A stretch of DNA of 64,000 nucleotides, taken from positions 9,718 to 73,717 of the forward strand of contig JANRJR010000070.1 of the NCBI GenBank assembly GCA_033763845.1. Reading direction: 5' to 3'. Source of the stretch: Gammaproteobacteria bacterium. GTDB taxonomy: Bacteria > Pseudomonadota > Gammaproteobacteria > DASZBR01. The position numbers and the translations under genes are program-made. This document shows positions 1 to 64,000 of the stretch, piece by piece. The notes beneath the pieces are model-generated. The model made no database searches. It was not told the origin of the DNA and was given only the letters and a program-made list of their open reading frames with translations. Numbering within the stretch: position 1 is the first letter of the stretch; every line of letters begins with the position of its first letter.

Positions 1-337
1 CCGACGTCATCATCCATCCTGTAATCGGCATTGCAAACATAAATCCATACAACATCCAATGGACTGCATGTGCTACAAATTTTTGCCACGCCGGAATTGT
101 ATTCGGTAACAGTGGAACAATATTCCCAATCCGCCACACTACTCTGAACATTACCAAAAATAAAACTAATAATCCAAATTCTTTATGAAGTCCAAACAAA
201 CGCAATTTCTGTTCATTGTCAGGTAAATCTGTCATATACAAACCCACAATTAACAAACCAATGATCACCAACGCCATAAACCAGTGCAGAAATTTGTTTA
301 CGATACCATATTGCGTTTTGGTATTTTTAATTTGCAC
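1..337 (-). CDS. cytochrome b561 family protein (partial, C-terminus beyond window start)
   Basis: Manual minus-strand translation gives ..VQIKNTKTQYGIVNKFLHWFMALVIIGLLIVGLYMTDLP..HKEFG..FRVVWR.., a typical CybB/YceJ N-terminus with a conserved HW. Lies immediately downstream of yceI. Start (possible GTG at 335-337) uncertain. Confidence 0.55.
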   Translation of the reverse strand, partial: MQIKNTKTQYGIVNKFLHWFMALVIIGLLIVGLYMTDLPDNEQKLRLFGLHKEFGLLVLFLVMFRVVWRIGNIVPLLPNTIPAWQKFVAHAVHWMLYGFMFAMPITGWMMTS

Positions 338-893
338 GTGATGCCTCGGCTTGAATATTTAATTTCACTGTATCACCTAATCCGGGTGAGTACGCAGAAA
401 TTCCAAAATCAGATCGCTGAATAACTGCCGTTGCACTAAATCCTACGGTCGGTAAATTCGTCACAGGATTTTCGCCCGATTTATTAAATTTAACATTCAA
501 AGTAACGGGTTTTGATACACCGTGAAGTGTTAACACACCTTCTACTTTTGCTGTTTCTTTACCCGTCAAAATCACTTTATTGCTAACATAGGTTGCTGTG
601 GGATATTTTGCGACATCAAAAAATAATGGCGCTTTTAAATGTTTGTCTAATTCTGGCAGTCCTGTTGATAAATCATTGAGATCAATTGTCACATCCACTT
701 TACTATTTTGCGGTTTGGTTTTATCTAATACGAGTGTCCCGCTTTTGATCATCCATTTTCCGGAGGGTTCAGAAAACCCAAAATGACTGATATGCCATTC
801 AACATATGTATGACCGGGATCTAACGTATAATTTTGTGCAGCAAAAGCAAAACCTGACCAAAACAATAACATCATCATGATAATACGCTTCAT
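327..893 (-). CDS. yceI: YceI family periplasmic protein
   Basis: Signal peptide followed by the YceI-like pattern LDPGHTYVEW..H.GFS...G.F..DL..LSTG...D.HL....FFD. Adjacent to the cytochrome b561 gene, as in known yceI/yceJ pairs. Confidence 0.85.
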   Translation of the reverse strand: MKRIIMMMLLFWSGFAFAAQNYTLDPGHTYVEWHISHFGFSEPSGKWMIKSGTLVLDKTKPQNSKVDVTIDLNDLSTGLPELDKHLKAPLFFDVAKYPTATYVSNKVILTGKETAKVEGVLTLHGVSKPVTLNVKFNKSGENPVTNLPTVGFSATAVIQRSDFGISAYSPGLGDTVKLNIQAEASRAN

Positions 894-901
894 ACTTCCT
901 C

Positions 902-1387
902 CTATGCTCGAATAAAAATCATCTCACGATTTTTACGTTGAATCAAAATAGTTTCTGGGCCTATGGAAAGATCTAATGTTTTATCAGCATCTTTATCATT
1001 GCATAATTCCCAAATAGATAAAATGGGATAACGCGATGAAATCATTCGCACAGTCGATAATGCATCTTCTTTTGCATAAAATAATTCATGAATAGCCCAC
1101 TCCAAACGCGCGACATCCGCCAAGTAAATTATATTTTTTAACGACTCAAATAGTTCTAAAAAACCCGGGAAGATTTTTCCATAATCCTGTAGTTTGTAAG
1201 AAACGGAAAGGTGTTGCGGAATAAAAACACGGGCAGTATTTTCAAAACACTCTTCACCCAATAACTTACAAACAACCGGATAAATTTCACGCAATGCTTT
1301 GATATGAGTCGATATGAAATTGTTGTGATAGATTTGATGCGCGCCATCTAAAATAACGCGCATGAAATCCTGCTGAAACTCTCTCAC
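902..1387 (-). CDS. DUF2063-like (HvfC/BufC-like) protein, short
   Basis: N-terminus MREFQQDFMRVILDG resembles the DUF2063 N-terminal motif. Translationally coupled downstream of the DUF2282 gene (4-nt overlap). Weak assignment. Confidence 0.4.
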   Translation of the reverse strand: MREFQQDFMRVILDGAHQIYHNNFISTHIKALREIYPVVCKLLGEECFENTARVFIPQHLSVSYKLQDYGKIFPGFLELFESLKNIIYLADVARLEWAIHELFYAKEDALSTVRMISSRYPILSIWELCNDKDADKTLDLSIGPETILIQRKNREMIFIRA

Positions 1388-1641
1388 TTGGCGGTTAATT
1401 CTCCACCGACGATACGACTACAAATTCCTTTAGGAAGAAAAATAAAGGCGTCGCGTTGATTATCTTTCGTGGAAGAACTCGCACATTTTGCCGTGGCGGT
1501 TTGGCAATCATTCATGCCGGCCTTCACAATACCGTAGCACTTTTCCATTTTGGTTTTAGTTGCAGCCAATGCATGCGTGCTATTTAATACCAGTGTGGTG
1601 AGTACGGCGAGTTGAATCATGGCGTCATTAATCTTCATCAT
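1384..1641 (-). CDS. DUF2282 bufferin-like precursor peptide (signal peptide plus Cys-rich domain)
   Basis: EKCYGIVKAGMNDCQTATAKCAS...FLPKGICSRIVGG matches the DUF2282 signature (CYG..KAG.NDC...C.G ... G.C..I.GG). Start moved to the internal ATG at 1639-1641, which is preceded by aggag; the ORF track starts at 1719. Confidence 0.7.
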   Translation of the reverse strand: MMKINDAMIQLAVLTTLVLNSTHALAATKTKMEKCYGIVKAGMNDCQTATAKCASSSTKDNQRDAFIFLPKGICSRIVGGELTAK

Positions 1642-1703
1642 CCCTGCTCCTTGGAAAGTTAAATATGGGTACAATCTTAATCCGATTAGAATATGAGGTC
1701 TAT

Positions 1704-2102
1704 ATGCATACATGGTCATCTGAAGTGCGTGATTATGAAGTCGATTTTCAAGGCATTGTGAACAATGCGGTTTATTTAAATTATTTACAGCAAGCGCGTG
1801 CGGAGTATTTTCTCGAACAAGGCCATGATGTTGTAGCTATTGCGCATGAAGGCATCAATATTGTTTTATTCGAAACAACTTTAAAGTTTAAACACTCACT
1901 TCGATTTCGCGATAATTTTACGGTTAAAAGTGAATTATTTCGCATCAGTCATTTTAAATTTTTGATGCAACAAACCATAATTAACACTAAAACAGGCGAG
2001 ATTTGTTTAGAAGCCAAAAATTATCTGTGTTGTGTAGATGTAAAAACGAACAAGCCGTGCTTACATACGGCACTTGAGAAAATATCTATTGTTGAAAAAT
2101 AA
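1704..2102 (+). CDS. acyl-CoA thioesterase, hotdog fold (YbgC/FadM-like)
   Basis: YEVDFQGIVNNAVYLNYLQQARAEYF is the 4HBT/YbgC N-terminal motif. Start moved to the ATG at 1704 after gagg. Confidence 0.7.
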   Translation: MHTWSSEVRDYEVDFQGIVNNAVYLNYLQQARAEYFLEQGHDVVAIAHEGINIVLFETTLKFKHSLRFRDNFTVKSELFRISHFKFLMQQTIINTKTGEICLEAKNYLCCVDVKTNKPCLHTALEKISIVEK

Positions 2103-2154
2103 GTAACATACTGGTATAAATCACAGTCATATTAACATAAAGTTAAGGTGATTC

Positions 2155-3024
2155 ATGAACCGTCTCGAACTCGCTGAAACGCTGATTGCCATCGCAGACA
2201 ACGGCGCTATTCACAAAGCCGCCACAAAATTAAATCAAACCAATGCTGCCATCAGCAAAAAGTTATCTAAACTAGAAGCCCATTTAGGGACTCAACTGAT
2301 TAAACGCGACCGAAAAGGCCTATCACTGACCGAAGCGGGTCAACGTTATTACCATGAAGCAAAAAATGCGTTAAAAACATTTAACGACGCCGAATTGGCT
2401 GTTGTTCAAACTAAAGAAAAGCCACGCGGTGAATTAAAAATTGTTACGGGACAATACTTCGCTAAAAAATTTATACTGCCCAAGATTGCAGAATTCAAAG
2501 GACATTATCCTGATCTAAAATTAATGTTTGATATAGCTGAAGCACAGCCTGATTTTAATGCGAAGAAAATGGATATTTTGTTTGGCAGCTCCATGATGGG
2601 CGATGAACATTTAGTACGAAAACCGTTTTCTTCGGCACAATATGTATTATGCGCCTCACCGGAATACTTAAAAAAATACGGCACCCCACATGCGCCGTGC
2701 GCGTTATTAAAACATGATTACATTACCCACAGCGGACGAAAGCGTCCGGGTTTAATTATGCTGGATGACGATCAAGATATTACAGTTCAGCCAAAATATT
2801 GCTTTAATAATGCATGGCTTATCGCTGAAGCTGCTCTCGAAGGATTAGGATTTATTTGGGGACATCGCTATACGGTTTCACATCATATTGAAGATAAAAA
2901 ATTAATCCCCTTTTTAGAAAAACACACACAACATGTTTTTCCGATTTATGCGTATTATGAATACCAACGCTATCGCGACCCCAAAATACAAGTTTTTATG
3001 GATTTCTTTACGGAAAAATTATGA
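2155..3024 (+). CDS. LysR family transcriptional regulator
   Basis: N-terminal HTH (LIAIADNGAIHKAATKLNQTNAAISKKLSKLEAHLGTQLIKRDRKGLSLTEAG) plus a LysR substrate-binding domain of normal length. Confidence 0.9.
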   Translation: MNRLELAETLIAIADNGAIHKAATKLNQTNAAISKKLSKLEAHLGTQLIKRDRKGLSLTEAGQRYYHEAKNALKTFNDAELAVVQTKEKPRGELKIVTGQYFAKKFILPKIAEFKGHYPDLKLMFDIAEAQPDFNAKKMDILFGSSMMGDEHLVRKPFSSAQYVLCASPEYLKKYGTPHAPCALLKHDYITHSGRKRPGLIMLDDDQDITVQPKYCFNNAWLIAEAALEGLGFIWGHRYTVSHHIEDKKLIPFLEKHTQHVFPIYAYYEYQRYRDPKIQVFMDFFTEKL

Positions 3025-4331
3025 AAATCGCTGTGATTGGCGCAGGACTCGCGGGATTAACTGCCGCGTATCGATTACATCAAGCAGGAATTCACGCAGA
3101 TATTTTTGAAGCTCAGAACCGTGTTGGCGGAAGAGTGTTTTCAACACAAATCAAAAATTATTTAGGTAAATCCTCAACCGTTGAATGGGGTGGACAAAGC
3201 ATTACCGACGGTGGCGACACCAACCATCTTTTAGACCTCATTAGAGAATTCTCACTGAATACTCACGATATTACGATTAAGTTAAATTCTCGTGTTTATT
3301 GCAATGAAACCTATACTGATTTTATTCAATCGATTGGAAATACACCGCTTACACTCGAGAAAGTAGAAAAAACAGCTACTCAATCAGAATCTATTGGCCA
3401 TCTGATTGATGTGTTATTTAAAGATAATCCCGTCGCACATCAAGCCTTAATTACACGCATGACAGCATATGAAGGCGTGAATGCCTATGAACAATCGATT
3501 TATCATAATTTAGAGACTTTTATTTATGCCATTTCCGGCGGACTGTCTAAATTCCACGATGCGTTTTCGCACGAAAAAAACCAGATTGTCATGATGGGTA
3601 TCGTTGACGGAAATCAGCAATTGCCCAATTTAATGGCTGAAAAACTTAAAGATAAATTAAATCTCGAAAAAATATTATCCAAAGTTACCTTAACAACAAC
3701 AGGGGCAGAATTAATTTTCTCAGACAAGACAGTACTAAATTATGACAAAGTCATTCTTGCGGTGCCTATACCGCTTTATAAAAAAATCGATCTATCTGAG
3801 ACACATATTCCAAAGGATAGGTTAAATACTATTTATAATATTGGCTTTGGTCAAAACTACAAAATAGCTGTACCATATAATTTACGTACGCGAAACAATT
3901 ATCGATCAGTCATGACGGAAAACACGGTATCTTTTTTTAATACCGAAGAAAAAATTGCCTTGATATATGCAACACAACCTTTGGAAAACATTGAAAATCT
4001 ATGCAAAATTACCGCTGAGGGTTTAGGACTAGAACAACAATCTTACAACAATTTTACAACACACGACTGGAATACTGATCCGTTTGCGTTAGGCTCCTAT
4101 TCCGGATATTCCACAAAAGTCTCGAAAGAATTAGACGAACACGCCACCTTTAATAATATTATTTACAAAAAATTGTTTCTTCCCATCGAAAACAAGCTTT
4201 TTTTTGCGGGAGAACATACGACTTTATTAGATTGTATTGGCACAATGGAAGCGGCTGTAGAATCAGGCGAACGTATTGCTAATGCAATTATACAGGATAC
4301 TTCTCCTCAAACTCCGCATAGTGGCCTTTAA
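3021..4331 (+). CDS. FAD-dependent amine oxidase family protein
   Basis: Dinucleotide-binding motif MKIAVIGAGLAGLTAAYRL...FEAQNRVGGRV. ATGA overlap with the LysR gene. Confidence 0.8.
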   Translation: MKIAVIGAGLAGLTAAYRLHQAGIHADIFEAQNRVGGRVFSTQIKNYLGKSSTVEWGGQSITDGGDTNHLLDLIREFSLNTHDITIKLNSRVYCNETYTDFIQSIGNTPLTLEKVEKTATQSESIGHLIDVLFKDNPVAHQALITRMTAYEGVNAYEQSIYHNLETFIYAISGGLSKFHDAFSHEKNQIVMMGIVDGNQQLPNLMAEKLKDKLNLEKILSKVTLTTTGAELIFSDKTVLNYDKVILAVPIPLYKKIDLSETHIPKDRLNTIYNIGFGQNYKIAVPYNLRTRNNYRSVMTENTVSFFNTEEKIALIYATQPLENIENLCKITAEGLGLEQQSYNNFTTHDWNTDPFALGSYSGYSTKVSKELDEHATFNNIIYKKLFLPIENKLFFAGEHTTLLDCIGTMEAAVESGERIANAIIQDTSPQTPHSGL

Positions 4332-5883
4332 AGTCAATTAATTTTTTATTCTGTGGAATAAATAAAATACGATTCGCCGTTCTCTGAATAAAACTTCGAT
4401 CGTGGCTCACAAAAATAACCGTACCATTAAAATGATTTAAGGCTTTTACCAAGGCATCCGTGGCTTCAATATCTAAATGGTTTGTTGGTTCGTCTAATAC
4501 CAATACATTGCCCATTTCTAATACGATCTTTGCTAATAGTAATCGCGCGGCTTCGCCACCACTGATAGCCAAAATATCTTTTTCCACCTCATCCTTGGTA
4601 AACAATACTTGGCCCAATGTTTTACGCACGTTTTGTTCGGTAGTTTGTGTAGCGATATCTTTTAACCAATCAAATACTGTCATGTGTTTATTCAACAAAT
4701 CATGGTGATCTTGTGAGAAATAGCTCACATGGGTTTCGTATCCCCACTCAACTGCTCCCTCACTAGGCTCAATAAGATTCAGTAAAATTTTGATTAAAGT
4801 CGATTTACCGACGCCGTTTTCACCAATGATCGCAATTTTTTCACCACGCGACACATCAAACGTTACATTGGAAAATAATTTTTTATCGTTAAATTGTTTG
4901 GAAAGTGTTTTGACACGCAATGCCAGCTTTCCAGAATGTCGCTTCGAATGAAAATGAAAGTGGGGTGACACCCGAGAACTGTGTTTGATATCAGGCAACT
5001 CCATTTTTTCCAAGCGTTTTACACGAGATTGGGCTTGAATCGAGCGAGTGCCCGCACGAAAACGATCAATAAATTTTTGCAAATCCGCCATTTTATTTTC
5101 AATGTTTTTTTGCTCTTGTAATTTTTGCTCTTCAATTGTCTTCTTTTCTGTTAAAAACTTCTCATAAGTTCCACTGTATTGACGAATTTCGCCATAATCG
5201 ATATCAAGAATATGATCCGCCAATCTATTAATAAACTCGACGTCATGCGAAATAAATAGCACCAATCCTGTAAATTCATTTTTTAAATATTTTTCTAGCC
5301 ATCTGATTGAGATAATATCCAAGTGATTGGTCGGCTCATCGAGCAATAAGATATCTGGCTCTTCAAATAAAGCTTGCGCAAATAATACCCGCAATTTAAA
5401 TCCGCCGGATAAACTGCTAAGTGGCTTATGATGATATTCAGGTTGAATGCCCAAACCGATTAGTAATTTTTCAGCTAAGGCTAAAGCACTATAACCATCT
5501 TGTGCTGCTATCATTTCTTCGCAATGGCTTAATTGATGCGCAATCTCATCATTCCATTCATGTTCTGCCAATTGAAGTAATTTTTCTTTTTCCTGTAGGG
5601 CTTTCCACAATTTGGGCTTACCCTGTAAAACAATATCAGTAATAATGGAATTTTCATGACGGAATTGATCTTGTTTCAACCATCCGACTGTTATGCCCTT
5701 TGGAATGGAAACGCTACCTTCTAAAGGCTCTTCTTCACCCGTGATTAATTTAAAAAACGTTGATTTTCCGGCACCATTTGCCCCTACTAAAGCGTAGTGC
5801 ATTTTGTCGTTCAAGATGAGACTCACATCGAAGAACAGCAATTTTTGGCCATAGGCCATATGGAGTTGATGGATTTGAATCAT
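4288..5883 (-). CDS. ABC-F family ATPase (two ABC domains, YbiT/Uup-like)
   Basis: Two Walker A sites (GANGAGKST, GENGVGKST) and two LSGG signatures with an inter-domain linker. No transmembrane domain. Confidence 0.9.
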   Translation of the reverse strand: MIQIHQLHMAYGQKLLFFDVSLILNDKMHYALVGANGAGKSTFFKLITGEEEPLEGSVSIPKGITVGWLKQDQFRHENSIITDIVLQGKPKLWKALQEKEKLLQLAEHEWNDEIAHQLSHCEEMIAAQDGYSALALAEKLLIGLGIQPEYHHKPLSSLSGGFKLRVLFAQALFEEPDILLLDEPTNHLDIISIRWLEKYLKNEFTGLVLFISHDVEFINRLADHILDIDYGEIRQYSGTYEKFLTEKKTIEEQKLQEQKNIENKMADLQKFIDRFRAGTRSIQAQSRVKRLEKMELPDIKHSSRVSPHFHFHSKRHSGKLALRVKTLSKQFNDKKLFSNVTFDVSRGEKIAIIGENGVGKSTLIKILLNLIEPSEGAVEWGYETHVSYFSQDHHDLLNKHMTVFDWLKDIATQTTEQNVRKTLGQVLFTKDEVEKDILAISGGEAARLLLAKIVLEMGNVLVLDEPTNHLDIEATDALVKALNHFNGTVIFVSHDRSFIQRTANRILFIPQNKKLIDFKGHYAEFEEKYPV

Positions 5884-5925
5884 GGTTTTTCGCTTATTTT
5901 TAGCCGGGGTTGAATAATACCTAGA

Positions 5926-6482
5926 TTATAGTGTTACCGATAGCCTTCGATGCTTGTGTTTCCGTGAAGGATAGTATGCATCCAATGGCACCGACGCCCC
6001 CAACCGCCGATCAAAATTCCGCGTGTATTTTGAAGCCAATTGCGGATTCGTAATGATTAGCATGTTTTCGGCATTATGCGCTTGTGCGTTTTTACTGAAA
6101 TTGAAGCTGCCTGTAACAATCTTAGTATTATCTGATACCATAATTTTGTTATGCGCAATGTTCGGTCTGTAATCAATCCAAACAGGAACGCCTTCGTGTG
6201 CAAAAAACAACGCTGAACAGTATTTTCCTTGGGAATATTGCGACTTATCTAAAATTAACTTTACATCCACGCCGCGATGTTTCGCTAACACAACGGCTTT
6301 ACTGATCGACGGAGAAGTAAACTGGTACGCTTGAATCAATAAGATTTTCTGCGTGTTATCAATGACATCAACAATTTGCTGTGTGCAATTTTGACCTGGC
6401 GTAAAGCAGACTGAAATATCATCGGCTAATACCATACGCGATAACAGAATCAGCATTATTCCCAACATGATTTTTTTCATAA
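5926..6482 (-). CDS. phospholipase D / Nuc-like HKD-motif protein, secreted
   Basis: Single HKD motif HNKIMVSDNTKIVTGSFNFSKNAQAHNAEN. Signal peptide MKKIMLGIMLILLSRMVLA. Start set at the ATG at 6480-6482 after ggag. Confidence 0.8.
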
Positions 6483-6587
6483 GATTTCTCCAAATAAACA
6501 CGGGAAGTCTTATGATGTTGTGTTAAAACGCTAGTGAATCATCAACGGTTTTGCTACATTTGTCCATATTACATGGAGTTCGTCCTT

Positions 6588-7559
6588 ATGCTTATCGCTT
6601 ACTTGAAACGACAAACACTGGAAGCACATCAGATCACTGCTGAAAATCATATCTTACTCAAAGAAGCTATCTGGGTTGACCTCTTATCCCCCACAAAAAC
6701 AGAAGAAAAACTGGTCGAACAAAGCTTAACGCTCAACATTCCAACACGAGACGAAATGGTCGAAATCGAAACGTCGAGTCGACTTTATAAAGAAAACGAA
6801 ACACTCTTCATGACAGCTTCTTTTATTGCACAATCGAAAACTTCAGAACCGCGCATTGATCCCATTACCTTTGTACTTACTGAACAACAATTAATTACGA
6901 TACGCTATATCGAACCCCACGCGTTTAAATTTTTTATTGGTCAATTACCTAAAATTAATCCCGAAACCCACACCGCTCTGATACTATTAATTGAATTGCT
7001 TGAAGCAACCGTCGATCGACTTGCGGATATTTTAGAGCGCGTTGGCCGTCGTTTAGACAGCTATTCCAAAACCATTTTTCGTCCCACGACCAGCAAAGTT
7101 AGGAATTTAAATTATCAAAAATTGATGCGGGAAATTGGTTCTAGTGGTGATCTAGACACCAAAGCACGGGAGAGTTTAATTACATTGAATCGTCTTGTTT
7201 CATTCTTTGGACAAAGCGCAAACGCAAAATTTGATGCGGACGAACAATCTCGCATCATGACACTCAGCAAAGACATTGCATCTTTAAGTGATCATGCTAA
7301 TTTTTTATCAACAAAAGTGAATTTTTTGCTGGATGCCACATTGGGCATGGTCAATATTGAACAGAATAATATTATTAAAATATTTTCAGTGGCAGCAGTA
7401 ATATTTCTTCCACCTACACTTATTGCAAGCATATACGGCATGAATTTCCATTTTATACCGGAATTGTCATGGAAATATGGCTATTTATTTTCGATTGGAT
7501 TAATTGTTCTGGCTGCGTTTTTGCCGTATCGCTATTTTAAATATCGAAAGTGGTTATAG
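6588..7559 (+). CDS. corA: magnesium/cobalt transporter CorA
   Basis: C-terminal two-TM region with the YGMNF motif. Start at the ATG after ggag (6588); the longer ORF-track start at 6534 is possible. Confidence 0.85.
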   Translation: MLIAYLKRQTLEAHQITAENHILLKEAIWVDLLSPTKTEEKLVEQSLTLNIPTRDEMVEIETSSRLYKENETLFMTASFIAQSKTSEPRIDPITFVLTEQQLITIRYIEPHAFKFFIGQLPKINPETHTALILLIELLEATVDRLADILERVGRRLDSYSKTIFRPTTSKVRNLNYQKLMREIGSSGDLDTKARESLITLNRLVSFFGQSANAKFDADEQSRIMTLSKDIASLSDHANFLSTKVNFLLDATLGMVNIEQNNIIKIFSVAAVIFLPPTLIASIYGMNFHFIPELSWKYGYLFSIGLIVLAAFLPYRYFKYRKWL

Positions 7560-7576
7560 CTTAAAGGCAAGAAATC

Positions 7577-8101
7577 ATGGCAATTGAACAACTCATTGGC
7601 GACTACCAGACTTTCTTTTCAGATTTGCTGCATCGCCAGAAAAAAATTGGCATTGATATCAGCGGAATGCCTATGAGCCACTTGCTCTATCGCACTTCAA
7701 CGCTTCCTGAATATGAAATATTGCGCGATCAATTAAAATCTTTTTCCCGTGCATTTGTAGAAACGCAATTTAATGGACGGGCTGTCTCTGTATTCGTCCT
7801 TAAAGACGCCTTAAAACTTGAAGATAATTTCGAAGTCGATGTTATTGAACTACCCGCACCACGACCGGCACACATGTATCCCAGTGGTTTAGAAAGTATT
7901 GGTGTGGTAGTCGGTAAATCTTTACCAGAATTCATTAAAAAATATAGTAAGGTCTTAACAGGTGTAAAAGATCATGGCGAACATTGCCAACCGGCTTTTG
8001 TGACATTTGACAACGACAAGACATCAAAATTTTATAATATTTCATTATTAGAAATCGTTGCACGCCAGGGTTGGATCTTAGAAAAGCTGAATCTTGAATA
8101 A
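7577..8101 (+). CDS. YecM-like VOC-family protein
   Basis: Collinear with E. coli YecM from memory: ..HL.YR.ST...YE.LR..L...F.ET..NGR.V.VF.L.......ELP.P....YP..G.E.IG.VVG.. Confidence 0.65.
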   Translation: MAIEQLIGDYQTFFSDLLHRQKKIGIDISGMPMSHLLYRTSTLPEYEILRDQLKSFSRAFVETQFNGRAVSVFVLKDALKLEDNFEVDVIELPAPRPAHMYPSGLESIGVVVGKSLPEFIKKYSKVLTGVKDHGEHCQPAFVTFDNDKTSKFYNISLLEIVARQGWILEKLNLE

Positions 8102-8200
8102 AAAATTGATTTCTGAGATAAATATCCATGCTGTGAAACCTATAAAATTACTACTCACACTAAAGTGTTACCCATGTTTCCGGTACAAACCAACATGAAA

Positions 8201-8305
8201 TGGTGGCCGAAGGTGGAATCTAACCACCGACACAAAGATTTTCAGTCTAACGATGAAATTTAAATCGTTGTTTTATCTATAAATATTACTGTGGCGACCA
8301 TCACA
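8201..8305 (-). repeat. att-like repeat copy 1: 52-bp tRNA-Phe-like 3' half (T arm, GTGTC variable loop, CTGAAAA anticodon loop, CCA end) plus about 50 bp shared flank
   Basis: tggtggccgaaggtggaatc[t]aaccaccgacacaaagattttcagtctaacg. One T-loop substitution relative to copies 2 and 3. No 5' tRNA half is present. Confidence 0.7.
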
Positions 8306-8995
8306 CGTAGGGTCGTGAATTACCGCTAAGCTCAAAGTCTCATTAAGAATCTATACCCACAAAAAACTATTTAATTAAAGTATACTTACACTAAACAAGC
8401 AGATTTAGATCCCCGATCAATTTCAATGTAGCAAAACAAGTGAGATCAATGATTGACCACATTTTTTTTAGAAAACTTGAGAGCTCTAGTAATTCAGGAA
8501 GCAACCCCTGACAAGGTTGAGCAAGCATTAAAGACGTTCGAGTCTACGTTAACCAAAAAATAAATTTTCTTGGTAACTCTTTTCACTCAACCAGACAATT
8601 TTCTTTGATTGATATAATAAAGTTATCACTCTGACCAGAAAAGATTATTTCAGAAAAAGCGCCTAGATTTATAAATTCATTTTTATATTTTAAAAAAACT
8701 CAACTATTTCATAAAAAAATATGCATTCCTCTATGTTTCTTAAGCCTTTTTAATCACCACCAAAACCCTTCACGGGGAAGGTGGCCGAGAAGTTGACGCT
8801 TCCGCGGATTTATCATGATCAGTTTTATTAGAAGGCTCCTGACCTCGCGGCAGATTTTGATTACGATGAAAGGTATATAATGATCGTGTTGGATCTATGG
8901 TGTACGTACAACCTTCTGTAACAACGGTAGTAACGTTGCCAATGGTGGAGACTTCTTTCATAACAATCCTTTAACGACAAAAAACGCAATAAAAA

Positions 8996-9100
8996 TGGTG
9001 GCCGAAGGTGGAATCGAACCACCGACACAAAGATTTTCAGTCTAACGCGTGAAATTTAAATCGTTGTTTTATATATAAATATTACGGTGGCGACCATCAC
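8996..9100 (-). repeat. att-like repeat copy 2: tRNA-Phe-like 3' half plus shared flank
   Basis: 52-bp core identical to copy 3. The following ~55 bp (aaatttaaatcgttgttttatatataaatattacggtggcgaccatcac) is near-identical to copy 1. Confidence 0.7.
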
Positions 9101-9305
9101 GATTAGCACCGTAGAGCATAGTAGAGCACAGTTCACTCACTCAAAATCCCACAAACAAAAAATCAGGCTTATTAGAAAATTCTTCTTACTTCCCTCGCTA
9201 AAACACTGATAACCAAAAGATAATCGGAACTTATATATTATCAATCTCACTCGTTGCATTTCCGATCAAATTTGTCGGGTACGTTAAGCACTTATCATTT
9301 CGATA

Positions 9306-10745
9306 TTATTTTTTTGGAATGAAACTCTTCACCAAAGCACCGGATTGATGATTAAAATGCTTCGCCACCATATCTCGGGCACAAATTGCTAGCTTACGAC
9401 TAAAGAAACCAATCTTCGCTAATTGATATCGGGTCTCATATCCTGACCGTACAAGAGATAAAATCATTACCATCAGATCAACCGGAAATGTCTTCTCACA
9501 AACCAAAGCCAGCGCAATAGCCGACCACGTTCGGGAGGAAATATTATTGTGAATGGCATTATTAAAATTCTTAAGTTTTATCAGTACAGTGGGAGGAGCA
9601 GTATCCTTATCGTCCGATGGATGCATCGGCGCACTAAAAACATACCCATTTCCCAAGGTTACTACGTGAGACAAACTATATTCTCGATGAGCACGGTAAC
9701 AGTCAGAAACCGTTAGAACTCCATCTTTTTCCATACTCAAAAGATGTTTTTGGCTCAAACCTTCAACAAGCACCTGCGTAGGTGACAAAGAAGTAAATCG
9801 TTCACATACCGCTGGATTCAACGAAGCAGAAGAAAAAGGACTATCGCGTTTTACTCTATAATCAACTCGTTCTGTTCTAATATTATAGATCAGCGTATCA
9901 TTATCGTAACCAATGCGCCCGCCATCACTATCACAAAGTAAAATTTGATCGTCACTTATTCTACCCAATACAGTAATTTTTCTTTCCTTTCCGTTTGGAC
10001 TAGAAATGGAACTGATTTTTTGACCCGTGATAATGTCTATGACAGTAAGAAAATTTTCCTCAGGAGGGAGAATAATGAGTTTATCCGAGTGGATACTTTT
10101 TTTTGTTTTATAATTAATAAGGGCTTTATCCTCGAATTCCCAAGACTTTTCTAATCGATCTTCCAGAATATTCCAACAACACACTATTCCTGCTTGACCG
10201 TGAATTGCGAGAAAAGAACCTTCATTTAAAAATTGTAAAAGAGAGATAGATCCTAATTCACTGTTACCTCTTCCCTCCACGGCTAAACATTTTCCGGTAT
10301 CTATAAACCATACATACAAAGCCCCAAACATACTTTGGTTAAATAATACTATTTTAGGACTGGATAGGACGGTTACTAATCCCGGCCTCACACCGTTGAA
10401 TTGATCAAATTGAATGGAGCTCAAAAATTTCAATCTTTCTTTCTGGATTTCAAAAAAATGGACTCCCATTTCACGAGAGTCTAAACGAAAAGAGGACGCA
10501 ACAAGATAATGATCGTCTGTCCACAAAAAGTGATCTTGTCTCTTATTAAAAAAATCTGCGTCCTCTTCGAACAATTTAAAATGCTTCTCTTTCTTAGAAA
10601 TAGGATCGAACTGGTATACTCCTGCCCTCAAAGAGTGATAGTAGACATACCGGCATTTATTCTGATCATTGGATGGGATACATCTTCCCCCGAGATCGTT
10701 GTCTAGCGCCTCATACTCATAAACTCTCTCTTTTTCACGTGACAT
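9306..10745 (-). CDS. hypothetical protein, probable beta-propeller (WD40-like) with C-terminal F-box-like motif
   Basis: 479-aa ORF with repeated G..G.I.CW / DGGRIGYD segments. C-terminal TFPVDLMVMILSLV resembles the LPxEIL..IL F-box core. The only gene between att-like copies 2 and 3. Confidence 0.5.
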   Translation of the reverse strand: MSREKERVYEYEALDNDLGGRCIPSNDQNKCRYVYYHSLRAGVYQFDPISKKEKHFKLFEEDADFFNKRQDHFLWTDDHYLVASSFRLDSREMGVHFFEIQKERLKFLSSIQFDQFNGVRPGLVTVLSSPKIVLFNQSMFGALYVWFIDTGKCLAVEGRGNSELGSISLLQFLNEGSFLAIHGQAGIVCCWNILEDRLEKSWEFEDKALINYKTKKSIHSDKLIILPPEENFLTVIDIITGQKISSISSPNGKERKITVLGRISDDQILLCDSDGGRIGYDNDTLIYNIRTERVDYRVKRDSPFSSASLNPAVCERFTSLSPTQVLVEGLSQKHLLSMEKDGVLTVSDCYRAHREYSLSHVVTLGNGYVFSAPMHPSDDKDTAPPTVLIKLKNFNNAIHNNISSRTWSAIALALVCEKTFPVDLMVMILSLVRSGYETRYQLAKIGFFSRKLAICARDMVAKHFNHQSGALVKSFIPKK

Positions 10746-10870
10746 TCAAATCTCCTGCTAAACTTTTTCAGACTGAATTTTATCATTTTTTGATTTTAAA
10801 AAGGCAAACTGAGTATCTTAAGCAAAGCATAATAAGGTGCCCGAGAGCGGATGAGGGGAAAAAATAAAAC

Positions 10871-10950
10871 TGGTGGCCGAAGGTGGAATCGAACCACCGA
10901 CACAAAGATTTTCAGTCTAACGATGAAAATCTAAATTGTTGTTTTATATA
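10871..10950 (-). repeat. att-like repeat copy 3: tRNA-Phe-like 3' half
   Basis: Same 52-bp core starting exactly at TGG. The flank diverges after ~30 bp. Confidence 0.7.
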
Positions 10951-11158
10951 TAACTACGCACCTTGGCAACCCTTACAGAATGCTGAACGATGCGTAACGA
11001 TGTTGTACTCATTCACGAAAAACTCACGAGCGACTATTGTCTCTTTACCTGGGTGTGTTCTCATTTAAAATTTAATCGAGAGGCCTTAATCTGACTCTAG
11101 TTAAAAAAATCCATTTAGCTAAAATAGTTTTATTACCCTATGATGCGAGAATCATCCG

Positions 11159-12088
11159 ATGCCAAACAATTTTCCTCAATTTGAACCACATCCACACATC
11201 AACAGCTCCATTTATGAAGTAGCCTTACGCTTAGCGGCATTTGACGCAAACGATAAGTTTTATGCTACCGGAACCAGCGTGGCCATTGCAGGAAACTTAC
11301 TCCTAGCAGCCAAACACGTGATAGACGATTTCCTCAAGGAATTTAATTGCTCATATAATGAGAAAGCAAACATTACCATATGGGCCGTACAAATCACCAA
11401 TGACAAAGATTTATATGCCATTTGGGAATGCACCGAGATATTTTCGTGGGAAAATTCAGACATTGCGATCCTGCGCATAGCTCCACTTAATGACATAGCG
11501 GCCAAGCGAAAAGCGTTAACCTCCTGCCAATTGTCATTTCTTCCCCCTAAGCAGGGAGATAACATCGTAGCATTTGGGTACAAAGGGTTAAGCAGAGATT
11601 CTTGTAAGATCACAAGAGACGGTACAGGCACCAAACATTTTGATATTCAGGACGAGCCCCACGTCACCACAGGAAAAATCCTAGATGTTTATAACAATGT
11701 AAAAAATCCTTCTCGTATACCAGCACCGTGTTTTGCTACGGAGGCAAGAGTAGATGGCGGGATGAGCGGTGGGCCTGTATTTACAGAAAATGGATTACTT
11801 TGCGGAATATTAAGCACATCTTTCGACGTTACTGATGGAGAACTTAACACTTCCTTTGTAAGCCTTTTATGGCCCATGTTAGCGATAAAACTCCCCCTCT
11901 CAAAAGATAGAGGCTCGCAAACAACTGAATACTCTATACAAGAATTGGTGCAAAAAGGGCTTATATCAGGAACTGGATGGGAGCATTTTATTATTAATGA
12001 AAAGCTAGGCTTTATTTCACCCCCCGAAGAAGACAACGATCAGGCTTTAGCAAAATACGGCTGGATGACTTCAACTTTTATCCTGTAG
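11159..12088 (+). CDS. trypsin-like serine peptidase domain protein
   Basis: Catalytic-triad-like motifs in order: GTSVAIAGNLLLAAKHV (His), DIAILRIAP (Asp), GGMSGGPVF (Ser). Confidence 0.75.
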   Translation: MPNNFPQFEPHPHINSSIYEVALRLAAFDANDKFYATGTSVAIAGNLLLAAKHVIDDFLKEFNCSYNEKANITIWAVQITNDKDLYAIWECTEIFSWENSDIAILRIAPLNDIAAKRKALTSCQLSFLPPKQGDNIVAFGYKGLSRDSCKITRDGTGTKHFDIQDEPHVTTGKILDVYNNVKNPSRIPAPCFATEARVDGGMSGGPVFTENGLLCGILSTSFDVTDGELNTSFVSLLWPMLAIKLPLSKDRGSQTTEYSIQELVQKGLISGTGWEHFIINEKLGFISPPEEDNDQALAKYGWMTSTFIL

Positions 12089-12099
12089 ATCTACACCTC

Positions 12100-12122
12100 T
12101 AGCGGAGTTCCGCTAACTTTTC
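12100..12122 (+). terminator. candidate rho-independent terminator
   Basis: tagcgg-agtt-ccgcta hairpin followed by acttttctcc, 12 nt after the peptidase stop codon. Confidence 0.35.
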
Positions 12123-12464
12123 TCCCGTAAATCTACACCTAAGAGACAACAGATACATCAGCCAGCTTGCTATGCGCATCAGGTTATATATGACAATTCA
12201 AGTTACTTGAGCAAAGCCTAGTACCGCCTCAATATCTTTTTAATCATAAACTCTGCAAATTAGCTGTCCTGTGAACGTCACATGAACACCTAAGTATTTT
12301 CTTGGGACCGCCCTTACCAGTAGCTGGTAATGATCTGAGAAGCTGTAATCACGGGGAACATTATTTTTTAAGTGATCATGCTCGTCTTTCTTGAGAACCT
12401 TAAATACTGAAATACCACACTCACAAAACCAACTTTTGATTAAAAATCACATTAAGATAATTTA

Positions 12465-12722
12465 TTATTTAGCTGAGTCACCTAACATCCAAACTCGTGA
12501 TACAGCATCGCAATTGGGTTTATCACTATTATTCATACAATACTCTACGGCTTCACTCCACAGCTGTGTTTTTTGGTCGTATTGTTTAACCCAAAAAGTT
12601 TGGCTCATGTCTGAGTAAACTGTAGAACTTTCCAGTTTTTGCATAGGCGTTTTACTACAACTCGCCAATAGCATTACCATCAAGAACAAAAAAAACCTTG
12701 AAAAATGAATTATTTTTTTCAT
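12465..12722 (-). CDS. small lipoprotein
   Basis: Signal peptide with a LLASC lipobox. Confidence 0.5.
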   Translation of the reverse strand: MKKIIHFSRFFLFLMVMLLASCSKTPMQKLESSTVYSDMSQTFWVKQYDQKTQLWSEAVEYCMNNSDKPNCDAVSRVWMLGDSAK

Positions 12723-12779
12723 CTGTTTTCCTCCATAACTTCATCGTAATTACATACTACCGCGAGAACGGGAACGCAT

Positions 12780-13028
12780 TCAAATAGGAGAGCTACAAAT
12801 TGTTCGCAACTTCTCTAAAAATGAAAAGAATTTATCGCTTAAAATTGAGTAAGTTGAAAATTTTTCCACTTCGGTATCAAGTCCGATAAACACTATTTCT
12901 ACACACATCAGCGATTTCTTATTTTCACTAAACTTATATTCGCGAACAAAGATTATTTCCGCTCGATTCGAACTAGTAATATTCGGTATTAAATCTTTAA
13001 TTATCCCAACGTATTTTGTCATCTTCAC
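12780..13028 (-). CDS. hypothetical protein
   Basis: 82-aa ORF with no recognisable motif. Confidence 0.3.
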   Translation of the reverse strand: MKMTKYVGIIKDLIPNITSSNRAEIIFVREYKFSENKKSLMCVEIVFIGLDTEVEKFSTYSILSDKFFSFLEKLRTICSSPI

Positions 13029-13416
13029 TGTAATTCTCCTTTTCTAAAACTTTACAGTTCAATCACACACTATTTTTAATGATCCGCCAGACCCTAACGC
13101 CTGACGGATCCCTTGGTTAACTTATAAGAATTATTATGTTATTAGAATCTGCATTTTTTATTATTTCATTTCGACTGCACGTTTTTGTTTAATTGAGTAT
13201 TAGTATTTAGTTATGGATGTTTTAATTATTTGTAGTCATTTTAATTATTGATTTTAAAAAAATGAACGGGTAACGATTCCTACTTGACAAGAGAAAATAA
13301 CCAAAAATAAAAAAATATTTTTTATCTCAATCACAGTAAATTAGAGTGTTTTTACTTAAAAAACATGTGGAATGAATTGTCGACATCGAATACTGAATTA
13401 ACTAATGAAAATTAGG

Positions 13417-13779
13417 CTAACTGAACTCTTTAAGATTAATTCCCTCAGGAATTACATTGACCATACCGTCTTTTATAGCTTTCTCTATTAAACGCGCTCT
13501 GCAATGACAACCTAATTTTTCTTTTAATATTTGTACGAATTTCTCTACAGTTTTGGAGGTGATTCCCATTCGCGAAGCAATTACTTTAGCAGTCATGCCT
13601 TTCAACACATAGAACAGACATTCTGACTCCCTTTTCGTCAAATTATATTTATAATAATTTTTGCCAAAATTTATTGCTGGAAAATGCCGAAATTGAACCC
13701 AGCTATTCGCATCCATCATCTCTCTGCTCTCTAGCACCACACCTGCTTGAAGAGTATATATCTCACTTAAAATCACCAT
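13417..13779 (-). CDS. LuxR-family HTH regulator
   Basis: C-terminal LuxR-type HTH: LTKRESECLFYVLKGMTAKVIASRMGITSKTVEKFVQILKEKLG. Confidence 0.7.
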   Translation of the reverse strand: MVILSEIYTLQAGVVLESREMMDANSWVQFRHFPAINFGKNYYKYNLTKRESECLFYVLKGMTAKVIASRMGITSKTVEKFVQILKEKLGCHCRARLIEKAIKDGMVNVIPEGINLKEFS

Positions 13780-13884
13780 AATGTCGTCAACCCAGCGTGT
13801 TCTTGCATCATTTTAACTTCCATGAGATATGACCTTTTTACTAAAACAGTTTCTACACAACACAAGATTTCCATAAACGATTTA

Positions 13885-13939
13885 CCATATATGGTAAATA
13901 TGGCTTGGCATCATGTCAAGAAAAAATTTCCATATATGG
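13885..13939. promoter_or_regulatory. two copies of the 10-bp palindrome CCATATATGG in the divergent LuxR / cI-like intergenic region
   Basis: 13885-13894 and 13930-13939, both preceded by ttt(a/c). A third partial copy (tatggtatga) lies near 13951. Confidence 0.35.
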
Positions 13940-14017
13940 TTTTGTTTTTTATGGTATGATGTTTCTGACTAAATCAATCTGAGCGATACATTGAAAAGAC
14001 CCAAGGAATTTTGAATC

Positions 14018-14653
14018 GTGCCAAAATTTTCGATAAAAAAATTTCGTGAAAACCTCACCCACCTTATGGATGCGGCAAAAATTTCTATGACGGAACTCTA
14101 TAAAAACACAAACATCCCTATTACAACAATTCAACGCCTAAGAAATGATCCAAAAGCAAATCCCACTATTAGCTCTTTAAAACCTATAGCAGATTTCTTT
14201 AGCCTAACAATAGATGAACTAATTTCTGGTGACTTAACCAAACTTTCTACAAAAAAAGGCGTCTATAAAGAAAATAAGCAATATTGGACAAAAGTGCCGA
14301 TTTTAACATGGAAAGAAGCCATCAATTGGAAAGCACACCTTAAAAAAGAAAGCCCTGTCGTTACTACCGACATTGATATTAGCTCGAGCGCCTATGCTTT
14401 AAAAATTGAAGAAGATTTAGATGATGGGTTTAGGAAAAATTCAACTATCATTATCGACCCAGAAGTTGAAGCAGAAAATATGGACTACCTTATCTCTTAT
14501 AAAAGTGACTCTAAATTACCAATTTTAAAACAACTTCGCGAACATGATGGAGACTTGTACCTAAAACCATTAGTCAGGGGAATAGCACCAACACCTTTCA
14601 AAGAAGAATATATAGTATTAGGCGTTGTTCGACAGATAAAACTAGATCTTTAA
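14018..14653 (+). CDS. XRE-family HTH / S24 (LexA/cI-like) regulator
   Basis: N-terminal HTH (ISMTELYKNTNIPITTIQRLRND) and C-terminal S24-like beta-domain (IIIDPEVEAE...DLYLKPL). The Ser/Lys dyad is not obvious. Confidence 0.7.
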   Translation: MPKFSIKKFRENLTHLMDAAKISMTELYKNTNIPITTIQRLRNDPKANPTISSLKPIADFFSLTIDELISGDLTKLSTKKGVYKENKQYWTKVPILTWKEAINWKAHLKKESPVVTTDIDISSSAYALKIEEDLDDGFRKNSTIIIDPEVEAENMDYLISYKSDSKLPILKQLREHDGDLYLKPLVRGIAPTPFKEEYIVLGVVRQIKLDL

Positions 14654-14697
14654 TAATCACGGTGGGATATATTGTTATAACTTTATCGGAGCGTGAA

Positions 14698-15402
14698 ATG
14701 TATAAAACTGAGACCGAAAAAACTATTCTTTGCTTTGGCGATTCTAATACCTGGGGTTATGTTACGGGTTCCATAGACTTAGATACACTATTGGCAAAAA
14801 GATTTGCATTCAATAAGCGTTGGCCGGGTGTACTTCAGCAAGAACTAGCAGAACCATACCGAATTATTGAGGCTGGATTAAACGGGCGTACAACAAATAT
14901 TGATGATCCGGAATGGCCAGACCGCAATGGCTTATCTGCATTACCTATATTATTAGAATCAAACTCTCCGATTGATATGATTATCGTGATGCTCGGCACT
15001 AATGACATGAAAAGTCGCTTCAATCGCACTGCGAGCGACATTATTTCTGGCATGAGCGAGATAATCGACAAAATAAGAAGCCTGAAATTTATATCGGGCG
15101 AATCTGAAACGAAAATATTAGTGATTTCACCCCCCATAGTTACTAAAGAAGATGGATTTGGCGAAGACTTTAAAAATGCGAACAAAAAATCATCTGAATA
15201 TGCGCAACAACTTAAGCACCTGTGCAAACAAAAAAGCTGTTATCACTTAGATGCGTCAGAGTTAAAGTTTTCAGAAATTGATGGCGTGCATTTAGAAGAA
15301 AGGTCGCATCAGTTGTTGGGACAAAAGATTGCGAGAGCAGTTAAAGAGATAAATCACGAGCTTAAACCCACTCCTTCTCAACGGTTTAGCTATAACCAGT
15401 GA
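14698..15402 (+). CDS. SGNH/GDSL hydrolase
   Basis: Blocks ILCFGDSNTWGY, GLNGRTT, GTND and DGVHL. Start at the ATG after ggag. Confidence 0.8.
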   Translation: MYKTETEKTILCFGDSNTWGYVTGSIDLDTLLAKRFAFNKRWPGVLQQELAEPYRIIEAGLNGRTTNIDDPEWPDRNGLSALPILLESNSPIDMIIVMLGTNDMKSRFNRTASDIISGMSEIIDKIRSLKFISGESETKILVISPPIVTKEDGFGEDFKNANKKSSEYAQQLKHLCKQKSCYHLDASELKFSEIDGVHLEERSHQLLGQKIARAVKEINHELKPTPSQRFSYNQ

Positions 15403-16531
15403 TTGAGCAAGACTGTTCTTCTGTTTTATTCAACTGGTCCTTAATCACTATTTTGCGTAATTTTTTCCTGAATGGTTTTTCAATGAAAAAATAACTCATC
15501 GAAGCAATAATTATTAGAGAGATGATTTGGCTTAAATATAATGCAAACGTTTGATAAGAATTAAGCCATAATATTTTTTGTGAAAATAGATTATTCGACA
15601 TTAGCTGAAATGGAAACTGCATTATGTAAAGAGAATATGACATCTCTCCAAGATAGGCTAACGGTTTTAAGTTTAGAAAATTAGTCACAAAACCTTTGGA
15701 GAGTGTGACAAGCGGGACAAGCGCAAACAACGGGATTAATATAAAAACACCATTAACTCTTAAAAACAAAAATAAAATGAGTAGTATTACTGATAGCACA
15801 CTGAGAAAATCATATAGAAAACTTTGTTTTTGATTCTTGATCAAGGTAAAAAAAACGTAGCCAATTATAAATTCAGATGCACCTCGTATCAGTCCGTATT
15901 TTTCGCCATGAAGATTAAAAAAATTTGGATCAGTTACAGTGAAGTAGCCAAGTACCGAGCTTGCTGATAAAAACAAAATGAGCATTAAATATTTCTTATC
16001 AACTCTTCCGGACACATAAAATAATAGCGGGCTAGTAATATATAGAAACCACTCAACGCTTACCGACCAACCTGGAAAATTCCAAGACCATTTCGTAAAC
16101 CCCAAGAAGGACCATGCCTGCATCATAACTGCATTGAGAAATAGATATTTATAGCCGTAGTCACCAAAACCTATGACAAACTTAGTAAGCGAACCGCACA
16201 TAAAAAACAAAAATACTATGAATAGGCCAAATATGTAGGCAGGATAGATTCTAGCGATTCTATTTTTTAAAAAATTACAATAATCCCTGAAATTTATAGT
16301 GCTAAACTGTTTGTAGTACCTATGAGCCAAAATGAGACCGCTTAAAATAAAGAAAGGTTCGACCCCAAAATATCCTCGATGAATTATTGGCTCCATAAAA
16401 CCTAAATTGAGCCCAGCAGAAACATTCAAATAGAGCGAATAGTGAAATGCTATTACCCACAGAGCTGCAATTCCACGAATACCATATAAGGGTTTAATTA
16501 CACTGTATGAGCTTGAAATGTCTGTGCTCAT
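15386..16531 (-). CDS. acyltransferase family 3 membrane protein
   Basis: Multi-TM protein with an AT3 N-terminus (LYGIRGIAALWVIAFHY). Converges on the SGNH gene with a 17-nt overlap. Confidence 0.85.
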   Translation of the reverse strand: MSTDISSSYSVIKPLYGIRGIAALWVIAFHYSLYLNVSAGLNLGFMEPIIHRGYFGVEPFFILSGLILAHRYYKQFSTINFRDYCNFLKNRIARIYPAYIFGLFIVFLFFMCGSLTKFVIGFGDYGYKYLFLNAVMMQAWSFLGFTKWSWNFPGWSVSVEWFLYITSPLLFYVSGRVDKKYLMLILFLSASSVLGYFTVTDPNFFNLHGEKYGLIRGASEFIIGYVFFTLIKNQKQSFLYDFLSVLSVILLILFLFLRVNGVFILIPLFALVPLVTLSKGFVTNFLNLKPLAYLGEMSYSLYIMQFPFQLMSNNLFSQKILWLNSYQTFALYLSQIISLIIIASMSYFFIEKPFRKKLRKIVIKDQLNKTEEQSCSITGYS

Positions 16532-17229
16532 TCAGAATTACTTATCAGGCGATTTGCGGTTGTAGCGTCTTGAGAAAGCTTATCAAAGGTTTCATCTAAC
16601 CCCTCTTTCATTTTTAAATAAATGACGAATAGGAATGCCGGATAAACCGAAATTAATGCGTACAACATTTTGATGGCATATGAAGCAATAATTATGTTGA
16701 GAATTTCATGAGCCGATAACGTCTGGCTGAAAGACAAAGGAAAGACGATTATAGAATTCACCAGCTCACCCACTGCGGTAGCACCAACGCTTCTTAAACA
16801 AAAATACTTCCCCTTCAAAAGAATTTTCCATTTTGATATCGCATATATATTTACCCAAGAACCAACTAAAATTCCGACAAGTGCGATAAAAGTGAAGCGT
16901 AAATCCTGACCTAAGACTTGTTGATAGGCGTTCGTATTATTGTAAAACGTTGCTGAAGGAACTTTAATTGCGCCATTGGTGATTATTGAAAAAAGAAAAC
17001 AGCTAAGAAAAGTATAAATTAATAGCTTCTGAGCCTCTTTTGGACCATAAACCTCAGACACGACATCCCCTATCAAAAAGAGCAAAGGAAATGTCCATAA
17101 GCATGAAGAGATAACGATGCCATGCCATTCTATAATCTTGTTCGTCAATACAAGAGAGGTAAGGCAGATTGTCGTGAAGATAACGATTAAATATGAGGAA
17201 GGCTTTCTTGTCTTGTTGACATAAATCAT
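16528..17229 (-). CDS. queuosine precursor transporter (YhhQ/DUF165 family)
   Basis: Multi-TM protein with FLIGDVVSEVYGPKEAQK (DUF165 motif FL..D...E.YG). Confidence 0.65.
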   Translation of the reverse strand: MIYVNKTRKPSSYLIVIFTTICLTSLVLTNKIIEWHGIVISSCLWTFPLLFLIGDVVSEVYGPKEAQKLLIYTFLSCFLFSIITNGAIKVPSATFYNNTNAYQQVLGQDLRFTFIALVGILVGSWVNIYAISKWKILLKGKYFCLRSVGATAVGELVNSIIVFPLSFSQTLSAHEILNIIIASYAIKMLYALISVYPAFLFVIYLKMKEGLDETFDKLSQDATTANRLISNSE

Positions 17230-17462
17230 ACGAAGTTGAGCTCCTTAATAATGTGGCTTCATCGGTTCAGATTTGGCGTCGATTACTAAAATTGAGTTAT
17301 GCGCTCAAGAAATACACATGATTGCTCTTCAGTTAGGGGGGATTATAATTCTTTCCCCGTAAAAGTACTATAAGACGTTAGTTCTGTTAATAGTACAGAC
17401 ACCCTTGGTTGGGCTATAATTACAGCAATGGAGAATAACCTCATATGAAAGGATGAATCGTT

Positions 17463-17966
17463 ATGAATGAGAGATTTTCAAATTTTTTCAAATATGCCCT
17501 ATTAGTTTTTAGCGAATATAAAAAAATAACAAACCCAGAGTCTAATTTGGGTCAGATAAAGATAGTTGACAGTCATATTTGTGAAAATACAGATCAAACC
17601 CTTTTCACTATCCAATTGTTTGGAAAAAACGTATTTCCCATATTGAGCGCGAAAGAACTTGCTGAAGATGAGGATATTCTCATGCGTTTTTCAAAGGCGG
17701 ACTTAAAAAAAATTGTGGAATCGGCGAAAAATGACGAAACCAAGCTGAGCAAATTGAATGAAAAAACTATAGATGCTGTAATTTTTGATCCGTCGACAAA
17801 AAAACGTTTTTATTCATTTGCCATCAAAAAAGGAAATATCGTTGAGACAAAGCGGTTTTCAGCACAGGAAATTTATTCAAACAAAGAATTTTTATTGAAT
17901 ATGGATAAATATTCAATAGCAGACGTTTCTTATGAAGCTGGCAAAGAAAATCAAAGCGGTAGCTAA
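17463..17966 (+). CDS. hypothetical protein
   Basis: 167-aa hydrophilic ORF with no recognisable motif. Confidence 0.45.
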   Translation: MNERFSNFFKYALLVFSEYKKITNPESNLGQIKIVDSHICENTDQTLFTIQLFGKNVFPILSAKELAEDEDILMRFSKADLKKIVESAKNDETKLSKLNEKTIDAVIFDPSTKKRFYSFAIKKGNIVETKRFSAQEIYSNKEFLLNMDKYSIADVSYEAGKENQSGS

Positions 17967-17984
17967 TAAAAGATACACAGCGTT

Positions 17985-18497
17985 TTATTTGTCTAAAGAA
18001 AACCCACGCCAATATTGCACCTTATAAAGCAGATATTTTTTATCAACCATTCCCCAATACCGTGAATCCCAACTATCTGGGGAACTAACCCCTATCAGCC
18101 AGTATTTATTAATATTTTTATAAATCCCTCGCGAAAACTTTGCTAACTTACGCCCCTCACTATCAAAATTTTTAGTACCATAGGGCAAAATTTTATCATT
18201 CACGATGATTTCATCATCTTTTAGAATAACAATATCTCCAGGCATGGCAATAATTGTTTTAATCAGTGGCGCCGTTTCACCACATCGAATACCTGGCAAC
18301 AGATAAGCACGCTTTAAACCTATCTGCTGAATTTTAGATGGCAAACAGACCGCAACAATATCACCTCTTTGAAATTGAACATTTCTTTTAATTTTATAAA
18401 TACCTAATGGCTCGCTAGGTGACACATTTATAATGTAACTCTGAGATATGTAATCCAGAACAATAAAAAATAATATCGTTATGATTATTTTTGCTTT
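17985..18497 (-). CDS. traF: conjugative signal peptidase TraF (S26 family)
   Basis: N-terminal TM, then an S26-like core, then a C-terminal SPDSWDSRYWG motif. Start at the internal ATG (MKAKIIITILFF). Confidence 0.7.
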   Translation of the reverse strand, partial: KAKIIITILFFIVLDYISQSYIINVSPSEPLGIYKIKRNVQFQRGDIVAVCLPSKIQQIGLKRAYLLPGIRCGETAPLIKTIIAMPGDIVILKDDEIIVNDKILPYGTKNFDSEGRKLAKFSRGIYKNINKYWLIGVSSPDSWDSRYWGMVDKKYLLYKVQYWRGFSLDK

Positions 18498-18699
18498 CAT
18501 GCTTAATTCACTCAATAAACAATCTTATGATCAGCATACCAAAACAGAGCCCATTAGAGAGGGAGCATTAGGCTCAAAACAGAATTTTTACCCAATTGGC
18601 TCCGTCTAAACCACACAATTCCATAATCGAGCTCCTTTCTATACGTTAATATTGAAATAATCGGACTGGCTTGTATAAGTGAATGGAGAATTCAAACAT

Positions 18700-19038
18700 C
18701 TAGCAACTTGAGCAAGTTTTTCCAAGATTTTTTAGATCAGAGGAGAAAGGTTTATCCTTTTGATTCATCTCGGCGAAAAATGAAAGAGTTTTCTTTGCCC
18801 AATCAGGAAGATCATTGCTGATATGATAATACATCCAAGTACCTCTGCGAGTGGCTGTCACGACTTTATACTTTCGCAGCAAAGCTAAATGCCTAGATAT
18901 TTTTGGCTGTATCATTTTTAAAGCGTCAATAAGGTCACAAACACACAGCTCTCCTTTTTCCTGAAGCAAAAAAAGGCATCGCAAACGCGTTTCATCTGAC
19001 AACAATGTAAAAAAAATTTCTGGTTTAATCATGCGCAA
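18700..19038 (-). CDS. arsR: ArsR/SmtB metalloregulator
   Basis: ELCVCDL metal-binding motif within a winged HTH. Confidence 0.85.
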   Translation of the reverse strand: MRMIKPEIFFTLLSDETRLRCLFLLQEKGELCVCDLIDALKMIQPKISRHLALLRKYKVVTATRRGTWMYYHISNDLPDWAKKTLSFFAEMNQKDKPFSSDLKNLGKTCSSC

Positions 19039-19097
19039 ATTTATAACACCTTTTAGTTTTGATTTATAGTTTTAGAAAGATCGTGCCCCCACGCTTT

Positions 19098-19538
19098 CTA
19101 AAGTTTCGGTGTCCATTTCTTCGTAGGCTTGAACTCATCAATTATTGTTGCAATACGCTTACCTATTTCATCTCGCACTTTACTAAATGCCTTCATGATT
19201 TGATCTTCGTCTCCAACAGCTTTCGCCGGATCTTCAAATGGATAATGTCTTTTTTGCTTATTGGGAGGAAGAACCGGACAATGCTCATCTGCGTGACCAC
19301 ACAATGTGATTACAAGATCTGCCCACTCTAGCATCTCTTTAGTAAGAACCTTAGATTGTTGTTCTGAAATATCAATTCCAATTTCTTTCATAGTTTGAAC
19401 TGCACGTGGATTAACACCGTGTGCTACTAATCCTGCGGATTTAACTTCACAAAATCCCTCACCAAATCGTTTCGCATAACCTTCGGCAATTTGAGAACGA
19501 CACGCATTGCCCGTACAAACAAATAAAATTTTCATCAC
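19098..19538 (-). CDS. arsC: arsenate reductase, LMW-PTP family
   Basis: MKILFVCTGNACRSQIAEG P-loop. Downstream Cys residues. Confidence 0.9.
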   Translation of the reverse strand: MMKILFVCTGNACRSQIAEGYAKRFGEGFCEVKSAGLVAHGVNPRAVQTMKEIGIDISEQQSKVLTKEMLEWADLVITLCGHADEHCPVLPPNKQKRHYPFEDPAKAVGDEDQIMKAFSKVRDEIGKRIATIIDEFKPTKKWTPKL

Positions 19539-19645
19539 GGAACCTCTCTGTTAATTCATTGTCGTCTTAATAAAAATACTCCCAACAAATAAAACTATTC
19601 AATCATTGAATCTTTCATCTGCTGGGAGAAAAACTTATCAATTAC

Positions 19646-20608
19646 TTATTTTTTTGTTGGGCAACATCCTGAACTAGGATTACAAATAGATGAATCTTGA
19701 CCTTGCATAGCAGATGTTTGTGACTTATTACTAGAATCATAAAATCCTCGACCCAAAGTAGGTGAAGCCGCACCCTTTTCAGCAACTTGCTTTAATTCTA
19801 AAGTGGGTCGATAAGCTTCAATGACTGCAGAGGCAACATAATTTTCCACACCGCTCGTCGACCAGTCTTTGATAAATGAACGACTCTCCTCTTTCACATC
19901 AATTTTAATATTCTCTAACCCTGCATCTTTTAACGCTTGCTTCAGTTCTTCAATGGGAGTTGCTCCTGCCATACATCCATTATAAAGAGCTAAATCCCTT
20001 TTAATATTTTCAGGCAAAGGGCTCGTCGCTACAAGATCGGAAATAATTAAACGTCCACCCGGTTTTAAAACTCGAGCTGCTTCTTTAAAAACTTGAGGTT
20101 TGTCTGTAGAGAGATTTATTACACAATTTGAAATAATAACGTCAACACTACTATTCTCTACTGGTAAATGTTCAATTTCTCCTAAACGAAACTCAACATT
20201 CTTATATCCACCTTTCTGTGCATTTAAACGTGCTTTGCTGAGCATCTCAGGAGTCATATCAACTCCAATCACTTTACCTGTTCCTTTTAGTTGCCGAGCG
20301 GCTAAAAAACAATCAAAGCCACCACCACTACCTAAATCAAGCACAGTTTCACCTGCTTTTAATCCCGCAATAGCAGTAGGATTACCACACCCCAATCCCA
20401 TATTGGCACCATCAGGAACTGCTGAGATTTCGTTTTCTGAATATCCCAGCTGCGCCGAATAAGCAGCGCCTTTATTTGGCCCAGTACCACAACAACTTTT
20501 TTCCACACCGCAACTATCACCTGCAGTATCGGCAACTGCTACTTTGGCATAAGCCTCACGAACACTGCTTTTGATCTCCACATCTTTCTGTAAATCTGTC
20601 GCTTGCAT
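19646..20608 (-). CDS. arsM: arsenite S-adenosylmethionine methyltransferase
   Basis: SAM-binding motif VLDLGSGGGFDCF. Cys-rich N- and C-termini. Start at the ATG at 20606-20608 after gagggg; the ORF track extends to 20752. Confidence 0.85.
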   Translation of the reverse strand: MQATDLQKDVEIKSSVREAYAKVAVADTAGDSCGVEKSCCGTGPNKGAAYSAQLGYSENEISAVPDGANMGLGCGNPTAIAGLKAGETVLDLGSGGGFDCFLAARQLKGTGKVIGVDMTPEMLSKARLNAQKGGYKNVEFRLGEIEHLPVENSSVDVIISNCVINLSTDKPQVFKEAARVLKPGGRLIISDLVATSPLPENIKRDLALYNGCMAGATPIEELKQALKDAGLENIKIDVKEESRSFIKDWSTSGVENYVASAVIEAYRPTLELKQVAEKGAASPTLGRGFYDSSNKSQTSAMQGQDSSICNPSSGCCPTKK

Positions 20609-20803
20609 AATCTGACCCCTCATAAAATTAAATTGCATTTCAGCAGAAACTTGGGGAAATGTTCGATTTGAGTACATTCTGAACAGCATGTTTTGTTGAA
20701 CTAAATATTTCGGTGTTAATGCTCGAAAGAATTCCCTCATAACAGTCTCCATTGAATTCTAGGCGGCTCAAAATTGAAACTAACCTACAATTTTGAGATT
20801 AAA

Positions 20804-20850
20804 ATCATTATATATGAGAAATCATATATATGTAAAGTCATATATAAATT
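20804..20850. promoter_or_regulatory. three direct repeats (A/G)TCAT(T)ATATA upstream of arsM
   Basis: atcattatatatga, atcatatatatgta and gtcatatataaat in the divergent arsM / traG intergenic region. Confidence 0.3.
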
Positions 20851-21058
20851 TCGTGTCCGCCCGGGGGTCAGTAAGCTTTGTGTTTAGCCAGAATTATTCA
20901 GCTTGTAAGAAAAACATTAATTCAATACAAAAACGTAAATTTTCATATTAAAGTGTCATTAAAAAACTATCATGACAACTTCTTATACTAAAATCAGTTG
21001 CAAATACACCACCATTTAATTCTAATAGTATTTTTTCAGGTATTACGAGGATAATAAA

Positions 21059-22831
21059 ATGATTTCAATACTCACAACTGGTTTAGTCACAATTATAGGC
21101 ATTTTTTACTGCATGCTTATTCTCAGATCCGATTTTAGCTTGAGTGAAACAATCTGGTTAAGACATGCTACAAAAATCATTGCCATTCTCTCTGGATTAA
21201 CTTGTCTCTGGTTCATGCTTCGAACACTCATCGATACCAAATACCTTGCGATTCAGGACGGCATTTACGGTTTTAATTTTCTGCACCTTTTATCTTGTAA
21301 ATTAAAGCAAAGCATTTCTTCAACAATCCCATTTTTTCTAATGGCGATATTTTCAGGCATTTGCGGTCAACTACTGAAGTTAAAAAAAGGTATGCCCAGC
21401 AGAAAAACTAGCGGTAATTTTGGATCTGCTAATTGGGCAGATACATCAGATTTAACTGCATTGGGAGCTTACTCATCAGAAACAGGGCTTTTTATTGGTT
21501 CTGACGATAAAGGTCGAAGCTTATACTTACCACTTTGCAACAAATTAACCATTTCACCACCAGGTGGAGGCAAAACAACCTCATCGACCATCCCTGCACT
21601 TTTATCACACCACGGTCCCGTATTTGTTTTTGATATTAAAGGAGAACTGTGGGCAACAACAGCTAGATATCGTGCTGAAGTGTTAGGAAGACACGTTATT
21701 GTCATTGATCCTTACGGGGTTACAGCAAGCAAAGATTTTATTGAAGGTAAATCTGAAACGTTACGTAAAAAATATCACTTTAACCCGTTCGATTGGGTGC
21801 CAGAATTTCAGGGCGATAGAGATAGAATGATTAATGCGTTTGCCTCGTCTTTCATCATTAATGAAGGTGGTTACTCTACTCACTTTGATGAAAACGCTAA
21901 AATCTTAATCCGTGGATATATTGATTTTATTGTGAGCTCTAAACCAAAAGAAGAACGTACGCTTTCAACACTATACGGTTTAATGTCTGAAGATGTGACA
22001 TCAGCAACTAATACTTTCAATCAAATGCTCACCAGCAGTGGGCGAGCTGAAGCGGCTGCTAATCAAATTAGTCGCGTAGGGAATGACGAAAAAGGCAGCA
22101 TTCTTTCTACCAGTTATCGCCAAATCGATTGGATGAGTGATTACAATATCCAAGCAACGCTATCTCACAGCAATTTTGATTTACGTGATTTCTTAGCGGG
22201 TAATATGGATATTTATATCGTCTTACCTGAGGATCAAATCAAAGAACATAGCCGCTTAGTAAGAATGATGCTTTCTTTATTAATGAGTCTTATTGTGCAA
22301 GCAAATCCCAGTGAATTACCTAAGCAAAAAATATTGTTCTTATTGGATGAATTAGCTCAGCTAGGATACTGCCCCGATGTTGAACAATGTATTGAAGTAT
22401 TACGTTCTCGTGGTGTCGTCATATGGACCGTTTTCCAATCCCTGAATCAGATTGAATTATTTAAAAAACCTGATTTATTTAAAGGCGCCCCTTTAAAACA
22501 AATTTTTACAACTGATGACACTAAAACCATGCAATGGATTCAAGCCATTGGTGGCAAAAAAACTGTTGTCACTCAAACGGTTTCTACCAACAAAGGAACT
22601 TCGAAACAAAGTAATAAAATTATCGCTGGAGGAACATCCTCTCAAGGAGAAAGTGAAAGCGCACATGAAACGGGTGTTGATTTAATCCCCTTAAATGAAA
22701 TTCGGGAATTACCCCGCGATGAACAATTTATTTTTCTGCATGGTGCAAAACCGATTCGATGCAAAAAAGTGCGCTATTTCGAATCCGAAGAATTCAAAGG
22801 TAAGTATGACAAAAACCCTCTTGAAAAATAA
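21059..22831 (+). CDS. traG: type IV coupling protein TraG/VirD4
   Basis: Two N-terminal TM helices. Walker A PPGGGKTT. T4CP-like length. Confidence 0.9.
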   Translation: MISILTTGLVTIIGIFYCMLILRSDFSLSETIWLRHATKIIAILSGLTCLWFMLRTLIDTKYLAIQDGIYGFNFLHLLSCKLKQSISSTIPFFLMAIFSGICGQLLKLKKGMPSRKTSGNFGSANWADTSDLTALGAYSSETGLFIGSDDKGRSLYLPLCNKLTISPPGGGKTTSSTIPALLSHHGPVFVFDIKGELWATTARYRAEVLGRHVIVIDPYGVTASKDFIEGKSETLRKKYHFNPFDWVPEFQGDRDRMINAFASSFIINEGGYSTHFDENAKILIRGYIDFIVSSKPKEERTLSTLYGLMSEDVTSATNTFNQMLTSSGRAEAAANQISRVGNDEKGSILSTSYRQIDWMSDYNIQATLSHSNFDLRDFLAGNMDIYIVLPEDQIKEHSRLVRMMLSLLMSLIVQANPSELPKQKILFLLDELAQLGYCPDVEQCIEVLRSRGVVIWTVFQSLNQIELFKKPDLFKGAPLKQIFTTDDTKTMQWIQAIGGKKTVVTQTVSTNKGTSKQSNKIIAGGTSSQGESESAHETGVDLIPLNEIRELPRDEQFIFLHGAKPIRCKKVRYFESEEFKGKYDKNPLEK

Positions 22832-22857
22832 GAATTCAGATACAGATAGAACCTGCT

Positions 22858-23214
22858 TCACAAAGATAAAACTTGTCTGAGTGCATCATCTAACATATGA
22901 AGGTCAGCAGGAGATAACGCACCTGCTGGAAAAGTGTGCGGAGTTTGAATCGAATTAGGAGTAAGTAAACGACTTTTATCCACTGTTCTAATCTGATCGC
23001 AAACGGCGACAGCGTTTATTCCCAAACTATTAACGGGAACTACGATAGGCGGATTTACATTTTTAGTAACACTTGATAAGGGGACAACTACCACCGTACG
23101 CCTTGCCTTATTTATAGGTGTCGCACTCACTATTACACATGGACGTATTTTTTTTATTTCCGAACCAATTGTTGGCTCAAGATTAACCAAATAAATATCA
23201 CCCCTCTTCATCAT
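22858..23214 (-). CDS. PemK/MazF-family toxin
   Basis: MKRGDIYLVNLEPTIGSEIKKIRPCVIVS is the PemK signature. Confidence 0.85.
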   Translation of the reverse strand: MMKRGDIYLVNLEPTIGSEIKKIRPCVIVSATPINKARRTVVVVPLSSVTKNVNPPIVVPVNSLGINAVAVCDQIRTVDKSRLLTPNSIQTPHTFPAGALSPADLHMLDDALRQVLSL

Positions 23215-23431
23215 TTAGCCCATCCTTCAGTGTCACGTCCCATTCATCCATTTCCTTGTTCAAGGCCACATCTTTTTCTACGGCAAGTGCGCACTTGTAT
23301 AAAGCTTCTTCTCGCCTTTCTATCTCTTCTTCTATTAAATGAGAAATCACCTTGCTACGCTGACGCTCTGGCACATAGTGCCTAAATTTCTCTGCTAAAG
23401 CATTCGGCACTGAAATAAGTAATCGTTCCAT
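23198..23431 (-). CDS. ribbon-helix-helix (CopG-like) antitoxin
   Basis: RLLISVPNALAEKF...QRSKVISHLI RHH motif. Overlaps the toxin start by 17 nt. Confidence 0.7.
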   Translation of the reverse strand: MERLLISVPNALAEKFRHYVPERQRSKVISHLIEEEIERREEALYKCALAVEKDVALNKEMDEWDVTLKDGLNDEEG

Positions 23432-23610
23432 ATCTTGCCCCCCTCTAGGACTTAAGCAAAATTATACTACACTGTATATAGATGATCAATATATATAATA
23501 TACATTTCCGACTCTTCCCTGCCACGATGAAGCCGTTAACTAGGCCGATATCCGCATGTGCTATACTATTTATGGTTAAAAATAAAGAAGTATCCTAGAG
23601 GGTAAAAATT

Positions 23611-24603
23611 ATGGACGTCAAACAAGAAGTTATCCCTGAAAGCTTTGGTTTTTTCGGCGTTACTACCCATGCTCAAAAAAAGGCTGTTAAAAGATTATTT
23701 CCCCTACTCAAAGAGATTCAAAATAATAACGAAAAATTTTGCCGTCTAGTTCTCTTGTGGAATGAACTTTCAAAGAGAAAATATGAATCTGAAAGAAAAT
23801 ATGAGCTCCTCTATAAAATTATATGTTTTACAAACCTCATTTTAAGTTTAACGCCCTCTTTAGAACAAGAGGATGAAGCCAGCTTAATTAAAGACTGCGA
23901 CGATAATACCGCAATGAATACACTTAAACCTAAACAACAATTTGCTGTTTTTATCACCATTAGGAATATTGCTGCACATTGGGCTCATATTTTTTATGAA
24001 CCCGATATCGCAGATTTTGTTGAGGAATTTTTAAAGATAGCTGAAAAAGGCATTTGCTGTCCTAACTTTATATTAAAACTTCAACAAATTGGTGATGAAT
24101 CTACCGCAAGCTCCGGCCCGGAGGGATTACCCACTTATTTGAAAGCAGGTACTCCCGAAGAAATAAAGGGAAAAATAAACAAGTTATTTTGCCAAACCGC
24201 CTACTTCCTTAAGAAGGCAGAGTTCTTTCTCGAAGCTAATGATCTTCACAGCGCTTGTTTTGCTCTTATTGCAGCTGGAAATTGCGGCAGGGATTTTAAT
24301 CGCTCAAAAATGAACCCTAAGACAAAGGGATCCATTATGGCGAGGCTGAATGCAATCAGAAATGAAATAGCCCATATTTATGAAAATGAAAGTTTTGAAC
24401 AAGAAGCGTATAATGCTGTTACACGAAGCAGAAATGAGGTGAGAATTATATTAGATACGTTAAAAGATGAAGCCGCTAACTTGGCTTTAGAATATGACAT
24501 TGATACCTACTTTAATAGTACAGAACAACTGATGGATGGAAGTGATTCATCTCCAAGACCTTATGAAGCGGAAAGATTAAATATATTCGAGGGTAAGCTA
24601 TGA
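23611..24603 (+). CDS. hypothetical protein
   Basis: 330-aa ORF. Translationally coupled (ATGA) to the next ORF. Confidence 0.5.
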   Translation: MDVKQEVIPESFGFFGVTTHAQKKAVKRLFPLLKEIQNNNEKFCRLVLLWNELSKRKYESERKYELLYKIICFTNLILSLTPSLEQEDEASLIKDCDDNTAMNTLKPKQQFAVFITIRNIAAHWAHIFYEPDIADFVEEFLKIAEKGICCPNFILKLQQIGDESTASSGPEGLPTYLKAGTPEEIKGKINKLFCQTAYFLKKAEFFLEANDLHSACFALIAAGNCGRDFNRSKMNPKTKGSIMARLNAIRNEIAHIYENESFEQEAYNAVTRSRNEVRIILDTLKDEAANLALEYDIDTYFNSTEQLMDGSDSSPRPYEAERLNIFEGKL

Positions 24604-25286
24604 ATGAAGAAATAAACAATATTAGAGATTTTATTAAACATCTTTGCCAAGAAGAGGTTGTTTCATTTTTAGAAAAAACATCATTGGAAAAAGCCGGTGG
24701 CAAAATTTTCCTTGTATTTCCTCAATTATCTTACCGACAAAAAGATTTACATTTTTATGTGGAAGATAGTAAAAAATTAAGCCTTCTTGAAGGAGCCGAG
24801 GTGACATGTACCATACAAGACAAGCTTGGTTACGATTTCACTTCAGATGATATTGGTAATAAAATTGAAGTAACTTTCCAAAGCAGACTTAGAAAAGATG
24901 GAGACAAAACAGCATTCCTTGATCGCGTTCCTTTAACCGTCCAAGCACTTAAGGACAAAAGTATTGAGCAATTTCTTGCCCGCAACTACCCATACACCCT
25001 TTCTGCAGTACAACCAAGAACTACAGAAAGAAAAAACAGTGATGAAGAAAACGTAGAGCAAACTGAAAAATTCGCGGCTTTGCGCCACGATTTGCAGAAA
25101 GCTGCTGAAACTGGGATAGAGGCTTTACAAAAGATTAATCAAAAATGTCGCTCAGAAAACCCCAGGGAGCGTCAGTTTAGTCAGACTGAAATCGTAGCCC
25201 TTAAGGAATCTTTAAACGATGCTTTAAAACTATTAGAGGGTATTTCTACGCCTTCTTCACAGCTGAATTCTACAAAGAGAAAATAA
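24600..25286 (+). CDS. hypothetical protein
   Basis: 228-aa ORF. Confidence 0.5.
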   Translation: MNEEINNIRDFIKHLCQEEVVSFLEKTSLEKAGGKIFLVFPQLSYRQKDLHFYVEDSKKLSLLEGAEVTCTIQDKLGYDFTSDDIGNKIEVTFQSRLRKDGDKTAFLDRVPLTVQALKDKSIEQFLARNYPYTLSAVQPRTTERKNSDEENVEQTEKFAALRHDLQKAAETGIEALQKINQKCRSENPRERQFSQTEIVALKESLNDALKLLEGISTPSSQLNSTKRK

Positions 25287-25358
25287 ATATTTTTCTAGCT
25301 ATTTTTTACTTCCTCTAGTATGGCAGAATAAATTGTTATCATTTGATTAGCACGTGCA

Positions 25359-28196
25359 TCAATAATGCCTTACTTGATTTACTCCCTTTTTATTTACTAA
25401 ATTACGGGCAAGATTTTCTGATTTAGACCTAATCAGTGTGATTAAAATATTTATATCTTGTTGGGTATACTCCTTTTTATTCAGCCGCTCTTGAATGGCT
25501 TTAAACCCTCCGACCTCATATATTTTAATGACACTGAATCTGTTGTTTTCAATTTCACCCCCCATTTCCGAACGACCCATCAATTCTTCAGAAAATTTCT
25601 GCATATTAAGGCTATTCTCCACAGCTAATACGGAATAATGCCGACTTTCCTCTAACGAACGACAACGAGCAGCATGCGACATACTTACGAGTTCAGCCTG
25701 TTTAATTTCTAACTCAACGTATTGCTTTAATAAGTCTGGGAGAGATGGCGGTTTATCAATTTGATGGCTGTTCTCAGCTAGACACAATTTATTGTTTTGA
25801 ATAAATTTGGTTTTGATTTTTTCCCGTACCTGCTTAAGCTTTTCACTTATAAGGGCGGGTAATTTTTGCAAAAACCCTTCGTTATTAATTCCACGCCGCT
25901 CACAAAATGCCAATGGGTAATCCAATACACTGTCTTTTCTGGGCTTCCTGCTCACATTATTTTTTAAAGCTTCGATATTTCGGTGAGTCTGTTTATTTGC
26001 ATACACATGACAACTTTCTCGATGACGACTCATGGCCACATAAGCTAAATATTGATTCCACCATCTTCCTCCCAAATAAACAAAGCTATGATTGAAGGTA
26101 GCGCCTTGCGACTTATGAACAGTCGCAGCATACCCATAGGTAAAATCTCGATAAATGCTTGGGTTAATTACAATCTGTTTGGTGGGCTCATCGTCGAGTA
26201 CTACTGTAAAGGATAAAACTTTGCCTGTTTCACTCAATCGGATATTTTTAATTTCTCCAAAATGCCCATTGCTGACATCAATTTCTTTATCATTGAGAAG
26301 AAATAATATTCTGTCACCTGAACTGATATGAATTTCACCTCGACTAGAATTTACGGTATACCCTTTAGTAATTTCGTTTTGTTCGATGCGCTTTTGGCGA
26401 AGCATCATATTTAATTCCTTCACATCTTTGTTGCGATGTGCCATCACCAAATAGTCTTTTAAATCTTGTGGTTTAAGGCGGTTTTTTAATTTACGTAAAC
26501 CATCCCAATCATCCACCAACTTTTGCTTTGCGCTATAGTCATCTGATCTGAAATTAATAAACCCATTTTGGTAATAACGATTAACAGCCTCTCGGGTATA
26601 ACCTTTGGAAAATTCTTTTGTAGCTTCTCTCTGCCATTCTTCATTCTGGCGATACACATGTTGAAGCACTTCATGTTTTAAGTGCAATCGCTCCAACACT
26701 GCACGTAATGGACTGCCCGGGCCAACAGGTTGAAGCTGAGCAAGATCTCCAACTACGGCAAGCTTTGCGTTGGTCTTGTTCACAATCGTTAAAACAGATT
26801 CCATAGCAATACAGTCAGTCATGCCAGCTTCATCCATCACAATAACATCTCGAGACGTTAAAGTAATGATTCCGTTCTCCACACAAAACCGAAAAGACTC
26901 TATTGTGCGACTGGGAATACCCGCTTCTTTTTGTAATGTTCGAGCAGCTTTTCCAGTAGGTGCTATGCCATACACATTTAAGCCTTTCGCTTTCCAAACT
27001 GCATTTGCCGCTCCCAACGTAAAACTTTTACCCGTGCCCGCTTTACCGAGCACACACGCGATTGCCGTTTTAGATACCAGATGTTCAACTGCAGTTCGCT
27101 GCTCGCTGGTTAGCCGTTTTCCAATTTTTACCTGATATCTTTCAATGGCTTTATCAATTTTATGTTTTGCAATTCGAATATGATTGCGTTTCTGGAGTTT
27201 CTCTGTAGTGGCCTGGATGTTATTTTCAATATCGAACATTCGTCGTGTTGTATATCGCTCTTGGCCATCTTCTCCAACTCCTAAAGAAATTAACGCTTTA
27301 GATTTTTTAATGCTCTCCATCGCTGAATAAAATTCCGCATCATCATCTACATACGCTAAAAGCGCTTTGGCTAAATCTTTTTCACGAAAAACAGATTCAT
27401 GATGCTCAATCGTTTGAAAAATCTTCCTAGCCAACAGCTCAGGTTTTTGCAAAATCCGTTTTAAATTTTCTTTTTTGATTTCTTGATATTCAGCTTTACG
27501 ATCTGAAAGCTTTTCCCGTTTTTCAATTTCTTCACTGGCATGCCCTCGGTGAATACTGGGAATTAAATCAATGCCTTGGTCTTTGTAGGAGCGATGATCA
27601 ATACGCACGTTATGTTGATGAAGTTTTAAATGAAAGTTCGCATATTCAGCCCATTTTTCTCGCCACACATAAAGCAAAGATTTATCATTCCATTCAGAAA
27701 CTTTTTTTCCGAAACCCGATTGGACTAATTCCCGCGTTGTAAGCATCACATGCACATGAGGATTTCCTTTATCCCAATGTATACTCCAATCCGCGATCAT
27801 TCCTCTCTCAGAAAATTGGTTCTGAATAAATTCTCTTGCAAGACAAACACTTTGTTCTTCATTCAACTCAATTGGCAAAGAAAATTCTACTTCTCTAGCT
27901 AGACGCGCATCAATTCGCTCTTCAGATTTCTCCACAAGATTCCATAAATGTTGTGATGCAACATTACTCGATTTAAGAGATTCTTGCTGAAGTACATCTA
28001 AATTTTTTACCCATTGAGGAGAGTTAGCAGGAATAGTAATTTCTGAATGAACCACGTCCGGTTTATTTTCATAATTCCAGGTACGATTACATTGTTCATC
28101 AAAAATTTTGGTGGCGCGACGGTACGCGATAGATGCAACAGCATTTCTGCCCTTGCCCCGGGAAATAATTTTTACATTAAAATGATATATTGCCAT
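25359..28196 (-). CDS. traA: conjugative relaxase with MobA/MobL N-terminus and AAA_30/UvrD-like helicase C-terminus (TraA-like)
   Basis: N-terminus MAIYHFNVKIISRGKGRNAVASIAYR is the MobA/MobL signature. Walker A VLGKAGTGKSF in the C-terminal half. Confidence 0.9.
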   Translation of the reverse strand: MAIYHFNVKIISRGKGRNAVASIAYRRATKIFDEQCNRTWNYENKPDVVHSEITIPANSPQWVKNLDVLQQESLKSSNVASQHLWNLVEKSEERIDARLAREVEFSLPIELNEEQSVCLAREFIQNQFSERGMIADWSIHWDKGNPHVHVMLTTRELVQSGFGKKVSEWNDKSLLYVWREKWAEYANFHLKLHQHNVRIDHRSYKDQGIDLIPSIHRGHASEEIEKREKLSDRKAEYQEIKKENLKRILQKPELLARKIFQTIEHHESVFREKDLAKALLAYVDDDAEFYSAMESIKKSKALISLGVGEDGQERYTTRRMFDIENNIQATTEKLQKRNHIRIAKHKIDKAIERYQVKIGKRLTSEQRTAVEHLVSKTAIACVLGKAGTGKSFTLGAANAVWKAKGLNVYGIAPTGKAARTLQKEAGIPSRTIESFRFCVENGIITLTSRDVIVMDEAGMTDCIAMESVLTIVNKTNAKLAVVGDLAQLQPVGPGSPLRAVLERLHLKHEVLQHVYRQNEEWQREATKEFSKGYTREAVNRYYQNGFINFRSDDYSAKQKLVDDWDGLRKLKNRLKPQDLKDYLVMAHRNKDVKELNMMLRQKRIEQNEITKGYTVNSSRGEIHISSGDRILFLLNDKEIDVSNGHFGEIKNIRLSETGKVLSFTVVLDDEPTKQIVINPSIYRDFTYGYAATVHKSQGATFNHSFVYLGGRWWNQYLAYVAMSRHRESCHVYANKQTHRNIEALKNNVSRKPRKDSVLDYPLAFCERRGINNEGFLQKLPALISEKLKQVREKIKTKFIQNNKLCLAENSHQIDKPPSLPDLLKQYVELEIKQAELVSMSHAARCRSLEESRHYSVLAVENSLNMQKFSEELMGRSEMGGEIENNRFSVIKIYEVGGFKAIQERLNKKEYTQQDINILITLIRSKSENLARNLVNKKGVNQVRHY

Positions 28197-28238
28197 GATC
28201 AATCTCAAATTAATTATTATTCAATCTCTAAGCACAAT

Positions 28239-28259
28239 GTTGTCTGCATAGCAGGCAAC
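28239..28259. promoter_or_regulatory. candidate oriT-region inverted repeat
   Basis: gttgtctgc-ata-gcaggcaac (9-bp arms, one mismatch) in the 185-bp divergent region between the relaxase and the traC-like gene. Confidence 0.25.
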
Positions 28260-28381
28260 ATGTAAGTGCGCCTTTGGACGGTATGTGATTTTTTGAAAAG
28301 TATATGAAACTGCTTGTAAGAAAGAAAATACTTTCGTATTGTTTTGAATGAGTGATGTAAACGTTAATAATTTAAGAGGAA

Positions 28382-28660
28382 ATGACTATGACTGATTATC
28401 ATAAAAAGCTGACCATAATACAGAAACAACGTCAAAAACTTATTGAAACCGAAAAAGTTTTAATCGAAAAACGCAAAAAAGAAATTTCAGATCTTGCCGA
28501 AAAATTTAATCTTTTAACTGTCGACGATAAAATTTTAATTAATTTCTTTGCTTACTTTAAAGAGCACCATCATGAACCTCCCCCAAAAACTCCGCACAAC
28601 TCAAGCAAGCATCCATCGTCTCAACCTGAAATATGCGAGACTGAGAATGCAAGAACGTAA
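28382..28660 (+). CDS. TraC-like small Dtr accessory protein (tentative)
   Basis: Small basic coiled-coil ORF divergent from the relaxase, in the Ti-like position traA | oriT | traC traD. Confidence 0.35.
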   Translation: MTMTDYHKKLTIIQKQRQKLIETEKVLIEKRKKEISDLAEKFNLLTVDDKILINFFAYFKEHHHEPPPKTPHNSSKHPSSQPEICETENART

Positions 28661-28871
28661 ACAAGACACGCGGCAAAAAATTCAGTGGGGCGGGTTAATT
28701 AAAAAGGCCGGGCTTCATGAAGAACCTCCACCAGTTTTATTGGGATTGCTGATTGAGGCAAAAGAAAATCTTGAAAGTAAATCGGGTGAAAAATTTCGGG
28801 GGGAGTATCGATTGAAAGGCGATATTGTTTTTACATGTGAAAGGTCAGGGGCGAGCAAAGACCACCCCTGA
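28572..28871 (+). CDS. TraD-like conjugal transfer protein (tentative start)
   Basis: ARLRMQERKQDTRQKIQWGGLIKKAGL resembles the Ti-plasmid TraD core (RERKQDTR.KI.LGGL..KAGL). Overlaps the preceding ORF in another frame. Start could be 28548, 28572 or 28647. Confidence 0.5.
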   Translation: MNLPQKLRTTQASIHRLNLKYARLRMQERKQDTRQKIQWGGLIKKAGLHEEPPPVLLGLLIEAKENLESKSGEKFRGEYRLKGDIVFTCERSGASKDHP

Positions 28872-28883
28872 TTCTCTACTACT

Positions 28884-29405
28884 CTACAAACATGAGAACA
28901 CACGAATCTTACCGTCAACCTCAATATCTAGGTAATCACTAATAAATAAGTCTTCCGCAAAAGATTCATAATCAAAGTAATTACGAATATAATTGGGTAA
29001 TTTCGCTAACTTAGCATCAATCAACTGAGCTGCAAACTCAACTTTACTGCGATATTCACCGTGATAATTTTCTTCGATCGCTAGTCTAGCATCATCAACA
29101 TCACCACCGTAATACTCGGTAAGTGCTGCTCCAAGCTTACCATGCTCTTTTAAAAATTCAGCAATCTCAACGACTTTTTCAAAATCCATAGATTCACTTA
29201 TATGAATACTAAAGAAATTTTGATAGTCATGTATCGCCCATTCTTCTGCAAATGGCATTCGATTTTTTTTGAGCATTGCGTTTACCTCAGCCCAAATATG
29301 ATCAACGCCTAACGTTACATCAATCCAGACTCCATACAATCTGCCATTGTTATACAGCTCAAGACATGCCACATAAATGGATGGATTTTCCTCAATGTTA
29401 CCCAT
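28884..29405 (-). CDS. ardA: antirestriction protein ArdA
   Basis: IYVACLELYNNGRLYGVWIDV...AEEWAIHDYQNF matches the ArdA N-terminal signature as I recall it. Acidic C-terminal half. Confidence 0.7.
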   Translation of the reverse strand: MGNIEENPSIYVACLELYNNGRLYGVWIDVTLGVDHIWAEVNAMLKKNRMPFAEEWAIHDYQNFFSIHISESMDFEKVVEIAEFLKEHGKLGAALTEYYGGDVDDARLAIEENYHGEYRSKVEFAAQLIDAKLAKLPNYIRNYFDYESFAEDLFISDYLDIEVDGKIRVFSCL

Positions 29406-29768
29406 ATGAACTCTCCTTTTAGAGTTTAAAAAACACCATTCGGCATAATTAAAACCGTGAGCGCTGATGGCCTGCCGTCAAGGTGGAGCGCAGGCGAAAC
29501 GTATGCGGAGCCGAGCAATACCTCATATGATTTATTTATCATTTACTTTTTGAAGTAGGTGATAATTCCAGGGACGCTTGGAACGGAGAGAGAATAGATG
29601 CCGAGAGCAGTACTGATCTTTTTAAGATCGTCGTCAAGATGAGGCAGCTCTTTCCATTTTATTTCGCAAATCGAACGGTATCGTAGGCCGCTATAACAGA
29701 TGAGCCTGTATGCATGAGGTTGATTAGAAATAAATCCCAAGTACCACTGAAGCTAAAGGAGAGAACTT

Positions 29769-38045: not shown

Positions 38046-41024
38046 TCACCGTGTTTTTCTTACTACAGTCACAGCCTCCTCGACTCGCGTAATTGCAGAA
38101 AGGCTTGTTTTAAAATTACCGTGTATTTTAACCAACGTAGCCAATGTTTCATTCGACTTTCCAGGAAGTTTGCTTACCTCAAAAAAGCGCTTCTCCTGCT
38201 GGGCTACAAATTTATTTACCCCACAGACTTTTTGTTTTTTATCACAGGGTTCTAACGTACTCGCAATACGCTTCGCTTCAAATCGCATTTTGGCAATCAT
38301 GGAAATGATAGAATGAACTTCTGGCTGAGATTTAAGATAATTCTGACTATCCTCGTCCATTTTTTTTAAGTCTTTATCTTCAAACGATTGAGTTTTGACC
38401 ATTTCTCCTATGGTATTTTCTAAACTATCTTCGGCTGACTCATCATCTTTGATCTCTTGAACATGCTCCTTCAAGAACTTCATCAATTCTTGACCTAATT
38501 TAGTAAAATCATTATCGACGGCCAGTTGCAATGCAAAAGGCATCGTTTTGATAACAAATAACAATCCCTCCTTTGCAAGACTTTCTAACGCATTAAAATC
38601 CGTTCCTGATTCTCGCAGAGACTTCATTTTTTCGACACGCTCCGACAATTCAACCCCAGATATTGCGATTAAAACATCTTCAATTTGGGCAGATTTTTGA
38701 TGCAGCATGGCTAATTCAGCAGGGCTGACTCTTTGTTTATCGCCAATCCCTATCCACTGGCAAAAATACTCAATGACACGCTCAGCAAGCGCTTCTCTTA
38801 CCAAAGGATGTGTAAAGGCAGGTGACATGGAAAGGGGTTTTTCAAAACATCGTTGGGCTTCTAGGAGATACGCCCCACTTTTAGCTAAACGATCCTTAAC
38901 GTTATCGTCATTTAATTCTTCATCAGAACTGGTAATGTCTTTATGAAGAGCCCATAACTGATCACCTTTCTTTCGCCATGCACTCAAATAATTTGGATCT
39001 AACTCAATCGCCTGACTGTAATGTCGAAGGGCTTCTTCAGGGATTCTGGCTCTGTCGCCAAGCCTACATAACTCAATCGCGGCAACTCTTTTTTCATCTG
39101 ATTTTAACTGTCTACGCATCGCCATTTCTTTGTAGCTATTAAGAAAACATGCCATACGTCTCAGCTTTTCAGCATCCCTTTCGCCTGCCAATTCTCGCTT
39201 AAAACTTTCCTTCATTGCGTAGTAAATGGCTTTCATTTCTTTAATATACTTAGCATAATTTTCAGATTTCAACGCATTGAGGCCAATTTCTAGATAATCG
39301 AATGCATTCGCTGTTTCCTGTAAATTTGGCACGTTCCCATTATAGAATGGCTCTAGCAAAGCTTCTTCATGCCGTTCTATGTCAGCTTTTTCTTCATTTT
39401 CCTCATCTCGGGCCTTTATGATACTTAAACGCCTCTCAACCAATGTTTTTTGTTCTTGAAATGCTTGCTTCAAGGATTGGATTTTTGATCTAACTCCTTC
39501 TTTCTGTGAAGAAGGCTTGCTGAAAAACTCGTCCAACTTCGCCAAATTAGATTCTATGTCACGCACGAAAGCTTGCGGTTGGAAGCCTTCTTGAAGTTGT
39601 TGCGAGTCGCGCTTTTCATCCAACTCTCCTTTCATTTTCGCCAAGACTTCGACTTTTTCTTTCACCAACTCCAATCGCTGCTCGAGAAAACTACGCCGAA
39701 TAGTTTCTAAAAATAAAACGGTTTTTCGTGTATAAAATCTTCTTAGCCCTCTTTGACAAGCCTTAATTTCATTCTCTATTTCCTGATCTTTCGTTTCAAA
39801 TTCCTTTTCTGCAAGCGCTAAATTTGGGAGCCGTTCAGAAAATGGGGCAAAAACATCTTTTTGAAGTTTCACTTTTTTAAGGGCTGCATCAATTCTTGCT
39901 TGACCACTATAATCTTCAACCCATTTCAGCCGTATATTTACCCAATAAAACAAAAAATTGGGTATCAAACGACGTTTCGGCACTAATTCACTTACTTCAT
40001 ATCGTTTAGCCAAATTTTCCTTTAAGCTTAATTCATCTGACGCAACACCGCCGAACCAGGGTAATTCAAATAACTTTTTGCGCGCTACTTCATCTCCATG
40101 CGAGTCAACGATCAAATGAAACCGAATAAATTGTTCTTGTAATAGTTCATCTCCTTTAATTTGCGGAGTAGTAAAACTTTCTTTGAGAAGTCCTTTCGAC
40201 TTTAATACACCCACAAATCGGCATAAAACGTCTGCATTTCGAAGGGTTGGATCGGATGCAGCGATAGAAAGACGCGCAAGAATATGGGCCACGATATCAT
40301 CACGTTCTTTTTTATAAACAGCCTCTTGTGCATCAAGATACGCTTCCCAGTCTTGCAAAATGGAAAGCGGGATCTTATTAAAAACACGGCGCCGTTTCGC
40401 AGACTCGTATTCTTTTCTGGCTTGTTCTAATACCAAAGCGATTGCTAATAAAATATCGTATGCTGCCAAAAGAGAAGCATGTGCGTGCGTACAAAATCTT
40501 CCATGTTGTTGTAGCGCCGCTTGAATTTCTTCTAGTTGACGTTTTTTAACTTGATTGTCTTCTGCAATTTTTTCAAATTTTTCCCAAAGCTCCTTACTTA
40601 ATAAAGATTCCACAGTATCTTGTTTGCTTTGGAATTGAGCTTGCGCATGCTGATCTTCACGTCGCACTCCTAATCCATCTCTGACTTCTTTACCCAATTC
40701 AGATACTGATTTTTGAGATTTTCCAGGGGATTTTGTACCTATTGATGCCACAAACTCATTAACAGAGTGTTTTAAGTTTGTCGCTATTTGCCGACTAAAT
40801 TCAGTTATCCCCGTATGATGAAACTTTGAATTTTTATAAGAATCAAAACCTTTCTGCAAAATTTCTTGCGTGAATTCTGGCGATAATGTGAACACCCCAA
40901 ACGTTTCATCAATGCTGATTGGCTTAGATTCACCCTGAGGGGTAGCGTTATACTTTCTAATAGCTCGCTTTAAATCAAAAATTTCAAATCCCATAACTCT
41001 GTTCCTTTTCCAGGTGGAACTCAA
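38046..41024 (-). CDS. large coiled-coil / TPR-containing hypothetical protein
   Basis: 992 aa with long heptad regions and a TPR-like segment (ALRHYSQAIELDPNYLSAWRKKGDQL). Confidence 0.5.
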   Translation of the reverse strand: MSSTWKRNRVMGFEIFDLKRAIRKYNATPQGESKPISIDETFGVFTLSPEFTQEILQKGFDSYKNSKFHHTGITEFSRQIATNLKHSVNEFVASIGTKSPGKSQKSVSELGKEVRDGLGVRREDQHAQAQFQSKQDTVESLLSKELWEKFEKIAEDNQVKKRQLEEIQAALQQHGRFCTHAHASLLAAYDILLAIALVLEQARKEYESAKRRRVFNKIPLSILQDWEAYLDAQEAVYKKERDDIVAHILARLSIAASDPTLRNADVLCRFVGVLKSKGLLKESFTTPQIKGDELLQEQFIRFHLIVDSHGDEVARKKLFELPWFGGVASDELSLKENLAKRYEVSELVPKRRLIPNFLFYWVNIRLKWVEDYSGQARIDAALKKVKLQKDVFAPFSERLPNLALAEKEFETKDQEIENEIKACQRGLRRFYTRKTVLFLETIRRSFLEQRLELVKEKVEVLAKMKGELDEKRDSQQLQEGFQPQAFVRDIESNLAKLDEFFSKPSSQKEGVRSKIQSLKQAFQEQKTLVERRLSIIKARDEENEEKADIERHEEALLEPFYNGNVPNLQETANAFDYLEIGLNALKSENYAKYIKEMKAIYYAMKESFKRELAGERDAEKLRRMACFLNSYKEMAMRRQLKSDEKRVAAIELCRLGDRARIPEEALRHYSQAIELDPNYLSAWRKKGDQLWALHKDITSSDEELNDDNVKDRLAKSGAYLLEAQRCFEKPLSMSPAFTHPLVREALAERVIEYFCQWIGIGDKQRVSPAELAMLHQKSAQIEDVLIAISGVELSERVEKMKSLRESGTDFNALESLAKEGLLFVIKTMPFALQLAVDNDFTKLGQELMKFLKEHVQEIKDDESAEDSLENTIGEMVKTQSFEDKDLKKMDEDSQNYLKSQPEVHSIISMIAKMRFEAKRIASTLEPCDKKQKVCGVNKFVAQQEKRFFEVSKLPGKSNETLATLVKIHGNFKTSLSAITRVEEAVTVVRKTR

Positions 41025-41151
41025 AGAATTTTATCAAAACACTACTGTAAAAGCAGTAAAAACTGCAAGAGTTTGAAACTCTAGCAACTTCTGGACCGTC
41101 TTAAGCTTCTTACAGATTAAGCTTGCCTCTTCTCGTGTACATATCAAGCAA

Positions 41152-41352
41152 TCAATACTGAGGAACAATAGTGCTTATGGAGCTTTTATAGATAGCTTGT
41201 TTTACAACACCATCAAGCCAAATTACTGTCTCATCCTGTCCTACCAAAACTCCTTTAAGCTTAATTCCATGCTTTAAAAAGACGGCAAGCTCCACCCGAT
41301 CTGCAATTAATTTTTCAATGAACTGATGCTCTATGGAAATACGTTTTGACAT
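41152..41352 (-). CDS. hfq: Hfq-like Sm-fold RNA chaperone paralog
   Basis: Sm1 GIKLKGVLVGQDETVIWL and Sm2 YKSSISTIVP align with Hfq GIKLQGQIESFDQFVILL / YKHAISTVVP. Confidence 0.7.
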   Translation of the reverse strand: MSKRISIEHQFIEKLIADRVELAVFLKHGIKLKGVLVGQDETVIWLDGVVKQAIYKSSISTIVPQY

Positions 41353-41779
41353 AATGAGGTCCCTCTCATTTATAAGGCTAGCGCAGTAATATTAAAGTCT
41401 TTTAGGGTTAATTTGAAAGAAGCATACACAGAATTTCGCTCATATCCAACGCACACCCCATGCATAATTCTTACCCCTCAAAAAAAGCCCGATAATCAAC
41501 CGTTCTCCGCCGTAAAACATTAGCAACTATATCTTGTCCCATTAGCAATGAAATTTAAGTTTGTACAGTTTAAGAATCCAACCAATAAAATTCTTTCATC
41601 AAATTTTGATGTATGTTAGGATAGTTACCAACTGTTACGTAATTCAGATCTCCTAGAAAAATATACAAAAACTTTGAATCACTGCCGTAACAAAACTCAT
41701 CACACTAATACACAAAAAAGGCTCACACTAATTATCATCAAAAGCTTCAACAACAACTTTGATATTAGCAGGAATAAAA

Positions 41780-42514
41780 ATGGACATTAGCACTGATGAA
41801 AATATTTTATTCAAAACAGACACAATAACGAAAAAAAACCTGTGTGAACTAAATAGTTTCTTAGACGAATGGGATCAACGCTACAAATTGCAAGCGCAAA
41901 GCATTCCCCTGTTTATAGAAACAGAAAATCGCGGCTGGAACATTAAACAGAAAAAATTTTTTGCGAGGGCTTTTTATCATGTTCGCGGACATTTTCATGA
42001 CTTCTTATGGTACTTAGGTAACCACGCTCCCGACAAAAGATCGAAAGAAGTTATTCTGCATAATTTAATGGAAGAATTTGGTGGGCAAGCCCAATCACAT
42101 GAGAAACTGTACATCCATTTTGCTAAAAGTTTGGACGTACAAGACATAAACGATGAAATTCTTGAACAGACGACCTATCTTCCATTTATCAAAGAGTTCA
42201 ATAAAGGCCATTTAAGTCGTCTTTATACCCACTCCTGGCACGACAATTTAGCAATCTTCTCAGCCTATGAGAGATTGGACAATATTGATTACACCAACCT
42301 AATGACATTAGTAAAAAACTGGGGTATTCCCGATAAAGATAGTGTATTCTTCAAAGTTCATATGTTAGTTGAGCACTTTGAAACAACGCTCTCGACTCTC
42401 TTGTCCATTTGGACAATAAATAAGCAAACAGTTATTGATGCGTTTAATTTCATAGCCTCTCATCAACTACAAATGTGGAAGAATTTATCAGCGGCTGTGG
42501 TGGAATATTCATGA
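41780..42514 (+). CDS. heme-oxygenase-like fold protein (TenA/PqqC / iron-containing redox enzyme family)
   Basis: FYHVRGHFHDFLWYLGNHAPD...HNLMEEFGG...SHEKLY pattern of His/Glu-rich helices. Family-level guess only. Confidence 0.5.
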   Translation: MDISTDENILFKTDTITKKNLCELNSFLDEWDQRYKLQAQSIPLFIETENRGWNIKQKKFFARAFYHVRGHFHDFLWYLGNHAPDKRSKEVILHNLMEEFGGQAQSHEKLYIHFAKSLDVQDINDEILEQTTYLPFIKEFNKGHLSRLYTHSWHDNLAIFSAYERLDNIDYTNLMTLVKNWGIPDKDSVFFKVHMLVEHFETTLSTLLSIWTINKQTVIDAFNFIASHQLQMWKNLSAAVVEYS

Positions 42515-42620
42515 GGGCTCGAGTTTGCGACGCAATTTATTTTTTTTAACGTGTATTTTTAGATTTATTGCAAAAAAAACCGAGGATGCCGATCTTCAAC
42601 TCGTGCCTTTTGGCGTCGTT

Positions 42621-43826
42621 ATGTTTATCAATTTTTTTCTTTATTACATTATCTGGCTAAAATTCAATCAACAAACCTATGAAAATTTATTTCTCCGCGC
42701 TACAGCTTCCACACTTTGTTTGATACTTTCTTTAAAAAACTATTGGCCAAAAAGTTTTACAAAATTCCTACCCGTTTACTGGTATTTCACCGCAGGATTC
42801 TGTCTTCCTTTTTTCTTTGTATTGATGACAATTAAAAACCACGGTTCGACCATATGGCTAATGAATTGTGTTTCCGCTCTCTTCTTTTTGATGTTGCTAT
42901 TTGATCTGTTAAGCGCTTTATTCCTCATACTTTTGGGAGGGTTTGTAGCCTATTTGAGTTTTATCTCGACTACACAAGAAGCTTTTTATTTTAACCCGGG
43001 AGATGTAAACGCTTTGGGGATTATCGCTACGATGGGAGCCGCATTTATTATCGGAGGGATTTTTACCCACAATAAACAACTCATTCAAAACGCAAAATTA
43101 AACGGAATGATGGCTGCAGGCGCCAATATTGCGCATGAACTCCGAACTCCATTAGGTTCTATCACCAATGGCATAAAGGGAATAAAACGCTATTTTCCTG
43201 CTTTTTTAGATAGTTACCGCATCGCCAAAGAACACCATTTAGACATCCCGGAAATTCGCCCGGATCACTTCGAAACTTTAGCTACTTTATTAGACGATGT
43301 TGAATCAGAAACTGAATATTCCAACACTGTTATTAATATGCTTCTGGTCAAAGTAAAACATTCTGATATGAATTTTTCTGCAACAGAAGAGTGCACCATA
43401 TCACAATGTGTTCAAAAAGCTTTAGAAAGATATCCTTTTGCCTCAGACAAACAAAATCAATTAATTCATTGGGACGACTCTAATGATTTTACATTTAAGG
43501 GTAATCAGATGCTAATGACTCATGTTTTATTTAATCTGATAAAAAACTCTTTGTACTTCATAGATGAAGCTCGTAAAGGCGAGATTCATATCTGGGCCAA
43601 AACGGGTAAAAAATACAACCATCTCCACTTTAAGGACACTGGCAAAGGTATTCCGAAAAACATCCTCCCTAAATTATTTACCCGCTTCTTTAGCACCTCT
43701 GCAAATGGGACAGGGTTGGGGCTGACCTTCTGTAAAATGGTTATGGAAGGCTTCGGGGGCTCCATCCTTTGCCATTCTATTGAGAATGAATACACTGAAT
43801 TTACCCTTCGTTTTCCAAAAATCTAG
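42621..43826 (+). CDS. sensor histidine kinase
   Basis: Multi-TM N-terminus, H-box ANIAHELRTPLGSI and G2 box GTGLGLTFC. Start uncertain: TTG at 42525 or ATG at 42621. Confidence 0.75.
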   Translation: MFINFFLYYIIWLKFNQQTYENLFLRATASTLCLILSLKNYWPKSFTKFLPVYWYFTAGFCLPFFFVLMTIKNHGSTIWLMNCVSALFFLMLLFDLLSALFLILLGGFVAYLSFISTTQEAFYFNPGDVNALGIIATMGAAFIIGGIFTHNKQLIQNAKLNGMMAAGANIAHELRTPLGSITNGIKGIKRYFPAFLDSYRIAKEHHLDIPEIRPDHFETLATLLDDVESETEYSNTVINMLLVKVKHSDMNFSATEECTISQCVQKALERYPFASDKQNQLIHWDDSNDFTFKGNQMLMTHVLFNLIKNSLYFIDEARKGEIHIWAKTGKKYNHLHFKDTGKGIPKNILPKLFTRFFSTSANGTGLGLTFCKMVMEGFGGSILCHSIENEYTEFTLRFPKI

Positions 43827-43879
43827 TCAAATCCCGTCAAACCATGATGTAATAGTCTTTTTTGATGCTAGGGACTCTC

Positions 43880-44908
43880 ATGATCACGACAAACGGAATA
43901 TCAGCATACTACTACCCTACCTTGGCAGTTCTAGTTGATGATAGCGAACGATTTCTAACAACAATCAGTCTGCAATTAGATACAAACCTTGCTTACGTCA
44001 CCTTTAGTGATCCAGAACAAGCACTAAAATTTGTTACCCAAAAAACTCCAAATTCATTAGCCGAAAAATGTTTGGCTGAAAATGGGGAAGCTGGTAATTT
44101 TGGAGTTCAATCTACTGAACATGACGTCAAACTTAATTTATCAAAACTGTACCAGCAAATTTATAACGCCGAACGCTTTAATGAAACTTCAGTCATTGTG
44201 GTTGATTATTCAATGCCGAACATGAATGGCATGAAATTTTGCAAAAGTATTCGTGAATTAAATAAATCAATAAAAATAATTTTATTAACTGGTGAAGCAG
44301 ATGAAGGGAAAGGTGTTGAAATGTTCAATGCTGAGCTTATTCATCGATTCATTTCGAAAAATTCGCCTGGATTCGGAGAACAAGTTAGTAGTGCTATTGC
44401 TGAATTGCAACGAAACTACTTTGAATCACAATCAAAGCTTATTATACAAAATTTATCTACAAAAGCTTCTTCCTGCCTGCATGAAACAACCTTTATAAAA
44501 GTATTTCATGAAATTATTCGTAAACATAGAATTGTTGAATACTACCTTATTGAAAATACAGGCAGTTTTCTTTTGCTAAAATTTGATGGCACTCCAATTT
44601 GGCTCCTGGTTTCAAGCGACACAGAGCTTCAAGAATATTGCGACATTGCAAAAGATTATCATGCGCCACCTGAGATACTAAAACTCTTAAAAGAAGGCCA
44701 AAAGATTCCTTATTTTAAAAATCCTGATGAATACATGAAAATGTCAGGTGTACATTGGGAAGCGCATTTACATACTGCTCAAAAAATCCAAGGGGAAAAT
44801 ACAACTTATTACTACGCGCTCGTAAAAGAAGAAGAGTTGTTTCCAATTGAAAAGGAAAACGTTCTCTCCTACAAAGAGTACATGGAAACAGTCTGGCCAC
44901 CTATTTGA
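43880..44908 (+). CDS. response regulator (REC domain plus ~200-aa C-terminal domain of unknown type)
   Basis: LAVLVDDS ... VIVVDYSMPNMNG ... KIILLTG receiver motifs. The C-terminal half has no HTH that I recognise. Confidence 0.65.
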   Translation: MITTNGISAYYYPTLAVLVDDSERFLTTISLQLDTNLAYVTFSDPEQALKFVTQKTPNSLAEKCLAENGEAGNFGVQSTEHDVKLNLSKLYQQIYNAERFNETSVIVVDYSMPNMNGMKFCKSIRELNKSIKIILLTGEADEGKGVEMFNAELIHRFISKNSPGFGEQVSSAIAELQRNYFESQSKLIIQNLSTKASSCLHETTFIKVFHEIIRKHRIVEYYLIENTGSFLLLKFDGTPIWLLVSSDTELQEYCDIAKDYHAPPEILKLLKEGQKIPYFKNPDEYMKMSGVHWEAHLHTAQKIQGENTTYYYALVKEEELFPIEKENVLSYKEYMETVWPPI

Positions 44909-44915
44909 AAAAGAT

Positions 44916-45665
44916 TTACTTCGAAACTTTAATACGATGCCATATCACTGGGGCAGCATACACCAGCTCAACATCGTACAAAATTGGAGTCTGTAACGCT
45001 GTTTGAGTATTCAGACAAATAAGATTGTAATGTCCAGGTTTGCTTCCCAAACGCAGTTGGCGCACGCTGTTCTCACCATTTTGAGTTTCAATAATGCAGT
45101 TTTTTCCTGCTGCCTCTGTAATTTCTTCATCGTAATATCTAATGCCTGCTACATAGTCACCCTGTTTATAAAATGGTTCCATTCCATCATCCACAATTTC
45201 CAAATAAATTGCTTCATCATGTAAATTACAAAAAGCTGCCAATTCAGTTTGTATACTTTCAACATCGGTTTTATTTTTCTTCTTACTTTTAAATGGCTGC
45301 CGTTCAATATTTTCTATGGCGCCTTGTAACTCTCCATTTTCAAATAATTTACTCACCACTCCGTCCGGCCCATTCCCCACTCCTTGTAAAAGCCAGCCCA
45401 CACTGCATCGAATACCTTCACTTCTTAAGGCCAGGAGTATTCGCTTAGCTCCTTGCTCAGTTAAGCCAGTGTGGATTCCGTCTTCCCAAGAGCGAAGCGT
45501 ATTGGCACTGATGTTATATTTATTTTCAAATGCTTTACGCGATGAAAAACCTGCCATAAGCCGTAAACGCTTTAAGCGTTCACCCCGCTCTGCTTTCGAT
45601 GACATAGCTTCGTTCACTGAAGTTTGACTAACTTTTGTCGTTTTTTTGCGTTTCATTTCCGGCAT
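44916..45665 (-). CDS. XRE-family HTH / S24 (LexA/cI-like) regulator
   Basis: HTH (RLKRLRLMAGFSSRKAFENKYNISANTLRSWEDG) and S24-like C-terminus (EIVDDGMEPFYKQGDYVAG...VRQLRLG). Confidence 0.7.
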   Translation of the reverse strand: MPEMKRKKTTKVSQTSVNEAMSSKAERGERLKRLRLMAGFSSRKAFENKYNISANTLRSWEDGIHTGLTEQGAKRILLALRSEGIRCSVGWLLQGVGNGPDGVVSKLFENGELQGAIENIERQPFKSKKKNKTDVESIQTELAAFCNLHDEAIYLEIVDDGMEPFYKQGDYVAGIRYYDEEITEAAGKNCIIETQNGENSVRQLRLGSKPGHYNLICLNTQTALQTPILYDVELVYAAPVIWHRIKVSK

Positions 45666-45703
45666 ATCGACCCAATAACCCTATAGTAGTGGCCTCTCAA
45701 CAC

Positions 45704-45720
45704 TCATCAAAATTTGATGA
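45704..45720. promoter_or_regulatory. palindrome tcatcaaa-a-tttgatga; the acactcatcaa half-site recurs 30 bp downstream
   Basis: Lies in the divergent region between the cI-like gene (minus) and the CheY-like gene (plus). A second acactcatcaa is at 45731-45742. Confidence 0.3.
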
Positions 45721-45893
45721 AATAAACATTGACACTCATCAATGTTGGATATATTATGAGCGTCATAGCTGGGCTGCAACCCAACTATGACAAGGTTGAG
45801 GCAATGCTTACTAGGCTTTTCCTCGGTGGGTAGTATTGCATATTACCTCGCCTCAAGGAATGCGTTTTGCCTCATTGTAATAGGCTTTGAGCA

Positions 45894-46322
45894 ATGGGAA
45901 AGAATATGGAAATTAGCACTTCAAGACAAAAACAGGCGTTGGTTGTTGAAGACAACGCCATGATTCAAAAGATTCACTCAGCATTTCTAAAATCGTTTAA
46001 CTACGGGGTCACCGCAGTAAGAACAGGCGAAGAAGCCATTATCATTCTTAAAAGCAATGCTACTTTCGATGTCATCCTCCTAGATATCAATTTACCCCAA
46101 ATTAACGGCTATGAAGTTAGCCGCATTATTCGAGAGGAACTAAAAGATATATCTACCCCAATCATGGGAGTAAGCACTAATACAGCTAGTGAAATTCGAG
46201 ATAAATGTTTGTCCGCAGGAATAAATGAAATTTATACCAAACCTATTCTGCAAGAAACGATAAATAATTTTTTACAAACATATGGAGCCAAAACCAATTC
46301 AGGGCCAGCAATCCAGCGTTAG
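45894..46322 (+). CDS. single-domain response regulator (CheY-like receiver)
   Basis: ALVVEDNAMIQ ... VILLDINLPQINGYEV ... TKP. Confidence 0.8.
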   Translation: MGKNMEISTSRQKQALVVEDNAMIQKIHSAFLKSFNYGVTAVRTGEEAIIILKSNATFDVILLDINLPQINGYEVSRIIREELKDISTPIMGVSTNTASEIRDKCLSAGINEIYTKPILQETINNFLQTYGAKTNSGPAIQR

Positions 46323-46422
46323 TCCTAGAGTATAATAGCAATAATCATTTTTGTAGCGATAATTAAGGAGTTAGAACATCAAGCACTCTAACTCCTGATT
46401 ATTAAAATACTATTAATACTTT

Positions 46423-47046
46423 ATGAGAAAAATGAAAATGAAAATTTTTGAAATACGTAAAAAAAATCTCAGTCTACTCGTTGAAGAAACGGGTGGGATT
46501 ACGGCATTGGCTAAACACCTAAAAAAATCACAGAGCCAAATTAGCCAACTACTTATGAAGAAGTCTACTAGAAAAATCGGCGATAAATTAGCCATTAGCA
46601 TTGAAAAGCACTTCAAAAAACCACGCGGCTGGCTAGATCTAGAAAATGTTCACATACAATATTCTGTTGTGCCCCTAATTAAATGGACAGAGATTACCAA
46701 AGATATCAAACATTCTTTAGCCAACAACCAGTTAATTGCTACACAACCGCGCGTAAGTTCTAAATCATTCGCATTACAAATCTTTAATGACACAATGGAA
46801 TCAACTCATAGCATTTCATTTCCTAAGCATTCTATTGTTATTGTTGATCCCGAAAAACCTGCAGAACCAGACTCATTTGCTATTGTTCAAGATGGAAAAA
46901 GCAATTCAGCCATTTTGAGACAGTTGATTTTCGAGGGAAATCACATTTATCTGAAACCCTTGAATCCCCTTTACCCTCTTACAAAACTAAACAAAAAACC
47001 TGTTGTTTATGGCGTAGTATGCGGAATACGTCTAGCGATTGAATAG
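46423..47046 (+). CDS. XRE-family HTH / S24-like regulator
   Basis: HTH (GITALAKHLKKSQSQISQLL) and S24-like C-terminus (IVIVDPEKPAEPDSFAIVQDG...LRQLIFEGNHIYLKPLNP). Confidence 0.65.
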   Translation: MRKMKMKIFEIRKKNLSLLVEETGGITALAKHLKKSQSQISQLLMKKSTRKIGDKLAISIEKHFKKPRGWLDLENVHIQYSVVPLIKWTEITKDIKHSLANNQLIATQPRVSSKSFALQIFNDTMESTHSISFPKHSIVIVDPEKPAEPDSFAIVQDGKSNSAILRQLIFEGNHIYLKPLNPLYPLTKLNKKPVVYGVVCGIRLAIE

Positions 47047-47054
47047 GAATTAAA

Positions 47055-47255
47055 ATGATTATTATAAAGTTTTTTTGCACAGGTTTTCAGATTGGCATTT
47101 CACGAGTTAAAGCTGGAAACAAAAAATTCTGGTCTGCGAAAATATTCGATAAAAATAAGAATTTTGTAAAACAATTTTATGACACAACCCAAGAACATAC
47201 AAAAATAAAAGCTTTGGAATGGGTCGAAAGTAAAAAGCAATATCAGAAAATTTAA
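47055..47255 (+). CDS. small hypothetical protein
   Basis: 66-aa ORF, 9 nt after the regulator stop. Confidence 0.3.
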   Translation: MIIIKFFCTGFQIGISRVKAGNKKFWSAKIFDKNKNFVKQFYDTTQEHTKIKALEWVESKKQYQKI

Positions 47256-47298
47256 ATTAAAATATTTTTTTATACTAAAGAGAAGAGGTAATACGAGT

Positions 47299-47964
47299 AT
47301 GTTTATAATTATAGCAGGAGTTGTAGTTTTTTTTGCTGGTGTATTGGTATTAACGTTGGGAATTTCTGCCATCGTTAAACTGATTCAAAAAGAATACAAG
47401 CTTAATAAAGCAATTAAAGAGATGAATGGCGAAGATCCTTATAATGCATTGTATGAAAGTGACAATTTATATGCCTGTGTTGAACGTGATCATCTCAAAG
47501 ATGTTATTGAGAGAGAAAATGTCGCGCGTCACGAACATGGATTTTTAGGAAGAGTTAAAGATTTCTTTTCCAATGAGAAAAAAGAATCTTCTAAATTACT
47601 AAAAGAAATTTATAGCGTTAAAACACAGGTGATTAAACAGGACGCTACTGATCCAGAAATAAATTCTTTAGAAAAAGACATTAATCAGCAATCCTTATCC
47701 AAGGCGAAATCGGCCTATCGGATTCTTAAATCGCAACGAGGTCGAGAACTATTTCAAAAAAATTTATTGAATAAACCGCGGCGAGCAGCTCATACATCGG
47801 ATCAAGAAGAACACGTTGGTGAAACGATGAACACGGCAAAACACCACAGAAAAAATGCGTATCAATTTCAAGTAAAAACGACACGCATACAACGACTGTT
47901 TGAATTCTTCAAAGATATTGGGCGTCCTAAACAATATCAACCCACGAAAAGATTTAAGGTTTAG
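47299..47964 (+). CDS. hypothetical membrane-anchored protein
   Basis: N-terminal TM helix followed by a charged coiled region. Confidence 0.45.
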   Translation: MFIIIAGVVVFFAGVLVLTLGISAIVKLIQKEYKLNKAIKEMNGEDPYNALYESDNLYACVERDHLKDVIERENVARHEHGFLGRVKDFFSNEKKESSKLLKEIYSVKTQVIKQDATDPEINSLEKDINQQSLSKAKSAYRILKSQRGRELFQKNLLNKPRRAAHTSDQEEHVGETMNTAKHHRKNAYQFQVKTTRIQRLFEFFKDIGRPKQYQPTKRFKV

Positions 47965-47985
47965 GTAAAGATAACGGAGACTAAT

Positions 47986-64000: not shown

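Follow-up and report, generated by a model that had tools for sequence, protein, structure and literature searches.

Three stacked tRNA-Phe-derived direct repeats at the left boundary of a Trb-type conjugative element in an uncultured Coxiellaceae-like bacterium

Analysis of a 64-kb stretch of DNA (the window) on a contig of a metagenome-assembled genome (MAG) from an uncultured, Coxiella/Rickettsiella-like and Coxiellaceae-like host reveals three partial tRNA-Phe genes at the junction of chromosomal backbone and a Trb-type integrative conjugative element (ICE). The repeats probably are attR-type scars, left by elements that integrated site-specifically in the 3′ part of tRNA-Phe and stacked up by tandem accretion, with the inner units decayed to remnants like cis-mobilizable elements (CIMEs). 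From left to right, the backbone (ending in yecM) is followed by core 1 and arm 1, a 0.7-kb remnant without genes, core 2 and arm 2, a unit whose single gene is an orphan, core 3 and arm 3, and then the Trb ICE. G+C is uniform across the window (0.34–0.39). An initial annotation of this DNA had described the right side as a 0.75-kb remnant, a single 479-aa gene and a large element, and this layout is what we find.

tRNA-Phe cores and their arms

The features of the junction region are as follows.

7577–8101, plus strand: yecM-like gene, nearest of the backbone genes to the att array (Pfam YecM, 6e-19)
8102–8200: chromosomal (B′) flank, 99 nt
8201–8248, minus strand: att core copy 1, tRNA-Phe nt 29–76, 47/48 identical
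8249–8310: arm 1 (P-arm-like), begins TAACGATGAAATTTAAATCGTTGTTTTATCTATAAATATTACTGTGGCGACCATCAC (alignment and nhmmer, E 5e-18)
8311–8995: remnant 1, without an intact gene; longest ORF 63 aa, at 8770–8961 (minus strand)
8996–9043, minus strand: att core copy 2, tRNA-Phe nt 29–76, 48/48 identical
9044–9106: arm 2 (nhmmer, E 4e-19)
9306–10745, minus strand: ORF479 (NCBI locus tag SFW07_06460), a single 479-aa cargo ORF in the direction of the tRNA
10871–10918, minus strand: att core copy 3, tRNA-Phe nt 29–76, 48/48 identical; probable attR-type end of the large ICE
10919–10981: arm 3, homologous to arms 1 and 2
10919–64000: left ~53 kb of the Trb-type ICE, cut by the window end (Pfam)

The 52-mer that had been taken for a tRNA repeat is matched three times on the plus strand, at 8201–8252 (1 mismatch), 8996–9047 and 10871–10922 (0 mismatches), against none expected by chance in 100 shuffles, which bears out the proposal of three direct tRNA-Phe-like 3′ halves. 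All copies are co-oriented and fall within 2.7 kb, with spacings of 795 and 1875 nt. The repeat thus exists, but its identity to tRNA-Phe covers 48 nt, the extra TAAC(G) being part of the element arm. Read on the minus strand, each copy presents CCA, the discriminator A, the acceptor 3′ strand TTCGGCC and the T arm GGTGG-TTCGATT-CCACC, with the variable loop GTGTC and the anticodon loop CTGAAAA upstream of the T arm. The CCA end and the latter two loops had been called correctly in every copy, whereas the T-loop sequence TTCGATT holds for copies 2 and 3 and not for copy 1, which reads TTAGATT owing to a substitution at 8221 (C56 to A). C56 is universally conserved in tRNA, and its replacement in copy 1 alone fits a non-functional displaced fragment; this copy gives a partial Rfam tRNA match below threshold (20.5 bits vs 29). 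As had been noted, no copy has a 5′ half: the 5′ stem strand is represented by just 3 nt (AGA) before each anticodon loop, and no intact tRNA is found in the 64-kb window by ARAGORN or by Rfam (0 matches at the gathering score).

The reference set consisted of intact tRNA-Phe(GAA) genes from 20 loci in relatives belonging to Rickettsiella, Aquirickettsiella and Coxiellaceae, with one MAG record labeled Wolbachia and one labeled archaeon among them. Identity to tRNA-Phe stops at nt 29 in every comparison and at the same base in all three copies, and a homologous non-tRNA arm of ~60 nt adjoins each core; a common break point followed each time by a homologous arm points to site-specific recombination and not to random truncation. 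Arms 1 and 2 are identical at 56 of 63 positions (89%), arm 3 shares 72–75% identity with both, and arm 1 is 77% identical to an arm in the related locus L021, so the flank of ~55 bp said to be common to copies 1 and 2 is real but is not confined to them. Within arm 3, CACCTTGGCAACC repeats the acceptor/T-stem end of the tRNA in inverted form, and the ends of the core+arm unit form short, imperfect inverted repeats (TGGTGGCC ... GGCGACCA). Unit 3 alone folds with a z-score of −3.5 to −3.65; units 1 and 2, at −0.6 to −1.1, do no better than shuffles. To the left of cores 2 and 3, where the P′ arms of the inner units would be expected, the two sequences have only ~10–17 A-rich nt in common.

The window contains no additional copies of core or arm, partial and degenerate ones included, and no target-site duplications accompany the three copies. 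A junction-specific 25-mer (tRNA core plus TAAC) has 0 matches in IMG/VR and the JGI metagenomes, as does a core 34-mer in IMG/VR. Scans of positions 8000–11300 for promoters and terminators return sites that are fewer than, or no more than, those in shuffles.

Backbone, inner units and the Trb-type ICE

The yecM-like gene has ABC-F, PLD and CorA genes as neighbors (Pfam), and the PLD and YecM proteins share 85% aa identity with the products of genes that lie 4.5 kb from tRNA-Phe in L021, a locus of MAG CAZLGL01. The placement of backbone genes to the left is thereby confirmed, with PLD, CorA and YecM conserved near tRNA-Phe in a related MAG. L021 and a second locus, L003, lack everything to the right of copy 1 except the arm, and the repeat array coincides with the break between conserved backbone and accessory DNA.

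To the right of core 3, the following genes of the ICE are recognized by Pfam.

21059–22831, plus strand: TraG coupling protein (T4SS-DNA_transf)
25359–28208, minus strand: relaxase, MobA/MobL-helicase (MobA_MobL plus AAA_30 helicase)
28548–28871: TraD-like
28884–29405: ArdA
29769–30776: IS110 insertion
55083–63417, minus strand: TrbI-G-F-L-J-E-D-C-B (TrbB/C/D/E/L, F as VirB8, G as CagX, and I by Pfam)

A relaxase, a type IV coupling protein and a complete T4SS gene set, which together mark an MPF-T/Trb ICE, are all present; the TrbJ position is held by a 242-aa gene without a Pfam hit, and the remainder of the element consists of cargo and regulators. One end of the ICE, core 3 plus arm 3, lies inside the window, and the whole element would measure roughly 60 kb. 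Neither Pfam nor tblastn with the integrases of relatives detects a recombinase in the 64-kb window. The Trb block is 66–75% identical at the nt level to the ICE loci L022 and L023. In L022, the layout is tRNA-Asn / integrase / cro / DUF6475 / ... / trbB-trbI, with tRNA and trb in the same direction; the integrase of a JGI contig lies 5.5 kb upstream of trbB, and related elements carry integrase and target tRNA 5–7 kb upstream of trbB. This synteny, taken with the polarity of the tRNA fragments, would place the intact tRNA to the right of position 64000, and both the integrase and the intact tRNA-Phe should be found ~5–7 kb beyond trbB, at ~69–71 kb. The integrase family of the L022 ICE is very abundant (at least 120 matches).

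The close ICE relatives that can be read target tRNA-Asn or tRNA-Thr, not tRNA-Phe. None of the Trb-ICE relatives L023, L026, L107 and L108 is found with tRNA-Phe and one is found with tRNA-Thr, and a TrbB-profile scan of metagenome contigs gives 80 loci, nearly all ~45% identical, with 0 at tRNA-Phe. At least 8 of the 20 intact tRNA-Phe loci have a tyrosine integrase-like ORF whose end lies 15–86 nt from the tRNA 3′ end, and two of these ORFs belong to Pfam Phage_integrase (about 1e-20); as judged from such loci, tRNA-Phe is a recurrent integration hot spot in the Rickettsiella/Aquirickettsiella clade. The related 8-kb tRNA-Phe loci hold no extra att copies other than the arm in L021, which lacks a core and brackets a single DUF4238 candidate defense gene 1.13 kb from tRNA-Phe.

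A core stands on either side of each inner unit (8249–8995 and 9044–10870), and neither unit has a recombinase or mobilization gene; both are att-flanked and without integration or transfer genes of their own, as CIMEs are. The start of ORF479 is 125 nt from the upstream core. ORF479 has 0 Pfam and 0 PADLOC hits, a word-indexed search returns ORF479 alone, and full HMMER yields four remote homologues (24–35% identity), one of them fused to PP2C; it appears to be an orphan with weak beta-propeller-like remote relatives. Its AlphaFold model from the single sequence is unusable (pLDDT 33). Apart from the arm, remnant 1 has no similarity to remnant 2, and neither resembles the ICE; they thus are not local duplications. 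That the inner units might be deletion derivatives of the ICE was considered and rejected, no similarity to the ICE having been found. We searched the window by tblastn for integrase remnants with the ORFs and integrases that flank related tRNA-Phe loci and with the L022 integrase, and found none; the best match (E 0.02) is within an unrelated ORF. With would-be P′ arms that are barely conserved and no integrase remnant, the inner units are at most candidates for once-autonomous elements, and the lack of conservation in these arms makes their competence for excision doubtful.

Origin of the array

Repeated site-specific integration at the tRNA-Phe 3′ end, as the initial annotation proposed, is upheld by cores that equal the 3′ 48 nt of the tRNA-Phe of this clade, by their common break point and by the arms. 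The attP of the element would comprise a 48-nt copy of tRNA-Phe nt 29–76 between element-specific arms, and a tyrosine integrase would recombine this site with tRNA-Phe on the chromosome. The most likely crossover point is the 7-nt anticodon loop, where we put it because tRNA identity begins 3 nt 5′ of this loop. On integration, the chromosome would contribute the 5′ part and the element the 3′ part of a restored, intact tRNA, and the displaced tRNA 3′ part would end up next to the P arm at the opposite end of the element. Further rounds, whether they targeted tRNA-Phe again or an att site already in place, would yield a tandem stack with a core plus arm between elements. Any genes for integration and transfer that the inner units possessed would since have disappeared. 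The integrase of the ICE might still co-excise the inner units with the ICE. Against this model stand the tRNA-Asn and tRNA-Thr targets of close ICE relatives, the poor conservation of the would-be P′ arms, the junction 25-mer that goes unmatched in IMG/VR and JGI data, and a segment order that, between repeats of 50–110 nt in a MAG, depends on the assembler.

An alternative that we regard as unlikely is integron-like cassette capture, in which the core plus arm (~110 nt) is a portable site at which a tRNA-Phe-specific integrase inserts, excises and shuffles single-gene cassettes, so that the inner units form a working array. The segments between units are indeed very small, with at most one gene in the direction of the tRNA; conserved arms go with unrelated cargo; the arm carries an inverted copy of the acceptor end of the core; and the arm in the related MAG likewise brackets one candidate defense gene. 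The array nevertheless amounts to two units here, the first without an intact gene, and one in the relative, where the arm lacks its core; the window has no recombinase, core+arm units 1 and 2 show no folding beyond that of shuffles, and simple deletion inside larger elements would explain the same picture. The core-site consensus of integrons is RYYYAAC, which GTCTAAC at the core/arm junction happens to fit, and short co-oriented one-gene units separated by recombination sites of ~100 nt are reminiscent of integron cassette arrays. Unlike in integrons, IntI, an integron-type R′ site and a GTTRRRY partner are missing, units 1 and 2 form no significant hairpin, and half of the site is tRNA gene; an attC reading was rejected on the lack of a window integrase, of hairpins in units 1 and 2 and of the GTTRRRY partner.

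It is quite improbable that the array is an assembly artifact, with backbone, small fragments and ICE from different strains or organisms misjoined at the 50–110-nt repeat. The source is a MAG contig, and the assembly of a related MAG breaks exactly at tRNA-Phe, where L003 and L021 overlap by 55 nt. However, the left flank is unique at each junction and the arm variant differs from one junction to the next, G+C is uniform, and the fragments point in the direction expected from the orientation of the ICE; moreover, the fragment–arm junctions would remain att scars even if their order were wrong.

The probability is lower still that a single ICE integrated, and that unequal crossing-over, slippage or another duplication that is not site-specific afterwards made local copies of its attR. 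The clustering of the copies within so short a distance and the close identity of arms 1 and 2 would suit such a process, yet it would have copied the intervening DNA as well, and the two segments between the copies resemble neither one another nor the ICE; in addition, arm 3 differs by ~25–28% from arms 1 and 2 although cores are identical. Finally, a tRNA-derived dispersed repeat (MITE- or SINE-like), or random truncation of tRNA pseudogenes in place of integration, is scarcely credible despite the terminal inverted repeats of the unit, given exactly three copies in the window, in one orientation and all at the backbone/ICE junction, an identical break point throughout, the absence of target-site duplications, and a 48-mer that outside the window occurs only inside tRNA-Phe genes among 185,579 species genomes.

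Relation to known systems and significance

Integration with tandem accretion, the reading we favor, has precedents. ICE-βox of Legionella pneumophila is bounded by 43-bp repeats, one of which lies within tRNA-Arg, and its excision and transfer have been shown experimentally (PMC4010831); the Trb-1 and Trb-2 islands of strain Corby are, as cited there, further Legionellales ICEs with att sites in tRNA genes (Glöckner 2008, cited in PMC4010831). The present element resembles these in being a ~60-kb conjugative element with a T4SS and direct repeats of some 40–50 nt, one of them a tRNA 3′ part. It differs from ICE-βox in its target (tRNA-Phe), in its host, an uncultured Coxiellaceae-like MAG, and in a far end with three stacked repeats instead of one. 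Sites of class I in tRNA genes, as summarized for tyrosine integrases, have their crossover, where characterized, in the 7-bp anticodon loop (Williams 2002, summarized in PMC1762012), and the identity block described here, which runs from the anticodon stem-loop to the tRNA 3′ end, is like theirs, the class being assigned by the extent of the block only.

Tandem accretion and CIMEs are described for the ICESt1 family of Streptococcus thermophilus (Pavlovic 2004; Bellanger 2011; reviewed in PMC5704250), and the origin accepted for CIMEs is integration, then decay, then further integration. Like these CIMEs, the inner units are bordered by att sites, are devoid of integrase and transfer genes and form a tandem array with an ICE at a target gene's 3′ end; the target gene, phylum and integrase are different, and the would-be P′ arms are not conserved here. 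Tandem islands at ssrA in Dehalococcoides have more than a dozen 20-bp repeats, made by a serine recombinase with its insertion point in the T loop (PMC3146451). There too, several direct repeats of the 3′ end of a single-copy RNA gene, situated downstream of that gene, delimit tandem islands, conserved nucleotides adjoin the repeats and reveal the insertion point, and some islands are without integration modules, whereas the repeat here is a 48-nt block that starts in the anticodon stem and is present in three copies.

The concept therefore is not new: tandem accretion at tRNA genes and CIME-like decay are already well documented. Were the unlikely cassette reading true, the locus would be an integron-like cassette platform on a tRNA gene beside an ICE, with the beta-propeller-like orphan as cassette here and the DUF4238 gene in the relative. 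The stacked att sites are targets for primers and read searches that would look for excision of the ICE, alone or with the orphan gene. Bacteria of the Rickettsiella/Aquirickettsiella clade are obligate or facultative intracellular, and the routes of horizontal transfer among intracellular bacteria are a subject of interest; the array fixes the left boundary of a Trb conjugative element of roughly 60 kb in an uncultured Coxiellaceae-like bacterium.

Three tRNA-Phe 3'-end fragments and their arms

Three direct copies of a 52-nt repeat, which the initial annotation had read as tRNA-Phe 3' ends, lie at start-to-start distances of 795 and 1875 nt. The repeat has no match in 100 dinucleotide-preserving shuffles, and its 17-nt T-arm core occurs in the window at the same three sites only.

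Copies of the 52-nt direct repeat
8201-8252, copy 1, one mismatch
8996-9047, copy 2, no mismatches
10871-10922, copy 3, no mismatches

On the minus strand the copies read AGA-CTGAAAA-TCTTT-GTGTC-GGTGG-TTCGATT-CCACC-TTCGGCC-A-CCA, and each comprises the final 3 nt of the 5' anticodon-stem strand, the GAA anticodon loop, and all 3' parts of the tRNA. With 3 nt of anticodon stem remaining and no tRNA found by ARAGORN over the 64 kb, the claim that no copy has a 5' half is borne out; Rfam gave no match at the gathering score and, below threshold, a partial tRNA at copy 1 only. Copies 2 and 3 are identical to the intact tRNA-Phe at 48/48 positions and copy 1 at 47/48, which confirms the proposed 3'-end identity while shortening the tRNA block from 52 to 48 nt. 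Identity ends after tRNA nt 29 in all comparisons; at this break point the tRNA runs from CAGTCT into TCTGCTC, and all three copies run from CAGTCT into AACG. The sole substitution in copy 1, at 8221, is at C56 of the T loop (C56A), so that the TTCGATT reported for every T arm holds for copies 2 and 3 but not for copy 1. C56 is universally conserved in tRNA, and a change there is the kind of mutation that can build up in a fragment once it is displaced and without function.

Each tRNA-derived core is followed on its right, the 5' side of the tRNA, by ~60 nt of homologous sequence that is not tRNA, the arm: TAACG(A/CG)TGAAATTTAAATCGTTGTTTTAT(C/A)TATAAATATTAC(T/G)GTGGCGACCATCAC. Arms 1 and 2 are 89% identical, in agreement with the flank first ascribed to copies 1 and 2, but copy 3 has an arm as well (72-75% identical to arms 1 and 2). 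The common break point and the homologous arm point to site-specific recombination of an attP (arm-core-arm) with the tRNA gene, not to random truncation. An arm profile finds these three sites only within the window and one further site in L021, a locus of the Coxiellaceae MAG CAZLGL01, where a core-less arm (1182-1257) lies 1.13 kb from the tRNA-Phe of that genome and a DUF4238 gene (164-1126) is the single gene between them. This gene matches the PADLOC candidate defence family DUF4238-Pers (7e-47) and parallels the one-gene unit of the window.

Each arm also repeats, in inverted orientation and ~90 nt away from the CCA end, the acceptor/T-stem 3' end of the core (reference, the reverse complement CACCTTCGGCCACCA).

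Inverted acceptor-end copies
8290-8302 and 9086-9098, arms 1 and 2, GGCGACCA
10957-10971, arm 3, CACCTTGGCAACC
L021 1194-1215, core-less arm, CGACCACCA

Shuffle p values are ~0.04-0.05 for arms 1, 2, and L021 and ~0.001 for arm 3, whose changes extend the complementarity. Unit 3 (core plus arm) alone folds significantly better than its shuffles; units 1 and 2 form no significant hairpin by the same comparison. One possibility is that the inverted copy is a second integrase-binding site.

The tRNA-Phe neighborhood in the window and in relatives

The genes to the left of copy 1 are ordinary chromosomal ones (YceI, thioesterase, LysR, amine oxidase, ABC-F, PLD, CorA, and YecM), as expected of the backbone proposed there. 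PLD and YecM share 85% protein identity with L021 genes that lie 4.5 kb from the tRNA-Phe 3' end in CAZLGL01, which makes tRNA-Phe the native neighbor of this backbone segment. In the window a CorA Mg2+ transporter gene (6534-7559) separates PLD from YecM; the corresponding L021 interval (5123-5747) lacks it. Two CAZLGL01 contigs, L003 and L021, both terminate within tRNA-Phe and have exactly 55 nt in common (positions 1-55 of each), which looks like a k-mer break of the assembly; the overlap suggests an assembly-graph branch at tRNA-Phe, possibly from an unbinned integrated element or strain heterogeneity. The window G+C of 0.34-0.39 and the best protein matches fit a Coxiellaceae-like organism.

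A scan of the 48-nt part against one genome per species (185,579 species) returned 21 loci, 20 of which are intact 76-nt tRNA-Phe(GAA) genes (GGCCGAATAGCTCAGTCGGTAGAGCAGA-AGACTGAAAATCTTTGTGTCGGTGGTTCGATTCCACCTTCGGCCACCA); in the other, L021, the contig ends within the same gene. The hosts are labeled Rickettsiella, Aquirickettsiella, Coxiellaceae, and unclassified Gammaproteobacteria MAGs, with one MAG record labeled Wolbachia and one archaeon. The tRNA-Phe gene is an integration hot spot in the clade: at least 8 of the 20 related loci carry an integrase-like ORF whose end is 15-86 nt away from the 3' end of the tRNA. Six of these ORFs are complete or almost complete (324-374 aa); the remaining two are either short fragments or truncated where the locus ends. 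Pfam Phage_integrase confirms the assignment for two representatives at ~1e-20. A small integrative element beside tRNA-Phe is conserved in many genomes of the clade (L002, L004, L008, L009, L011, L012, L015, and L016, from Rickettsiella/Aquirickettsiella) and encodes a tyrosine integrase, oriented convergently to the tRNA, and a small excisionase-like protein, along with genes that resemble those for repressors and replication. Translation of the L009 sequence identifies the conserved downstream flank common to many tRNA-Phe loci as the 3' end of the integrase gene, and loci with this flank but without the gene probably retain its remnant. Because this flank is not found in the window, the tRNA-Phe-abutting elements of relatives represent a different family from that of the window.

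Inner units and the conjugative element

The order first described to the right of copy 1, a remnant, a single 479-aa gene, and a large element, is what we find. No intact gene is present between cores 1 and 2, and the segment between cores 2 and 3 has one ORF of 479 aa, which matches nothing in Pfam or PADLOC and is an orphan in a word-indexed search; a full HMMER scan recovers four remote homologues, of which one is a fusion with a PP2C phosphatase, and faint beta-propeller signals. Apart from the arm, neither segment shows similarity to the other or to any further part of the window. Integration and transfer genes are missing from both, so that these inner units fit the definition of cis-mobilizable elements (PMC5704250). 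Their integrase-proximal flanks have only a short A-rich stretch in common, which argues for inert scars.

The DNA to the right of core 3 encodes a conjugative element of the Trb type (ICE).

Features of the ICE
21059-22831, TraG-type coupling protein
25359-28208, MobA/MobL-helicase relaxase
29769-30776, IS110-family transposase (DEDD_Tnp_IS110 and Transposase_20), downstream of ardA and the relaxase gene and ahead of effector-like cargo
30975-32525, Ulp1/SUMO-protease-family protein, 516 aa, eukaryote-like cargo
48948-53996, WD40-repeat protein, 1682 aa, eukaryote-like cargo
55083-63417, minus strand, trbB-trbI operon
Elsewhere in the ICE, TraD-like protein, ArdA, MazF, and LexA/S24-type repressors

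The eukaryote-like proteins are probably host-targeting effectors spread by conjugation; equivalent places in relatives hold ankyrin, U-box, and Fic proteins. At 18700-20752 there are three successive genes, for an ArsR-family regulator, a low-molecular-weight (ArsC-like) phosphatase, and a 368-aa SAM methyltransferase, which may serve together in the detoxification or methylation of arsenic. The ICE also has two genes for trypsin-like serine proteases, at 11159-12088 and 35296-36582; the former directly adjoins core 3, and its product is weakly similar to the protease domains in two PADLOC models, RT-Protease and LmuA.

The ~60 window ORFs scanned yielded no tyrosine or serine recombinase, and tblastn with the integrases of related loci gave none either. 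The Trb block is 66-75% identical at the nucleotide level to ICE loci of related MAGs. In one of these (L022), tRNA-Asn comes first, followed by a 413-aa tyrosine integrase gene convergent with it, cro, DUF6475, other small genes, and the trb genes from trbB to trbI, with the tRNA 7.3 kb upstream of trbB and in the same direction; in a JGI contig, the integrase lies 5.5 kb upstream of trbB. Since trb and the tRNA fragments both occupy the minus strand of the window, "upstream of trbB" corresponds to the right of 63417. Independently of ICE synteny, the fragment polarity (5' half missing, 5' side rightward) places the intact tRNA to the right of all three fragments. From these two agreeing lines, we infer that the integrase and intact tRNA-Phe would lie at roughly 69-71 kb, within the 96-kb source contig. 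Trb elements of the clade target tRNA-Asn and tRNA-Thr, and tRNA-Phe here.

Probable tandem accretion and its alternatives

Tandem accretion by site-specific integration is the best-supported explanation of the repeats, and the repeated integration into a tRNA-Phe 3' end first proposed gains support from the common break point, the homologous arms, and the setting between backbone and ICE. The attP of an incoming element would recombine either with the tRNA-Phe gene itself or with an att site already in place, and integration would rebuild the tRNA while moving the earlier 3' part outward, joined to the P arm of the new element. The identity block runs from 3 nt before the anticodon loop through the CCA end, the same layout as class I sites, a class read here from block extent; crossover at such sites is described as mapped to the 7-bp anticodon loop in a passage of PMC1762012 citing Williams 2002.

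The one-gene units, the conservation of the arm, and the comparable DUF4238 arrangement of L021 suggest an integron-like cassette platform, but this reading is improbable given that the window has no recombinase, units 1 and 2 lack a significant hairpin, and a second core-type site is absent. Mis-assembly at the repeat, conceivable as the source is a MAG, is less probable still, and would change the order of the segments alone and not the nature of the junctions. Local duplication of a single attR conflicts with the finding that the DNA between the copies is unrelated. A dispersed tRNA-derived repeat, the counter-reading named in the initial annotation, conflicts with the number of copies, their position, and the outcome of the scan across genomes.

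Tandem accretion has precedents. ICE/IME tandems are described as arising through integration, decay, and new integration (PMC5704250), the array resembles the tandem ssrA islands of Dehalococcoides (PMC3146451), and, in Legionellales, 43-bp repeats, one of which lies in tRNA-Arg, bound ICE-βox, which excises and transfers (PMC4010831). The array adds a further case of this familiar footprint, from an intracellular lineage that is little studied.

Follow-up and report, generated by a model that had tools for sequence, protein, structure and literature searches.

A core-only Hfq-family gene among the cargo of a Trb-type conjugative element adjoining Coxiellaceae-like chromosomal genes

Mobile elements carry their own global RNA-binding regulators, as exemplified by FinO/ProQ, the CsrA paralogues of the Legionella ICEs and Hfq3 of plasmid pXO1. 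To our knowledge, no Hfq borne by a conjugative element has been studied in a Gram-negative intracellular bacterium, and the neighborhood typical of hfq in the Gammaproteobacteria is miaA-hfq-hflX. Hfq3 of the Bacillus anthracis plasmid pXO1 acts through its distal face (PMC5348863). Homologues of csrA and lexA are present on Legionella ICEs (PMC4010831), and CsrT is placed on a Legionella ICE by Abbott et al. (2015) as cited in PMC5655016. Two further systems are precedents for the control of hfq by an RNA from its own locus: Anti-hfq of Legionella pneumophila, a cis-encoded RNA that controls hfq (PMC5225317), and h2cR, which controls hfq2 in Burkholderia cenocepacia (PMC3474761). Coxiella burnetii was reported to be without an apparent hfq gene (PMC4064990; bioRxiv 10.1101/679134).

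The window, the whole stretch of 64 kb that was analyzed, contains a single hfq gene (table 1). The ORF list confirms the 66-aa minus-strand ORF with an ATG start that the initial annotation had reported as an Hfq paralog, and the encoded protein is a genuine Hfq-family Sm protein with a match far beyond chance. The Pfam family PF17209 covers residues 9-65 with 43.9 bits (cut-off 27, E = 1.8e-11) and a phmmer search against the Hfq chains of the PDB gave E = 5.5e-10. The AlphaFold2 single-chain model (pLDDT 94.5) consists of a helix (H7-18) and five strands, and in a Foldseek search against the PDB the E. coli Hfq ranked first (TM 0.87-0.95, rmsd 0.8-1.0 Å) and the best 50 matches were all Hfq. 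The prediction of an Sm fold, whose failure the initial annotation had named as refuting the assignment, was run with a confident outcome. The start codon is in register with canonical Hfq and is preceded by a good ribosome-binding site, identical copies of the ORF are found on two independent Logan contigs, and NCBI annotates the protein as "RNA chaperone Hfq". The ORF falls under the cut-offs of both NCBIfam Hfq equivalogs, TIGR02383 and NF001602 (45.1 < 61.7 and 52.8 < 95), and matches the cyanobacterial Hfq-related model weakly (13.7 bits, cut-off 52). Judged by its sequence, the element-borne Hfq is a non-canonical, stripped-down form.

Table 1. Features of the window discussed in the text (positions are those of the 64-kb stretch).
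Feature	Position	Strand	Basis or remark
Chromosome-type flank: YceI, LysR, amine oxidase, ABC-F, PLD, CorA, YecM	1..8101		Pfam
DNA-processing module of the element	21059..29405	both	Pfam
T4CP	21059-22831	+	Pfam
MobA/MobL relaxase-helicase	25359-28208	-	Pfam
ArdA	28884-29405	-	Pfam
Large TPR-containing effector-like protein, 992 aa	38046..41024	-	Pfam; probable ATG 40994
Core-only Hfq-family gene	41152..41352	-	ATG start, 66 aa, no C-terminal tail
Shine-Dalgarno-like GAGAGGGA	41360..41367	-	7 nt before the hfq ATG, read from sequence
Divergent intergenic region, hfq (-) / redox-enzyme gene (+)	41353..41779		GC 34%
Operator-like 15-bp palindrome CATCAAA-T-TTTGATG	41597..41611		blastn-short E 3e-4
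Iron-containing redox enzyme (Haem_oxygenas_2 family)	41780..42514	+	Pfam; probable ATG 41780
Histidine kinase	42525-43826	+	Cassette behind redox enzyme
Response regulator	43862-44908	+	Cassette behind redox enzyme
Weak S24-like protein	44916..45665	-	Pfam Peptidase_S24 1.9e-4, under cut-off; divergent from RR/CI operon
Second palindrome copy	45705..45719		Promoter of RR/CI-like repressor operon
Receiver-only response regulator	45894..46322	+	Pfam Response_reg 2e-20
Lambda-CI-like repressor, Cro/YdaS-type HTH + S24 autopeptidase	46423..47046	+	Pfam Peptidase_S24 6e-11, YdaS HTH
Trb-type (P-type) mating-pair-formation operon, trbB-C-D-E-J-L-F-G-I	55083..63417	-	Pfam

The proposed location on a mobile element was borne out. 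The hfq gene is part of a Trb-type conjugative element: on one side of it are the genes for the T4CP, the relaxase and ArdA (21-29 kb), on the other is the trb operon (55-63 kb), and chromosome-type genes are found at 1-8 kb. Pfam matches within the trb operon comprise T2SSE, TrbC, VirB3, CagE_TrbE_VirB, TrbL, VirB8, CagX, and TrbI, and the best plasmid matches of the VirB4/TrbE protein of the element are 36-37% identical. The gene is surrounded by effector-like cargo (a TPR protein, a Ulp1-like protease, a trypsin-like protease and a WD40 protein) and regulatory cargo (a histidine kinase, response regulators and S24 repressors) and no miaA or hflX was detected by Pfam in the window, in agreement with the non-chromosomal context that had been suggested. 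No tRNA that could mark an integration site was found. The chromosome-type flank places the element in a Coxiellaceae-like genome: the best named relatives of its ABC-F protein belong to a Coxiella sp. MAG (70%), Rickettsiella (68%), and Aquirickettsiella (67%), by which the host is identified as an uncultured Coxiellaceae-like gammaproteobacterium. Overall, hfq is regulatory cargo in a Trb-type element that adjoins Coxiellaceae-like chromosomal genes.

Both types of element-borne regulator resemble this arrangement in part. Like pXO1 Hfq3, the protein is an Hfq homologue on mobile DNA, and the distal face that the effects of Hfq3 require is kept in the element Hfq; unlike it, Hfq3 resides on a Gram-positive plasmid and not on an integrated Trb-type element. 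The Bacillus plasmid Hfqs show no close kinship to the element Hfq (36-39% identical, E = 3e-4 to 8e-4), and the chromosomal Hfq paralogues of B. anthracis are known whereas the host of the element is known here from 64 kb alone. Like CsrT and LvrC of the Legionella ICEs, the element Hfq is a homologue of a global RNA-binding regulator encoded near LexA/CI-like repressors on a T4SS element within the order Legionellales, and it might be their functional analogue. The analogy is functional only since the protein belongs to the Sm family and not to the CsrA family; no CsrA or ProQ/FinO homologue was found within the window.

A comparison with the canonical gammaproteobacterial Hfqs (E. coli, P. 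aeruginosa) shows the same Sm fold and start register with ~40% identity over 64 residues, but the element Hfq lacks the C-terminal tail and differs at several hallmark positions in addition to the sub-cut-off scores and the absence of miaA and hflX. The residue table lists the substitutions Q8E, R16I, R17A, F39Q, F42T, and H57S and the retained residues R19, F25, G29, I30, K31, D40, Q52, Y55, K56, and T61. The claim that both Sm motifs are kept holds for Sm1, in which L26, G29, I30, L32, G34, D40, and L46 match the canonical residues in the alignment, but not for Sm2, which reads YKSSI (Y55-K56-S57-S58-I59) and not YKHAI; His57 and Ala58 are replaced, and His57 is present in 92 out of 123 related single-domain matches. 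The distal A-R-N face is kept (F25, G29, I30, K31, Q52, and T61), with F25 replacing the canonical Y25 and being the distal-face residue of Gram-positive Hfqs. The rim reads I16-A17-D18-R19 (IADR) compared with the canonical RRER, with Arg16 and Arg17 lost and R19 kept, and the proximal uridine/3'-end pocket (E8/T42/K56/S57) retains one of the four canonical residues (Q8, F42, K56, H57).

The replaced positions have published roles. Arg16 is among the most conserved residues of Hfq (PMC3753642), the rim arginines R16 and R17 catalyze annealing while Q8, F42, and H57 anchor the U-rich 3' ends of sRNAs (PMC3753642, PMC4174437), and His57 contacts RNA 3' hydroxyls (PMC4174437). Listeria Hfq, with few rim arginines (RKEK), is still active in sRNA regulation (PMC3753642). 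The crystal structures of the P. aeruginosa Hfq variants H57A and H57T (3m4g, 3inz) are hexamers and the H57S substitution therefore need not block ring assembly. From residue homology with the E. coli and Salmonella Hfq we infer that the element Hfq would assemble into the usual Sm ring and would bind A-rich (A-R-N) RNA by its conserved distal face, and that it would anchor U-tailed sRNAs and catalyze annealing poorly because rim Arg16/Arg17 and pocket Gln8/Phe42/His57 are lost. The idea that the element reprograms host sRNA regulation is weakened by the same replacements, and the protein would probably not act as an additional global sRNA matchmaker. On balance, we lean towards the core-only Hfq being a specialized distal-face mRNA regulator carried as cargo of the Trb element, with the upstream sequence serving as a divergent promoter region tied to the CI-like repressor. 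The most likely role would be that of an element-encoded mRNA-binding regulator that sequesters, stabilizes or represses a few transcripts; plausible targets would be the effector-like genes directly downstream, which may be co-transcribed with hfq. With one RNA-binding face kept and two others lost, the element Hfq is a naturally occurring separation-of-function variant with which the role of a distal-face-only Hfq could be studied.

A different role, in which the protein would be fully competent as a general sRNA-mRNA matchmaker, is unlikely, whether as a true extra copy with added Hfq capacity or as the sole Hfq, brought by the element, of a host lineage without a chromosomal one. It would agree with the Hfq-like fold, with the retention of Y55, K56, Q52, D40, and the distal face and with the NCBI label, and the reported absence of an apparent hfq from C. 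burnetii, which is related to the host lineage and has been cultured, would fit a sole Hfq. However, the loss of Arg16, Arg17, and Phe39, the change of three out of four proximal-pocket residues and the scores under both equivalog cut-offs argue against full competence. Furthermore, an atypical Hfq (P0284) is encoded on the chromosome in a related genome, whose ABC-F is 79% identical, and the host lineage is therefore probably not Hfq-free. The element Hfq is also relevant to the question of whether Sm-type chaperones are truly missing from the Coxiella lineage, for which a lack of hfq is reported.

The closest relatives of the element Hfq are short, atypical Hfqs that are 44-58% identical and located on low-GC (33-37%) metagenomic contigs (P0279, 58%; P0004, 52%; P0011; P0010/P0275; P0012/P0278; P0284/P0306; P0023). 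They consist of 64-76 aa, are tail-less and lack Arg16, mostly also Phe39 and Phe42, and often His57. None of the atypical relatives is found in the miaA-hfq-hflX setting and no Trb element was found among their loci. A search of 5.8 billion clustered and 1.84 billion representative proteins gave no relative above 58% identity, a word-indexed protein search with the single sequence as query returned only the protein itself, a scan of the GTDB genomes returned only relatives of 37-38% identity in unrelated taxa, and scans of viral and metagenomic contigs contained nothing closer than 47%. The plasmid and phage collections contained 29 and 4 Hfq matches, respectively, which are mostly mislabelled chromosomes or chromids (best match 43.8% identical), and none of these matches belongs to Legionella, Coxiella, or Rickettsiella. 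In the phylogenetic tree, the element Hfq is placed outside the canonical clade (96% bootstrap for the canonical clade) and its grouping with the atypical relatives has weak backbone support.

The lack of any relative above 58% identity and the replacement of several hallmark residues could also indicate that hfq is a passenger that has no function at present and is neutral or in decay. This is improbable: the ORF is intact with a good ribosome-binding site and the canonical start register, the fold is predicted with very high confidence, conservation extends to the hydrophobic core and the distal face, and several independent relatives carry the same substitutions. The shared substitution pattern among the nearest relatives argues for selection and not for decay.

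A broader proposal concerns the atypical group as a whole. The relatives may represent an unrecognized minimal-Hfq lineage (tail-less and without Arg16, Phe42, and often His57) that diversified in Coxiellaceae/Legionellales-like intracellular bacteria, sometimes with two or three copies per locus, and moves on plasmids and conjugative elements with eukaryote-like effector genes as a set of dedicated post-transcriptional cargo controllers; we regard this proposal as speculative and rather doubtful. The settings of the relatives are mixed, comprising plasmid-like DNA, effector islands and core chromosome, and are often mobile or rich in effectors. One relative locus (L010) has two Hfq genes together with genes for ParA, a resolvase, YefM-YoeB and ankyrin repeats, a further locus has three Hfq genes and an ankyrin gene, and LPD25 (L006) and SLT (L011) are encoded near hfq relatives. 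Other atypical Hfqs belong to the core chromosome (L035, next to the dcw cluster, and L073), showing that the group is not strictly mobile. If the proposal is true, the minimal-Hfq lineage would account for the long-standing suspicion of an "atypical Hfq" in the Coxiella lineage, for which the absence of Hfq is reported.

The TPR gene is encoded on the hfq strand and follows hfq after a gap of 127-157 nt, which holds weak hairpins with short U runs. No terminator was predicted between the two genes in the terminator scan, which suggests that they may be co-transcribed, and the first minus-strand terminator-like site beyond hfq is located at 36774-36752. The adjacency of hfq and the TPR gene is identical in a Logan contig (L004), and in L006 a homologue of the TPR protein (24.6% over 577 aa, E = 9e-32) is encoded at a distance of ~6 kb from the hfq relative. 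On the other side, the redox-enzyme gene is the first gene of a plus-strand cassette with the histidine kinase and a response regulator. The receiver-only response regulator gene is the first gene after a strong promoter and lies upstream of the gene for the lambda-CI-like repressor, which matches the lambda cI C-terminal domain in the PDB with E = 5e-11.

Cyanobacterial Hfq binds the pilus ATPase PilB1, and the C-terminal tail of E. coli Hfq is implicated in DNA binding. The Sm ring of the element Hfq might correspondingly be re-used without RNA, as a protein adaptor (maybe for the TrbB/VirB11 ATPase) or for DNA binding during transfer. The degenerate proximal RNA pocket, the presence of a PilB-family ATPase (TrbB, T2SSE domain) on the T4SS element and the 13.7-bit match to the cyanobacterial Hfq-related model point in this direction, but that match is far under its cut-off, the distal RNA face is conserved, hfq is located 14 kb from the trb operon and adjoins cargo genes, and the tail associated with DNA binding is absent. 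This makes a role without RNA more improbable still than a decaying gene.

The sequence upstream of hfq is an intergenic region between two divergent genes that spans 406 nt if counted to a TTG codon (41759) and 427 nt if counted to the ATG at 41780, the better start. Ranked by length among the 62 gaps in the window it is fifth, and no other divergent gap is as long (the next are 339 and 306 nt); it contains only ORFs of 31-38 aa. The description as a long untranslated upstream region is thus correct with regard to a long non-coding sequence, but the gap lies between divergent genes and nothing marks it as an untranslated region of hfq. The initial annotation also considered a cis-antisense or other regulatory RNA at 41353-41758, for which no signal was obtained. 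Rfam gave no match at the locus even at E ≤ 1, nor anywhere in the window at gathering scores, neither strand of the intergenic region folded better than shuffled sequences (z = -0.80 and +1.13), the terminator scan predicted no terminator within it, promoter-like matches were at chance level (3 vs. 3.0), and no antisense promoter was predicted within hfq. All candidate hfq promoters scored only 8/12. The long upstream region is kept in none of the relatives (the hfq homologue in L006 is located 36 nt after an HTH gene) and the intergenic DNA has no match in the plasmid collection; since the scans gave no close relative, there is no orthologous locus for an upstream comparison. The region was also considered as an oriT or att site and dropped, as the relaxase gene is 13 kb away and repeats typical of either are absent. 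Control of hfq by a regulatory RNA from this region is the least probable of the alternatives: the Anti-hfq and h2cR precedents, ~250 nt without an assigned role, a weak minus-strand hairpin followed by U7 at ~41480-41520 (about -8 to -10 kcal/mol) and a plus-strand promoter-like site at 41562-41591 speak for it, but in contrast to the Anti-hfq and h2cR loci no promoter, terminator, structure or conservation for such an RNA was found here. The region looks like an ordinary divergent promoter region and not like a hidden regulatory RNA.

The distinguishing element of this promoter region is the 15-bp palindrome, which is probably an operator because its only other copy in the window lies in the promoter of the operon that encodes the lambda-CI-like repressor. 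The first copy is part of an 18-nt exact match between 41594-41611 and 45705-45722, and these two are the only sites in the 64 kb with ≤1 mismatch (chance mean 0.82 at ≤2 mismatches). None of the 73 retrieved loci contains the palindrome. The second copy is located 10 bp upstream of a sigma-70-like promoter on the plus strand that matches at 11 out of 12 positions (TTGACA-17-TATTAT, 45729-45757) and ~40 bp upstream of the ATG of the divergent S24-like gene (at 45665). The S24-like protein (44916-45665) was considered as an operator binder and rejected, having no LexA or CI match in the PDB, and for this reason the CI-like protein (46423-47046) is preferred; we infer that it is the candidate binder of the palindrome. 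The presence of the palindrome both upstream of hfq and in the promoter of the CI operon suggests a shared repressor regulon. For the favored reading as a distal-face mRNA regulator, this would imply that hfq and/or the divergent redox/two-component cassette belong to the regulon of the CI-like repressor and that derepression of the element turns them on, and the probable operator provides a concrete, testable link between hfq and the CI-like switch of the element. The first copy is located just downstream of the plus-strand promoter-like site (41562-41591) and overlaps a weak minus-strand -10 candidate, a position that is compatible with control of either of the divergent genes, hfq or the redox-enzyme gene.

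The 66-residue protein encoded by the hfq-like open reading frame (ORF) was assigned by several comparisons. The Pfam Hfq model PF17209 matches it with an E-value of 1.8e-11 (43.9 bits, cut-off 27), crystallised Hfq proteins align with residues 1-65 in a PDB sequence search (E ~5e-10), and an AlphaFold2 model built with 67 homologues as input (mean pLDDT 94.5) displays the Sm topology, a helix at residues 7-18 followed by five strands. All 50 of the 50 best Foldseek matches to this model in the PDB are Hfq, with E. coli Hfq at the top (TM 0.87-0.95, rmsd 0.8-1.0 Å). The evidence from sequence and predicted structure is thus strong that the ORF encodes an Hfq-family protein with an Sm fold, as the initial annotation had proposed; the refuting outcome it had named, a predicted structure lacking that fold, did not occur. 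A Shine-Dalgarno-like GAGAGGGA can be read 7 nt 5' of the ATG, and two independent assemblies in the Logan collection hold identical copies of the gene followed by the same downstream gene.

The gene lies inside a conjugative element, with genes for a coupling protein, a relaxase and ArdA on one side and the trb operon on the other (see table), which confirms its proposed mobile-element location. The cargo genes between the DNA-processing side and the Trb operon are eukaryote-like and regulatory according to Pfam. Neither miaA nor hflX was found in the window by Pfam annotation, in agreement with the claim that the gene stands outside the miaA-hfq-hflX context; homologues of CsrA and ProQ/FinO are likewise absent from the window, and hfq is its single Hfq gene. 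The first 8.1 kb contain ordinary chromosomal genes, including one for an ABC-F protein whose top named relatives are from a Coxiella sp. MAG (70%), Rickettsiella (68%) and Aquirickettsiella (67%), indicating a Coxiellaceae-like host. No tRNA or integrase gene was seen in the window, which places the far end of the element beyond it; the left junction lies somewhere in 8102-14017, after YecM. The 77-aa ORF near the relaxase gene matches an ORF (4303-4395) on L010, a plasmid-like contig that carries Hfq relatives (31 residues, 68% identity, E 5e-9).

Features of the hfq locus and the surrounding element (window positions)
Feature	Position	Strand	Remarks
YecM	7577-8101		
479-aa ORF	9306-10745		no Pfam match
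VirD4-type coupling protein (T4CP)	21059-22831		Pfam
77-aa ORF	23198-23431	-	between T4CP and relaxase genes
MobA/MobL relaxase-helicase	25359-28208		Pfam
ArdA	28884-29405		Pfam
IS110 transposase	29769-30776		Pfam
Ulp1/C48 protease domain	30975-32525	-	effector-/eukaryote-like cargo
Trypsin-like protease	35296-36582	+	effector-/eukaryote-like cargo
Terminator-like site	36774-36752	-	first on this strand after hfq
TPR protein, 992 aa	38046-41024	-	cargo directly downstream of hfq
hfq-like ORF	41152-41352	-	66 residues, MSKRISIEHQFIEKLIADRVELAVFLKHGIKLKGVLVGQDETVIWLDGVVKQAIYKSSISTIVPQY
Upstream region	41353-41758		to 41779 with the ATG start at 41780
Proximal hfq promoter candidate	41417-41389	-	TTCAAA-17-TAATAT
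Weak hairpin, then U7	~41480-41520	-	~130 nt 5' of hfq start
Promoter-like site	41562-41591	+	
18-nt match with palindromic core, hfq side	41594-41611		TTTCATCAAATTTTGATG
Tandem direct repeat	41700-41745		TCACACTAAT, two copies 23 bp apart
Iron-containing redox enzyme (Haem_oxygenas_2), histidine kinase, response regulator			cargo cassette
S24-like protein			cargo
18-nt match with palindromic core, second copy	45705-45722		exact match to the hfq-side copy
Sigma-70-like promoter	45729-45757		TTGACA-17-TATTAT, 11/12
Receiver-only response regulator			cargo
Lambda-CI-like repressor	46423-47046	+	cargo
WD40 protein, 1682 aa	48948-53996	-	effector-/eukaryote-like cargo
Mating-pair-formation operon, trbB-C-D-E-J-L-F-G-I	63417 to 55083	-	Trb order; Pfam

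The protein was aligned with Hfq of E. coli, P. aeruginosa, B. subtilis and S. aureus and with 122 related single-domain hits. It retains R19, F25 (a Tyr in E. coli but Phe in Gram-positive bacteria), G29, I30, K31, D40, Q52, Y55, K56 and T61. Among these positions are the residues of the distal A-R-N face, those of the Sm1 core and the invariant lysine. In contrast, the rim reads IADR instead of the canonical RRER (R16 and R17 are gone), the proximal uridine pocket residues Q8, F42 and H57 are replaced by E, T and S, F39 is replaced by Q, and the C-terminal tail is missing. Sm2 is YKSSI instead of YKHAI, so that of the two Sm motifs said to be kept only the Sm1 core is intact. In canonical Hfq, His57 touches both hydroxyls (2' and 3') at the 3' end of bound RNA (PMC4174437). 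Both NCBIfam Hfq equivalog models are missed (52.8 against a cut-off of 95, and 45.1 against 61.7), consistent with the lost canonical residues. The P. aeruginosa H57A and H57T mutants are hexamers in crystals (3m4g, 3inz), which makes ring assembly plausible. The protein would form a ring whose distal face binds A-rich RNA, and would be poor at sRNA 3'-end anchoring and annealing. A fully canonical chaperone would fit the NCBI label ('RNA chaperone Hfq', gammaproteobacterial MAG, 96-kb contig) and the close structural match to E. coli Hfq, but sits poorly with the altered rim and proximal pocket and the loss of Phe39, and is unlikely.

An exhaustive search of representative sequences returned 462 matches at E<=1e-3 and none at E<=1e-30, the closest protein in a profile search being P0279 (58% identical). 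The nearest set of metagenomic relatives (P0279, P0004, P0011, P0010/P0275, P0012/P0278, P0284/P0306 and P0023) comprises tail-less proteins of 64-76 aa; Arg16 is absent in all of them, Phe39 and Phe42 are mostly absent and His57 often. In a neighbour-joining tree whose backbone is unsupported, the window protein clusters with P0004 and P0279 (bootstrap 51%) in a loose atypical set outside the canonical gammaproteobacterial clade (96%). That hfq is a decaying passenger gene would account for missing residues, yet the same substitutions occur in several of the relatives and the hydrophobic core and distal face are kept; we consider decay quite improbable. A non-RNA adaptor, compatible with the altered proximal side and set against the retained distal RNA-binding face, is less probable again.

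The contigs of the relatives have a GC content of 33-37% (37% in the window), and none of the loci examined shows the miaA-hfq-hflX setting. P0012/P0278 lie on the plasmid-like L010 with ParA, resolvase, YefM-YoeB and ankyrin genes and two Hfq genes; P0004 (L006) shares its contig with genes for LPD25 and an HTH protein and with a homologue of the 992-aa TPR protein; P0023 (L011) is adjacent to a VirB1-like SLT gene; and P0153 lies on a 276-kb contig where an ankyrin gene and three Hfq genes fall within 3 kb. P0284 (L073) is chromosomal, surrounded by GerE, ankyrin and Ras/Roc-like genes, and P0275 (L035) has a core chromosomal setting flanked by thyA and the dcw cluster (mraW, ftsI, mur genes, mraY; 16064-17362 and 6055-14342); HMG-CoA reductase is encoded on the same contig. 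Chromosomal and mobile members thus both occur in the atypical group. Hfq genes on genuine plasmids are rare in PLSDB, and no close relatives or Legionellales members were found among them. On related low-GC contigs, two or three short Hfq genes per few kb are interleaved with ankyrin-repeat genes (L010 7394-9265, L012 5604-6110, L013 979-3821). The TPR homologue on L006 (10040-11653; 24.6% over 577 aa, E 9e-32) lies ~6 kb from P0004, and together with the window this hints at a loose linkage of the TPR gene and hfq.

C. burnetii is reported to be without an apparent hfq (PMC4064990; bioRxiv 10.1101/679134). The source of P0284 is probably a close relative of the window's host (its genome probably also encodes the ABC-F homologue P0156, 79% identical to that of the window), and P0284 suggests that closer relatives of the host do have a chromosomal atypical Hfq. 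That the protein belongs to an unrecognised, partly mobile minimal-Hfq lineage, one that would govern effector genes in bacteria presumed to lack Hfq, is a doubtful reading: the tree behind it has weak support and the contexts are few.

The gene is a new, divergent member of a type already known, the homologues of global RNA-binding regulators that mobile elements carry; its interest lies in the distal-face-only residue pattern and the Coxiellaceae-like host. It would act as a specialised element-encoded mRNA-binding regulator, a role supported by precedents: the toxic overexpression phenotype of pXO1 Hfq3 depends on distal-face residues (PMC5348863), Legionella ICE regulatory regions carry csrA and lexA homologues (PMC4010831), and an ICE-borne csrT is cited as substituting for some CsrA functions (Abbott et al. 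2015, cited in PMC5655016). Possible targets are the downstream effector-like genes; the terminator predictions leave the gap between hfq and the gene for the 992-aa protein empty.

The 400-bp untranslated region described upstream of hfq is indeed a long gap (fifth longest of 62 in the window), but it is bounded by the opposite-strand redox-enzyme gene and thus forms a divergent intergenic stretch of 406-427 nt, the longest of its kind in the window (339 and 306 nt for the next two), rather than an established 5' UTR; the later start of the redox-enzyme gene has an AGGAA ribosome-binding site. That it encodes a cis-antisense or other regulatory RNA is the least probable reading: Rfam gives no match at E<=1 for the locus or at gathering scores for the whole window, folding is no better than for shuffled sequence (z -0.80 for the minus and +1.13 for the plus strand), no terminators are predicted within it, and promoter-like matches are at expectation (3 observed, 3.0 expected). 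Similar DNA is absent from the plasmid collection and was found among the fetched loci only in two identical Logan contigs. In L006, the nearest relative with context, hfq starts 36 nt after the HTH gene, and the long upstream region is thus not conserved. Every candidate hfq promoter has 8/12 consensus positions, and the proximal one would give a leader of ~30 nt. The initial annotation is thus partly supported, in a real Hfq-family gene on an element; Sm2 is altered, the paralogy is putative, and the long stretch before the gene is a divergent promoter region. The weak hairpin followed by U7, below the terminator scan, is a possible attenuator or orphan terminator. The tandem repeat overlaps a promoter-like TACACA-18-TATCAT 41 nt 5' of the redox-enzyme/two-component cassette and may be a response-regulator binding site.

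The upstream region shares an 18-nt exact match (blastn-short E 3e-4) with a second divergent intergenic region. The match has as its core a perfect palindrome of 15 bp (CATCAAA-N-TTTGATG) with no further copies in the 64 kb at <=1 mismatch. The second copy lies 10 bp 5' of the sigma-70-like promoter, which reads into the receiver-only response regulator gene and then the repressor gene, whose product combines an HTH of the Cro/YdaS type with a C-terminal domain matching lambda cI (E 5e-11). On this position, the simplest reading is that the palindrome is probably an operator of the CI-like repressor, which would regulate its own operon through the second copy. The hfq-side copy lies just 3' of the plus-strand promoter-like site and overlaps a weak minus-strand -10 candidate, a position that would be compatible with control of either divergent unit, and hfq expression may depend on the CI-like switch of the element.
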